A model generated the notes under the pieces. It saw only the letters and a list, made by a program, of their open reading frames with translations, was not told where the DNA came from and searched no databases. A stretch of 64,000 bases of DNA from Amphiscolops sp. MND2022. Its lineage: Eukaryota. How positions within the stretch are numbered: the stretch's first letter is position 1; each line of letters begins with the position of its first letter. Location: contig OZ076409.1 of NCBI GenBank assembly GCA_964187785.1, forward strand, positions 46,316,001 through 46,380,000, in the 5' to 3' direction. This document shows, one piece after another, positions 1 through 64,000 of this stretch. The position numbers and the translations under genes were made by a program.

Positions 1-215
1 AAAAAAAATCCAAAAATTTTAATTCTAAGCCACTCAATTTTCGAAAACTCAAATTTCAATTGAAAATTTGCATTTTGTAGCTTTTTCAGTATGGGTCACA
101 GAAATTTCAAACAATTTTGTAAACTGGAAAAATTCTAAGAAACTTTTGTAGCTGGCAAATTTTTGTATTCGTGTTAGTTTACGAGATATTTGGTTTTGAA
201 TTTTGCCATTTTAAG
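1..215. repeat. Partial copy of the MITE at 4249-4966
   Basis: Bases 1-215 match 4720-4934, apparently base for base. Confidence 0.85.
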
Positions 216-375
216 GAATCGTGACCACATCGGAAGGTCACGAAGACTAGCTGAAAACTTATGGAAACTGAGCCGCACACCATCGCCCATGTGTACTTGT
301 GGAACGTCAGAGCAGAACAGCTACCACTATTTTTTCTATTGTCCAAATTATTGTAATTTCAGACCCTTTCATCTC
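216..375 (+). mobile_element. 3' fragment of a LINE ORF2 (C-terminal Cys/His motif)
   Basis: LWK...SPMCTCG..EQNSYHYFFYCPNY resembles the ORF2 end at 15918-16050 (SPLCRC...QTVEHILCDCP). Confidence 0.55.
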
Positions 376-414
376 AAAGAGTATCAAACTCGCAAAAAAC
401 CCAAACGATCGAAC

Positions 415-700
415 TGGCGCGCCAGGTGTCCGCTAGCGTGGGACCCTTTCGCATTTTCAACATCCATTGTTGCAAAACATCAAAAAACTGAAACGGAACT
501 CTTTAGCCTCTCCCGGTATTGTATATTACGCGGAAAAAGAGGAAAAACCTTTTCGGTTCAGTTAGGCTAGGCCAAATTATTCAATTTGGGACCATAAAAT
601 TTCGTAGACCTTTCAAGAACTATTTTGGTCAGTTCGTGTGGATTGAAAAAAAGTCACTATAAATAGTCGCGTTTCAGTTCATGAAGCGCCGACTAAAAAG
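415..700 (+). repeat. Fragment of the high-copy GGGACCC repeat family
   Basis: gggaccctttcgcattttcaacatcc... and the ctata..tagtcg...gcgccgactaaaaa end are shared with 46333-48055. Confidence 0.7.
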
Positions 701-1164
701 GTCTTTAATCGTATACTGGATTAATAAATATCCTTCATTCAATGGCGTCTCCGCGTCTCTATTGCTTACTTTTTGACCATAATTTTATAAAAACATGGCG
801 CCCAAGTCAGAAAATTGGTGTGAGCTTTTCGTAATCTATTTTCAACTGACTTAAATTTAGTTACAAAACAACTGCTTAATTGTCAGCAACTACTCAGTCG
901 CTTTCTTCGCATACGAACATTTATTTACCTCAAGTAAACGTAGACACCAAACTACTCTACCTCTCAACGAGCGCCAAGTTAAGGGATCGAACCTTACTCT
1001 GTCTCATCCTGGAAAACTCAGTGGAAAAACAGCATTGAAATGGTGTTAATTTACTTCACTAATTGAGCTATTCTAGGGAAATTGCATTACCAAAAATGGA
1101 ATTGAATATTTGAAGCATCTAAAGAGAGAGAGAGACATTTGAAAGCTAATTTAATCTAAAGTAA

Positions 1165-4100
1165 TCAATCATCCAGTCCACTACTGACATTCCCACTATT
1201 AACGGACTGGTCTGACAGTTGTCTGCTGCCTTGGAAGGCGCCAGAGTTTTGTAGATCACTAAAACAGTAATGAAGGTCAAAGGGCCTCATTGCATTCCAT
1301 GTGATAACTATTCGATAGTTATTACAAAAATATATGCAAGATATTGAAAGGTTTGGCAACCCCTTAGTTGTATTGAATTATGTATGGAATTGAATTTTAT
1401 GCGTAATTTTTGATCGCAAAACATTTTCACTTGATATACTTTCGTTAGCTTGAAGCCTTCTCAAAGAAAAATTGATATTAAATTCTGCGTTGATTTAAAA
1501 CATTGAATATTTTTAAGTTTTGACACGACTAATAAGGAATTTGGAGTTAGCGGCAGCACGAGAAATTTTCAGCCGTGCCATTACCGCTTCAAATAAGCAG
1601 CAACTAATAGAATTCCAAAATCAAAAATTTCCTGTATATACACGGGATTTTAAAATGAATTTTCAAAAAAAACTCCAACCAATGAGCGATTAGCGAAATA
1701 ACGATTTAAATCAACCATTAAGACTACAGTAGCGTTTTAAAATATCACAACGTCATTGCTTAAAATGGCAAAATGGCCCACTTTGTGATTTTTGGCGCAG
1801 AAATTTCAAACAAACTTTTTGTGAACTAGATAAAATTCTAAGAAACTTTTGTAGCTGGCAATTCTTTGTATTTGTGAAGAACTCGAACTAAATGCCAAGA
1901 ATAATTTAGCAAATTTCTAGTCAGAAGTTTTTGACCCAACCTTATAGTTTGCAGAACGACTGAATTGTGTGAAAGATAATTGTCCGTTTGAATGAGCTCT
2001 TTTGATATCTCCTTCACACTAAACATTCAAAAATAACGTTTAACTAAGTTATCAAAACTGTCCATAATTGTCTGGGTAAGTATTGAGAACAATGAGTCCA
2101 AATTTTGACAGAAAAAATATGGAAAAGGACAGTCGGTTTCAGACCATAAAACGATATCTTCAGATAAAATTGAATTAAATTAAATTCAAAACATTAGAGG
2201 CTTGGGTGACGTCACCTTTTGCGCAGACGTTTCTGTTCCTCTTTCATTCTCGAAAACATCTTGCCCATTGAAGGCATGAAAGAGCTCTCAAATATTTCTT
2301 GGTACTTTTCTCGTGCCTGTAAAATAATCAAAAATAATTCAACAGAAAAGCAACTCAAAAACGAAAAAAGGTCAGACGACCAACCTCGACTATGTCTTTG
2401 GTGAGACTCTGGAACTCTTTGTGGAGATCGGAAAGTTGTCTGTTCAGCTCACTCGTTTCCTTATTCACCTCGACTATGTCCAAAAACAAATTTCCAGCGT
2501 GTTCGTGCCAATCTCTGAAATTCTGTTTGAAAGGCTGAAACATGCACACTCATCGGTTAACGTTAAAAGTATTCATTATAATTGTTACTGAAACCTCAAT
2601 TGAAAAGACGTTGACCTATTCAGACAAAAATCGATAACTTTAATGTATCGATTAAAGCCGAACCCTTCGTTTTGGCTCTCAGTAATATTCCTACGATGAA
2701 GAAATTGCAAATGAATATCAAATAGTAGTTTATGTATCATGCACATGTAGATTTTTGGAGCGTTACTTCATTGAACTTCACAAATAAATATTTTTTCCAG
2801 AAAAGGTATCTTTTCGAATTTTGATGCAGACGTGCAAGTTAATAAGGTTTCATTGAAAGTAACCAAATTTTGAAATATGAACCCTTTACTTGAGTAAAGA
2901 AGAATAGACGGGCAAGTTGGAATTTATCAGCACTGGGAAATATTAAACAAAATATTGGCAACTATCCCTATCATTTTCCTTTCCTTCTGTCCGCTTAATC
3001 ACAGGATAAGGAGGAGGAGGCAATGATTCAGGTATGCCCGGAAATTTAAACTAGTCATTGCTCCAGAGAAACTATTAAACATGGAACTATTTGCATTTCG
3101 CACTTCTAGAGGCTCAATTTCAATGCTGAAGGATTTGACTTTGAAAGCTACATCCATAATTTTAACAAACAAAATCGGTATATACTAACATGCATCAAAA
3201 GTATGGCTTCGTTGTACAAACTAATCATTTTCTGCCTGCAACGAAATCACTATAATCAGTCCGATGAAAATATGGAAATTTTTTCTATTAAATTTTTCTC
3301 ACTTTACCTGTAATGTTTTTGATCCATGTTTGCAAATTGACACTGCGCTGAAACAAACGTATGGCTATCCATCAACATTCAATGATGCAATCGCTTTCCA
3401 CAGATGACACAACAGAGGTTATAATATTTCAAGTTCCCGCTCTGAGTAGTTCATTGAGAAATGTTCTCAAGCAACGGAAAGAGTAGCCGAAAATGGTTCC
3501 ACATTATCGGTTCTAGGATATTACGTCCAAAGACATTACGCCCAAAGTGGACATAACAAAATTTTGAATTTTTTTGTATTACTAGGCCTTCCTCCTTCGG
3601 CAAATCCCACCGCTAAACCGGTAATGGCACGTCGCTCCGCTTCGCTTCTGCGCTTAGGGCACTAGAGGTATGCGGCCGTGGCAGATAACGATTGCCTTCT
3701 TTGAACGTTATTTACTTTCACAACTTTTGCACGTTATTAACCGTCAGCATAATTATTGGGCGTAATGTCCAGACACTCACATTATTATAATTCTTGATGA
3801 CATACAGTCTTGTGATTAAAAATGGAACCCCTAATTGATAGTAATGTTTGGAACACCTAATTTTTCTGCCCATATATCTGAAACTTGATTTGCAAAAGAA
3901 ATGTCTTTGATAAAAGTTTCTCGAAATTTGATCTTGTTTATATTAGTGTTTGTTTGAAACTTCTATGACAAATATTGGGGAAATTAGCTCTCAATACCTC
4001 TCTACGTAATATTTGGTTTGCAAACCACGTTTTTCATTTTTGTCTAATTTACAAACAATTTTGATCAATTTTTGTTTATCAACAGGTTTATCGCTGTTCA

Positions 4101-7100
4101 CTGATGGCGATTGAGCTGTCAAATTTTGGATACTTAGTATTTACACGTCTTACGAAAATCTATAAACCTCACTCAATTATTTCCGGTACATGTATTAAGA
4201 TTGGGTATAGATTTAAGACTTATAGTTGTGATTATCCCTTTACATGAACAGTAACGTTCTAAAATACCGCAACTCCATTGGTTGAAATTGAGATTTTCAG
4301 AGCCAAATATCTTTGAAACTGTCACACCCAAAAAATTGTCAGCTACAAAAGAGTCTTAGAATTTTATCAAGTTCACAAAAATGATCGTTTGAAATTTCTG
4401 CGACAAAAATTACAAAAGTTAGAAATTGGAAATTTTGGCAAATTTTCATCAAATTTCCACTTTTTCTTGATTTTCACAAAGTTCCAATCATTTGCCCCCA
4501 AATCTTCCGAGGATGATGATATGATTTGATTGAAAAACTTTTTCGACTTCAAATGAAAATCAATTTTCTAAATGCAATTCTTATAGCCTTTCTTAATACA
4601 TGTACTTCAGTGCTTATAGACAGAAAATACAGTGCATTTTTCTGATTCGAAAGAAATTCTGTAGAAAGAAATCAAAACAATTCAGTAGGTTCGGGAGATT
4701 ATAGGGAGTCTCCGAATGAAAAAAAAATCCAAAAATTTTAATTCTAAGCCACTCAATTTTCGAAAACTCAAATTTCAATTGAAAATTTGCATTTTGTAGC
4801 TTTTTCAGTATGGGTCACAGAAATTTCAAACAATTTTGTAAACTGGAAAAATTCTAAGAAACTTTTGTAGCTGGCAAATTTTTGTATTCGTGTTAGTTTA
4901 CGAGATATTTGGTTTTGAATTTTGCCATTTTAAGCAATGAGGTTGCGATATTTTAGAACCCTACTGTACACTCAAAGGTACGTAAAATTTTCGTGTATTA
5001 TGGGTGCCTTGAACAATATGAAAAAGTAAATTGACCAGCTTCCGCTTCTAGTTTAGACTCTGCAATTGAATTTCCAAAGTCCTTCATGTGAAAATTACTA
5101 TTTGCAAACTTGCCTGTCATTTATAAGGCTTCCAAAATTAGAGGAAAGGAAACTAGACAAAATCCAAGAAACTTTGGAAAATTTGACAGCTTTTGAGCAA
5201 TTCAAAAATTGATTAGGCGTTCCAAACTTAATTATAAAACAAGGGTTCCATTCTTTTATCAAGGACTGTACGCTTGAAAGATACAATCGTTTTTAATAAA
5301 CCAATAAAGAAGCATATATTTCTGTAGTAGCAAACTTTTAGAGCTAGTAGGGAAAAATTCATTTCACAAAACTAATGGAAATTTTTGTGTTACAAAATTA
5401 CAACGCCTCCTTAGTAATCTTTTCAATTTAGTGTAATGAAGTCGAGATGGAAAGAGAGAGTAGAGATGGAAAGATGATTTTTAAAAAATTCGGAAAATGA
5501 ACGATGAAGACAGATTGTAAACAGATCCCAAATGAGATAAAAATCACTGCAACTAACTGAGTGGAAATTGTCTTGCTTTCATTTTTTTCCACGTGGAAAT
5601 GGAGAACCTTTATTCGGGTAAAGCATAAGTGCTTAGAATTATTGCACACTCCAAAAAGGACTCTAATGATAATTCGCAACAGAGAAGTAACATAACAATT
5701 CAAACCTGTGGATAAGATGAAATCTACAAAAATTGACATTCATATTCAAAAGGTCGTTGTATCAAAACTGAGCACACTTTATATTAAAAGAGAATACTAA
5801 CGCTTGTTCTGCAACTTCTGTCTACATATCTTCCCAAAAATTTCTCTAGCATCATGATTAATCAATCCCATCCGTTTCACACTGAAAAAAATCAATACTG
5901 GTGTAAGTTTTGGATGATAATCGCTATTCGAAAGTTGCATTGGATTCAAAATCTATCTTCAGTATTACTAGAGCCCCCCCTAAAAAACATGAACGTTCGA
6001 GTATGGAACGCTCAAAGAAAATTTTTAGTTTTTAATCACTGAACTCGATTCACATAAGTCAAGCCGGAATATTTCATCAAAATATTCGCGGCCTTCTATT
6101 GACAATTCACAGATGAACTCTCAACCGTCGGGTTACGTCATAAGCAAAGAGCAGCTTGAGACCCATTAGCACTCAAAAGGCTTATAAAACTCACCAGCCG
6201 CGGTTTCTATTAGCAAAGAAGGGTAACTCACTCGTCTAGTGTGCACTCGGACCTGGGTTCATTCGTCTTCCACTCCCGAAGAAGCCGGTTGTTCACAATC
6301 TGATCCTCCTTCAGCGCGTCCACTTGTTTAATCAATTCACTCAACGTCTTCTTGTCTTCTTCAAATTTCCGAATGACATCTTCAACGAGCCTGTTCATCT
6401 CTGATAGTCTTTCTACCAACTCCGGTGTTCTAAACATTTCTTTCACTATCCTCGAAATCGAATGGTCGCTGAAACAAAGGCCAGTTTAGATTTAGTGACA
6501 AATGGATGATTGTTGACGAATAGATGAAGTTGCCACTAACTGCTCTCGGAAGAAATGTATAAGTGTGGTGATTGTCTGCGATGCTTGAATCAGCTGTTCG
6601 GCCTTTATTTGTGGTTCCTTGATTTCTTTCCCATTGAGAGATCTAAAAGATTGCAAATAGGAAATATTAGCTTCCTCGTTGAGAGCAAAACCAAATAATC
6701 ATCTAGATGAACTTGAAATTCTGACTCACATAAGAGTATCGATGGCGTTTTTTGTGTGCGTGTACTTGAGATGAAGGTTTTTCACATGGGTATTGATTCT
6801 GTGCAGATCAGCGCAAATTACCTTCGATTTGGCGATCTGATCATGTATGCTAACTGCATCCTGGTAGCTATGTGCGTTAACTAAAACAAAAATAAGGATG
6901 GGATGTTCGGCAATCCCTATCAGGAGCAGGGTTATACACCAAAAATACACCTAAGCTAATATCAAGAAGGAATATTAAATATCTTGCCACAGATGTCCAA
7001 CGAGCCAAAGCGTCTCAAATTTTGATCAACAATTACCATTATTACTTTCGTTTGGAAATCTTATTAAACTAAAAACCAAATGATAAGTGATCCTCACCAA

Positions 7101-10100
7101 TAGATACTTCTTGGGGCAGACAGAACTTCTCTGTAGTGTCGATCAGGACAACGATAGGGTTGTCGGGTGAAGTGGGAGGGAAAGCAGACATGGTCTGTGT
7201 TGAAGGCTGAATCAGAGAGTTGTTGTAAAGGAAGCTCAGCTCAAACGAATTGTTGATATTGAACCGATTGTGGATTCGACTTTTTAACGCAAATTGTCTG
7301 AAACCGAAACAACCAATTTAAACTGTGATGAAGTTTCTATCGATGAGTCATCATCACTCGACGTGCCAAATACACAAACAAGTAACTTTTAGTATTCTCA
7401 ATTCGAGTGGCCACTACAGCCGACTAAAAATTGGGGAGAATGCAGAATAAAGAATGCAAGTCATCACTTCACTTAGTGGCATTAAATGAGTATATTGCTA
7501 ATTGAACTTTTTAAATTCAAACTTCTGGAACTCTTTCAGGAACTAACGTGTCCAAGCTGTTCATGTAAAGTCTATCCAGAACACCAGAGCGAAGAACAAA
7601 CACGTGTATGATAACTTTCTTGAGCATGTTTTGCACTGACTCGAAGAACTTGTCAAAGCCCCAAGCCCGCTCCGTGTTCACCTCCATGATGCCGGCCAAA
7701 ATGGGCTCCAACAGGTCTTTGCAGTCCTGACAACAAGATTTATTTGTAATATGCAATACTTACTTTTCCGAAAGCCATTAGCGTTAGAATGATCAAAGGA
7801 ACTAAAAGCTACGATCGCTCACCAAATTAAAATAAACAATCCAAAAGGAACCGCTGACACGCCCCTATACACCAAAAACATGACGTAAAAAATACATGAC
7901 GCAACTAATTTCAGGAAACCTTGCCTGAGAGAGTTGACACTCATTGGGCAGGTGATTGGAATAGTGAATCGGGCCGTTTTTGAAGTACTGCCTGCCTGAT
8001 ATCACTCCACACCTCTTTTCTTCAATGATTTTGAACATGAGATCTGGATTTTTCCTGCCATCAAATGGCTGAAAAGGTAGTTGCCCTGTTGCAGCGTGAT
8101 AGAAAGTGGCACCGATGCTCCACAGATCCACAGTAGACTTGAATGATTGCGTCGTTCCTTCTCTCAGAACTGCTCTCTGGTACATCAGGGGAAACTAAAA
8201 AGCACCGTGTTAACAATAGGGCACCCCGTTGAAAGTGCATAAGTAGGAAGCGATTTGGAAAAAAAGTTGGAGAAAAAAACGGATGAAATCTTACAATTGA
8301 GAAAACAGCCCGGAAGCGCCAAGCAAGTCCGCGGCCTGTTGAAGACTCAAACACATCTTAACGGATGAATTCAAAAGATTCAAAATCGTTAAGACAATAA
8401 AATAAAAATCCGTCAAAATGCTCAAAAAACTATTTTAAATACAATGCTTCAAATCATACAATGCTTCTAACAATGCATCAAATCGTTACAAAAGTCGTGA
8501 CAAAAAACAATTTGCTTGAAAACGGGGTTTATCCACGAAATGTAATTCTAAAACATTCAAGCTCTGATTTCACGTTTTCCATGGAACATGAAATTTTCTA
8601 AGACCTGATTACTCTAGGGCACAAAAATCAAAACGACGTTATATTTGCATAGTATGTCGACAGTTTAAAATCCGCCATGTGCTTGAATATCTCACTTCTT
8701 AACCATGATCATCCAACTTATCTAATGAAACAAAAGCAAATATTTGATTCGTTACGTGGATGACGTTGTGATACATTGAAACAACTGAATTCTAGAACAT
8801 TTCTGAACCCAATTTGAGATACTCGTAGCATTTTGAGTTCCAATAACTAGTTTACTAGCCACTGCAGACAAACCGTGTGGATAAACTCTACCAAAACTCT
8901 GTATTAATTCAAACTTTTGAACTAAGAAGCGATGAATTTTCTGTGGTGAAGAGAAGTAAAGTTAAATAGTTTTACAAAAAATAAGTCGTAGCTAAGGCCC
9001 GAAACTTTTTTTGGTTTGGATTTGAGGCCCTGGGCTAGCAAAAACACTTACAAGGTATTCAGGAGTGCCGTGTAGTGACTGAAAAGACTGGTCCTCTCGG
9101 AGGAATGTTGCAGCACCAAAATCTGTCAGCTTATAGACATTGCCAGGAACCCCGTTGGAATTTCTGGTTACTCGCATTATATTGCCAGGCTTCAAGTCTC
9201 TGTGTGCGACTTTCTTCTCCCTCAAATGGTTCATGCCAGCAGCTAAAACGGTACATCGCTTACATTATTGTCTTATCGGGTTCAATGGATTACCGCTTGT
9301 CGCTAAAGCGGTACCGCTTACGAACTGAATTCTGACTCAAAAATGAAACAAAAATGGTAGATCTTAACGTCCAAACAAGTGCTTAATAATGGTCAAATTA
9401 CGAGATAGCAATAACAAAACGAGTTACAACTAAAGGAATGGCACGGATTTTGCAGTAACTTCAGCATTAAAAATACTTGGCTGTATAGATTTCAAATTAG
9501 GTAATAAGGAACTCACCTACATCGCGAATAACAGCCAACAACTCTTCCTCACACAACCCGTAATGATTTTCAGGGTCCTCCAAAATTGAGAAAAGACACC
9601 CTCCAGAACAAAGCTCCATCACAATTATGGGATTATTTTGACACTGAAAAGATAGCAATAAATTATTATCCGATGTTTTGACACAGAGGCGAAGCGGTGC
9701 TTCGCAACACATGACGAAGACATCGATTATTTTAATATGCGTATATATATTATTTTAATCGCATGCGTATATATTCAACAGTTCAACTTTGTTCAATTCG
9801 TATATATTCAACAGTTCAACTTTGTTCAATAACGTCCCTATGGCACAGTGGTCAACACTTATGCCGTGCAGTCGGGAGGCTGCAGGTTCGAATCTCTCTG
9901 GGGTTTTGGCTTTATTCTAAAAAGCGCTCATTATGAAGTTGACTATTGTGGAAAAAAAAACTTTCTTAGCTGGACTGCAATGCACATTGACTTCGTCATG
10001 TGCAAAAACACGACCGAAGGAACTGTTTTCTTAACAATTGATTGCATGTCAAAGAAAGTTTTGTTGGCTCAAAATGAGGCTCTCCCAAAACATTCTAAAA

Positions 10101-12343
10101 GCTATCAGACGGCTATAGTTTCTCAGGATTTTAAGATCGGAGTCAAAAAATACTTCAAAAGAATCTGAATACCGTTTAATATGAAAAAATTTCAAGATTC
10201 TTGGTAACTGTAGTAGATTTCAGGCATATTCCGAAAAAAAATAAACTTTTTGAGTTTTCCATAAAGACTATTTTTAAACTTAAAAAATAATTTTGCGTTA
10301 TTTTCGATCAAGTAATTCTCCAAAAGGAAACAATACAATCTCAAAAAATGGCTCACCTAAATCAATCTAAAGGTTATCTTGCAATCGGGACTATTTCCAA
10401 AAAAATGAGTGAAAAATGCCTTTGAATGTCTAAATTCGACTTATGAACAGTGCCCTGTTTACCATTAGCAAATTTTTCATGCAATTTTAGACTTCATTGA
10501 GTTTAACGCAATTTGGCATTACATCTAATTGATCAATCTTCATCGAATTACTAACATTGAATGAAAGCAAAAAAGTTGGATTTCGAATATTTTCTTTTCG
10601 TCAGCAGTTTTTATTTTATCCGGCTCTAGGCAGAGGTGATATTTTGATACATTTAATTATTTTAAATGATAAACCAAATTAAATGGTCAACGCTTGGAGG
10701 GTTGAACCAAAAACCACACAATTATTCTATTTCCTGCCAAGCATTTTGATGCGATTTCACCTATCCAGTAGAGAAAATCAAGCAATGTGCAAGGAATCTG
10801 ACAGCCGCTCTTCTTTGGAAATATTAAAGTAGGATTATGAAGAAAACAAGCAAGGAACGGAAACGAGTGTTTTCGATAAGGTGCAAAAAGAAAACTTTTC
10901 TATTATAAGACATGAACATGCATTGCGTGCAAAACGCAACAAACTCATGAAGATGAATAAATTCAGACATAGCAAACTGTGAGTATCGCCAAATCCCATT
11001 TGCTCTCGAAATAAATATAAATCAACTTACATCATGCTCGACAGCCAAAATTTTCACAATGTTCTCATGATTTAGAGCCTGCAATACGTTGCTTTCCAAC
11101 TCTATTCTGCTGTCGTGAGGGTAATTGAACGTCTTGATAGCAACCGAGTCACCTTTCTCCTAAAAAGAAGATATCCAAAATCAGATTGAAACGCACTGGG
11201 TGAAAGGTAGCTCAAGAATACGAATTGAATAATAGAGAAAAAAACGATAAAGCATCAAAAAACATATCGTATCTTGTGTGACGGAGAAAAGCAAAAATAA
11301 AACCCACAAAAGACTATGAACAGCCGGAAAAAAATGAATCAGTCACTACTGATGTAAGCAAAGCATTGGCTTTTAAATAAATTTTTTCCCGTTGTTACTT
11401 GCTCCGGCCACTCACCTCGATTGAGCATGCAGTTAGCAGTTCAGGGGATACCACTTTTCATATTGATAAAAATGAAATCAACAAACAATTGAAAATGCTC
11501 AACACCAGCAAAACCCAAGTTTTCCTACGGACCGTAAGAACCAGACCAACTGAATGAAGCCCCTGTCCTCAAATAAAGATTGTAACTACCCGATTCAATG
11601 GAAACAAGATTGCTTCACCGCTTCCTTAAAGGCAGAAATGGCAATTTTATGACTCTCTTGGAATTTTCCAAGGCCTTCGACAAAATCAAAAATAAGATAG
11701 TGCTCATAAAATGGACTTTACTATTATGTGATCAAACCAGACAATCGATAGATATCAATAATAAAAATTGCAGCCAAGTGGTCATGCTTTGGTCGACTTG
11801 AAGCTGTGATTTCAAAGTCACTTGATATCAACACGGTCGAATTACTCTTGCGTTCTTCCTTTCGAGAAATTTTTCGTGTCAAAAACTAAGTTTTCCAAAA
11901 GCGTGCTGGATAGCTAATCTCGTCGTTCAACAGTGAATATTCACACCCACTACTGCATTTAGAAAACTGTACAAATATCGCATCAAACGGTCAAAATTTT
12001 CAGTTATTTTAGACATTTCGTTCAAAAAAGTTCATACATTTCCACACTACACATGCTACGGTCCTAATTTTATGTTAGCTGACTTCTATGCAAGAACCTC
12101 TATAGTTGGGTACGAAAATGAAACGACAAAATTGGGGTAGAAACGCGGCTGAGTTATATGTCATACATGAAATATGCGGACGGAAAACGATATTCTTGGA
12201 AATTGAATCATCCAAATAAATTTAACGTAACTCACTTTATGTTTGCCTTGATAAACATATGATGTGACTCCTGCCCCAAGAAGATTGCTTTTCTCAATAG
12301 ACCACACATACGAACTGCTCCACTGATACGGACTTGCCGTCAT
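1165..12343 (-). CDS. TBK1: TBK1/IKK-epsilon-like Ser/Thr kinase, multi-exon gene (kinase domain, ubiquitin-like domain, coiled-coil scaffold)
   Basis: Exons joined by hand with consistent phases: 12343-12236, 11159-11031, 9643-9517, 9242-9052, 8194-7925, 7726-7548, 7297-7098, 6880-6730, 6642-6541, 6468-6232, 5881-5802, 5705-5558 (or 5705-5692 + 5607-5558), 3347-3308, 2534-2385, 2316-2216, 1258-1165 (TGA). Motifs [94 protein letters not shown] and [10 protein letters not shown] are typical of TBK1/IKKe. The 3' exons are less certain than the kinase exons. Confidence 0.9.
1727..1875. repeat. Terminal fragment of the same CAGT-ended MITE family
   Basis: tacagtagcgttttaaaatatcacaacgtcattgcttaaaatggcaaaa is the reverse complement of the 4920-4968 end. 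Confidence 0.6.
4249..4966. mobile_element. Tc1/mariner-like MITE in a TBK1 intron
   Basis: Imperfect TIRs cagtaacgttctaaaataccgcaactccattg / caatgaggttgcgatattttagaaccctactg; TA follows the right end. Confidence 0.65.
6232..6468 (-). CDS. TBK1: TBK1-like coiled-coil/scaffold exon
   Basis: TTTCAG acceptor, heptad-rich frame, GTGAGT donor; phase fits both neighbouring exons. Confidence 0.75.
7548..7726 (-). CDS. TBK1: TBK1-like exon 6 (kinase end / ubiquitin-like domain start)
   Basis: [11 protein letters not shown]...AWGFDKFF...IIHVF; GTTAGT donor. Confidence 0.88.
7925..8194 (-). CDS. TBK1: TBK1-like exon 5
   Basis: MYQRAVLR...[20 protein letters not shown]; ends at an inferred GC donor (CAG|GCAAG). 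Confidence 0.88.
9052..9242 (-). CDS. TBK1: TBK1-like exon 4 (catalytic loop, DFG, activation loop)
   Basis: GMNHLR...[10 protein letters not shown]...YKLTDFGAA...[15 protein letters not shown] donor. Confidence 0.92.
9517..9643 (-). CDS. TBK1: TBK1-like exon 3
   Basis: TTTCAG acceptor, [31 protein letters not shown] donor. Confidence 0.9.
9834..9905 (+). mobile_element. tRNA-derived SINE head or tRNA pseudogene
   Basis: A box tggcacagtggtc and B box ggttcgaatc at tRNA spacing; no clean cloverleaf; preceded by a ~33-bp tandem duplication (~9766-9830). Confidence 0.5.
11031..11159 (-). CDS. TBK1: TBK1-like exon 2 (VAIK lysine, alphaC)
   Basis: TTTTTAG acceptor, [13 protein letters not shown]...[21 protein letters not shown] donor. 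Confidence 0.88.
12236..12343 (-). CDS. TBK1: TBK1-like exon 1 (Gly-rich loop)
   Basis: ATG...[25 protein letters not shown] followed by a GTGAGT donor. Confidence 0.88.
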
Positions 12344-12758
12344 TGCAAGGAGTTTTTTAGACCAAAATCAAACCTGAAAACACTTGAAATTTATGTAAAA
12401 CCTGAAATTTCATGTAGTTTACAATGATGTTTGTTATTCATTGGGCTTGAGGTCTCAACTTTCCTTTCAAGTGATGATGTATTTCAAGAATTGATGCAAT
12501 GTTTGCTAAGACCTAGAAAATCTCAGTTTTCTCCACAACAAACATCAGGAGAAAATCTACAATCTTGGAAATGGAAATACCCAATCTACAATACCCAATC
12601 TTAATACATTTAAAATGAATCCGAAATGTAAACTTTCACTGGAATTGTCAAGCTGAGTCTTCTACAGAAAAAACAACAGACTGTAGACCCCATCTCATTT
12701 AGAAAAATCAACAAAAATCAAAATCAAAGCTAACATTATCTAAAAATCAACTCCCGAT

Positions 12759-13196
12759 CAGGGCTGGCAGTATCTCACGGAAAAATATCTAAAAATACAC
12801 GCGCTATTTCACGGAATTTTTAAAGCATTTACACGCTCATTTTCAGGGATTTTACTTGATTACACGACTATTTCACGGAGAAATAAAAACAAAAATGATG
12901 ATGAAAATTTGTAATTTTTCGGCGTTGAAGATCACCTGTCGTCTTACAGAACATTGTTGAAGTGCGCAATTAATTGCTCAACATCCGCCGAAGCTCATTT
13001 TCAATGTTCTTTCTTTCAATTTCATTCGCATTCAAATTTGTTTCGAAACTTGATTTTTGAGTGAACAAACTGACCAATTACGCGCGCTTCATCAAACAAG
13101 TTGATCAATCACACGCAGCGCGTCACGGAATTAATCAATCAACCGATTACACGCAAATTACACGGAGTTTTATGCCGTGAATGACTGCTAGCCTTG
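12759..13196. mobile_element. hAT-type MITE between PBK and TBK1
   Basis: TIRs cagggctggcagt / actgctagccttg, perfect 8-bp TSD CTCCCGAT, subterminal CACG repeats. Confidence 0.85.
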
Positions 13197-13661
13197 CTCC
13201 CGATCTTGATATACATGAGAAAATGACTTTCAAGCTTCGTCAATATTGATCAGAGAAACGTCAAACAAATGTTTCAAATCTAGAAGAAATTCTTACAAAA
13301 CACGGCTAGTCTGAGTGACTATTTTTAATAGAATATTTCTTATGTCATATTTCTTTAGTCAAGCTAGAACCTGGAAGTTAATACTGTTCATATTTTTTAA
13401 ATCGATCTCAATGGCATCCACCACTGGGGGATTCATTCAAGTGTAAATCTTTTACACTTTTTAACTGTTTAGATTCTCATCTGGTATACTTATTAACTGG
13501 TCAACTGATCTAAGCTCTAGCCGCAGCTGGAATTCAATTTTAAGCAAGTGAAAATGTCTGCAACGATACGAAAATTACTTAATTAAAATTTGAATTAAAT
13601 TTAATTCCACAAAACAATTTAAAAAATTTATTCGAAAACAATCACTGAAATAAAAGGCAAA

Positions 13662-14594
13662 TCATTGCTTAAAAGTACTTTGATAACAAAACAAGACTTG
13701 GCTCACCGGGGGTCTGATTGTGTAATCCACCTCGGTGCACACTTGAAATAGCACAAGCAAAGGTTCATATATCTTTGGAAAATCGGAAACTTCAGGCCGG
13801 GTACCAATATATTGATCCAACATCGAATCAATGTCAAAATCATTCAAGTCTGTAGCAGACTCTTTCAGTGCCTGAATATGATTCAGATACGGAGGAGTTA
13901 AGGATATCATTTCATAGAGTACTAAACCAAAGCACCAAACATCGCATCTATCAGTTACAGGTACATCTTCTTCAAATTCGGAATACACATCAACTTCCTT
14001 TGGCCGATAGATCTTTGATCCAACATAAGGTTCAATGCTGTCTTTCCTAACTAAATATTTACCGCAAACTGACGGTTTCAGCATTAAACTGACTCCAAAA
14101 TCACAAAGCTTTGTAGTCCCTTTAACAGTATTGACAAGTATATTTTCACTTTTGATATCTCCATGCAGAATAAAAGCTTCGTTGTGTAGGTAATGTAAAG
14201 CATCTAGAATTGAAGAAATTATACTCAAATAACTCTGTAGCGTCATCAACTCACATTTTTCATTGGCTATTTTTTCGAGAATGGATGCCAGAGAGTCACC
14301 ACCATACTCTAAACTTATACTTTCGCTCACGTTTTCTGAATCGTATTTCAGCTTGATGATGCAACTGTGATTCAAAGTCCGCAGTAGTTCAGCTTCTTTA
14401 TGAAGACGTTCTTTAACGACGTTACGAAGACGCGATTTTGTCGTTATTTTTTTCAATGCCCAAGGAGACGAAAAGTTCTTTCCATTCGGAGTTAATTCAG
14501 ACAGTTTATAGACTGATACTCCAGTCCCATAACCAACTTTTTTGGATATAGGGGTTCCTTTTGCAGTCAACGTCAAGTCAGCTGGAAAACTCAT
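13662..14594 (-). CDS. PBK: PBK/TOPK-like (lymphokine-activated killer T-cell-originated) protein kinase, intronless, 310 aa
   Basis: KVGYGTGVSVY, SSPWALKKI, ERLHKEAELLRTLNH, LHGDIKSENILV, KLCDFGVSL, YVGS..YRPKE, DVWCFGLVLYEM and GTRP match the TOPK family. Confidence 0.9.
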   Translation of the reverse strand: MSFPADLTLTAKGTPISKKVGYGTGVSVYKLSELTPNGKNFSSPWALKKITTKSRLRNVVKERLHKEAELLRTLNHSCIIKLKYDSENVSESISLEYGGDSLASILEKIANEKCELMTLQSYLSIISSILDALHYLHNEAFILHGDIKSENILVNTVKGTTKLCDFGVSLMLKPSVCGKYLVRKDSIEPYVGSKIYRPKEVDVYSEFEEDVPVTDRCDVWCFGLVLYEMISLTPPYLNHIQALKESATDLNDFDIDSMLDQYIGTRPEVSDFPKIYEPLLVLFQVCTEVDYTIRPPVSQVLFCYQSTFKQ

Positions 14595-15917
14595 TTCAAA
14601 AGTTTGTTCTATGGATTGACAGTTTGTTCTAAGTTGAGAACAAAGAGCATTCTAAAAGGACCAATATATCTGAAAAAGACTGAATCACCTGATTCAAGAG
14701 CTTCTAAGGCTTTGTTTCTTTCGGAAACATCAATATGTATAAAATCTAAGATTACGGGCTATTCAGACATAATTTGAGCACATCAATTTTGATGAATCAG
14801 AGGTTAGTAAGTGCTATAATTTCAATTATTGGTTTTCTCGTTCACTATCATGTTTCGGGGTGTTGTTTACTAATGGGGTATTCTTGCAGCTTTATGGTCG
14901 AAACGTCCAGAGTCCATGACAAAATTAATCACTAATGCAATCGAACATAATTGATTTTAGCTAAACCTCGAGCATTCGCCTCCTTTCATTGCTCATATCT
15001 AATTTTCAAAGTTTTTTTTTCCGAAATCAACTATCGTATCGCCGTCGTAATAATTTCTCCTTCCAAATGAATTTTAACCAAAAAGCTATCATTACAAACA
15101 ACAGATTGTAAGAATTTTGGCGAAATTTTTTAGAGAAAAACTATCTACGAACTATTGATTTCTTAATTCCTGCCTATATCTCAAATATTGAGATTCCCAA
15201 TTTGGGAGAAATCATTTCTCAGCCGCAGTGATGATCATATTATAGTCTTCTTAATAGACTATAATAGTAAAACTAATTAAAGCTACAACTAATTTTTGCG
15301 CTATTTATAGCGAATTCTAATATAGAATGCTATAATCAGAATAATAGCGTCAGTTACCATTGACAGACCGGGTTCTTCCAAAATGCAAGACAAGAATGAC
15401 CATTTCTTTCTAGGCTGGCCCAGTATGCTCTTGGTGTATTCCTTCGCCAGCAATTACAGAAAGTTTTTTTCTAAAGCAGAGTTTTTCTAACTTGTCGGTT
15501 GGACAACGATACCGAATCTTAACAGAAAAGACAAAGCTTCCTCCATACAACTCAATAACTTTTCTCCAGGAAGATGAAGTTATTGGTCCACCTTTCTCCA
15601 GGATGATGATGATGATTTCTTTCACTGCCTACTGTGGGCATTTTAGTGTCCATAGAGGTACTCTGGCTTTGTTTTGACCTCTCTATAATTTCTCTGATGC
15701 GCTTTCTTCGGAGCACTTGTTCTTTTTGCAAATTCCATTCGTCTTTATGATAACCAGCTACTTCTGTTTGTCTCTTATTTCTGCTGCCATAATTTGAGCT
15801 TCGGGTTTCTTATAATCTTCTTGCAAATTGTTGCTAATTCTGGATTCCTCGAACAGTTCAAAAGGTTTACTGTAATGTCTGCACGCCCGTAACCCAGGTT
15901 CTTCCAGTTGAATTCAT

Positions 15918-18900
15918 CTAGTTGACCCTCACATCTTCTTCTACCATTGGACAATCACACAAAATGTGTTCTACAGTCTGAATATCTTCCATGCACCGGC
16001 ATAGGGGCGATTCTACCAGACTTCGTTGCCAAAGAAAATGGTACATTGTATTGTTTTCATAAAAGAAACTCATATACAGCACTTCATCTAGTCGTGAGAA
16101 GTCCGGTGGAATCGGTAAGGGCTCGCACGACACCTTTGGGATGTTCGCTTTTCCCTCTAGCGACAACGTATTGTTTATCGACTCCTGCCACAGAATTTCA
16201 GAGTACTTTGCTGTAAGACTTCTGTCGTATGAGTAACAGTTCGAGCTAAGGTAGACCAATCGACTCAGGTTACGTTTCAGCTCCTCCATTAGACTGTGTT
16301 CGATTTCAGTAAAACACTCCGGGCGTTCGGTTCTTTTCCACTCCAGGAAGCGAACCACGTCTTTCAAATCTTTTGCGATTGTTGATCCTGGGCAGCCACT
16401 CAATTTTTTGGTTATGTAGTCCATGTACACGTCGTTTTTGGAAACCCCGCTCTGTTGAAATGTTTTCAGGTAGTGTTTAATAGAGTTCATCTTGTTCCAG
16501 ATCGACAGCGGTGGTAGACCTGTAATAACCTCTGCAATGGATTGGTTTACATTGTAAATTGTCCCAATGGATCGCTTCAACATTTCGTACCAGATACCAT
16601 TTATCGACCGAATGTTCTTGGTTGTCATCCATACTATACCCCCTTGGAGAAGAATCGGAAGAAATGTAGTTGTAATGAGTTTTACTATGACTTGGTGATT
16701 GAGACCATTGGTCCTGCTCGTTAATCTGGTAATCATCCTCCATCTGTTGCACATTTTCTTCGCCATTTTACAGCTGTGATCTTCGAAAGATAGTTTATTG
16801 TCGATGCAGACTCTCAATACTTTTGTTGCTGAGGTAAATTGTATATTATTGCTCCCAAGAGGTATTGGATACAACTGTTGTTGTTGTTTTGCCGCCGGTG
16901 AAAAATGAATGAGTTCTGTTTTGTCCTTCTGACAGTTTATCACCATTCTCCACCGTTTCGTCCATACATCGATAGCGTTCATCACAATCTTCATTTCTGA
17001 CATTGCCTCTCCCAACTTGTTTCCCGAAACTTTGACTGTTCCGTCGTCAGCGAATTTGTATATGGCTATGTTATTCCGATCATCAAAACTTTCCTCAAAA
17101 TCATGTAAGAAGAACTTGAAGAGAATTGGAGATATCACTGATCCTTGTGGGAGCCCGTATTCCCCACATTCTCGGTTGGGGCCCTTCATTTCGTTTACTT
17201 GCAGCTGTATCTCCCTATTGTTCATGAAGCTGTCCAAGAGGTTCATGAACTTCCCCGTTACTCCTTTTCCCCACAACTTGACAGCTAAGCCCTTCTTCCA
17301 TACCGAGTCATAGGCCTTCTCGAAGTCGATGAAGAGGCATACCGTCTCCCTTTTGCTTTGTTTCTCGTCCTTTATCTGATTCACTAACCTGTTGAGATAC
17401 CGGATAGTGTTTTTGTTCTTGGAGAACCCTTCTTGATTTTTGTCCCACACATTGACTCGATTTAAGTGTTTGGCTAATCGTTCCGTTAATAGTTTCTCAA
17501 GCACTTTTCCAATGAAAGGAGTTATTGAAATCGGCCGGTATGCGCCGGCACTTGCATATGAGGTTTTACCTTCCTTTCTAAGAAATAATATTTTCGCTGC
17601 ACGCCATACCCATGAGCCTGTTTCGAGGCATCCATTGAATAAATGCGTTAGTGCCTGTATAGCATTCGCGCCCAACCTTCTCAGCATCGAGGGATGGAAA
17701 CCAGCATTATCGAAGTTTTTTGCGTTGCATTTGTCCTTTTGGAGGGCTCGTCAGATTTCACCTTCTGTTATCGTGTTGTTCAAGTCACTAATAGTTTCTT
17801 CTAAGCCTTTAAAGTGATTCAACTTCAGGTCTTCGTATCAAATATTGGTTTCCATGAAGAAGTCTTCGTCGAAGTCTTTCTCGTTCTGCTTTATGTGTTT
17901 TGTTTCGAAAAACGTTTCGAACATTTCGTGTTCAATTTCTACATTTCCTGACAGTCTTTCTTTCCGGTCGTTCCAGAGTGATTCAATTTGGTTGCTTGTA
18001 TTAGATTTCGTCATACGCATCAACTGCCTCCAGAAAACCTCTGCTTGTGCTCGGTTGAGTTTGGACGTTTCCTGTGACAAGTGATCTTCTAGAGCCTTCT
18101 TCCTGGTATTCTCAAAAACTTCTTTCCACCTCCTATATTCCTCGAGGTTGTTGTCCGTGTTTCTGGTCAGGTAGGATTTTAAAGCTTTCCGCATTTTTCT
18201 TGAGATAGCTGAAAGTTCCTCGGTCCAGTACGGTTTTGGAGTGAGGAGAAATTCGTTTTGTCTGACAATTTCGGGTAGTTGAAGTTTCAATGACCAACCG
18301 AAATTTGTCCCACAGCTTGGAGCATTCAGCTTCGTTTTTCGGTTCTTCGATACCCTTTGCTAATTGCTCCTCTGTTTCTGTCGTCCAATTGAGCCAATTC
18401 ATCGATTGAAGATCCAGTTTCTCGACTACAGGATTTGCCTTTCTGGACTTCCTACCAAGGAGGGTTGCCCATACAGGTACGTGTCCCCTCGTCGGTGCAC
18501 CCGTAGCAAGGTTGGCCAGTTCATCGGTGCAAATGTTTGTTATCTTGACTGTAAGGTTGCTAGATATCACCATGAAATCGATTTTACTACATCCATTTGC
18601 CGCTATGAAGGTTGGCGTTTCTGTTGTACTGATTGTGAAATCTTCCCAGTTTAGGTTATTTGTCAGAATTTCGCCGTATGTGTTTGTCTTCTCGTCCCAA
18701 GATGTATGTCGAGCGTTGAAGTCCCCCATAGTGATTATCCCTTTGCATCCGTGAATTTTCGCCATCTTTTCTGCACATTTCAGCATCTTGAGGAATTCCA
18801 TAACCCCTTTTTCATACCCCAGTTTCAGATACGTAGTACCAAACAGGAGCCTATTTCCGTCCCTTTCCAAAACCCCCCATACGGTGTCTATGCTTTTTGA

Positions 18901-19128
18901 TTGCTCGGATATTTCAACCAGTTGTGTGAAGCTCAGGCCATTCTTGACGAGAATTGCACATCCTTTGTTCTGTTGTTCATTGGTGTCTTGATAAACCGCC
19001 ATGTTATAGATGTTTGCCTTCTCGAAGGTCCCCGTTTCTTGCAGGCAAACTGTCCTGGGTTTCTTTCGAAGATATACTGATTGAGCAAAAAACGGCTTTT
19101 CTCTGAAAATTGACAGAACATATATCAC
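15918..19128 (-). pseudogene. LINE ORF2 (APE endonuclease + reverse transcriptase), disrupted
   Basis: CLQET, MGDFNARH..W, SKIDF (APE); YRPISI, FIDFEKAYDSV, GLPQGSVISP, KFADD (RT); three ORF pieces. Confidence 0.9.
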
Positions 19129-19160
19129 CGCTTGGGGTCACTTTCTCTCTGGACGTGGAT

Positions 19161-19870
19161 TCACCATGCATTCTGCTGATACAAAAATGTTTCCATTTTT
19201 TCAATGTAGACTGGACAATCTATTGTTCCCGCTTTATGGTTCCCCTTACAGTGATGGCATTTAAACTCTGTTACGGTACATGATCGTGTGTCATGCTTGT
19301 CGTCACACATCCCACATCGAACCTCTTTAATGCAGTACCGATGCACATGGCCATATTCTTGGCAATTCGCACACTTGATGACTCTGGTCTTCCTTTTATA
19401 CTCCTCAACTATGTATCTCTGATTGTACATACTCAACTTGCTATCTATAGCTTTTGTAGGCTCTGCCTACTTTTGAAGTCAACCTTCACCATTCCGATAA
19501 ATTTATTGTCCGTTTTCCTTCTGAAAAGCTCGCACTGTGCGTTGGGGAAGCTGTCTTGAATTCCTGTTACTATTTCCTCTTCCGTCAGGTCTTCGTATAT
19601 ATGCTTGACTACACCGCATGTGTTGATCTCACCCGGGGTTTTCATGCCTTTGTTCCCTCCGAAGAGTTCTTGTGTCCAACCATTTTCAAAAGCTTGCGCT
19701 GCTTGTTCGTCTTCAAATTCAAAAAGGATTGATCCTCCACTGGTTACTCTGCAGTGCTTTATAATAATTCCTTTGAATGTTTTGTTGAACTCTCTCCTGA
19801 TCGCGACACTTGTTCTGATCTCCAGGAAAGTTTTCTCCAGGAAAGTTGAGAAAGTATTTTCTTTCAGCAT
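19161..19870 (-). pseudogene. LINE ORF1 (gag-like, three zinc knuckles), disrupted
   Basis: CANCQEYGHVHRYC, CGMCDDKHDTRSC, CHHCKGNHKAGTIDC; split into ORFs 19445-19918 and 19161-19436. Confidence 0.85.
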
Positions 19871-20058
19871 CTGAAAACAAACAGCATAGAGATATGAAAA
19901 AAGAAAGCATACCAACAAAGGCTGAAGGGACCCTCGGATAGTCTGGGGAGAACCACAGGAATGTACGTCTAACGGATTATAGTAAGTTCGTAGACTTCCA
20001 AAAACTTACTACAGGTAACTTTGTAGAACTTTTTCTACAAACTTGCTCTAGTTTTAAA

Positions 20059-22063
20059 CAGGGTTTTCAAACTCAAACTCAAACTTTGAAACTCAAACTC
20101 AAACTTTCAATCTTTTAGGTTTCAAACTCAAATTCAAACCAAACTTCATTATATTGTCAAACTCAAACCCAAACTCAAGCTCATGAGAAAAGTTCAAACA
20201 GTTTGAGTTGTTTGACTATTTCTTAATATAACGCAGATGGCTATAATTTTTTCATTTTTATTAAAATTTTAGCAAGGTGATTCAAAAACTTTATTTTTAG
20301 ATCGTATGGTTCGTTTGCGTTATGTCAGACTGCGGGTCAGACATTGTAAAGCTCTGCAAATTAATCAAGGTGCCGCATTTACCCTGCCTTGCACACGTTC
20401 TGAATATTCTCGCTAAGAAGCTAATTGGAATTGACGCAGATTTTTCTGTTCCCGAAGATGATGAAACTGGAGATGAATTGGACGACATTTTTGCGTTAGG
20501 GTTCTCAGGAGAGGTCAAAACTGCTGTTAAAACCGTCAAATCTTCAGGATTTTCTAGCAATTCAAAAAATAAAGCAACCAGAATTGATATCACCGTTGAA
20601 GCCATTGCTCGCAAATGCAACAAGATGGAATTCTACTCATCGGGTGGCTGTAAATAGGTCGATTTTTCTGGTCGAAAGGACAGAGGTCGAACCTTTTGAT
20701 CGAATTGCAGGGATCGAATAGAATGCGGTCGAATTTTATCGTATTTGTTGTATGGCTCGGTCGCTTCGCTCCCTTCGCCAAGTAGCAACATTGAGGCATG
20801 GCCATATGGCACGTCGCTCCGCTTCGCTTCGCTCCTGCATTCAGGGCACTAGGGCTATGTGAACATATCTGACTACGTTATAAAAATTTCGATCAGAGTT
20901 GTTTCGATCCCATTCAAAAATTTGGTATGTCGACCTGAGGACTAATTCTGATTTTCGATCCCGTTCCTTCGACCTTTTTCCGCCCACCCTACTTATCTCA
21001 TGCTTAATCGATTTTTAGTTTTGCAAAAGTCCATTACCGCGTTTACTCAGAATAGTTATAAATTATAAAAATCGATTGAGCATGAGATAAGTAGAATTCC
21101 ATCTTGTTGCATTTGCGAGCAATTGCTTCAACTTATAATTGGAACGAAATCAAGAAGCTAAGAGATTCACTTCATCCATTGTACGAGGTAACCATGAAAT
21201 TGTAATATGGTATTGAGTATTCTGCTCACCCGTTTGATTTTTATGTTCAGTGCGTTGATTACACTTGATGATATTTGCATCAAGAAAAGTCTCTGACCGA
21301 CGTTAGGAATCCCGTTATGCAGCTTCTTAAAAAGTAGTGTAGTACCAATAACGTTGTCATACAAGCATTTAAGAAATCTGGTCCATTGTATGACAAATTG
21401 ATTGGTATGGTATCTGATGTCGATAATTCGCCAAATTCAAGGGCTGACGATCATCCGTATACTGCCGATATAAATAATTCATATGATGCCTATTTAGCGA
21501 AGCAAGGGAATTGTCCAGTTGATCAATTGGTTACGTCAATTTTGGCTGATATTCCTGTTTCAAATTCTGATATGGAACGTTTATTCAGTTATGCAAAGTT
21601 TCTGAAAATTTCAATTCAAATTCGCATGGATCCAGAGATTTTTACTCGTAACGTCTTTCTGAAGATGACTGAGGAGCTAAATTTGATTGTTAGTATGAAC
21701 ACTGCCGCGCCAAAGGTTCTAACTCCAATTGTAATTGACAATTGAAACCATGTGCCATGTGCCATTCCATATTTTTTGTTAGAACATTTGTTGAAATTCC
21801 ATATTTTTTGTTAAACGTTTTTGTTAAAACATTTGGAAAACATTTTTTGTTAAAACAATGTGTTTTATGCAAGTTACAAGAGGTGTTCGTTCATTATTCA
21901 TAACAGTTTGTTACGCGTTTGCCTAAATTTCAAACTATTTAACAATTTTCAAACTACCAAACTCAAACTCAAACTCTAAAATCAAATCAAACTCAAACTC
22001 AAACTATTTGGGTTCAAACATTCAAACTTCAAACCAGGTTGCTTCAAACGTTTGAAAACCCTG
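20059..22063 (+). mobile_element. Internally deleted hAT DNA transposon
   Basis: TIRs cagggttttcaaac / gtttgaaaaccctg, 8-bp TSD GTTTTAAA, subterminal CAAACT repeats, transposase remnants PCLAHVLN, TRWNST.LMLNRF and SNSDMERLFS. Confidence 0.9.
20640..20991. mobile_element. MITE nested in the hAT transposase
   Basis: Splits TRWNST/YLMLNRF; ends gggtgg...ccaccc; its left part recurs at ~22918-22998. Confidence 0.6.
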
Positions 22064-23008
22064 GTTTTAAACTGAATTCTAAACAAAACTGAATGAAGGG
22101 GATTTTCACTACCGTTAGGACTTCGCCAAGCAAGACGTCCGCTGGCGGCCCTTGAGCACTAGTAAAGGTGGCGGTGTAGATGAAGTCTCAGGACAATATT
22201 GAATGATGATTGGCCTATCTGACGTTGTTCCATTTTTAGTCAGCGCTTCATGATTTTTCATACCACACTACAGACCAAAATAGTTCCACAAAGTTCTACA
22301 AAACTTTATGATGTCAAAATGAAGCATTTGACCTAGCGAACAGAATCAAAAAGGTTTTTCCTTCTTTTCCTCGTAACAACAGCCTAATTGTTGTGATAAA
22401 CTTATTAAATAGCTTATGCAAGTGAACGCATTCGCTCTTTAATAAGTCATTTCAGTTGTTCTCGTGTAAAGCCCGGCCTTTTGGGTGTCCCTTGCAAAAG
22501 GGTTTTCAGAAACCGGCCCGAACTGGACACTTATATATGGATAACTACAGCAGGAAGTACCCAATTACAATCTGCTAATCAGATATCATTCATTGGACTG
22601 GACCTTCACTGGTTGCAGAATAGCCTCGGAAGATTACACCTGGACCTGGCATGGACGTTCACTGGTTTGCAAAGGGTTCCGTCAAAATTGATTGTTAGTT
22701 CGTTCTAAGTTTATTTCTATCCATCTGTTGCTTTTTCTTTCTACTATTCCATTCATCTGTTGCTTTTTCTCCTGGATGGTTTTAATCATTGGTGCTAGTT
22801 CATTGGACAACATAATTAAACAATACCCACAACGATCAAAACACAGCATCTGTCAAAGTCGATTGCTATTAGAGGCCTAACCTTCGATACCCGCAGTTCT
22901 CGAGGGCAACGAGCCCAACGAGTGGCAGTAAATAGGTCGAATTTTTCGGGTCGAAAGGATAGAGGTCGAACCTTTTGATCAAATTGCAGGGATCGAATTC
23001 GAAACCGA

Positions 23009-25270
23009 CTTCAAAGGCATGCTCTTTTTCGGAGACCTGAATGCCAGACATACATACTGGGGAGACACAACCGCAAACGACCATGGAACCATGTTAGAGG
23101 ATAGAAAGAACGAAAATATCGCTGTAATCAATAATGGTGAACCTACTTTCCTAGCATCAAATGGTAATAGCGTCATCGACTTCGGCATTCTGACTCACTC
23201 CTTATCTTCAAAACCTACATGTCTTACAACAGACGATGAAACGGAACTTTTCATTGGTGCTCCAGCCAGAGTACACATTCTGGTCTGTCTGGAGTTAAAA
23301 TTATCAGCGGAACCTCATGCAGTACAATCCAAGACGTGGATAGAAAAGGCGGATTGGAAATCTTGGCAAAACTTTTTAGAACAAGAACTTTTTGACCCAG
23401 TAAATTGGAATGATGACCCCGGGCGCTGCTGGGAATCTTTTAAAGGCCTACTGACGGAAGCTATGAATCTCTACATTCCGACAAAACGAACCAATAGAAA
23501 CAGCAAGCCGTTCTGGATTGAGGAAATCAGCAAAGCTAGTTATGAATCAAGAGCCTTGAGGCGCAAGTTCAAATACAACTCCAACTACCGAAACGGTCAA
23601 CATCTAGCACAAGCTAGAGATAATTTCAAAAATGAACTGTCTGAGAGCACATCAACATGGATGAGTAAAATTTTAGCCGAAATGGGACATTAACACGGAA
23701 AACAGTTCTGGTCAATTTACAATAGGCTTTTCAAAAGAAAAACCTGCGGGATGGGCCCTATTAAAGACTCCGAGGGAAAATTGCTCTGCGAACAAAAGGA
23801 TATTGCCGAACATTTGAAACAGACTTTCTTTGAAGCCGTTCATTTAAAAAAACCACAGATATGACAAAAGTCTTCGTCAAAAAATCGAGAAGTATCTGCA
23901 AACGGAAGTCCGTATCTCTTTCCAGGAGGAGACATTAGACATTAGCAAGACGAGTTCTCACTCATTGAACTGAAGAAAACGTTGAAAATTGTAAAAAGCA
24001 GCTCGTTCGACAACGATCTCATCCATCCCAAAATTTTGCAAAACTGAGGAGAAAATACCAAGTTGGCAGTTCTCGAATTATTCAATATGAGTTGGACTAA
24101 ATCAATTTGGCCATGGGGAACTTCAAAGATCATTTTCATCAAGAAAGCTGGCAAGAGCGCTTATGACCTTGCATCAATCTTTCGACCTATATCAATAACA
24201 AGCCACATTGGGAAGTTGTTCGAAAGGATGATCGAGCGACGACTGCGTACCTTCCTTGAGGAAGAGAGTATCATCGAAGAAGAACAAGAAGGGTTTGAAA
24301 GTAGAAAGAACACGCTTAGATTCCTCTACAGAGTCGATTTCGAATGTGAATTGGTAAGAACGCATAAAGAATCTGCTGCACTTCTAAACGTAGACATTGA
24401 GAATGCTTCGACAGTGTGTGGCTCGATGGCTTGATCTACAAATTGAAGAATCTGAAAATCAATGGGAAAATGATAAAAATGATTGACGCCTACCTTCGTT
24501 CCAGAAAAGGACAGAATAACCTAGATCCTTACACATCACCCCTGTTCGGTATTCATATTGAAGAACCACAAGGAAGGGTTCTCTCCCCTGTGCTTTTTAT
24601 TATTTTCATCTCTGATTTCCCATCCAACTCATTGAAAAGCTTTAAATTTGCCGATGAATCTTCAGTGCTTCTATCCGGACAGAAAGTTACTGAATCGTTC
24701 AAGGACACCTGCTTAGATATAGAAATATGATGTAGACGCTGGAGATGGCTGTAAACGGGTCGAAAACCGAAATTTTGCCTTTAACCAACTCACCCGAAGA
24801 CTTTAGCCAGATCAATATCAACGGAGAAAAAAGCAAAATTAGCGGAACCACGAAATCACTCGGGCTCAACATTGATTCTAAATTCAACTAGAAACAACAC
24901 ACTGAAATCTAAGTTGCCAAAGCTGCGCGAAACTGGCATATCCTCCGAAAACATTGCAGCACAAAGTGGGGCATTACCATTCCGACCCTAGTCTATCTTA
25001 ACCTATATGTCATACAACCCCAAGTTTTATTTAGAGCACCAATATGGGCACAAAAGAATATCAAATCACTACAACTTTCCCAAAACAATATCCTGAGATT
25101 GATCTTCAAAAACTGTTTCTCGCCACCTATTAGTACAGCTGAAGCTCTCATAGGGATCCCACCAATCGACCTTTTCTGCCAAAGTCTAGCAGTCAAGTTT
25201 TTATTCAAAACAAAGCAAAAAATAACATGTTGAATTTGTTTTATATATATGGATATTGAAGATCCCAAAG
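23009..25270 (+). pseudogene. Second decayed APE-RT LINE ORF2 (5'-truncated)
   Basis: FFGDLNARH..WGD, NGNSVIDF, FRPISITSHIGKLFER, PQGRVLSP, FKFADE; many stops and frameshifts. Confidence 0.85.
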
Positions 25271-25574
25271 GGTCCCTATTTTCCAACTTTTGGATTTTTC
25301 AGGTACTGCAAAAGAATACTTGGCAGTTTGTGAACGAGATATCCAAACAATAGGTTCAACTTGTTAAGTAGAACTCGAGATGGCATTGATTCGAATTTGA
25401 GACGACTGGACATCTCTAACGCTTTTTTGTTGGTTTTTCGCTGAACTTGGGCGCAAAGAACTATTACAACCCGGTGAGATAATTCCATTTAATTTCCTTT
25501 TATCAATTCAAGATTTTGTTTCCTATACTGATTGCTTCACGGTGGTGATTGTTCTTTGGGGAGATTGGCACACA

Positions 25575-25939
25575 CAGGGAGTTCGAAGATTCGACATTTT
25601 GATTATTTGAACTTCGAAATGTCGGATTATAAGTATTCGATTCCAATTCGATATTCCAGAAACTCTCGAAACTTCGATTCGATATTCGATAGCAAAAATC
25701 TTGAAATATTCGAAAATTATTCGAAATAACGATAGGCCACAAACAAAACACTTTAGATGATAATTAATGTTTAATTGGTGTCCTTTTTTCAAAAGCCTAA
25801 ACATGGAAACAACAGTTATTGTATTATTCGATATTCGATATGATATTCAACAACCGTTCGAAGCTTCGATTCGACATTCAAAAGCAACGCGAAGGTTCGA
25901 CTATTCGACCGATAATTCGAAGTCGATTCGAATTCCCTG
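25575..25939. mobile_element. hAT-type MITE (TTCGA-rich)
   Basis: TIRs cagggagttcgaa / ttcgaattccctg, 8-bp TSD GGCACACA. Confidence 0.85.
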
Positions 25940-28058
25940 GGCACACACCTAAATGTAGTATTCCTGCAATTGGTTATGTTTGGAGATTGAGTTGTGATGA
26001 AAAACAACGAAACCTGCAACGCTCTGAATTGTCTGAAGCCCTCAGGGTTGATACACTAGGTAAATGGTAAGCTTTGCAACGATCGGGTTCATATAAAATG
26101 CCCCAAAATATCAAGAACGGAGGCCCGGAGCCTTGCCGAATTTAAATGTTGTAGGTGCTCTTTAGTGAACACTATCACTCAGTGTCACGATGATAACTTT
26201 AGACCAGACACCTTTTTTAATTCAAGCGTTGTTCACTTGAAAAGAGAACCAATTAATTCCCGGATCCCTCTAGCCTGAAACTTGATACCCAAAAATATTG
26301 ATATTTGAGGAACGCTGTCAATTTTTGCCTTATGGACTTATTGCTCTCCTCTTTAAGCTTTTTTTCAAAAAAATCACCTCAAAGAGATAAACGTCAGTGG
26401 TCATCACTCAGTGTAATTATCAACAAACGTATTCGAGATGGTGTCGTTGGGAAAAAACGAAGCGCGACAGAAAACCGCAGCCAAAAGCTGGTCAGATCGA
26501 CGACAGCGTTCCATTTGCACTAGATTAGACGAAGGTAATGTTAAGGCAGGAATCAGAATGGCAGTACGCAACGACAAGATTGCAGATTTCACGGTCAACA
26601 ACTACACGGCCCTCAAGCTGAAAGATTCGCAGATGGAAACTTGCTCTGTTCCGGACCCCACACAAATCGATTGTTTTTCAAACTCTTAGTTTTTCGTTCA
26701 CAAGGCTCTCATGTCCTTCCACAACGGCTCTTGTCCTTCATCAAGTTTTGAAAGATTTGACTGCCAATTCGAACGGGCAAATTGAACTGAATTTTCTCAG
26801 AGCCCTAACAAATCTTGTGAATGTGATTCTTGAACGAAAAGTACCCTTCGAACTTCGACAGTACTTCTTTGGTGCGAAATGAATTTCGCAAAATAAGCCT
26901 GATGAAGGACTTCAGCCTATCGCGGAAGGTAAATCTCTCGGCGGATTGCCCGCAAATTGTGCCTGATACCATGTCTTCGAATCACGTCAAGCAAGATACT
27001 GAAGTCAGCAAGTAGGTGTAGGCACCAAAAGGGGCGCTGAATTGGGCTCACGTGTTTTCCGTTGTTTGATAGAAAGCCCCGAGCCCAAAGAAAACGTAAT
27101 TTTGGAAACTGACTTTGAAAACAATTTCAAATTGATAAACTTTTGAATTACACCCTGAAGTTTATGAGATCTCATGTTCGGCGTACAGTCAGCCAAGTTT
27201 TCTTTTTCACGGTAATTCAGTAATCAAATCTTGCGAAGGGACCCAGCAAGGAAATCCTGAGTCTCTAGTTTTACTTTCGGATTCCATTCAGGGGCTGATT
27301 GACAGTTTGGTGTCAAAAATAAACTTATGGTTTCTTGATGGAAACTTGAGTGATGATTACAGAACCGTTTGGAAAGATCTCAAAAATTTTTGAAGCGGAA
27401 AAAACGCTGGGACTCAAACTTGAACCCACGAAATGGGAAATTTTTTTCCTAGGTAACATCACTGAAAAAAGACGGTTGACAATTTTAGCATCTTTCCAAA
27501 AACTTTACTCCGGGATCAGAACACCAAAAAAAATGAAATTATCAATCTTGGTTCACCTCTCGACCCGAAATCACAAGCAGACATATTGGTAAAGAAAATT
27601 AATGAACTGGAAAAGTTAATGGAATAGTTGAAAAACTAGATTTGCATTATGGTTTTTTATGGTTGAAAAAGTGCTTCAATCTGCGAAAGTTGTTATGCTT
27701 CCTGAGAACCAGTACATGTTTTAATCTTCCAGCTCTCTTGAGAAAAAACATGACAAACACTTACGCGACGGGCCTTCCAAAGTGTGTAACGTGAGTTTCG
27801 AAGATATTTCGAGTACTCAGCAGGCTGATCTTGGGGTTTCAACCGCATCATTATTAGCACTTCCCGCCTTTTTGACCTCAGCTGTTGGTGCGAGTGACTT
27901 TCTCACGACGATTTTCTAAGAAACTTTCGAAAATAATTCGTTTACAAAAGCGCTTGAGAAAAGGTTGAGTTTGGCGAATGAACAGGAAAGTCCTTTCGTT
28001 GGAACCCAGCAAAAATGGACACAACCTCATCAAGGCAGATTCGGGTCTCAATGGCTAT
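25940..28058 (+). mobile_element. Decayed CRE-like non-LTR retrotransposon with an N-terminal PHD-like finger, cut by the Gypsy insertion
   Basis: Frame-broken CLKPSG..KLCNDRVHIKC..FKCCRC (PHD-like); RT motifs QVGVGTKRGAE, DFENNF, GTQQGNP, WFLDG; ends HQGRFGSQWL. Confidence 0.65.
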
Positions 28059-28065
28059 AAATATA

Positions 28066-29417
28066 TGTACTGGACCCGTAGAGCGACAGTGAAAGATGAA
28101 CGTAGGCAGCGCCAGACTCAACATCTAGTAGTCGCAGCAACCAGACCAAGAGCGTCTAGCTAGCTATTGAAGAACTTGTGCAAACATTTTTCAAAACTTT
28201 ATTTGTTAAACTACTGCAGTCATGTAAATTTTTTTAATGAGGCTTTAGTGAATGAAGTTGTTTGTGAACGATAGGAAAGTCAAACTAAAGCAAAACTTGG
28301 ATATTAGTGCCTAAAATCCTATTGAATGACTAATTGGTTTCTATGTAATATCATTTTTGAGATATGACATCATCAATCAGTCACATGTGCTGATGACTAT
28401 GCGTCATTATGCGGTTCGAGATATGTTGAGTACTCACCAGTATACGTTTTTCAAAATTGAATTAGGCGGCTTCCTACGGATTGAAGCATAATGAATACTC
28501 GTCATCAGACACTTTTGACTACGCGGCACTGTGCGGTTTGATAAGTGACACATACTCGAAACTATACGTTTTTCGCTTTAGTTAATCGTTCACTGTATCC
28601 TTCTCATGTATTGATAAGTCCAACCACTAATACAACTTCATACATCACTTTGTGTTGTTTCCAGATCCTCTAGGGTCCTGCTTATTCTTTTGAACGTCAT
28701 GTAGCTAAGATATAAATAACCTGATGTCATAATGATGAACTTCTATTTTTATGTTTTCTGATGATGATTGTGATAAAAAGGGATGCATGTTTTTTTTAGT
28801 TTTCTTGAGATTCTGGTGCTGGAATTCCTTCATTCTTTGATTTCACTTTGTGTAAAACAGTTGCTCTAAGCACTTCGCTCATCCTTTGTAAAACAATTCT
28901 TTCACTTGCATTGATTTCTCTTTGGATTTGAAATACCAGGATACAATTAAAATTCTTCCCCAGCAACTGAAAATACATTTTTACTTGAACAGAATGGGAA
29001 ACAAGAGAAATAGAAGGTCTAGAAGACTAGAAATTCCTTCCCACAGTAGAGAAGGGAATGTAGAAACCCCAAACCTAGGTATTATAACTTTAACTAATTC
29101 TAATTTAGTTGATCAAGAAAACTTAGGTCCTAACATTTTGGAGAATAAACTGACTGAACCCAGTCTAATCAGCAATGAAATCCAAGTTTGGACACAAGAA
29201 ATGGAGAAAAGAAACAATGACAGGATAGGAAAAATGAGAGAAGAAATTGATGGTGAATTTGAAGCAATCCTAAGAGAGATCAAAACTAGCAAAAATGCAT
29301 CTACAATCACAAACCCAAGATCAGAATCAAATGGAAGACAAAACACTCAACCGCGGGGTCCAGAAGTAGGTCTATAGGAATTCACGCATCAGAAAATGAT
29401 AACTCAGACTCTTAAAA
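28066..29417 (+). repeat. 5' LTR (3' end lost with the gag deletion)
   Basis: Colinear with 41823-43177 from TGTACTGGACCCG to aactcagactcttaaaa. Confidence 0.8.
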
Positions 29418-29423
29418 TCTCAA

Positions 29424-29978
29424 ATGATAGAGAATTTACTTTATGCTAAGATGCCTCCCCACCTCAAAATGTCCATTAACCAAGCATACCTTGAAACTGG
29501 CACCTATAATCAAATTGTCAAACATCTCGAACGAGAGATGGAACTAAATGGATTGGAATCCGATGAATCTCTGGTCAAAACACAGATGACCGCAACCAAA
29601 AAAGAACAGAAAACAGAAAAAACCAACAAAAAACAAACTGACAAACCCAAAACACAAATGCCAAAATCATTCTCAAATAAGACGCTTAAAGACGGCCAAT
29701 GCCGTTATTGTAAAGAAGAGGGCCATATAATGACCGATTTCCCAAAATTAGCCAAACGACGCAAACTCCAGGAAGATCCGGATGCGGACAAATGTGAAAA
29801 TTGTAACACAGCCGGACATACTGAAGAAAACTGCTACTTTGGCGAGAATATGGAAAATCGCCCACCCAAATGGAACCTCACAAACGCCCCGAAGAAGGCC
29901 ATTGAAAATTATCAACAAGCCAAAAATCACATCAAAACCGAAATGAACGACTCCAACAACCCTCATCGAAGGATTTAA
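29424..29978 (+). pseudogene. Gypsy gag C-terminal part with zinc knuckles
   Basis: YAKMPPHLK, LEREMELNGLE, CRYCKEEGH, CENCNTAGHTEENC. Confidence 0.8.
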
Positions 29979-30045
29979 ACTAGAAACGCCACACCTCAAC
30001 AACAAAAACGCCGCAATAAAACCACAAGATGACTGGCAGCATCAA

Positions 30046-33000
30046 GTGGAAACCATAAATATTCAACTCAAACGACTCACTACTGAACCTGACTCTACTC
30101 CTCCAACACCTGAACAATCTGAAACTCCGAGTACCTCTCCAGATCAATACTATGAACTCTTCAGTGATGCACCAGACAACTACTTCGAACAATCCACACC
30201 ACAAAACCAACCCCAAATTGACCTAATATCAGAAAACCAACACAAAACCATCACGGTAAAATCAAAACCATCAAATTCTTCTTGCAATGAACAAAAACGA
30301 CCCCTTCTTGATGATGACCTCACCGAACATATACAGTTTGATAAGGAACGAAACTTATCATACCTTCCAATATCAACCTCTCTTACACTTAAGCGTAAAC
30401 GCCACATGTACTACATGCCAATGGACTTCGAAAAATTAACTCTCGACGGACTCATTGATACAAGAGCCCTAACGAGTGCAATTTCCGAACAGGACCTCAA
30501 CAAACTCAAACTGTTAGCAAATGATGCAATCCGAGAAACTGGCCCACCGCCAAATTTTCAAATCATGGCGGCCAACGGACAATTAGAAGTCCCAATTGGC
30601 ACTGTCTTACTTGAATTTGAAGTGGCTGACTTTATGTTAGGAGAAAATTTCATCATCATGAAAAATTTACCAAACCCATTGATTGGCCTTTGTTTCCTAC
30701 GTCGGAACAATGCCACCTTCGATGTCACCCAAGGCATCCTGACATTTCCATACCTTTCAATGTAATTCAAACCTGATACCCAAACAACTATGCGATAAGC
30801 AACTCCACTGTTAGCAGAAAACACCTATACTCTACAACCTGGCGAAACCCTGCCATCGCCAGCAGAATGCCTCACCTCCTGGACCATGACGCAACAGGAG
30901 TTGTAACCGCATCTCCACAATTTGAACACCACGATAGCATCTTCATTACGTCGTCACTCAGCACGGTCAACAACAATGCCATCGGGTACAAAATCATTAA
31001 TTTTTCTGAACTACCATACACATTTCCTCTCGACACTCACCTGGCGGATTTCAAAATACTGGCGCCAGAACAGGTCAAATACATACAACCAGTGGATCCA
31101 GCCTTACTATCGTTCATGATAAAACATGAAGATACATCAGAAATCTACCTAAATGAACTCCTGAAAGTCCCTCCACAAAATCAAGAACAAAAAACTTACT
31201 GGTTCCCAACTCCAGAGGAACCAGGTGATCCTACAACAAACACCCCAATTCAACAACGAATATATGACGAGCTACTCGAATTACAACGACTTGAAAAGTT
31301 AAACTCCGAAGACGATGAAGAATCGCGCAAATCATTTCTTTCCAACTTTGACTGGTCTGAAACGACACTCAGCCCAGCAGAACGACAACACATCGAAGAA
31401 ACTCTCATTGAATTCCATGACATTTTTGCTGGCCATCGTTTTGACATTGGCACAAATCGGGAATTCAAGGTAAAACTCACTCCCAACGATGACAGACTAG
31501 CGTACAGCCAAAGTCTGTCAACTCTGATCAACCTCAAAGTTGACATTACAGTAGAACTTGCCCTTCTACACAAATACGGAATCATAACAACCTTACCCTT
31601 CTCCAAATATGGAAGTCCAATTTTCGCTCAACGTAGACATAACGGACACCTTAGACTCCTTGTTGACCTCAGGAAAATCAACAATCTAATAACCGAAGAC
31701 TACACAAATAACAAACACCCGGTAAGCACATTGTCGGATGCAGCGCAACATATGGCAGGAAAAAAGCTTTTCTGCAAATTGGACTGCTCCCAGGCTTACC
31801 ACTGCCTACAAATGGCTGATTACCAATCCATACAAAAGCTCGCTTTCAACTTTGCCAGCTGAACCTTCGCTTATAGGCGATTGGCACAAGGCCTAAGCAG
31901 ATCTCTCTCAACATTTTCTAGTTTCATGAGAGAGTACTTGGATAAAGCAATCAAAGCGGACCAACGCGTTCAATACGTTGATGACATTGGCATCGCTGCA
32001 AACAATGCTCAGCAACAAAGCGCCAACATCAGAACAGTGTTTGAATGCATAAGAAATGCTGACCTTAAACTTATGATGTCCAAATGCCACTTTGGCGTTA
32101 AACAAGTTGACTTCTTGGGCCGCACAATTACACCCGAAGGAGTCGCCCCACAAGCAAAAAAAGTCAAAAATTTTCTGACCAAACTCAGATTTCCCAAATC
32201 CAAAAAAACCCTCCAGCGATATATAGGCTTCCTAAACTACTATCGCAACTACATTCCACGACTCTCAGAACGGCTATCACCGTTCTTTAGGCTCCTCAAG
32301 GAAACATCTAATTTCTATGTGCCAACAAACTTAGTAGAAAATTTCACCAACCTCAATAAACTCCTCGAAAATTCATGTCAATTGGCATTGAAACAACTCC
32401 TTAAGGACAAACAACTCAGAATCTTGTCCGATGCCAGCTTTACCGCTGCGGGATATGCCATTATGATAGAAGACGAACCAAAACAGAAATTGCAATCAAA
32501 ACGCAAAACATTTGCTCCCATAGCATTTGGATCCAAAACTTTCAACCCGACACAAACAAAAATGTCAATATATGCCAAGGAATTCCTTTCCATATATTTT
32601 GCCTTCGTTGAATTTGGACACCTCATGTGGGGTAGCACATTCCCTGTAATCGTGTTCACCGGTAATAGATCAGTAACCCGATTTTTTCAAGCAAAACTTA
32701 TTCCACCAGCACTTTGGAATGCATGCGATTATGTTTTACAATAGAATTTTGTAATCGCCCACGTTGCTGGATCAATGAACACTGCAGCTGACTTCCTCTC
32801 ACGCACTGAAGTCAATCCAGTTGAAAAACTTGAAATGACCGTCCGAAATGACATACACACCAAAGCAATTGAAGTCAACATACAATCATCACGGATTGTA
32901 GAAGAAGAGCACATTTACATTCTCCCCGATGATGAACTCGACGAAAATCAATTATGGCAAGAGAAGCAAAATATCCGAGACCAAACCCAAAATGAGACAC

Positions 33001-34850
33001 ACAATGAACCCTAAATGAAGATAACCGAACTCCAAAAATTCCATAAACCTACTTCTGGTCTAAACACTTGTTCGGAAGGACGTTTCCGAGACAATGCGAA
33101 AATTCGCACTGAACAAAATAACGATATTGTTCTCAGAAACTTACGAGCAAAAATAGAGGGACACCCCTTCGATGAACATGATTTGGCATCTGACTATAGA
33201 TACCATCATTACCTTCAAAATATCGCCAGAATTGAAATAAAACAAGAAATTCTCACCCGGAAGTACTATACAGACACGGGAACCACCTCCCATTACCAGA
33301 TATTACTTTCGGCTCAACTTTTGGAAGAATTTTTTCAAGCCCTACTTGGTCACAACTCAAACGATTCAGGCATTACAAAAATGATTCACGAAGCCCGACA
33401 AAAATACTATTACCCATGTATTGCTAAATACATCAAAAAATGGGTTACCAACTGCCAAATTTGCATACAAACCAAACGAATTAGCAATGATTTCCTTAGA
33501 ACGGAACTTCTCAACTGTCCAGAATGGGACCTTGGTCCATAAGACATTCTTCAGATGGACATCCTACCCAATCTCTCACCAAGTGGGGTCTATGATCATA
33601 TAATCACAACGATAGACGTTTTTTCAAGGTATTTGTTTGCATATCCAGCAACACGTATCACAGCCTCTGCTGTAGCTCGAGTAATAATGGATATCCTTTG
33701 CAAACACACATATCTACCAACTACAATAATTACGGATTTGGGCACACAATTTAATGCCCAAGTGACACGCAACAATGAACCATGCACAAACCATTGGAAG
33801 CCTAGAAAGTACCCATGCATCAGTGAAAACGCATCTTAAAGCTGCCACAGGGGAGTTCCGAAACAATTGGCACAAGCATCTTCCGCTGGCAGTTTTAAAC
33901 CACAACACTACCTACCATGCAACACTTGGTTGTGAGCCCTAACGAGTCTTTCATGGGCGAATACCCCATACCATACTCGATTACAAGCTCGGATACAACC
34001 CTAACCCAAAATACTTACCACAAACAGATGTAGCTGAAGAAGTGCAGAGAAGAAAGAAATTACTCCTCGACCAAACGAAAAAGAACATAATGCAATCCTA
34101 TCTCAAATACAAAGCATATTATGTTAGGAAAGCAAAAGCATCATCACTTGAAACAACGGATTATTGTTACGTCTTAAACCGGAAGGCGGATACCCAGGCA
34201 ACAAAGATACCCTTTCGAGAGTTTAGATGACAAGGCCCATATAAAGTTGAGAAAGTCCTTCCTAACAATAACTACCTTGTTAGACGATTAGGAACCAACA
34301 AGACGCAACTTTTGCACCGAATTCGTTTGCGGAAGTTTACCCCCCAAGCTCCTCTTGCAGACATTTTCGTTAGAGAAACTGATTGGCAGAAAGATGATCC
34401 ACTGCCAATAGCGCAAGACGATCTATATGCCCAATCCTGGAATACAAATTTTGGTCCCAATCCGTTTGAGGACAACCCCCCAGAGTATTGTCAAAATACA
34501 GAAGATATTGAATACCTACCAATTACAGCACCCGAAAATAACCACCCTCCCTCCCGCGAAATTTCAAAAAATAGAGGCGGGAGCCCAGTGGAACAGACCA
34601 CTGAACTAGATCAAAACCATGAAAATCGTGCCGACGAAACTCCACAACAATTAAAGGAAGATGATGAAACTAATACCCAAAAAACCCAAAAAGATACAAA
34701 TACTTCAACAGATAATGATATTCAGAAAACCCCAGAAAACTAAAACTCCCAAAATACCCCATTGCAAGAACAACCCATAAATACTCGTTGTGAAAAATAC
34801 AACTTACGCCCTAATCCCAATCCAAACTACTCTGATAGAAATAGATATCA
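30046..34850 (+). pseudogene. Gypsy pol (protease, RT, RNase H, integrase) with many stops and frameshifts
   Basis: LIDTRALTS (protease), LRLLVDLRKIN, KLDCSQAY, QYVDDI, ILSDASF, IDVFSRYLFAYP, IITDLGTQF, GPY-like C-terminus. Confidence 0.92.
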
Positions 34851-35052
34851 AAAACAACTTCTGCAGTCTGACTCTTATAGGTACTAAGAAAAGAGTTGCA
34901 GATAAATCTTCCTTTTTATCTTCTAAATGCACTCCAGTGAATTGTTGATTTTCTCTTTTTATCACGAAAGCAATCTGAATAAATACAAAAGACGACTTGA
35001 CGCAATCTAAGATAACAAACAAAGAAACAAAATGACAGACAACTGCCAAGTT

Positions 35053-38000
35053 TCATAATAAGTTCTTCTTGCCTTTAGCATGTTTGGCATTAGTCTTCTT
35101 GGGACTGCTACCAGTTTTGGATCCGGAACAACGGTCAAGAGTAACGCTGACTCTACTTAGAGTAGTGTCAGGGGACGGGGAACTGTTGGCACTACTTGTT
35201 CGACTGATACTTGGAGTCGTAGTAGTAGATGAGATAACAGGTCTATCAAACCGCAAAACTGACTTTCGATACCCCGTTTCCAGTTTGCCCAGTAATGATG
35301 TTTTCCTCGCAACATTTTTTTTTCGAAAAATTCCAAATTGAGAACTTCTTGTCTGACAACAGGTCTGCTCCTCGCCCCAATAAACGAAAGGCTCGGTTGA
35401 CAGTCTTGGCATTCCTATACAGGCTAGATACGTGGGGCACAGTGCTGTAAGATAATTGAAGGCTCCTCACGCAGGATTGGAAAGTTTCACTGTCGGATTC
35501 TAACCCTGGCATAAGGACGCTAAACTCCAAAGGCATATCCTTTTGAGGGGATAAACACAAGCACGCAAACTTGTATACTCGAAGCAATTCGGGACAACAC
35601 TGGAGCTTATATTGTGAGGACATAAACTGAATTCAACAATCGTACTCTGGGACAGGTTCAGCTCGCAGTTTGGTGACAAATGACCGGTATTGACTAATGA
35701 TCTTTACTTTATCACCAGAAGTATATAGTCCAGTGGACACAAAATGGCTAGACAGCTTCTCAATTGCAACCGCATACTTGGCTTCAGGTCCATCAAAGAT
35801 GACCGCAGAATCGAACGCCGATATTCCTCTAACAAGTTTGGATCTAACGTTTTCCTGCTCTAACAACTGCTTACACGAAGTCTTATTAAAACAGATCGAT
35901 TGCTCCACGAACTTGCAAGGGCGAGCCAATTTGCTTGCTGAAACCAACTTGTGAAAATCTTCTTTGAGCACATATTCATCTGTGGTCTTAAAAGGTAAAT
36001 CGCTCCGGTTCAAATCTAGCTGCAAGAAGTTATCCCAGTCAGAGATGTTTCCGATAGTTTCGTCTGGTAAAGTAGTCTGCAGTTGGCTATAAGTGAAGAC
36101 AGCAAACTGACTGAATACTCGGAAGCCTCCTTCGACAGCCTTTTGAATCTCAGAAAAGGCGGAGTTGTCTGAAACATAACGAACTGAATAAAGTGATGAC
36201 ATAGTTACGAGAGAGTGAATCATCATCAAGAAAGATCACTCAAGATCGCTTCATTGTTAAAACCACACGTGCAAAAATATCTTAACTAAAGGAATAGTAT
36301 ATGGAAAGAATTAATTACAAACTATACTAAGTGATTTTTAACAAAAAAAGATTGTCTATGCGGCATTGTACGCTTCGAGTGGTGGTGACTATACGTTACT
36401 ATGCGGTTCGAGGCGTGATGACTATACGTCACAATGCGGAAACTGCATTGTGGACTATACGGCACTATGCTGACAAAGACATGGAGACTATACGGCACCA
36501 CGCGGAACCAGCAGTGTTGTTTTGTTGATGCCAATTAAAGTTTATATGACCAGGTACACGTTGCCATGCGGGCTGAGTAGGTACGTGTATGCATCTGCAT
36601 GCGGAAACGGAAGATAAATAACGTTGTTGAAAGGAACTATTCAACATTGATCTGATCAATAGAATACTGGATTATTGCTCAAAATAACTAAAGAAGAACA
36701 ACTAACAGTGGTCTAGTACACATCTGATGACAAAGAGGCGTGGAAGATAGGCGCTGTCAAGACGGAAGCACTCATCTACTGTACTTGGCTATAACGAAAA
36801 CATTGAATTGAAAGTTGAAGCGTCAAAGAGTGAAGCAATAATTGGAACGGCAATTCATAAAGAATACTTACTTCACGCATGTGAAAACGATAGGCCGGGA
36901 GTCTCGCAACTTGGTTAAGGTGTTCTTGCACATTGTTCCAGTTATTGGAGAGGCTCTCTATGATTGAAGATGCAGCGTATAGGGAGTATTCTAGCCGGAC
37001 CACTCCCTAGAGAAAACAAGTAAAGGTTATGGAATGAAGTTTGATTACTTTTGCAACTCGAATGAGAATGCAAGTAACCTTATACAGGAGGGGCAGTTTC
37101 TTTAACCAGTCTTTGTCCAAAGCTGTTCTTAGCTTCATGAGCAAGAAATCTAGAATAGTTCGATGATCGTGCCGTTCTATGATCTGTGACATTGACAATA
37201 TCCCAAACTCTTTTCGAACTCCTCTGGTCCGTACGTTCGGACAATTGAGGGCTGATGGTCTCCTGGAAGACATATCGACAGACATTGGCTCATCTTCTCA
37301 TCAAAGTTAATGAGGGAAACACATGTTAGAGGGGTCTCAAAGAGGCTGATGAAAGACAATACCAGACTCAGAATTTTCTTTGGTAAAAGCATCCCACGGG
37401 GGCACTGCCCAAACACACACGATGGAGTACATTTCCTGACCAAAACCCAATGTTAACATACGTCATCGTGGTTGAATGTTGTACTGCTAGAGAATAGAAT
37501 CCGGAAGAAGTGATAGCAGTAGTACAATAGCCGATGAGTTAACGGAACATGTGCACCAGAATTCCCTGTAAACCAAACGAAACGATGTAAAATCCTATGT
37601 ACAGATTGGTAGTCTGGGCGTTCATGATTCAAATCTCTTAGGTGCCAAAAGAGTGTAAAATTTCTTGATAAGGTGACAAAATCAACAAGTAATATTACAA
37701 TACTAACGAAAAGTCGTTGTGGACTCGAGTTCTGCGAGCAGAAATGCGTCTCGGAAGTTAACTGGGAAAATTCATCATAAATCCCGGTCAAGCTTTTGAT
37801 ATGTCCTCCGTGACGAAGACCATATACGAGTATACTGATCTGTGACAGAATCTTGTCAGTAGGACTGATGTAGGAACTGAAATTGGGCACAGAATCCTGT
37901 CCTACAAGTGGCCGGCATGCATCTTGTTGAGGGACAATTGAATATGTGTCAGTGGCTTTTTTCCTTGCTTCTTTTAATGACACCCCCAATATCTGAACCC

Positions 38001-39007
38001 CATCTTTGTCGTAAAGAGCCATCCCTGAGATCTCCATTCGTATCCTATGCTCTTTTATCAGATGAGATTCGGTCTTGTATTGGGATAACAATTCTAGACT
38101 GCCCCTACTCAATAAAGAGAGTTCCACTTTGCACACCCGGCACCACCATTTATGGATATTCTTGTTCCTGTCATTTGGTCCGGTAGCCGAGAATTTCATG
38201 ATCGGGTGCTTTTTGAGCATCGCAGTTGTTAAGGAGTACTTCGGTAGCCTGCGTTTTCCCACGGAACGATCATCTGGAGGTGCTTGTGAAACAGTGTTAG
38301 ACGAAGTTGGAACACCAACATCCTCTTGACTAGATGTTAATAGCATCGTGGGCGGTTCTAGTTCATCAACGACCATGAAAGTAAAAGGTTGGTCGGCCTC
38401 GATCTCGTCATTAACTACAAATTCTGGTGGTATCCGTCCAAGAAAGTCATTTAATACGAGTAGATCTCTCCGTGTAATGTTGACACTACCGGGTATAATG
38501 GGGGAATCCCGAGATGTTCTGTCCTGGCTTGGTCATTCGGCTGGATTTCCATGTTCTCACTCTCTGGTAGTACATCTTGTCCTGGCGCCCCAGCACTAAT
38601 TTGGTCAAGTTCATCGTTGAGTCATTGGGAAATTATCTGGCTATATCGAGTATAAATTGATTGGATTGTTCCAGGTGCAACGTATTCCTCATGCATTTCT
38701 TGAATAATTCCGACGAATGTTTCTTCCGTTGCTCTAAGTGGGGTCGTATTGGGTTCGGGGTTAGTCCTGCTCGTCGACGGAACCTTACCGCTCCCAAGAC
38801 TTTGAGAGTTCACAGGCTCAGCAACCGAAGAATGCAGAGTAACAGTACAGGCGTCGGCAGTGGTGCTTTCATCATATTGTAACGCTGGAGTTCCAGGCGT
38901 TTCTTGGGCGTCAGTGGTATCGGTCTTACTAGGAGATGAAGATCGCAAGGGGGTAAACGTTTTTGCAGGAGAATGATCTGATGACAATCCACTGGTCTCA
39001 GGCTCAA
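35053..39007 (-). pseudogene. Spliced antisense gene inside the Gypsy element; BED-finger, hAT-transposase-like protein (decayed in this copy)
   Basis: ORF pieces 38622-38987, 37453-38376, 37177-37443, 37007-37285, 36776-37003, 35633-36229 and 35246-35623; three junctions are short GT-AG introns, the rest are stops or frameshifts; WWCRVC...H finger; hAT-like C-terminus. Confidence 0.6.
36354..36508. repeat. Five-unit array with an exact 33-bp period
   Basis: Core starts at 36354, 36387, 36420, 36453 and 36486 (G[A/T]CTATRCG..AY.ATGCGG), separated by variable ~13-bp linkers. Confidence 0.85.
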
Positions 39008-39750
39008 CTGAAACAAACGTTCTATTAATAAAATAGATTCAACAAAATTAGCGAGCAGTTATTCGATAGGAAATTGACTGAAACCGGACGCGGGGACAGG
39101 AAATGCATAAAAGACCGGATGCTGCTGAGAAGTTGGAAACGGAAACGTTTCAAACATTTTGAAACTGGTCTGAAAATATGAATCCCTTTTTCGTTCACAA
39201 GCCTGGCCAGCTTGGAATAAAACTCAAAAGTTTACTATCAAAACAAATCAAATCAAATTCAAAATTAAATGAAATTCAAAACAAAATTCAACAAATGAGA
39301 CGGTTAATGGAATTTGATAGACAGTAACCTTTCAGAAGAAGTCTAATTCAAAAGGGAAACAAAGGAACTGAAACTGGAAGTGAAATTAACAGAAGATAGA
39401 CTGGGAGATTGTTTCGTAGCTACAAATACTAAACTAATAGACTGACTTAACAATGATATAAGTTATTCAAAACGAAAGTGAAGATTTTAATCTAGACTGA
39501 TCTTGTGGCAACAGAAATGATTTTGTCTGATAAAACGATGTAAAGGCGTGGCGTTAATATAGCATGAGAAGGCAAAAGAGCAAACGAAAATGATTGAGCG
39601 CAAATATGTGTGGGGAATACTGCAATATGATTGGCTGTTTAAATGTCAATCGCGTCTGCCAGCGTGATTGATTGACTCATTATGACTTCTGCAAACAATG
39701 CTGATATATATGAATTGTTTTTATGCTGATTGGAATGATTTAGTAAGCGA

Positions 39751-39900
39751 GAGTATGCGGCAGTATGCGGATCTACCAATGACAAGTATGCGCCAGTATG
39801 CAGTTTATTAATTTGGATTATGCGGCAGTAAGCGGATCTACTAATGATGTGTACGGCAGTATGCGGATTACCATTTTGGACTATGCGGTAGTATGCGGAT
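39751..39900. repeat. Five-unit array with a ~32-bp period of a related TATGCGGCAGTATGCGG core
   Basis: Units at ~39751, 39784, 39816, 39847 and 39879. Confidence 0.8.
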
Positions 39901-40790
39901 TGAGCAGTGACGCATACTCGTCAACCTGCGGTTTTCGCTATGTGCTTGCCAAGTTACGGATTACACCACCAATGTGTGGAGATGAATGAATGAAGCATTA
40001 TTACGTAATACGAGTGTTGAAATCACATATTTATTTTCACTAACAATAAATAGCCATGTTGATGTATTATATATATGCATGCAACCTCCACTTTTCAATA
40101 ATATTTCATTCAATCTACAATCTGTCGATTTGACATATTGATTTGAAAAATTGGATAGAGAGTAATACCAGTTAAACGAAGTAATCCCATTTCCTTGAAG
40201 ATACAACTATGGTATACTTGTTGATTGATGAAGCCTAACGCACTTTTCAAGTGCGGGACAAAACAGGACAAATTTTTATGAATAGAACTAGTTTGAAACT
40301 GATGAAATTGGTGCAAAACCCTAAGGTGATCCAAGCTTTTACCCCCTTCCCAGTCATGTAAACTCAAATGAATATCGTTTAGATTTTGTTTTATGATAAA
40401 ATGTTATATCATTTTTATTCCAATTTTGCTTTGAAGCTAGATCAAAATTTGTTTACGTATCATTTAAATACTGACGAAACGCGGTGAAGACCACTGATGA
40501 GTGGAAGTCAGGTGGTGATGGAATCTGGATTACCTAAAAAGGAATTTGTTTATGAGACATCATCAGTGAGACTTATGAGCAGAAGCCTAAAAGAAACCCT
40601 TATAAGAAGAGTTGGGAGATCAGACCATGACAAGCAACTTTTTTTGCGGGTTTTCCTCCCTTGAGAGAAATTAAGTGAGATAATCAATACCATATGGTCT
40701 TTGCAAACTCACAAACTACTCGCATGAAACACGAAAGTTTCAAACTTGTAAAATAATATTTCAAACTGAAGTTTCTTAAAAACTTACAAA

Positions 40791-41849
40791 ATGAATAACT
40801 TACAATTCGCAATTGAAGAAGACACCCTGTACTCGCCTCTGTCACCTGACGTTATCGAAATTTCAAGTATTTCCGATAATGAATTCTTGGTAGAACCGGG
40901 AAACGTACCTCAACTGCTAGACAGGTTCAGAGCTAATACGGTAGATAGGAATCCTATGACCGCATTTGTGGGATCTGCTGCAGCATTATTGTTCCCCTCT
41001 GGAGGAAATGGAGTACCCCCTCAAGATACAATAGACGTCCGAGGAACGAGAATTGAAAGGGAATTAATGGACCTAATTGAAGGGGATCTGCCATCCACTG
41101 CGTCTTTTTTGCCTTCATTTATTGACAGCGAATTGGAGCCGGAAAACGAATCCTCGAATGACCTGAACCCTGATACTGATACCAGGCTAAATAACTACGG
41201 TTGTCCGACTGCGGCGATCCTTCCTTCCCCAAGGAACGCTGAACACCAATCTGATACCGCGAGTCAGCCAGTCCTAACTTACCCACCGAACTATCATCCA
41301 AACTCTTCAGATTTCTACCCTTGGGATGGAAATACAAACAACGAACGAAACCTCACACCAAATGCGAGTCAAGATGAAGGGCAAGCAAGTGTGTTAATTT
41401 TACCCAACTACAACGAAACCCAGAATGCCCCAATGTCTAACGCAACCCCCTTAGTGGTCCAATTGCCTCCACGAGGAGCTCCGAATATTCCGCCTAGAGG
41501 GTCAATTCCAATACACCCAATGGTGCAAGTTGGATTTACGTTTTTTGTGGCACTCAGTAGAAACATATTATTTATGCCGATCAACGAGAGAGACAACTGT
41601 AGGCTATTCCCAACAGTTATGCCCAACGTGGCTGGCATCTGTGAATACTGCAGCAAAACCTATGAACAGATCGCTTTGGAAACCCTTGGGGACTACCTTG
41701 CAGTTACAGCCTACGACGACGAGACTGTCAGGGACCGCGGGGTCCGCTCCAGAGCTTTTATAGATGGATTTGAAGCTGCCCTCTTCATCTTTAAAAGAGC
41801 GGGACTGTTCCAGCCATACAGCTGTCCTGGACCCGTAATGCAACAGTGA
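40791..41849 (+). CDS. Intact 352-aa orphan ORF in the env position of the Gypsy element
   Basis: ATG in aaaATG context; uninterrupted frame; Pro/Ser/Asn-rich middle; C-terminal CEYC motif; stop lies inside the 3' LTR. Confidence 0.65.
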   Translation: MNNLQFAIEEDTLYSPLSPDVIEISSISDNEFLVEPGNVPQLLDRFRANTVDRNPMTAFVGSAAALLFPSGGNGVPPQDTIDVRGTRIERELMDLIEGDLPSTASFLPSFIDSELEPENESSNDLNPDTDTRLNNYGCPTAAILPSPRNAEHQSDTASQPVLTYPPNYHPNSSDFYPWDGNTNNERNLTPNASQDEGQASVLILPNYNETQNAPMSNATPLVVQLPPRGAPNIPPRGSIPIHPMVQVGFTFFVALSRNILFMPINERDNCRLFPTVMPNVAGICEYCSKTYEQIALETLGDYLAVTAYDDETVRDRGVRSRAFIDGFEAALFIFKRAGLFQPYSCPGPVMQQ

Positions 41850-43301
41850 AAGATGAACGTAGGCAGCGCCAGACTCAACATCTAGAAGTCGCAGCAACTA
41901 GACAAAGAGCGTCTAGCTAGCTATTGAAAACTTGTGCAAACATTTTTCAAAACTTTATTTGTTAAACTACTGCAGTCATGTAAATGTTTTTAATGATGCT
42001 TTTGTGAATGAAGTTGTTTGTGAACGATAGGAAAGTCAAACTAAACCAAAACTTGGATATTCGTGCCTAAAAATCCTATTGAATGACTAATTGGTTTCTA
42101 TGTAATATCACTTTTGAGATATGACTTCATCAATCAGTCACATGTGCTGATGACTATGCGTCATTATGCGGTTCGAGATATGTTGAGTACTCACAAGTAT
42201 ACGTTTTTCATAATTGAATTATGCGGCATCCTACGGATTGAACCATAATGAATACTCGTCATCAGACACTTTTCACTACGCGGCACTGTGCGGTTTGATA
42301 AGTGACACATACTCGACACTATACAGTTTTCGCTTTGGTTAATCGTTCACTGTATCCTTCTCATGTATTGATAAGTCCAACCACTAATACAACTTCATAC
42401 ATCACTTTGTGTTGTTTCCAGATCCTCTAGGGTCCTGTTTATTCTTTTGAACGTCATGTAGCTAAGATATAAATAACGTGATGTCATAATGATGAACTTC
42501 TATTTTTATGTTTTCTGATGATGATTGTGATAAAAAGGGATGTCGTGTTTTTTTTTAGTTTTCTTGAGATTCTGGTGCTGGAATTCATTCATTCCTTGAC
42601 TTCACTTTGTGTAAAACAGTTGCTCTAAACCCTTCGCTCATCCTTTGTAAAGCAATTCTTTCACTTGCATTGATTTCTCTTTGGATTTGAAATACCAGGA
42701 GACAATTAAAATTCTTCCCCAGCAACTAAAAATACATTTTCACTTGAGCAGAATGGAAAATAAGAGAAACAGAAGGTCCAGAAGACTAGAAACTCCTTCC
42801 CACAGTAAAGAAGAGAATGTAGAAACTCCAAACTCAGGTAATATAACTTTAACTAATTCTAATTTAGTTGATCAAGTAAATTTAGGTCCTAACATTTTGG
42901 AGAATCAACTGACTGAACCCAGTCTAATCAACAATAAAATCCAAGTTTGGACACGAGAAATGGAGAAAAGAAACAATGAGAGGATAGGAAAAACGAGAGA
43001 AGAAATTGATGGTAAATTTGAAGCAATGCTAAGAGAGATCAAAACTAGCAAAAATGCATCTACAATCACAAACCCAAGAACAGAATCAAATGGAAGACAA
43101 AACACTCAACTGTCGGGGTCCAGAAGTAGGTCTATAGGAGTTCACGCATCAGAAAATGATAACTCAGACTCTTAAAACGAAGATAGTCATCCTATCAGAG
43201 CATCGAATATGCACGAACTAAGAAACCCGGCAAAACCATTTTGTCAAAATAGATTCGGATTAGATGAAACAATAGTTTCAAATGAAGACTCTGAGGAGGA
43301 G
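41806..43301 (+). repeat. 3' LTR (runs into the gap)
   Basis: Copy of the 5' repeat; purine-rich aaaagagcggga (41793-41804, candidate polypurine tract) precedes TGT at 41806. Confidence 0.75.
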
Positions 43302-43501
43302 NNNNNNNNNNNNNNNNNNNNNNNNNNNNNNNNNNNNNNNNNNNNNNNNNNNNNNNNNNNNNNNNNNNNNNNNNNNNNNNNNNNNNNNNNNNNNNNNNNN
43401 NNNNNNNNNNNNNNNNNNNNNNNNNNNNNNNNNNNNNNNNNNNNNNNNNNNNNNNNNNNNNNNNNNNNNNNNNNNNNNNNNNNNNNNNNNNNNNNNNNNN
43501 N
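43302..43501. other. Assembly gap (200 N)
   Basis: Run of N. Confidence 1.
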
Positions 43502-44722
43502 CAATGTTAAAATTTGAGCAACCAGGATTATCACACATCTGAGTGGCTAGATTTATAGAGATTGACTCACGATAATGAAGCTCTCATTTCTGGAATACAG
43601 ACCCTGACGTACCATATATATTCAGATTTTCAGATCATTATAATTCAGATTTTTTCTGATTGAAGATGTTTTTGTTCCAACACAGAGTAGTCAAGTAAAT
43701 ACCTCAACTTTTATGGCCGTTAAACCATTCCGGTGGCGGATAAAATTTTCCGCAGGCGGATGAAATATTTCAGGGCGGGTAAAACTCTTCGGAGCGGCTG
43801 GCACCCAAAATAAATTAATTTTGCCCCCAATCTCTCAGTGCTGAAAATGTCGCACCGTGCTGAGAAAGTGCAAAAAAAGTTAATGACTATCTTAAAACAT
43901 TGCTGCAGCTATTCTTTATTCTTGATGAAACTAAAAACATCTTTATAAATTAGCAAACACTCGGCTGCATACCTTTTTGCATTGAGACGGGTGGTCAGCC
44001 AATCATATTCGAGCACGGAACAACCCGTGACGAGGCAGAATCGAGCACGAGACGTACCCAAGTGTGTTGTGGGCTGCAAGACCCTTCTTGCATCTCTGCT
44101 CGAGTCGACTCTTAAAGTATGAGGGTTTTCCACCCATGTCTGTGCGTATAAGTGTTTTTGTTCAATGAATTCATTGCAGAACCAAAAGGAAAGAACTCCG
44201 ACTCAAGCGGCACTATTGATGTAACGTTTGATTTTTTACTGAGATGCTGAAACCGGAGACTTTTCCGGTTCGTTTTTATTGTAACTGAAACCTCAGAGTT
44301 AGCATCATACTTGAGTTTCATTCCGTAACCTCGTTCCAGCTTGTCACCTATGTAAAAATGTTGAGAAACTACATACAGCGTCTGCTGTAGTTTCCACCAG
44401 CCTATTTTTAAAAATTGTTACATGATAACGAGTAGGTAGAACGGATGCCACCAGTCTATAGCTTGTCTACGAGTCTATCATGTCATACACTGTCAAATGC
44501 TTTTATGAGGTCTAGATTGATCAGATAAGCAGTTTTCTGTCTTTTCAGGCTTCCATTTCACTTTTTTCTGAAGAGTAACTTTGTGGAGCATCTAATTGCG
44601 ACTAAGTTGTTCTGTTCTGCGTCAATCGACCCTTTTTCAACGAGTAACCGGTAAGTTGTTCAGGGTCCGCTCGACAACTTTACAGTGTGACGTGTATTCG
44701 ACAGAGGTCTAAACGCTGATGT

Positions 44723-45544
44723 CCCAGGTTTTCGATCTTTGCGAATCTGTGCAGATCTGCAGCATTTTATCTGCAGGGTTCTGCAAAGATTGTTCCACTG
44801 AATCTTGAAGATCCATACAGATCTGCAAAATCTTTACAGAAGTGTGCAGATTTTCTTTGAAGATTTTTGCGGAAATATATTTTTCTGCGGCTTCTAAGGA
44901 ACCAATATACTGCATTTTTAGACTTCCTTAACTACTTTATTGAGTATTTTAGCTGACCTAGGGTCAGTCAATTGAAACTCTCAATCACTCAAAACTCTGT
45001 AGAATGAAAATTTGTCCCCATCACGGTATTTTTGGTGACTGGAGAAAGTGCGGTATTGGTTATACACCGTAATTTATCCATTTCACTTGAACGTTACAGA
45101 AGTGGTTGTTGAACTGTGAGATGCTCGTTTGCCATTTTGACTCCGTTTTGGTAGATAAAATTTGACATGTGGCAACCTTCTGGGTTGGTCGATGTGTTTA
45201 TAAAGTGTTGTTGTTATAATATATCCGCAACGTAGTGTGTTGGGAAATTTTCAGTAATTGCTGTTAACTTGGAATACGTTATAGTAATTTATTGGTCATT
45301 GTTTGGCTCTGTAAAGATCTGCAAAGATCTGTAATCTCTACAGATCTGTACAGATTGCTACAGAAAAATGTTTCATCATTTTGACATAAATGAGATTTCT
45401 CTCATTTTAAACATTTTTACTATTCATTTGACATCGCTGTGGGGTTTTTATTGTGTTTATGAGTATGTCAGTTTTGTTGGAATCTGCACATATCTGCAAA
45501 GATCCTGCAGATCTGCACAGATTTGCAAAGATCGAAAACCTGGG
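44723..45544. mobile_element. MITE with ~40-bp TIRs and AGATCTG subterminal repeats
   Basis: cccaggttttcgatctttgcgaatctgtgcagatctgcag / ctgcagatctgcacagatttgcaaagatcgaaaacctggg; no clear TSD. Confidence 0.75.
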
Positions 45545-45849
45545 GTAACCGCGTACTCTGGATTCGAGCGTTTTTTGATGAAGAGAGCACGCACGGGTTT
45601 CACGCCGAGGCCGTTTCAACGTCACAAGGCATCAGTTGAACAACTTGACAAGTTTGTTGGCTGTATCAGTATAGTTTTAGGGGCACGGAAAGTCGGTTCA
45701 AAGGAAATACCCTTCAGTGCAAGATCTTTGGTGAATAAAATAAATTGAAAAACCTTCCAAAACGAAAAAAAAACATAAATTTTCACGTGTTTTTGTGGTA
45801 AACGGAGGCAGTTTCACTGGATTTTGTAAGGCAGAGATTTTACACCGTC

Positions 45850-46170
45850 AATCAGCGATTTAGCGAATTAGCGGCCGCGCAGAAGTTTTTCAGCGATTTT
45901 ATTAGCGATTCAAATTAGCGGCAGCTAATAGGTCGTCCAAATTTACAATTTCCTCGGAAAATACACGGAGTCTCCAGATGGAATTTCGAAAAACTCCAAA
46001 TCTTACACTTGTAAAACTCACTCAGTATGAAAAATTGAACGAAGTTATCGTTTATATTTGAAACAATCCTGAATTCAAATATTTAATAGTCTGAAGTGAA
46101 AGTTTTCCAGCAAAATAGCGATTTTGAAAGTAGCGGTTTAGCGATTAGCGAGAAAAATTACCGATGTCAA
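45850..46170. repeat. TAGCG-rich MITE remnant
   Basis: Clusters of tagcga/tagcgg like those of the element at 58802-59258, on the opposite strand. Confidence 0.45.
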
Positions 46171-46332
46171 AAGTCTGTTGTAGGGTCATGAAAAAATTTT
46201 AGATTTTGAGATGTACATACATCGTTTTTCGCGGCACAGTTGCTGCTTTCTACGGAAAAATCATCCAGCATGGCATGAAACTTTTCAGAAGCAAACCTTA
46301 AACAGAAACTAATAGAAACATAAGAATTAAGG

Positions 46333-48055
46333 AACAAGACGGGAACGTCTAAAGTCGGCGCTAAATCTAAGGCTCAAAAAGCGCAAAACCTTTTTTTGGA
46401 AAAAAAACTTGAAATTTTCGAAAAAAACTTTCTTCCAGAAAATGTCACACAGTGCCGAAAAATGTAAAAGAGGGGACCATTTTTAATTTCCAAACATGCA
46501 TTCTGTTGCAAAATAACAAAAAACTCTAAGGGGGGACCTTTTGGGGACATCAAAAAATTTTCGAAAAAAAAGTCGCACAGTGCCGAAAAAAAATCAAAAG
46601 TGGGGACCCTTTAGCCTCGGCCGGTTTTTTAGGTTACCTTAAAAATGGAAGGAAAAAATGAAAGGGGGGACCCTTTGGAGACAAAAAAATTTTCGACAAA
46701 AAGTCGCACAGTGCCGAACAAAATTCGAAAGGGGGGACTCTTTAGTCCCGTCCGGTTTTGTAGATTACCTTGAAAAAGTAAAAAATGAAAGGGGGGACCC
46801 TTTGCACTAAGTTTGCGTTGGCCCCTTTGCCGGACTCGGCGCCTTAGGTGGTTTCAGGATTGTTTCTAAAAAGTGGACCGATCAGTGTGAGGATTGTAGT
46901 CTGAAGAAAAAACAAGCCGGGAACAGCCCAAGTCGGCGCCATATCTAAGGCTCAAAAACAGCAAAAGGACTTCAAAGTGTCAAAGTATTCTCTTCTACGG
47001 TACCGGAAAAACCCAAAAGTTGAACCGAATTGGCGCACCAGAGGGGACACTTTGAGATTTTTCATCCATTCTGTGGCAAATCATCAAAAAAAATTGAAGA
47101 AGGGGCACTTTTGGTGAAAAAATTTTTTTTGAAAGAAAGTCTCACAATGCCAAAAAAACTGAAAGGGGGGACCTTTTGGGATTTTTCAATACCGTTCTGT
47201 CGGAAAACTCCAAAAAAAATTGAAGGGGGGACCCTTTGTGGAAAATTTTTCTCGAAAAAAAGTCTCACAGAGCCGAAAATACTCTAAGGGAGTACCCTTT
47301 GGCCCCTTTGAGTTCCTTAGATGATGTAAAAATACTGCTTCGCAAGCTTTTGCGCCAGTATTTTAAATTTGCTGAGTAAGAATTGTAAGATTTTAAGATT
47401 GTAAGAATTGTAAGAAAAGTGGACCGATCAGTGTGAGGATTGTAGTCTGAAGAAAAAACAAGCCGAGAACGGCCAAAGTCGGCGCCATATCTAAGGCTCA
47501 AAATTTAAAAGGGGGACCTTTCGGGCTTTGTGAAACTCCAGCTGGTTGCAAAAAATTTTAAAAAATTGAAGGGGGGACCCTTTGGAGACATGAAAAAATT
47601 TCCCAAAAAAAATTTTAATGAGATTTTTGAACAGTGTCACAGTGCCGAAAAATGTAAAAGGGGGGACCCTTTGCGATTTTTTGACATCCATTGTGTTGCA
47701 AAACATCAAAAAAAATTTGAAGGGGGGACCCTTTGGGGAAAAAATTTCAATCCAAAAAGTTTCAAAAAGTCGCATAGTTCCGAAAAAAAGTGGGGATTCT
47801 TAGTGTGATTTCGAGGTTGTGGACGTCTGTTTTGTTTTTTCTTTTCGTTTTGGACGCCCTTCTGAGGTTGGAGTTGTTGAGGTTTGAAGTTGTGGAGGTT
47901 GTTGAACAAATGAACAAAAAGTGGACCTTTCGTGTCTAAAAAAAAACTACCCACTGTAATAGTCGGGCACATTTTCTACTAAAATGCGCCGACTAAAAAC
48001 AGTCACTGCTATAGTCGGGCATTTTTCCCTAAATGGAAAAGCGCCGACTAAAAAC
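46333..48055 (+). mobile_element. Nested or tandem copies of a high-copy non-autonomous repeat (Helentron/DINE-1-like)
   Basis: AACAAG...AAGTCGGCGC heads at 46333, ~46911 and ~47457; internal GGGGGACCC units; atagtcggg...gcgccgact hairpin-like ends. Confidence 0.55.
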
Positions 48056-48286
48056 ACGCTGTATCCATATTGTTGACGTTTTTTATACTTAACTAAGCCC
48101 TGGCCAGTAGGGTGTTTGAAGGCAATTCTGATGGCAATTTCCACTTTGTAAGGACCACTCTTTGTTATCTTTTAGCATCCGATTAGGAAATATGGATGAA
48201 TAATCAAAAGGTCTGTTTTTCAAATTTTACAAAAGATCTCTCCTTTGTTTTTTGTCAGATTTTTTTCGAATATTTTCTATATCTCC

Positions 48287-49877
48287 TGTCGCGATTTTGT
48301 TCGCTACTATAAGAGTCTACTGAAATCTCTCTAGACCTCTGTCTACTATTTTCCTGCGTAAAACACGTTTTGGGACAATTTTCCCACATTTTCTGGGAAT
48401 TTTCTGCTTCGGGGTTCAGTTGTAGCCCACTGGAAGTTTGGTCCTCCATGGCGAAATTAGCCGCCCTTGGGCCAGGATGTGGCCCGGCAGACCCCCGGTC
48501 CACCATGGTGAAATTAGCTCTCCCATGCATTTCCAACGTATTTTGAATAGAAAAAAGTATTTTTCCAGTGATCGCATTGCTAATTGCGTCTCGTATTTGA
48601 AAATTCAAAATAGTTTTGATCTATTTCAGTTTTCTTGACATTTGTTTGGAAATTTCTTCGCTAATTAACTTTGTAGTCCCGATAGTAATTTCACTATTTT
48701 CTCTACTGTTAGTATTGAGTAATGATCCGAAGTCTTCTCCTATTACATTTGAATTTTGTTGTGGTCGACTAGACCCTGAGTCTAAATTCATTTCATTTTC
48801 GCTACCACTATTTTTGTCATCGTCTCTATAGTAACTTCCTAACATAATATCTTCATTCTCCACATCGGACATCAAGTCCATTTGTCTAGATCGGCATTCC
48901 TTGGCCTATTGTTTTCTAGTAGAAGGCATTGAAGAAAGACTCAACGTAGCAACAATGAATTAAATAATTTTCTTGAATATTTGCTTCAGCGCTAAGTAAA
49001 CAGGTACAACAGGTACGCAAAACAAATTCAGTGACAGATCAAATAATTAGCAGTTCGTTCGTATGCATTACGACTGAGTTCGCACAAGATTGAATTGTGG
49101 CCCAAAGGTCACTCCTATATATAGTATTCCCAGCATGACAAGCAAAACTATGCTTGTCATGATACTAAAAATAGCATCCCGTAAGGTTCATCACCCTGAC
49201 GTCATCACATCAAAGAAGGTGGACTTGACGGTTAAGCCGACAAGGTAGGAAAAGTGTTACAACATTTTATATGTATATCCAACGCTAAACTACAAAATTA
49301 CATGTCACTAAATATGCAAATTCATGTGAGCGCTGTATTTCAAGCGTAGTGGACCTCAGGTCCACGCGGCTTCAAGAATCTACTTAAGTACAGCACTGGT
49401 GGAAGTCAAGTACTATTTACACCACCAGTCCGCACAGCTACAGTAAAATAAGTACTGCATTCTTTTTGGTTGAAGGTTTCAGTACAGCGAGTACGTTGAG
49501 CTAGATGTATAATTCATTTAAACAAGTTTTCTTACTGACTTCTAATTGCGCTCTAATTGTTTACGCTACGTATGAGGTTTACAAGCAGCTAATCTATCAT
49601 ATAACAAATCCACAGTAACTTTCTGGTTTTACAGGCACAGAATTACATATTATAATCTTTCATTTCATGTAGATTAGGTAAAAGTTTTGTTGTAGTCACG
49701 TGGACTGAGTGTCCACGTGGTTCAAATAAGGTAGACTTGCTCCGGGTAATCAATTGTGACGTAGCCGGTCGGACTTATGGTCTCCTTTGTTCATATTGGC
49801 AAACAGTATATTGCTGTAGTCCGGTAGACCCAAGGTCCAATAAGAAAGATAAATATCGCAGGAGGCAGCATGCGACA
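48287..49877 (-). mobile_element. Solo LTR (1591 bp) of a second LTR family, containing a gag-like 5' ORF
   Basis: Ends TGTCGC...GCGACA; flanks TCTCC/TCCCC (5-bp TSD, one mismatch); minus frame from ATG 48929 (MPSTRKQ...) runs with stops to the LTR end. Confidence 0.75.
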
Positions 49878-49892
49878 TCCCCGTTTGTTTGT

Positions 49893-52033
49893 TTTTTAGT
49901 CGGCGCTTCAAGAAGTGAAACCCGACTATTATAGTGACTTTTTTCTTTTTTTCAATCCACACGAACCGGCCAAAGTAGTTCTTGATAATTCTATGAAAGT
50001 TTTATTATCCCAAATTGAATCACTTGGCCTAGCGAACTGAACCAAAAAAGTTTTTCCTCTTTTTCTGCGTAACATGCAGTACCGGAAGAGACTGAAGGAT
50101 CCCCTTCAAGTTTTTTTGACATTGTGAGACTTTTTTTCGAAACAAAATCCCCAAAAGGTCCCCATTCAATTTTTTGATGTTTTGCAACAATGGATTTTAA
50201 AAATCCAAAAGGGTTCCCCTCTTAGTTTTGTCGGAATTGTGAGACGTTTTTTGAAAAAAAACCTCACCAAAGTGACCCCCTTCAAATTTGTGATGTTTTG
50301 CAACAATGGATGTTAAAAAATACGAAAGGGTCCCCCTTTCAGTTTGGTCGGCATTGTGAGACTTTTTTTTCGAAAAAAATTTCATCATGAAAGGGTCCCC
50401 TTTCAATTTTTAGATGTTTTGCAACGATGGATGTTAAAAATCTGAAAAGATACCCCCGGCGCGGAAAATTGGTCAAACTTCTTGGGTATTTCAGGTACTG
50501 AATACTTGTAAGGAATACTTGTTAAGTAAGGAATACTTGACAGTTTGAAATCCTTTTGCTATTTCTGAGCCTTAGATATGGCGCCGACTTATGCCGTTTC
50601 CGGCTTGCCTTCTACACGAACTGACCAAAATAGTTCTTAAAAGTTCTACGATACTTTTAGGTGTCAAATTGGACCATTTGGCCCAGGAACTTAACCAAAA
50701 GAGTTGTTCCGTTTTTTTTTCAGCGCAACATACAAAACCGGGCGAGACTAAAGGGTCCCTTCTAGTTTTTTTGGCATTGTGAGACTTTTTCAAAAAATTT
50801 TAAATGACTTTAAAGGGTCCCCCTTCAATTCTTTTTGATATTCAAGACAAATCCCCGGCGCGCCAATTTGGTCCAATGTTTGGGTTTTTCGGGTACTGTA
50901 AAAGAGAATACTTGACACTTAGAGATTTAGATATGACGCCGACTTATGCCGCTCCCGGCTTGTTCCTGATACAACGGAGGCGGCTGGAAGGTGTCTAGTT
51001 CTTTTGAAATAGGGGCGCAGTTTTTGAAATAGAGATAGGATGTTTCCATGAAAAACTCCTGTTTTCAAACATCTGCCTCCTCCTTGCTATACCGCAGTAT
51101 AGTTTGGGTATAAGGTCAAAAGTTCGGATATAGCACTTTACTCCAGATATTACGAGGGATATTACACCAAAAAAAAAAGAAAGAAGGGACCCTTTAGTCC
51201 CGTGCGGTTTTGTATGCTGCGTTTAAAAAGTAGAAAAAAAGGGGTTCCAGCTTGTTTAAATTTCAACAATTTTTTGGACCAGTTGCAACGGGGACATTTT
51301 GGTGTCCTTTCCTTTTGCAAACAATAAAATTTTTGGTTTAAGGCGAGAATGGAACCTACGTACTCCCGTCAACAGGACGGGAAATCCGCGTTAACCAAGT
51401 GGCAGTCAGAAGTTGCTAGCTTTGCCATAATAGAAGAACTTGTAAAACTATTTTGGCAACTTAAGGTGTATCGAAAGAAACTGACGGAAAGCCATGGCTA
51501 TAGACGACTCTTTTCTAAAGAAGAGCGCCAATTTAAAATGACGCAAACCTTTGATACATTGATCATGAATGGTGAGCAAGTTCAAAACTTCCTACACAAA
51601 GTTACAGATTTGTTACTGTTACAGTCACTAGTTTTTTTTGAAAGACCAACTTGAAGCGACGAACGTTAACGCTTAGTATGTTCAATTAAAGGAACTTCAA
51701 CCAATACCCAGCAAACGCATCTAACTTATTTCGAAGGGTTTCCTTTTTGATTTTTACTATTTAAACGTAACCTACAAAACCAGAGAGGACTAAAGGGTCC
51801 CCCTTTCATTTTTTTGGCGCTGTGCAACTTTTTTTGAAACTTTTTTGCCTCCAAAGGGTCCACCCTTTGGTTTTTTACTTTTTAAACGTAGCCTACAAAA
51901 CCGGATGATTGTAAAGGGTCCCCTTTTCTGTTTTTTCGGCACTGTGCGACTTTTTCTTGAAAATTATTTTGTATTCGAAGGGTCCCCCTTCGTTTTTATT
52001 TGAGCCTTAGATATGAAACGTTCCCGTCTTGTT
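49893..52033 (-). mobile_element. Same high-copy repeat family, mostly in the opposite orientation
   Basis: tttttagtcggcgc..., GGGTCCC units, gagccttagatatg...cttgtt ends. Confidence 0.6.
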
Positions 52034-52179
52034 TGAACATTCATCATCATTGCAGAAACCACCTCAACCTCACAACGCAAAAATACTTCAAATACTTCTT
52101 ATTTAAAGGTCTCACCTTGAAAAGCCCGCCTGGTTATTGGAGGTCTTTTTGGGATATGCCTTAACTTTGTAAAGTCATG

Positions 52180-53001
52180 CAATTAAAAAATAAAAGTGTT
52201 TTTGAATGCAAGACTCTTGTAAAATAAATTATAACCATTGGACCATCTTTGTACATAGAAAACGCAAAAAAAGTGTGTCAAAGGAAGTCTGAATTCCAAG
52301 GTACGGGTGTTCATTGAGAGTTTCTGAAGTTGGGATCTTATATTCACACTGCAGCAAAAACAAATATACACCATCAAATAGTGTACAAATCCAAGGCTGC
52401 ATGCAGAGAGTTAAAATTTTCTATTTTGCATAGAACAGGAAACATTTACACTAACTTTTGCTACTTGACAGAAACAGAAATTGAAGTAATGAAACAGTTA
52501 CACTTTGAATTTTCACAAAAGTTCCAAAAATTCCTTACCAAGGCTGATGCCCTGTTTCCAGGTGAGGAGTCAATTACAACAACACAGAGTGTAGTGATTT
52601 GTGAAATTATGGCTAAATTTTTTCAACATTACAGCTTTCCGTTTCAATCCATATCTTGCAAAAAATCTTGGGATACGTATTATGACAAGAATAAAACGAA
52701 CTGAGACGACACTTTGAATAAACTTTATGAGAGCAGTACTGCCAGTGGCCGTAGCTCTAAGACCAGAAAAGATCACTATTCAGCTCTCCCAACAGATGCA
52801 GAATTGAAAGATTTGTTTGCAAAACAGTTCGAAAGCAAACTAAAGTTTCAAAAAAAAGAATCTAATGAAATTTTGTCTGAAGGTAGACAAAATACAGAAA
52901 GTGTTTTAACGTATCAGGAGATGGAATCAAACACCAGTCTTGACAAAGTCTACACGGTAAACTCGAACTCTAAAAATACTTTTTGTATCGTTCAGACGTA
53001 G
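52180..53001 (+). pseudogene. Decayed unclassified ORF, possibly from a large DNA element
   Basis: Adjacent in-frame ORFs 52330-52704 and 52714-53001 separated by one stop; no recognisable domain. Confidence 0.3.
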
Positions 53002-55677
53002 TGTAAACGTTTGTATACGCATTCTTACTTTGTTTTGAAAAGTTAAAAAGAAAGAGAGGCGAAAAAAGGGCAATCGCAAAAATTAATTCAAGAATTGTCC
53101 TATATTTAGAATTTTCAAGTCATATATTGTCTGATAATCGAGAACCAAAATCATTTAGAGTTTAATAATTAGAATATTGAGAAAGTAATCAGGCCATAAT
53201 TGTAGAATGAAAATTGAAAAGGAACAATGTAGAACGCTGTTATAACTGCTGTCTAGTAGAGGGAATGAAATGAACAACGACTGAGAAGTGTTACGGAAGA
53301 ATAATGATGTGACGTGACCTTCGATATTCCTCACTGGACGGACACAAAGAATATAATAATATCATTAAACACGTAATGAATGTTTTCAGCCTTGAAACAA
53401 ATGTTAATCAAGAGTTATACATTTGGAAAGTTTTGCAATTATCATCTTATGCCACCTAACTATATATTTATTTTTTGAGGAACGAAACTCTTGCTGTTTT
53501 GAAATATTTGCAAGTTAAATGTTTTAGCGGGGTCTTAGAGAGTCTAGCGTGTCAGAGGGAGTCTGAATAATATTAACAATTTGGACTTAGAGTGTCTATT
53601 AAAAGTTATTATATTTAATATTATTAATATGATAAGATTAACAGTAACGATTCTGTAAATGTACAAAAACTCCTCTCAAGAAAACATTTTTTCATGAGCA
53701 GGAAGAGTCCTTCCCGTCTGAATGTTTCGACTAATGAAATGTATGCTGTACCCGGTTTGTTCAACGATACTCAGATTCTATACGTCCCGACACCTGGCTG
53801 CCTGAGGCTCAACTTTTTGAAACGATACCGTTTTATTTGAAAGTTTCCATGTAGACTATCGACCATTTTGAGTCTTTCAATTTTGAAAGAGGCTTGGAAA
53901 AAGGTAATCCTTAAACGTGAGAGAACATCAGTAACTCTACAAACTTTGACAGTGTTTGGTTTTTTTAACAAGGCTACGAGTTACAGTGAGGAAATTTGAA
54001 AAAAAATCTCAAAATTCACAGAAGAGTAAAAAAAATTCGGTTGTTTTTGCTCTCATTGTTTCTCCCATGGGTATACCTCTCTCTAAATCTTATGGGCGTT
54101 TTCTCATTAATGCTTTGGTTTTCTCACATTTATAATCATTTCATAACAGTCACAATTCGGAGTTTATCATGAATGAACAATTCCTGAGAATATCAGAGCT
54201 ATCAGTAGAAAGATGCAGTCAGCCAACTAAAATATGCGTTAACTTGGTAGCTTTTCTGATTATCTGATTGAAAGTTGAGTTGCAGTCTACTTCGTTTTGT
54301 GCATGAAAACTCTCATATTGTTCATTTGAAGTTTTCCAACAAACTTGCGATCTGTTAAGGGGACCGAATACCATGGAATTCGCATTATGTTAAATGGTTG
54401 AAGAAATCGAGAGCTATTTCTTCTAAAAAATATTCAGTGGTTTCGAATTTTACTCATTCGTGGTAAATTATTCAGTCGGTATTTTTTATTGACACTTGGT
54501 TTATTTCTCATTTTATCTTTCACACTGATTGACAAACTTTGTTTAAAAGTTTTGCTGTACCAAGAAACAGTCCATACGGGCATTTCGAGCAGAATTCAGG
54601 GCATTTATCGCGTTGCATTTGCTTACAATGTCGAAACAAAAGCGCAGGATGGCTGTCTGGTGCAAACATTTAATTGAAACAAAACCAACCGTCCTTATAC
54701 TTTTTGACCAAACAATAAAATATTGAAGTTACCCTCTTTGCAAAAGTCTCAAAAAGCGAAAGACGTGCTATCATAACTTACGCATTGCACTTTTATTCTA
54801 ATACCGACTCTCTAGATAAATTTTGCCAGTTGTGTGCGGCGTCTCTAACTGGGAAAAGAAACTTTATTACTGCTGGATTCCTGTGTTTGTATCCTGGGGC
54901 TGTGAGAAGACTACAGCAGAGAGCTGCTTGTTTATTTATCTTTCAAACATACTCTCAAAGACTTCCTCTGAGAAGTTGCAACCATGACAAAGAACCTCAG
55001 GCTACTCTACAGATCCCCTCTCTGCTTTCTGTCCCTTTCTTCTCCCTTTTCTATGTCGTCACTTCAGCTCCAACTTCGGTCATTCTGTTGCTCCCTCAGC
55101 TTCTTTTCCTCACTCACAAACTTGAGCAGCTCCCGGCGTGAACAGACCAAGAATTCACGCACGGATCACACAAATCATTCGACGGGGCGAAATTGTAATT
55201 TGCCAATGAGCTGAGCGTAATTACGAAATTATGCAAAAGACAATGTTTTTTGAAGCAATGTTGAGCATTTTTTTCAAGCATTATTTTAACTAGGAAAGGC
55301 GCGTTCTCAAGTTCACATGTCTGTGTTATTATAAGCTTCAGAATTTATATTAACAAACGAATATCAGATAAATTGAAGAAGAATGTTATTTATTTATTTA
55401 ATAATGTAAAATTATACAATAAGAGAAATAGGTTTATTTAAAAGCATAATATTTATGAGCCCGTGAAACTAGAAAAATACACAGAACGCATTGATTCCAC
55501 AATTGACTCAATAGATTCTGCGAAAGAAGCGGTGTTAATTATCTCTTCTAAAAATTTGCTTTAGAGAGATCTTTGATACAAGGAATTTGGCCAGTTTATT
55601 GCAGCCAATTTGATGAGCCAAATTTGAGGTGAGTTTTTCATTTCTGCGTCACAATATTTTTTTCATTTAAAAAACTT

Positions 55678-55897
55678 GGATCTTTTCTGTTAATTCCCCC
55701 CACAGTAAGTGAGAAAATTTTAATTCCACACCCCTGGGGGGAGCAGCGATGAATTTCAGTTGCAGTTAGAGTTATAAAATACTGCAATTTGGTTGGTTGT
55801 TACTATTAATTCAATGATACTTGACCGCTTAACTGGGGGGGAATAAATTGGGGGGGGATAAATTTGGGGGGGGGGGGGGTGTTAACAGAAAAGATCC
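55678..55897. mobile_element. MITE
   Basis: TIRs ggatcttttctgttaa / ttaacagaaaagatcc, 8-bp TSD AAAAACTT. Confidence 0.8.
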
Positions 55898-58801
55898 AAA
55901 AACTTTTTTCATTTTTCCTTACCAATTTGTAAATCGTATTTTGCCAATTTTGCTCTTTGTGTACACCTTTGATAGTGGCTCAAATGACTAAATTTGTTTG
56001 CTAAATTGTTCGAAGTATTCATTTCAACCTCAAAAACTTGAAGCAAGCGAAAACAGTACTTGAAATTGATACCTTACTTCAAAAAGCGTCATTAATACTC
56101 TGATTGAAGGTGGTTCAAAAGTGCACGAAGCCTAATTCAGAGACTGGAAAATTTTTACACATCAGAAATCTGTAAATTTGCAAAAAACACGAGAACTTTG
56201 ACTGCATCATTTTTTACGCGATCTTTCAATCTTGTTCCCAATTTTCTGGAACTCGAGATAAGCAAAAAAATATAGTTCATCATATTAAAGAGTTTCCGGA
56301 GTAAGAAACAACGCCGAAAACGCCCTGCTTAAAACTCGAAACGTTTCTTATTTTTGTTCAGTCAATAAGACAGTTTCGAGGCAGAAAACGGAAAATCTCA
56401 ATGTCAAAACTTTCCGACACTTTGGGGACCCTTTGGGCTGTAAAAGACTTTCTTTTGACAAAAGCATGAAAAAATAAAAAGGGACTGTTTGAAGAAGATA
56501 AAAATTGCATCGTTCTGAAACAAAACCAAACGAGAATCCTTTGGTCTCGTCCAGTTTTATATCGAGGGTTTTTCTTGAAAGAAACGTAGACTAATCAGTG
56601 TCTGTCATAAATAGCACAGTATGATTCCAGGCTAATCTGAGTATGAGCAAACAAACCTATGGTGAACAGGCTTATCCATTCACTGGGAATACTGTTTATA
56701 GTTTAAAAAAACTGAGCCTGCATCATTTATGGTTCGGTTTATGGTTAGTTTGGTTCAATGACTGGTATATTACGATATAAAAGCCCGTTAAGGCACTCCG
56801 AGAGATGATTCGTTAAGCACTTCTTGACCAATTTTCGACACAAGTTTCTCAATCCAATTTTCACAAATTTAGTCCTTCATGTGCCTCTATACATCTTATA
56901 GACTGATGTGCTTGATAGCTGCTGATCAACCAAAACATGATGCATTTCAATTTTTCACGACGACGAGGCAAGAACATTTTTCAATGTCACAAGTTACATT
57001 TTTCATCTTCCCCATAACCGAATAAGTTGAGAGGAATAAATTGCAACAAGAAAATCATTACTACAAAACATGGTCTGACGAATGCTTTGTTTTGACTGAA
57101 AAGTTCAAAATTACGCTGTAAACGGTTGCTTCCAAACTTTGATTTTTCTTGTAGAAGAACACTGGCTGCTAGATGATTTTGAAGAAAAAACAGCGAGAAG
57201 TAGACTGCAATACACTGCGGCATTTAAGTGTGCGGCATCTGTATTCAATTCGAAGGAACTTGACTTGTAAGGAAAAGTTGAAGGCACACGAATTCAATTA
57301 CATGTTAAAACCAATATTCTCTACAAAATTGGTTGACGGCGAAGGTATCGTCGAAACCGTTTAGTGTATCAATAAAAATTGGTATTTTTTGCATCACCAT
57401 TAGATGGCCAAACATCGGAAAACTGAAAAAATTGACACCTATTGTCTCAGTTCAGGCACTTTCAAAAACAAACAGTATAAATCTCCTCATCAAACTATAC
57501 AGAAAAGGTCATTGTATACATAAAGTATTGTACAAATTGTACAAAAATTGCCTAAAGCGTTAGAAGATTGGAAACTTTGCCACTTTCTGGTTCTTCTCAG
57601 GCTTGTTTCCAAACGAAATTGTTTTTCTTTGAACAAAAGTTTACTAGAGATGTTCAAATTTGTGAAGTCTCATACTCACAAAACATCCAAATTGTACACC
57701 ACTTGCATTAAACAGTAAAGAATTGAGAACAAAGAACTTTTGCTATTTCTGAGGGGTCGATGCCGAGTAAGCAGTTATCTTAAGGTAAGTGCTTAGGCAG
57801 CGCTTACCGTATCACAAAAACAAGCTAGGGAACCACATTTGTGAGGCCAAGGAACATTCAACTCGAAGCTGTGATTTCGAAGGGACTTCGTAAAGGTTTC
57901 GAAGGTCTGATTGCTGGCCGTTGCTCTTTTTTGTTTGATTTTTCAGCCAAATGATTTCGTTTTTGTCAAGACCATACCACGAAGCTACGGATGAATGGCT
58001 TGGTCAAGACCCTACAAGATTAGTTCAGAGAGAGCCCAACACTTTGAGTTTTTGGTTCCTCATAAATGTTCCCTCTCATCCTAAACCTACTTATTTCTCT
58101 TCAACCAAAGATGTTTTCAACAAAAATAAAAATTTGTTTTTCTATTCTCTTGTTTTTCTACAGAAACATCCAAACAATGTTTAAATTATCAACGGACATT
58201 TTTGGCTCTATTCAGCCTTTTTTGAAAAACTTCTATTCTTATCACTGCAAAAGCATGCCAAGTAACCTAAAAGTTCCTTTTCAACTTTTTGGTCATCCAT
58301 ACGCACGAAGAAAAATCAAGAACTTGTACACAATTGAAAAAAAGAATCAAAACGTTCTGGCCTTCCTAGCATTTTTAGGCTTTTTTCCACCAATATCAAA
58401 TTCTTCAAAATAATTGATAAAATTTCGTCTTTTGGTTATAAAATGGGAACATGGCGAACTTACCTTAAACAACGCAGCTAAATTGTTTTGTTTCCCACAA
58501 AAAATATAGACAAAAAACAATTTGAGAAATTCTACAGTTGCCTTGAACTCAATGTGTTATCATCTCGCAAACTTGACACAAACTTTCGAAACTTGAAGAA
58601 TCGAACGTCAATCTTTGAAGAAAAAAAAATTTTGGAATATCTTTTCCATTATCTCGCAATCATTGCCAGACCTTCTCAGCAAAAGACGATATATTTGGAT
58701 TTGCTCGGGAATGTTTCTAAATACATCAAAATGTTGATTTTTTTCTAGAAACCTCACCAAGGGTTAAATGATTAGAGAAAATAGGTGCATACACTCTGAA
58801 T

Positions 58802-59258
58802 CAGGGGTGTGACAGCGGCCTCCAAAACCGCTGTTCGCTATCGCCTCTAACTAGGGCTGTCGTCGCTAACTTGGGCTGTCGCTAATCGCTAAGACCGCTA
58901 TTTTGGGTGCCGCTTTCGCTAACGCTCTCGCTAATTAAAAAATCTGATTTTCAAGATATTCATTCAGAAATTTCAGAATGGTATTTTACAAATAACAAGT
59001 TTTGAGAAAAAATTGGGCAAAATCTATTTCGCCTTGGGTTCACACTGCATAACCGTTCGGAAGGAAATGAAAGCCAAGCCACAGCAAATATGATGTGTCA
59101 AGTTTTTCCCATTAAATTATTACATTAGTTAATTTTCAATTCTTTTAGCGAATAAAAATGTTCGCTAACGCTTTAAATTGTCGCTAACTATCGCTATCGC
59201 TAATTCATGATGAATTGTCGCTAACGCTACCGCTATCGCTATCGCTGTCACACCTCCG
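58802..59258. mobile_element. hAT-type MITE
   Basis: TIRs caggggtgtgacagcg / cgctgtcacacctccg, 8-bp TSD CTCTGAAT, subterminal CGCTA repeats. Confidence 0.88.
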
Positions 59259-62200
59259 CTCTGAATACAACGGCTGATGGTGTTTTAGTCATCAAACAAG
59301 TGTTCAGTATCAGAATCAAAACGCGAGTGAACCAAATTAAACAAAATAAAAGATAAGATGAAGTCAAAAATTTGGAAAAAGTAGTTCATCAAATGTAATG
59401 TGTCAATAAGACTCTCCGGGGGCCCTAATTCTGAAAATCAATTTTTTTGGGTGCACTTCAACCTTACTGAGGGCCTACTTACTTTTCCAGAGGCGGTTTT
59501 GAACATCGAGCCCGGTGTGCGTAAACTCCACGATGCCCAACGGACAGTTCTCTTTCAGGATACACACAAGATCTTCTTTCATCGGTGCACCTCCATTTCG
59601 GTCGTTTTCAATTTCGGTCGTTCACTCATTTGCGAGGAAAACTCTTGAAGCAGGCGTTGCCAGAGATTATTTAGAAAGTCCTGAGAGCGGCTCCACGAAG
59701 TCTGAGGAGAAGAATCGCTCCCTGAAATTAGCAGCAATAAGTGGCTTGGTGCAATGGGTGGTGCATCTAAATGCTAACCTTCACGCGTTCCATCAGACTG
59801 CCAACATTCGTGGGAATTAAGTGTGTTTGTTGAGGTTCCCATGCAGTATCAGTGTTCGGAATAGCACCGGCGTGAGCCTTAATAAATTGATGCGGACTTG
59901 AACCCCAATTCATGCAGTTTCTGTCGCCGCTTTTTGTGAACAAAAATGCTCAACTCCCAAAGTCACTAGATTTTTTCTCCTAGCCTTAGACCCCTTCCTG
60001 GAAGGCTCATTTTTTACAGAACTTCTATAGGCCTTACTACCTTTCTAGAAAGCAATATCGGCTGCTTCCAAAGGGTACCACTTTTGGCAACCATGATTTT
60101 GAAAGTTTTTTGGTACTAGACAACTCAGAAGGTTTGGTTTTATGGATTTTTTTTCGGCATTTTGACACTTTTGTGTCCTAAATTTTTCGACTTATTTGTT
60201 ATTTTCATTTTCTGCAACCAACTGGATATTTGAAGAAACTCAAAGAGTCCCCTATATTGGGTGATTTGGCACTCTGAGATTTTTTTGAAAAGTTGTTAGT
60301 TATGCTTGAAAGGTAGAGAAAATATCGGAAGGCCCTTTTCTTCTCTTGAGCTTTTCAGTACTATGCAACTTTTCCGTAGAAACAGCGGAGTTGTCCTCCT
60401 TCAACCTTTCACACAAAGAAAGGGTTCGCTCTTTCGCGAGCATAGGGGGTTGCTAAGAGTCTTCGGCATCATGGGACATTTCATCGAATAACAAGTCTTC
60501 ACTCAATTTTTGGGTATTTGAGGTTTTCTGTTGAAGAAGTGTGTTTTCCAAGTCTTAAAGGTGACATCGTCGGCTGTTTGTTTTTTCGTTTATTCCAGTG
60601 GGATTGATTAGAGTTTTCTCAAACCCCTGTGAAAAAAGCAACGGTTTTTTTGACACTATGCGACTTTGTTTGAGTGAAAACAAGCTCGATTTGTTTTCAA
60701 AAAGTAGATTGTTAGGATGTTTTCAGTTCAAAAAAAGCTTTTTTTCGGGTCTCAAGGGCACCTCTTTGGGTAATTCTTGCACTGTTTGATAAACGTACAA
60801 TATCATTAGTTGGGCCATTAAATGTTCAAACGCTTCGCACATTCTGAACTTTGAGCGGGGTTGTTCCCGGCTTGTTACAGATAAAAATAGGTTGCGTTTC
60901 TTATACTGAAATTGTTCAGGTGTGACTTTCTGGTTGACAATCACCGGATGATCTATGGAATCCATTCGACTCAAAATGACTTCCAAATCATCCGGCTCTG
61001 GTGAAAATCTTTGAAAGAGTTAATTACAGAACGTTGGGTCGTCCTTGCTGTCCAGAGTGGCTGTCAGACTGAATTCAAAAACCTCGAGAAGCCCCAGTGA
61101 CGCTTGAACAATTTTACCAGCTTAAATACCATTTTTTTTCGGAAAAAGAGTGGAAGTTGGAGTCATTGAAAACAGGATATCAAAAAATTGGGGACTATTT
61201 TCGATATGTCAGGGCACATGCTGATTTCAATTTTCGGAGAAATTGTGGCAGGCAAAGTTCTTTTTTGGTATTTTGGTTGTTGAAGTACATCGTCGTTTTA
61301 ATATCATGGCGTCATTTTATAAAGTTTAGAGTTCGAGTTGTTAATGAGTCAGTAACACACTCACTCGTTATTTTCTTGAACAATTAAATATTTGTCTAGA
61401 TGTGATGAGTTTTCAAGTTATAATATTCCATTCCATTAATATTTCGAAATTTTTTCGAAAGCTGCGTTTCTGAGAAGTATTAGGGTATTAAGCCTGATCT
61501 GTTCGCAAGCCGCCATGGTCGAAAACTCTCCTTTGAAATGACTGTCTTTGAAAATCTTGTTTTGGCATTTGTTGTTTTTAATGCCAGAAATTGTTTTCAA
61601 TAAAGAAAGTAAAAAAAAGTTTCCTAAACAATTTCATTAGTCATAAAATGGTTACAATAAAATTTGAACTGCTTGAATTTGCACTCATTCTTCTCCAAGA
61701 TATCGCCGGAAACAAACAAAATTCTTTTTGTGCGTTGACACTAAACTAAGTTCAAAATTGAAAAATGAAGATGATTCGAGAATCGGGAGTATTGTACGTT
61801 GACATTTTTCCCATCTATATTCTTGCTCACTGATTTTTTTAAATTTCAATTTATCATATAAGCAAAAAAATCTGCTTTTAATTTTTTTTCGAAAAACATG
61901 AACAGCATGCCATGAAACTGCAGGTTTAATTGCTTGGGTTTAAACTTGACACTGAGCACTTGATTTGATCTCTTACGGGTATCAGATGAAATTTGTAATT
62001 TCAACTTTCATCGCTAAGCTTGGCGAGTATTAATAGGCTGATTAGCTCAAGGAAATAAAAAAAATAAAATGGGCGAATCCATCGGCGAAAGCCACGGCTG
62101 CCCTTCGAAATTTCATGAGCTTCTGTTACCTGTAATCACGACAACGATCGTATTTTTTTGACAAACCGGTCAACTTAAAAGAGAAAAAACAAGTTATGAG

Positions 62201-64000
62201 TTTCATGAAGACGCTTTAAAAAGCTAGAACAACCTCGAAATGGATATCTGTTCTCATCAATAAATTTTAAGTATTTCCATTAAGTAGTTTTTTTTCCAAT
62301 TTTTGTAAACTTTGCCGATTTGCAAATGGAATTTCCCTAGTTTGATTTAATGAGCAAATCGATTTGCTCAGCGTGTTTATAAAGTGGCGTGTATATAAAG
62401 TACACGATATCTTGAATTTTGTTTTTTTTTCACCGACCACTCGTTTATTTCAAGCTACTCAAATGTTGAAGGAGTTCAACTATTTATACATAATTTCAAA
62501 TAAAAATCCAACAACCAAAGTTTGAATATAACTGATAGCGAAATATGGCACGTATTTATAGAATTAGACCCACTCTCAATGAAAACTGGTTGAAAATATT
62601 CAACAGATTACATTTCAGAATTCCTTCTCTGAAAAATAGCCTGGAGATTTCCATGCACTTGGGCCCAAGTAGTTCACGTGTGTGTGGGATGAAAAATATC
62701 CCTTGCAGGTTTGCAACTACACACTTTTGAGCCGCATGTTCTAAACGTCAAAGGAGAGGCGAAGTTCGAGCTCTATATGTTTCACAGCCGGCGGGCTGCA
62801 AAGGGCCATTTATAACAAAAGCGCCATAGGTGTATTTCAGTTATGGTTGTATATTGAAATTCTATTGAAGCGTCGATTAAATCATAAAAGTTGTTTTGAT
62901 AATTTTATCCCCTTTTCCCGTACCTCTCACGATTAACCCCTACAGCGACACCTCCGTGATTAAAATTTCACTCCTTTGTCCCCTCTATCACCTGAAGCAA
63001 AAAATTGGCGGTAACAAACATGTCAAACGAGCTATAACAAGTTATAACTAATTACTACTGATTAATAACTAACACGATCAGAGAAAGAGGAAACAAAAGA
63101 TTCCAACCGCTTGAACTGGAAAGGTATTTGTGGTAATCTGTGCTAACAAGACGATAACATCATTCACTGGTTTTACGCTTGTCTCTCAATCATGTCTTTC
63201 GCTACTTTTCCTCACAATTCAGACGTGATCACGTTACAGATTGTAAATATTTACACATGTAAGCAAGACCGAACCATTGATTAGCTGTCACTTTCAATTG
63301 ATTGACAGCCTCAGAACAAAAACTTCCGAAGGTGGTCAAACCAAGGTTCATAAATTTATCACCTTTGTCGAAAAATGAAGCTCAAGAATTGCCTGTTGAA
63401 ACAATTTCGGTACCCATTTATCAAATCTTAAGTTAAAATCAGATTTTCAAGCCTCAATTAGTCCAAAAAGTATTACTTTTTGGATGTTCATATATAAGGA
63501 TATATACATCAGATAACGTTCAAAGTTACATCATTTTTCAACAATTTTAGATTTTTTCACTTCACATCAAAGATTTCGATACTGGTCGCTGATATTGAAT
63601 TTTCAGCGCAAACAATGTCGACGTGGTTGTATTTGTTCTATACTTCGCGGAGCAAACATAAAACCTTACCTATTTTTTCCCTTTGATTATCATATAATTT
63701 ACGCTGTTTGCAATAAACCTTCTTTGGTTTATTCTGCACTGTGTCGACTTTTTAAATTTATATTCTTTCGTTTTTAGTCCGGACTTTATGAAATAAAACG
63801 CAACAAATACATTGGCTTTTTGTCCTGTTTTTTTTTATCTGGCTTTGAAAAACTTCTTACTGCATGGAAAGCGAAATTAATTGGTTCAAAAAACAACGAG
63901 ATTTAACAAAAAATGGGACTATATTTTTACAACAGAAATTTTTCTACTACCTATATTTTCATTACAGAAAACCAAAGATTTGTGGGATGCCATGCGGCGC

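Follow-up and report, generated by a model that had tools for sequence, protein, structure and literature searches.

A decayed Ty3/gypsy-type LTR element with two divergent extra genes ahead of its 3' LTR, one of them probably derived from a hAT transposase

The plant elements of the Retand/Tat group (Grande, RIRE2, Retand) are described, in passages of two sources, as having 2.9–6.6 kb between pol and the 3' LTR, with tandem repeats and with conserved antisense ORFs whose products are predicted DNA binders; the same passages give gene23 of Grande its own promoter (PMC11963269; PMC7264820). What extra ORFs do in LTR retrotransposons, and where they came from, is an open question; in plants, most of them have no known origin, according to a review (PMC7264820). 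Among animal gypsy elements, excerpts of PMC4402516 describe an internal promoter in Oikopleura Tor3b/4b for a third gene, a membrane Env. Excerpts on the foamy virus Tas and Bet genes likewise describe an internal promoter, with a transactivator that acts on both this promoter and the LTR. In Arabidopsis DNA transposons with the anti-silencing proteins VANC and TnpA, a short motif has built up as tandem repeats in introns and in intergenic and terminal non-coding stretches, where the transposon's own protein binds it, according to passages of PMC5735166, and transposase-derived regulators are described in a preprint (bioRxiv 10.64898/2026.08.24.746577). Yeast Ty1 has its primer binding site within the GAG ORF, as a passage of PMC4974528 states. 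Troyka elements have CG...CG termini, no GPY/F motif, and LTRs of 100–400 bp (PMC12440569).

We analyzed a 64,000-nt stretch of DNA, here called the window. Its repeats, Pfam domain order, and ORFs show that 28066–43301 is a gypsy-type LTR element in a degenerate state, a decayed member of a large Ty3/gypsy-type family with two extra divergent genes before the 3' LTR. In the literature searched, there is apparently no description of two divergent accessory genes combined in this way in a gypsy element. An earlier suggestion of a complex, possibly undescribed lineage is partly supported: the cassette belongs to the element, and the suggestion agrees with that literature.

The element and its terminal repeats

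The sequence-only reading had described LTR, gag, and pol followed by an antisense spliced gene, a spacer, a sense ORF of 352 aa, and the 3' LTR, with about 7 kb past the integrase. Repeats, Pfam, and splice sites bear out this order (Table 1), and the distance from the end of pol (~34848) to the 3' LTR is 6,975 nt. Retand and Grande also have long pol-to-LTR regions with antisense genes, so that 7 kb is not without precedent.

Table 1. Features of the element, by position in the window.
Feature	Position	Strand	Description
5' LTR	28066-29417	+	TGT start; last ~140 nt and primer site gone (internal deletion)
gag	28994-29983	+	starts within LTR; residues ~141-372 deleted at 29417/29421; stop and frameshifts; two CCHC knuckles
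TTTAAAC heptamer	29974-29980	+	gag/pol overlap; predicted -1 frameshift site
pol	29974-34848	+	protease, RT (YVDD), RNase H, integrase (H2C2, core, GPY-type C-terminal domain); stops and frameshifts
Last antisense exon, predicted	35053-36168	-	stop and frameshift; without Pfam match
Antisense intron 3, predicted	36169-36584	-	33-nt tandem repeat and 7 TAYRCG-type motif copies; donor position uncertain
Third antisense exon, predicted	36585-37006	-	broken; acceptor at 37006
Introns around second exon	37566-37707 and 37007-37078	-	predicted
Second antisense exon	37079-37565	-	interrupted by one stop and two frameshifts; homologues, for example P0489 (40-57% identity), have it open
First large antisense exon	37708-39007	-	low-complexity N-terminal part, KRR basic patch, BED-like C2H2 finger, helical domain
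Spacer	39008-40790	.	1.8 kb, 35% GC; words resembling CCAAT and TATA; predicted to hold a divergent promoter and an upstream antisense intron and exon
Motif cluster and 32/63-nt tandem repeat	39754-39900	.	in spacer
ORF352	40791-41849	+	open, 352 aa; last 9 codons within 3' LTR
3' LTR	41823-43301	+	contains gag stub 42753-43301; ends ~3 codons short of family LTR end
Assembly gap, 200 N	43302-43501	.	conceals LTR end and target-site duplication

The present copy is dead, with a loss of ~232 codons within gag, nine in-frame stops counted over three pol segments, and several frameshifts. The domain order gag-PR-RT-RH-IN is that of gypsy elements (Pfam). Intact gag homologues have 559–563 aa; zf-CCHC is over the Pfam cut-off, while Ty3_capsid and Retrotrans_gag are weak (E 0.002–0.03). 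The RT matches foamy virus (E 2e-17) and Ty3 (E 4e-16) almost equally in the PDB, and the best PDB match of the integrase is Ty3. The heptamer in the gag/pol overlap is also found at the gag end of homologue L001; the predicted structure 3' of the slippery site has z = −2.3 in L001, and no stable structure was found there in the window (z = 0.42). An Rfam search gave no matches. A gag scan for relatives returned one locus of 1,162 nt, too short to reveal any cassette, and scans of viral contigs and GTDB found no relatives.

The direct repeats (28066–29417 and 41823–43177) are 95.1% identical over 1356 nt, with a K2P divergence of 4.7%. The family LTR is ~1.49 kb, starting within the final codons of ORF352 and ending ~186 codons into gag. 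This corrects the first reading, since the repeats take in these gag codons and the last nine codons of ORF352; an LTR that holds gag codons together with the end of a different gene would mislead LTR annotation and give rise to many stub ORFs. The end of the left LTR was removed by a ~700-nt deletion, and the right repeat is truncated by the 200-N gap, so the target-site duplication is unreadable and a second copy may exist in tandem. The 3' LTR at 41823 may then be the shared LTR of a tandem pair.

The LTR termini are inferred to be TG...CA. The TGT start is seen directly, and among ORF352 tails a Cys lies 8–9 residues ahead of the stop, at this TGT, in 122 of the 129 matched (176 examined). 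The CA end, outside the visible window, comes from the gag homologues, 16 of 154 of which break exactly past an acidic tract and YH motif; all 16 then have a residue whose codon begins with A (p ~2e-6). A tRNA primer site is predicted inside gag from the invariant H-M-V-T codons and from homologue P0556, which runs on into a peptide compatible with the copied 3' end of a mature tRNA (11 of 12 T-arm positions plus CCA; none of 400 controls got to 11). The LTR start seen at 41823 has no polypurine tract immediately next to it. A 12-nt purine-rich run finishes 18 nt before this start, and an LTR start 17 nt further upstream is possible.

The two extra genes and their linkage

Coding pieces on the antisense strand extend from 39007 to ~35053; their GT-AG sites fall at positions that are seen again in homologues. 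The first large exon has one frameshift near 38495, and its acceptor (39007) and donor (37707) are conserved. Among 379 ends of this exon examined, 155 were matched, and VS comes next in 147 of them, as a GT donor would give. Conservation of the acceptor makes it likely that the spacer contains an intron and an upstream exon of this gene. The protein is conserved down to 24–30% identity, with invariant Cys and His residues and retained intron positions.

A hAT-transposase origin seems to us the somewhat better bet for this gene. Pfam did not detect zf-BED in the window's own copy, and found it in 3 of 73 aligned family members (best E 1.6e-4, one over the cut-off). Atlas matches at 0.90–0.92 include SPIN-DOC zinc finger and FAM200/ZBED5 clusters; the top three matches are to clusters without a name, and in two matched clusters 54% and 10% of the members bear FAM200-ZBED5. 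Neither Pfam nor PDB supports a hAT catalytic or dimerization domain. Exon-2 homologues gave no Pfam or PDB matches, alignment profiles of exons 1 and 2 gave none in the PDB, and Pfam found no C-terminal dimerization domain in the last exon of this decayed copy. The exon-1 domain is modeled with confidence (pLDDT 84), and the fold searches brought up nothing clear (the ZBED1 BED domain ranked fourth, E 1.9; best VIA Z 5.0). Beyond the finger, the hAT reading uses motifs judged by eye: exon 2 appears to have a three-strand pattern without Asp at the first catalytic position of hAT. The predicted length from the finger onward, ~790 aa, agrees with the size of a hAT transposase. Two scans of viral contigs with degenerate hAT motifs, for reference transposases, returned none.

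ORF352 has an acidic N-terminus, a Pro-rich disordered middle, and a conserved C-terminal CxxC with a helical hairpin. It has no Pfam match, no usable atlas match, and no relatives found in JGI. The mean AlphaFold pLDDT is 45, with only the hairpin (291–336) modeled, and no clear fold match was obtained (best Foldseek E 2.3; best VIA Z 6.0). There is no transmembrane segment, the maximum 19-residue hydropathy (KD19) being 0.98–1.48 across eight representatives. An env-like ORF352 is ruled out, as it lacks a hydrophobic segment and a Pfam match.

The cassette is very probably a family-wide trait. ORF352 has 80 other clusters (757 database members, 34–87% identity) and antisense exon 1 has 112 (759 members). 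The two genes, seen on 170 and 232 contigs, respectively, share 68 (5.6 expected); gag shares 51 with the antisense gene (4.5 expected) and 27 with ORF352 (3.3 expected). All three are on 12 contigs, including ones of 17,272 and 28,167 nt. Co-occurrence is matched by subfamily, as for P0008/P0371 on 10 of 12 contigs, and none of 20,000 permutations came up to the observed value in any of three tests. The sequence-only reading would have failed had other copies lacked the cassette; instead, the cassette recurs with gag in subfamily-matched fashion. The contigs were recognized by length fingerprint, not from the sequences of further copies; what is seen of gene order, strand, and conservation of the spacer therefore comes from this window only. 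The cassette homologues with a listed source are all from ENA, likely one assembly. The accessory genes show no co-divergence between subfamilies (Spearman 0.02, 266 pairs); over 25 contigs rho is 0.19, due to within-subfamily pairs only, and by local alignments over 24 contigs it is 0.03 (p 0.33).

The spacer and the alternatives

A short TAYRCG-type motif is concentrated in both LTRs, the spacer, and one antisense intron. It occurs 5 times in the LTR, 8 in the spacer, and 7 in the intron, against shuffle means of 0.6–1.1, and not at all in gag-pol or ORF352; this shuffle test is biased, because the motif was chosen after inspecting the same regions. Outside the element there are 32 occurrences in 48.6 kb. 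The spacer also has an LTR-like stretch of 71 nt (39872–39942, 74.6%, E 1e-5). Together with the divergent gene starts, the LTR-shared motif cluster, and the lack of a strong acceptor for ORF352, this suggests that a promoter in the spacer probably drives both genes. A sigma-70 scan, irrelevant to a eukaryote, was at chance level.

Both genes could instead be expressed with no internal promoter, ORF352 from an env-like spliced LTR transcript and the antisense gene from a 3' LTR promoter that faces in the antisense direction. In passages of PMC5408684 and PMC4402516, an ORF3 is usually expressed from a spliced message, and the conserved acceptor at 39007 puts the antisense transcript start further upstream. 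We consider this quite improbable, as 40600–40800 has no pyrimidine-rich splice acceptor ahead of ORF352 and the spacer shares its 71-nt stretch and motif cluster with the LTR. Still less credible is that an ordinary DNA transposon, nested in the element, accounts for the antisense gene, or that unrelated elements were joined by chance or misassembly. The N gap at the right repeat end, the LTR divergence, and the reassortment of modules between subfamilies would fit such an origin. It is largely refuted by the tens of contigs on which the gene occurs, matched by subfamily, together with gag and ORF352, by the near-equal member counts, and by an ORF352 end within the LTR throughout the family; no TIR plus 8-bp TSD was found when 34835–35060 was compared with the spacer or the ORF352 end. 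The joining of separate elements, raised against the first reading by its own author, is thus largely ruled out.

The cassette could also be a family trait in which the antisense gene is not of hAT origin or does not regulate transcription. It might be a captured zinc-finger gene from elsewhere, serve integration targeting or nuclear import, or act more through its antisense RNA than through its protein; nuclear import and dsRNA regulation are among the options named for plant antisense ORFs (PMC7264820). Beyond the weak BED-like finger there is indeed no Pfam, PDB, or fold match. We nevertheless regard this as unlikely, since the protein is conserved to 24–30% identity with its Cys/His residues and intron positions, the atlas leads to FAM200/ZBED5-type clusters, and the length from the finger suits a hAT transposase.

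Proposed mechanism and comparison with known systems

On balance, we lean toward an account in which this is a decayed gypsy copy whose divergent genes are likely expressed from a spacer promoter and likely regulate the element's own transcription. The genomic RNA would run from LTR to LTR, a host tRNA would prime at the site within gag, and pol would be produced through −1 frameshifting. We propose that the introns outlast retrotransposition because they are antisense relative to the genomic RNA. With the predicted splicing, the antisense protein would have ~1,100 aa; it is likely a hAT-transposase derivative that can no longer cut DNA and has kept its BED-type finger for DNA binding. Its binding site may be the motif found in several copies in both LTRs, in the spacer, and in an intron of its own gene, and such binding may keep the family to which it belongs transcribed or free of silencing. 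ORF352, an acidic, disordered protein whose small Cys/helical domain is conserved, could be a co-activator or an adaptor to a host factor. That regulation acts through the motif is a tentative idea. Rather more speculative, and on the unlikely side, is that an animal LTR lineage domesticated a catalytically dead hAT transposase in the form of an antisense gene with introns and uses it, with ORF352 as co-factor, for sequence-specific activation or anti-silencing at the short repeats of its own LTRs, spacer, and intron, with modules swappable among ~80–110 clusters. If this were true, a retrotransposon would borrow the protein of a DNA transposon for escape from host silencing. Many copies of this high-copy, likely animal family are open, both accessory genes are conserved, and there is a traceable candidate origin (hAT/BED) as well as a candidate binding motif, so that the question of extra ORFs becomes testable.

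Like Ty3/gypsy elements (Metaviridae, yeast Ty3), the element has TG...CA LTRs, a Ty3-like capsid, CCHC knuckles, PR-RT-RH-IN, and a GPY-type integrase tail; unlike them, it is ~16 kb, has a third of gag within the LTR and two accessory genes, and has no purine tract directly at the observed LTR start. It is not a Troyka element, given its TGT start, GPY motif, and LTR of ~1.5 kb. The predicted primer site in gag would be a feature in common with Ty1, which has the copia order; the gag-LTR overlap of Ty1 is short, compared with ~186 codons here. Membership among env-bearing gypsy elements (errantiviruses, Tor) was rejected, as the third ORF has no signal or transmembrane segments. ORF352 differs from the Tor3b/4b Env in lacking a hydrophobic segment (maximum KD19 1.0–1.5), and the Tor passages available show no antisense gene.

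A foamy virus accessory ORF extends into U3. Foamy viruses differ in being retroviruses with env and in having both accessory genes in the sense direction, and no accessory-gene sequence similarity was found. VANC/TnpA belong to plant DNA transposons, and the parallel here would lie in the motif layout alone. Retand/Tat elements share the long pol-to-3' LTR region, antisense ORFs, and tandem repeats. They have TRP28 (PF04195), which is confined to flowering plants, whereas the genome here is likely that of an animal; membership was rejected, as Pfam did not detect PF04195. The present element also differs from Retand/Tat in that its antisense gene is interrupted by several introns and encodes a BED-like finger, and in that a second gene, in the sense direction, overlaps the LTR.

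Anatomy of the element

Self-comparison of the window gave one long direct repeat, with 95.1% identity over 1356 nt; the two copies differ by 33 transitions and 28 transversions (K2P 4.7%). Gag, protease, RT, RNase H, and integrase lie between them in gypsy order. The sequence-only reading had described antisense coding pieces, a spacer of about 1.8 kb, a sense ORF of 352 aa (ORF352), and about 7 kb past the integrase, and this layout was borne out, with 6,975 nt between the end of pol and the right repeat. This copy is dead: nine stops fall in three pol segments, the frame is shifted in places, and gag has lost about 232 codons. The decayed frame at the left LTR shows no visible continuation past the N gap, and the arrays with the GGGGGACCCTTT core are possibly MITE- or foldback-like elements. 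The PBK/TOPK-like kinase ORF is a pointer to an animal host.

Positions of the element's features and of its surroundings in the window
Feature	Position	Strand	Remarks
Direct repeat, left copy	28066-29417		
Direct repeat, right copy	41823-43177		
End of pol	~34848		
Antisense coding pieces	39007 to about 35053	-	downstream of pol
Candidate introns, antisense gene	37566-37707, 37007-37078, about 36169-36584		from splice sites
Spacer	39008-40790		1.8 kb, between antisense pieces and ORF352
Tandem repeat in spacer	39754-39900		
ORF352	40791-41849	+	open, 352 aa
200-N gap	from 43302		cuts right repeat
Decayed frame	26900-28065		left LTR in or beside it; non-LTR reverse transcriptase-like by eye; no Pfam match
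Kinase ORF	13662-14651	-	PBK/TOPK-like, intronless, 329 aa, E 2e-41 to PDB 5j0a
LINE-like endonuclease/RT ORFs	15918-20005	-	several pieces, by eye
LINE-like endonuclease/RT ORFs	22932-24434	+	several pieces, by eye
Short ORF	21338-21745	+	hAT C-terminal dimerisation motif-like by eye; no Pfam match
47-nt inverted repeat	20595-21132		just upstream of the short ORF
Repeat arrays	46300-52000, 420-650		~120-130-nt repeats, GGGGGACCCTTT core in both orientations

The start of gag is contained in the repeat, and this initially suggested a tandem second element. In 154 gag homologues (intact ones have 559–563 aa), the sequence after an acidic tract and YH runs on into capsid in 114 and breaks in 18, while 22 were unscored by the pattern. 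Sixteen of the breaks fall exactly after YH and two fall two residues later, and the next residue has an A-first codon in 16/16 exact breaks (background 0.43, p about 2e-6). This pattern fits an LTR end at a CA at about codon 186–193 of gag, and in 5' LTRs the TGG in the Met-Val codons directly after this end is the predicted primer site. Several contigs (552488, 446269, 236496, and 278350) carry both long gag and the stub, the gag start within the LTR. One stub unscored by the pattern, P0556, runs past the LTR end into a peptide that the complement of a mature tRNA 3' end could encode. This tail resembles a copy of a mature tRNA, with CCA, 5/5 T-stem pairs, 6/7 conserved T-arm positions, and a mismatch at position 58, and its tRNA-like score was reached by 0/400 random controls. 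Modified A58 is misread by RT. In the window, the right repeat ends about 3 codons short of the inferred LTR end, which makes it an almost full-length LTR of about 1.49 kb. A tandem copy may follow the right LTR, the N gap hiding the junction.

LTR homology begins at a TGT that encodes a Cys close to the ORF352 stop. A possible plus-strand primer is a purine-rich 12-mer whose end lies 18 nt upstream of this TGT. The tails of ORF352 homologues have a Cys 8–9 residues before the stop in 122 of 129 matched (176 examined). Internal deletions seem frequent in the family; in the natural copies P0599, P0612, and P0225 they have fused gag with integrase or RT, or exons 1 and 2 of the antisense gene with each other.

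The cassette in other copies

We found 80 further 90%-clusters (757 members) for ORF352 and 112 (759 members) for antisense exon 1, all ENA records without names. Linkage was read from the reported contig size as a label, in place of the DNA of other copies, for 7 ORF352, 10 antisense, and 8 gag clusters expanded to at most 15 members each. ORF352 and the antisense gene have 68 contigs in common (of 170 and 232), gag and the antisense gene 51 (of 137 and 232), and gag and ORF352 27 (of 137 and 170), where chance predicts 5.6, 4.5, and 3.3, from a rough co-location rate of two events only (2/14,051 cross-cluster ORF352 pairs). All three genes occur together on 12 contigs, two of them merely 17.3 and 28.2 kb. 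Which contigs are shared depends on the subfamily (10/12 for P0008/P0371, 9/13 for the pair of gag P0605 and antisense P0361), and 0/20,000 permutations came up to the observed sharing in each of three tests. Conservation in other copies had been proposed as the check on the cassette; the observation is real, and by contig label the cassette is family-wide.

The accessory genes show no co-divergence between subfamilies (rho 0.02), and one ORF352 subfamily is paired with two antisense types 47% alike, the converse also being seen. This suggests that cassette modules have been swapped between subfamilies, the pairing being by contig and not necessarily by element.

A gag 55% alike was found in a JGI metagenome contig (L001, 1-1162), with the same TTTAAAC gag/pol overlap, and thus the lineage is present beyond the ENA records.

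The accessory genes and the spacer

Exon 1 of the antisense gene is followed by Val-Ser, a translated GT donor (37707 in the window), in 147 of 155 matched homologues (379 examined), and homology ends at this same point family-wide. A pattern marking the acceptor at 39007 was seen in 52 of 104 long homologues; most others have a downstream Met as their annotated start. Homologues such as P0489 have an open exon 2, the last exon is known from the window copy alone, and the predicted total is about 1,100 codons. We attribute the persistence of the introns to the antisense orientation. Relatives at 24–31% (P0250, P0254, P0256, P0269, P0313, P0317, and P0319) keep the first-intron position.

Exon 1 has a basic patch, an invariant CxxC, and two conserved His, and zf-BED was matched by distant members (3 of the 73 family members aligned), the best above the cut-off. 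The nearest neighbours of P0250 in a protein-cluster similarity atlas are unnamed clusters (0.93–0.94), followed by SPIN-DOC zinc finger and FAM200/ZBED5 clusters (0.90–0.92), which we take to be hAT derivatives. Fold and profile searches gave no clear match for the gene. Exon 2, judged by eye, follows a pattern of three strands, a helix, and a strand, and a hydrophobic residue stands at what we take to be the position where hAT enzymes have their first catalytic Asp; this is a lead and not a test. A nested hAT transposon is out as the identity of the gene, since no TIR with an 8-bp TSD was found bounding it; judged from these resemblances, it is likely a hAT-derived resident gene.

Of 176 listed members of ORF352, 84 are full length and keep the conserved tail. 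The N-terminus is acidic (15–22% D/E), Pro content is about 10%, and the C-terminal part has a conserved CxxC and a helical hairpin. No transmembrane segment was found in ORF352, and it has no match among known families and folds. An env-like identity is rejected.

The spacer has 35% GC, CCAAT- and TATA-like words, and a 71-nt stretch that matches the LTR at 74.6%. Copies of a TAYRCG-type motif number 5 per LTR, 8 in the spacer, and 7 in predicted intron 3, with none in 5.9 kb of gag-pol or in ORF352 and 0.66 per kb beyond the element; the counts in the three regions were reached in 0/500 shuffles of this motif, which was picked post hoc. No strong splice acceptor was found upstream of ORF352.

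Proposed mechanism and known systems

The most likely mechanism as a whole is that of a complex gypsy element, with genomic RNA driven by the LTR, a tRNA priming site within gag, a −1 frameshift at TTTAAAC, a heptamer that distant L001 shares, and two regulators, the antisense protein and ORF352, expressed from the spacer. The repeated motif would serve as binding site for the zinc-finger protein, whose own family would be activated or unsilenced, with ORF352 as co-factor. Anatomy and linkage are established. We infer the promoter, the hAT origin, and the function with support falling in that order, and the full reading, in which a transposase derivative acts as the regulator, is less likely than not.

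Troyka membership is excluded on the accessible text of PMC12440569, and the accessible parts of PMC3286476 and PMC9911081 hold no matching element. The top literature matches, a scope outside which lie Repbase, Dfam, and most subscription journals, included no LTR element that combines a divergent sense gene with a spliced BED/hAT gene in antisense. Retand elements have a pol-to-LTR region of 2.9–6.6 kb with antisense TRP28 ORFs (PMC11963269), and bdelloid elements have diverse ORF3s (PMC5408684). Grande gene23 is driven by a promoter of its own, and for most such extra ORFs no origin is known (PMC7264820); in Tor3b/4b, env comes from an internal promoter (PMC4402516). The primer site of Ty1 is inside GAG (PMC4974528). 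Transposases are described as taking regulator roles and as losing catalytic residues (bioRxiv 10.64898/2026.08.24.746577), VANC binds motifs within introns and non-coding repeats (PMC5735166), and foamy virus Tas targets both the LTR and an internal promoter.

Follow-up and report, generated by a model that had tools for sequence, protein, structure and literature searches.

A 64,000-nucleotide stretch of the Amphiscolops sp. MND2022 genome (contig OZ076409.1, positions 46,316,001 to 46,380,000; hereafter the window) contains a Gypsy retrotransposon carrying an antisense gene that is a fixed part of its Gypsy clade and is under purifying selection. The gene probably descends from a hAT transposase, and we give about an even chance to the reading that this Gypsy clade holds a hAT-derived gene without catalytic acids whose product is a DNA-binding regulator of the element's transcription or silencing.

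The element enclosing the gene extends from window position 28066 to ~43300 (Table 1), and its two LTRs and gag-pol region in Gypsy order bear out the placement of this region inside a Gypsy retrotransposon by an earlier sequence-only reading. The pol region matches the Pfam families RVT_1, RT_RNaseH and Integrase_H2C2 above cut-off and the gag-pol region matches zf-CCHC, gag-asp_proteas and Integrase_p58_C below it, with gag followed by protease, RT, RNase H and integrase. Comparison with other copies shows that the first ~17 bp of the 5' LTR are absent, a ~680-bp deletion at 29417/29420 removed the end of this LTR, the primer-binding site and part of gag, and the final bases of the 3' LTR lie within an N gap at 43302. 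The window copy's own ends are damaged or in this gap. Of 13 copies examined, 12 have an exact 5-bp target-site duplication, and 12 have a primer site beginning TGG after the 5' LTR. The family as a whole shows the Ty3/Gypsy hallmarks of TG...CA LTRs, target duplication, primer-binding site and polypurine tract. A second accessory ORF, with tblastn homologues at 20 of 20 loci and no Pfam match above cut-off, crosses the polypurine tract and ends inside the 3' LTR.

Table 1. Features of the Gypsy element and its antisense gene, in window coordinates.
Feature	Position	Strand	Remarks
5' LTR, truncated	28066-29417	+	95.1% identity to 41823-43177; compared with other copies
TAYGCGG cluster, 5' LTR	28408-28526	+	
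gag (zinc knuckle) and pol (protease, RT, RNase H, integrase), decayed	29403-34743	+	Pfam
Exon 6, ~370 aa	35059-36168	-	helical region, putative hAT C-terminal part, basic S/K tail
Intron 5, 538 nt	36169-36706	-	phase 1; 33-bp tandem repeat with TAYGCGG motifs
Exon 5, 82 nt	36707-36788	-	82 nt in 21/21 aligned copies including the window
Intron 4, 83 nt	36789-36871	-	phase 0
Exon 4, 135 nt	36872-37006	-	135 nt in 21/21 aligned copies including the window
Intron 3, 72 nt	37007-37078	-	phase 0
Exon 3	37079-37565	-	RNase-H-like core; frameshifted in the window
Intron 2, 142 nt	37566-37707	-	phase 0; canonical sites; distant homologues uninterrupted
Exon 2	37708-39007	-	low-complexity S/T/P/E N-terminus, basic stretch, BED-type zinc finger, helical region
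Intron 1 remnant	39008-39288	-	comparison with other copies
Exon 1, ATG-bearing, 115-118 nt	deleted in the window	-	present in 17/20 loci
Putative internal promoter	39545-39634	-	CCAAT box 39634, GCCACGCC box 39552; function inferred
TAYGCGG cluster, upstream of antisense gene	39754-39898	+	32/63-bp tandem repeat
Second accessory ORF, 352 aa	40791-41849	+	conserved C-terminal domain with CxxC; tblastn
3' LTR, ~1.49 kb	41806-43301	+	starts TG, contains gag start; comparison with other copies
TAYGCGG cluster, 3' LTR	42165-42283	+	

The antisense gene is predicted from its sequence to have six exons and five introns and to encode a product of ~1,080 aa, and is very probably expressed. Three of these introns (introns 2 to 4), a donor at 36706, an acceptor at 39008 and the peptides of the spliced product had been proposed in the sequence-only reading, and all were found in the window. 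The newly added junction pairs the donor at 36706 with an acceptor at 36169 in matching phase 1, so that the frame 36168-35059 becomes the last exon. In one subfamily (L075, L076, L101) intron 5 is missing precisely at the predicted junction; this intron-less fusion and the phase match speak against exon 6 as a separate gene. A weak search for longer proteins including exon 6 found none. For each of nine splice sites, the canonical dinucleotides are kept by 17-20 of the 20 loci. Judged by eye, intron positions are unchanged in the most distant clade, and the distant homologues P0160, P0173, P0181 and P0194 continue across the intron-2 point with no insertion. Between one copy and four other subfamilies, DNA identity is 53-82% in exons and 43-61% in introns, and gapped positions number 0-1 in exons 3-6 and 0-279 in introns.

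The window copy of this gene is decayed. Exon 1, with its ATG and donor, was lost by a deletion at 39288/39287 (net ~110 bp), indels occur at 38502, 37399, 37201-37200 and 35321, exon 2 as well as exon 3 is frameshifted, and exon 6 is interrupted by one stop and one frameshift. These indels and in-frame stops uphold the description of this copy as probably non-functional. Elsewhere in the family, exon 1 is retained and the reading frame free of internal stops at 10 of 20 loci.

Two checks proposed earlier concern whether the gene always lies within this Gypsy family and what dN/dS is between copies. The gene lies opposite a Gypsy pol on the expected side at 67 of the 69 loci with enough flanking sequence (19/20, 12/12, 31/32 and 5/5 by locus set), and this linkage persists down to 52-57% pol identity; of the two exceptions, one keeps 3'-LTR sequence and the other keeps ORF C with the gag start. 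No free-standing copy outside Gypsy was present among the loci fetched. For the most distant database homologues, a scan of metagenome contigs with P0156 confirmed no locus. At all 30 loci scored, the gene is on the strand opposite integrase, a feature of Retand/Grande-type antisense ORFs, and this orientation makes an env-like role unlikely. Integrase and exon-3 identities are correlated (Spearman 0.91, 30/37 loci; 0/2000 permutations reach this value), which indicates co-inheritance only, since relatives share history. In five pairs, dN/dS is 0.01-0.15 in the core and in exons 3-6 wherever dS could be estimated, and 0.18-0.36 in the N-terminus, indicating purifying selection. As had been claimed from the sequence, the cassette has neither hAT TIRs nor its own target duplication: the longest inverted match between its borders is 10 nt in the window, and two other copies have none or 12 nt. 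The broken window copy would fit a nested hAT insertion or a decaying, functionless passenger, an explanation to which we assign a negligible probability given the same position and orientation across clades, the low dN/dS, the absence of TIRs and the conservation of the protein while catalytic residues are not conserved; linkage, dN/dS and absent TIRs contradict a simple nested hAT.

The probable descent of the gene from a hAT transposase draws on its finger and on predicted structure. The BED-type finger (38148-38062, minus strand) has Cys in 42/42 and 40/42 and His in 41/46 and 46/46 aligned relatives, the first His being replaced by Gln in the window. Basic stretches precede the finger and sit at the C-terminus. 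The zf-BED family was matched in 5 of 86 family members, with P0177 the sole one above cut-off (22.0 bits vs 20.6), and the window protein has no Pfam match. An AlphaFold model of the homologue P0181 (pLDDT 82.9; profile E 1.3e-27), which has ~20% identity to the window's subfamilies and for which, rather than for the window protein, the fold was predicted, contains a BED-type finger, helices and an RNase-H-like core, the RNase-H-like fold following a helical region as in hAT transposases. Foldseek with this model placed Hermes at ranks 1-11 (best E 5.2e-4 vs 1.4e-2 for HIV integrase), with TM-scores of 0.26-0.28 and high rmsd. In VIA, the alignment to Hermes 111/133-270 covers 123-142 residues and reaches the helices before the core, compared with ~80-90 for integrases. 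Two separate window regions also have hAT-family clusters as Atlas neighbours, in the right order, one of them being exon 6 with its match to Dimer_Tnp_hAT / FAM200-GTF2IRD2 clusters (0.90, low recognition); recognition values of 2272 and 1908 are below the 2300 mark, so these matches are weak.

The claimed hAT/BED likeness is supported by predicted structure and zf-BED, but not by sequence profiles, which detect no hAT similarity. In Pfam, neither the window exons nor 27 exon-6 sequences matched a hAT family, and zf-BED in one homologue was the sole such match above cut-off; the PF05699 dimerisation domain matched 0/27 exon-6 sequences, and its hhalign comparison was not significant. HMM and hhalign comparisons with hAT ORFs of the same genome, mostly Ac-like by motif and perhaps of the wrong subgroup, either scored no higher than reversed controls or lacked significance. 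Four profiles searched against PDB sequences gave nothing significant, and searches of the genome with PF14291 and PF18658 gave no matches, their controls being silent too. The segment SCVRSLQ (35476-35456) resembles the ERSFS helix of host hAT ORFs by eye, a likeness that hhalign does not support. The lack of a sequence-level signal would suit an origin in a different DDE or RNase-H-fold protein (Mutator-like, another transposase or a non-transposase) with only superficial hAT likeness, as would the very low confidence of the exon-6 model from 12 sequences (pLDDT 36) and the failure of VIA to set Hermes apart: its Z of 5.3-5.5 is below or tied with those of kinases, Argonaute, Pelota and integrases, and the transposases ISCth4 (178 residues) and Tn5 (171 residues) align over greater length. 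We consider such an origin improbable, given the first place of Hermes in Foldseek by a more than 25-fold E-value, the BED-type finger ahead of the core and the two regions with weakly recognized hAT clusters in the Atlas.

The encoded protein appears to be catalytically dead, in agreement with the earlier observation of Gln at the catalytic Asp position. In the first strand of exon 3 (FYSLAVQHST, 37499-37470), Gln occupies the presumed first catalytic position. At the family positions, assigned by eye from the genome's own hAT ORFs, the first has Glu in 6/52 and Asp outside the six commonest residues, the end of strand 4 has Gly in 40/50 and Asp in 6/50, and Glu is not listed among 139 sequences at the presumed third. 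The DDE triad, a hallmark of hAT transposases, is thus not conserved in the family. A CxxH after the core is a further feature of hAT transposases and occurs in the host hAT ORFs; none is conserved after strand 5 in the aligned columns.

Loss of the catalytic acids across the family would predate its radiation, and this would agree with capture by the element of a host gene already domesticated from a hAT (ZBED- or CGGBP-like, with introns) and now serving as a decoy or mimic of a host factor. The five introns and the gene's own CCAAT/GC promoter resemble a cellular gene, and hAT domestication is frequent, with many products preferring CGG-containing motifs (PMC8097297). We regard this as unlikely: no copy outside Gypsy occurred among the loci fetched, and the best 150 of 554 profile matches are unannotated, the inspected ones resembling the same family, although the searches score best candidates only, so that a lone host gene could escape.

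The preferred reading, a regulator that acts on the element, draws also on a short motif. TAYGCGG has 18 matches in the window compared with 4.25 expected (0/100 shuffles reach this number), and sense-strand matches in nine full-length copies are nearly all in the LTRs, intron 5 and the upstream region, an amplification in non-coding regions like that of VANC/TnpA motifs. TAYGCGG is a candidate target of the gene product, and self-regulation of the element through this motif seems to us an evenly balanced proposition. Because the motif is constant between clades with differing finger sequence, a host factor would fit equally well. CCAAT and GCCACGCC boxes spaced 67-87 bp apart are present at 15 of 22 loci examined.

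In the proposed mechanism, genomic RNA would start in the 5' LTR in sense, and the introns, being read antisense there, would stay unspliced and survive reverse transcription, as expected from the way LTR elements normally replicate. A putative promoter inside the element, lying between the gene and the 3' LTR (CCAAT and a GC-type box), would drive a separate spliced mRNA. Its product would have a low-complexity N-terminal part, then a BED-type finger, a helical region and an RNase-H-like core lacking DDE, and would be basic at its ends. The finger may recognize the TAYGCGG clusters of the two LTRs, the gene's upstream region and intron 5, keeping the element active in a manner analogous to VANC or TnpA of DNA transposons in plants. 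The ~600 residues beyond the finger are under strong selection, however, more than simple DNA binding needs. Conservation of the entire transposase-like scaffold may instead reflect a role of the same hAT-derived gene in integration, tethering or targeting the integrase complex to chromatin or aiding nuclear entry, which has been discussed for plant antisense ORFs (PMC7264820). The basic stretches ahead of the finger and at the C-terminus would suit this role, as would retention of the gene where motif arrays are absent from the inspected stretches (L133 and L135, most distant clade) or weak (L076), but the 12 target-site duplications from 13 copies share no evident common sequence, and we hold it to be rather unlikely. 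A fuller version of the regulator reading, in which a Gypsy lineage domesticated an intron-containing dead hAT gene whose product binds CGG-type motifs in its own LTRs and promoter, the self-targeted anti-silencing having aided the clade's spread, is possible, at slightly less than an even chance.

Plant and fungal Gypsy elements are known to carry extra antisense ORFs in the interval from pol to the 3' LTR, as in Grande (gene23), RIRE2, Retand (TRP28/PF04195) and Boty (PMC7264820, PMC11963269). The gene described here shares their position and orientation, presence in most copies, conservation and tandem repeats in the region; an internal promoter has been shown for Grande and is putative here, and a nuclear or DNA-binding role has similarly been proposed. 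Unlike Grande/Retand-type ORFs, it is interrupted by five introns that are conserved, and a likeness to a hAT transposase can be traced; most of those ORFs are stated to be of unknown origin, with no similarity to other TEs (PMC7264820). The word 'intron' is absent from the main text of the Retand paper, and PF04195 is not among the Pfam matches shown for our exons or homologues. Like Hermes (PDB 8edg, 4d1q, 2bw3), the protein has a BED-type finger, helical region, RNase-H-like core and long helical part in that order, at 10-14% identity, with a long low-complexity N-terminus and a putative C-terminal part, but it has no conserved DDE or CxxH, and the gene no TIRs or target duplication of its own. 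The ZBED, CGGBP and FAM200/GTF2IRD2 host proteins are likewise hAT-derived, catalytically dead DNA-binding candidates, and the CGG-containing motifs favoured by many CGGBPs (PMC8097297) may be compared with TAYGCGG; unlike ZBED/CGGBP, here a retrotransposon is the domesticating party, the gene is multi-copy and mobile with the element, and binding is a candidate function. The anti-silencing regulators VANC (PMC5735166) and transposase-derived Spm TnpA (bioRxiv 10.64898/2026.08.24.746577) also combine an accessory gene with short motifs as tandem repeats in non-coding parts. Those remain in DNA transposons of their own kind, whereas here the transfer would run from class II to class I, with a motif that shows no visible change between clades; 'retrotransposon', 'LTR' and 'gypsy' are absent as whole words from the main text of the Spm TnpA preprint. 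The ORF3s of rotifer LTR elements, captured GDSL esterase, DEDDy exonuclease and env genes, are similar in that some of them come from enzymes other than env and have become fixed 3' of pol; they are described as having sources other than transposases (PMC5408684). Accessory ORFs in antisense and regulators derived from transposases are both known already; we found no literature report combining the two.

Where the extra antisense genes of LTR retrotransposons come from, and what they do, has been named as an open question (PMC7264820), and this case gives one such gene a traceable likely source in a class II transposase. It presents a predicted five-intron gene stably inherited inside an element that replicates via RNA. 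Transposase domestication, so far a matter of hosts and DNA transposons, would here benefit a retrotransposon. The candidate motif and the candidate DNA-binding domain form a pair that can be put to the test. As the family is abundant, with at least 150 exon-3 matches in the genome, and recently active, given LTR pairs of up to 99.9% identity, repeat annotation of this genome would otherwise overlook a sizeable gene family or give it a wrong label.

The antisense gene, a minus-strand gene with six predicted exons, lies inside a single LTR element, whose decayed gag and pol frames between the LTRs follow the Gypsy order of protease, RT, RNase H and integrase (Pfam). Searched at the DNA level, the genome that contains the window (1.07 Gb) yielded 202 candidates, 40 of which were scored, and 20 copies of the element were fetched at 20 kb apiece. 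In the fetched copies the LTRs measure ~1.5 kb, have the termini TG...CA and are up to 99.9% identical, and 12 of the 13 copies examined carry an exact 5-bp target duplication. A deletion of ~680 bp in the window copy has removed part of gag together with the primer site and the end of the 5' LTR, and the copy's 3' end enters an N gap. The gag frame begins within the LTR (~42755-43301 and ~28997-29417 in the window), each LTR holding the first ~180 gag codons, and the primer-binding site region interrupts gag in frame.

Features of the window and their positions
Feature	Position	Strand	Remarks
LTR direct repeats	28066-29417 and 41823-43177		mutual identity 95.1%
ORF C (second accessory ORF)	40791-41849	+	crosses polypurine tract, ends within 3' LTR
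Non-LTR retrotransposon remnants	15918-20005 and 22932-23693	- and +, respectively	endonuclease and RT Pfam matches
Protein-kinase frame	13662-14651	-	uninterrupted, 329 aa; Pkinase E 4e-32
Repeat arrays, ~115-130 bp	~46300-47800, ~49900-52000, also 400-700		mutually inverted; resemble foldback or MITE-type elements

To establish how consistently the gene accompanies Gypsy, four protein queries were searched against the genome (at least 113, 151, 229 and 141 matches) and loci were sampled over the identity range, with a bias to the best-scoring matches. Pol lies downstream, on the strand opposite to the antisense gene, in 19/20, 12/12, 31/32 and 5/5 loci; of the two exceptions, one retains 3'-LTR sequence and the other ORF C and the gag start. 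ORF C is likewise present in all 12 further loci, whose cut sequences end too early to include pol reliably. The most distant clade has this arrangement too; in its four better-kept loci, pol is 52-57% identical to that of the window's lineage. Moreover, integrase and exon-3 identities are correlated (Spearman 0.91, 30 loci; 7 of 37 omitted because of incomplete matches), and the two trees have their main clades in common. The sequence-only reading had placed the gene within a Gypsy family, and the sampled loci agree; given the top-match sampling, a rare free copy outside Gypsy could exist.

Several of these loci have features of their own. The distant clade of L133-L137, apparently young and abundant, with many near-identical open frames of 847-911 aa, retains the antisense gene with a much longer N-terminus, and some members have acidic residues close to the first catalytic position. 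Copies c19, c21 and c23 (L019-L024) look recombinant, with LTR and ORF C like the c37 subfamily (ORF C dN 0.02) and pol and antisense gene like the window's subfamily. Matches at 15,161-bp spacing (G000:C13:16095975, 16111136 and 16126297) and a gag that carries on past the 3' LTR in L074 point to tandem elements arranged head to tail with common LTRs; the loci concerned also include L073-L074 and L001-L002, and in copy c01, ORF C sequence precedes the 5' LTR. In ORF C itself the C-terminal CxxC domain is conserved; homologues occur in 20/20 loci, dN/dS is ~0.15-0.19 (two pairs), and no Pfam family scores above the cut-off.

All three introns, together with the 36706 donor and the 39008 acceptor, match the positions proposed from sequence alone. 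Canonical dinucleotides occur at each of nine sites in 17-20 of 20 loci, eight of which were cut again from the first 20 copies, and splicing is predicted from conservation. In the first alignment, exons 4 (135 nt) and 5 (82 nt) keep a constant length throughout the 21 copies, while the introns vary in both length and sequence. An acceptor at 36169 matches the phase of the 36706 donor, so that 36168-35059 becomes the last exon, and an ATG exon of 115-118 nt with matching phase, deleted in the window, is found in 17/20 loci. The summed exons would encode about 1,075-1,081 aa, and 10/20 loci combine exon 1 with a frame free of internal stops. The predicted junctions are backed by natural variants: intron 5 is missing exactly at its junction in L075, L076 and L101 and retained in three relatives checked beside them. 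By eye, four distant database proteins are continuous across the intron-2 position, without insertion, and the most distant clade shows its introns at matching positions. One subfamily (L045, L046, L050, L051, L054, L055) has a GC rather than GT intron-1 donor. The window copy is broken, with in-frame stops, as first read, and with indels at 38502, 37399, 37201-37200 and 35321. The replication cycle of LTR elements is established, and under it introns lying antisense in the genomic RNA would not be spliced out of it.

Comparison between copies, suggested by the sequence-only reading, gave dN/dS of 0.01-0.15 for the RNase-H-like core and exons 3-6 and 0.18-0.36 for the low-complexity N-terminus (five copy pairs, the former where dS is unsaturated). 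No terminal inverted repeats flank the antisense gene. In the sampled loci, the linkage to pol, the correlated integrase and exon-3 identities, the dN/dS values and the lack of such repeats together mark the gene as a long-standing component of a Gypsy clade, kept by selection and inherited with the rest of the element, rather than a nested insertion. Collectively, the antisense gene is a real, ancient accessory gene of this clade, of which the window holds a decayed copy; it is probably hAT-derived and catalytically dead. Elsewhere in the genome, a PF05699 search gave 150 scored matches, and in L093-L097 there are hAT transposase ORFs, 597-697 aa long, in which DDE-type motifs can be made out by eye.

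Plants and one fungus have Gypsy-type precedents in antisense ORFs located between pol and the 3' LTR, their origin mostly unknown (PMC7264820, PMC11963269). A transposase origin has been demonstrated for Spm TnpA, within DNA transposons (bioRxiv 10.64898/2026.08.24.746577), and captured non-env ORFs are reported from LTR elements of rotifers (PMC5408684). No LTR element whose extra gene is spliced and antisense, or derived from a transposase, appears in passages of PMC6431247 and PMC13547354 or, judged by title and abstract opening, among the results of full-text searches; subscription papers, Repbase reports or supplements may hold a prior description.

In 15/22 loci the antisense gene is preceded by a CCAAT box and a CCACGCC box lying 67-87 bp from each other, suggesting a putative internal promoter. 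The window holds 18 matches to the motif TAYGCGG (4.25 expected; 0/100 shuffles), 13 of them on the element's sense strand in four clusters: one in each LTR, one upstream of the antisense gene and one in intron 5. Nine full-length copies have this pattern in common, two of them with none in intron 5, and another clade has its array in intron 3 instead. Such element-borne clusters resemble VANC systems, whose targets form tandem repeats (PMC5735166), and many hAT-derived CGGBPs favour CGG motifs (PMC8097297). Against a regulatory role, the inspected stretches of the distant clade showed no arrays, the motif is unchanged where the finger sequence differs, and the ~600 conserved residues past the finger hint at a function beyond DNA binding; the chief rival is a role in integration. 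Because of the VANC-like arrays and the CGG preference of hAT-derived CGGBPs, we favour, at roughly an even chance, a predicted protein that would act as a DNA-binding regulator of its own element's activity.
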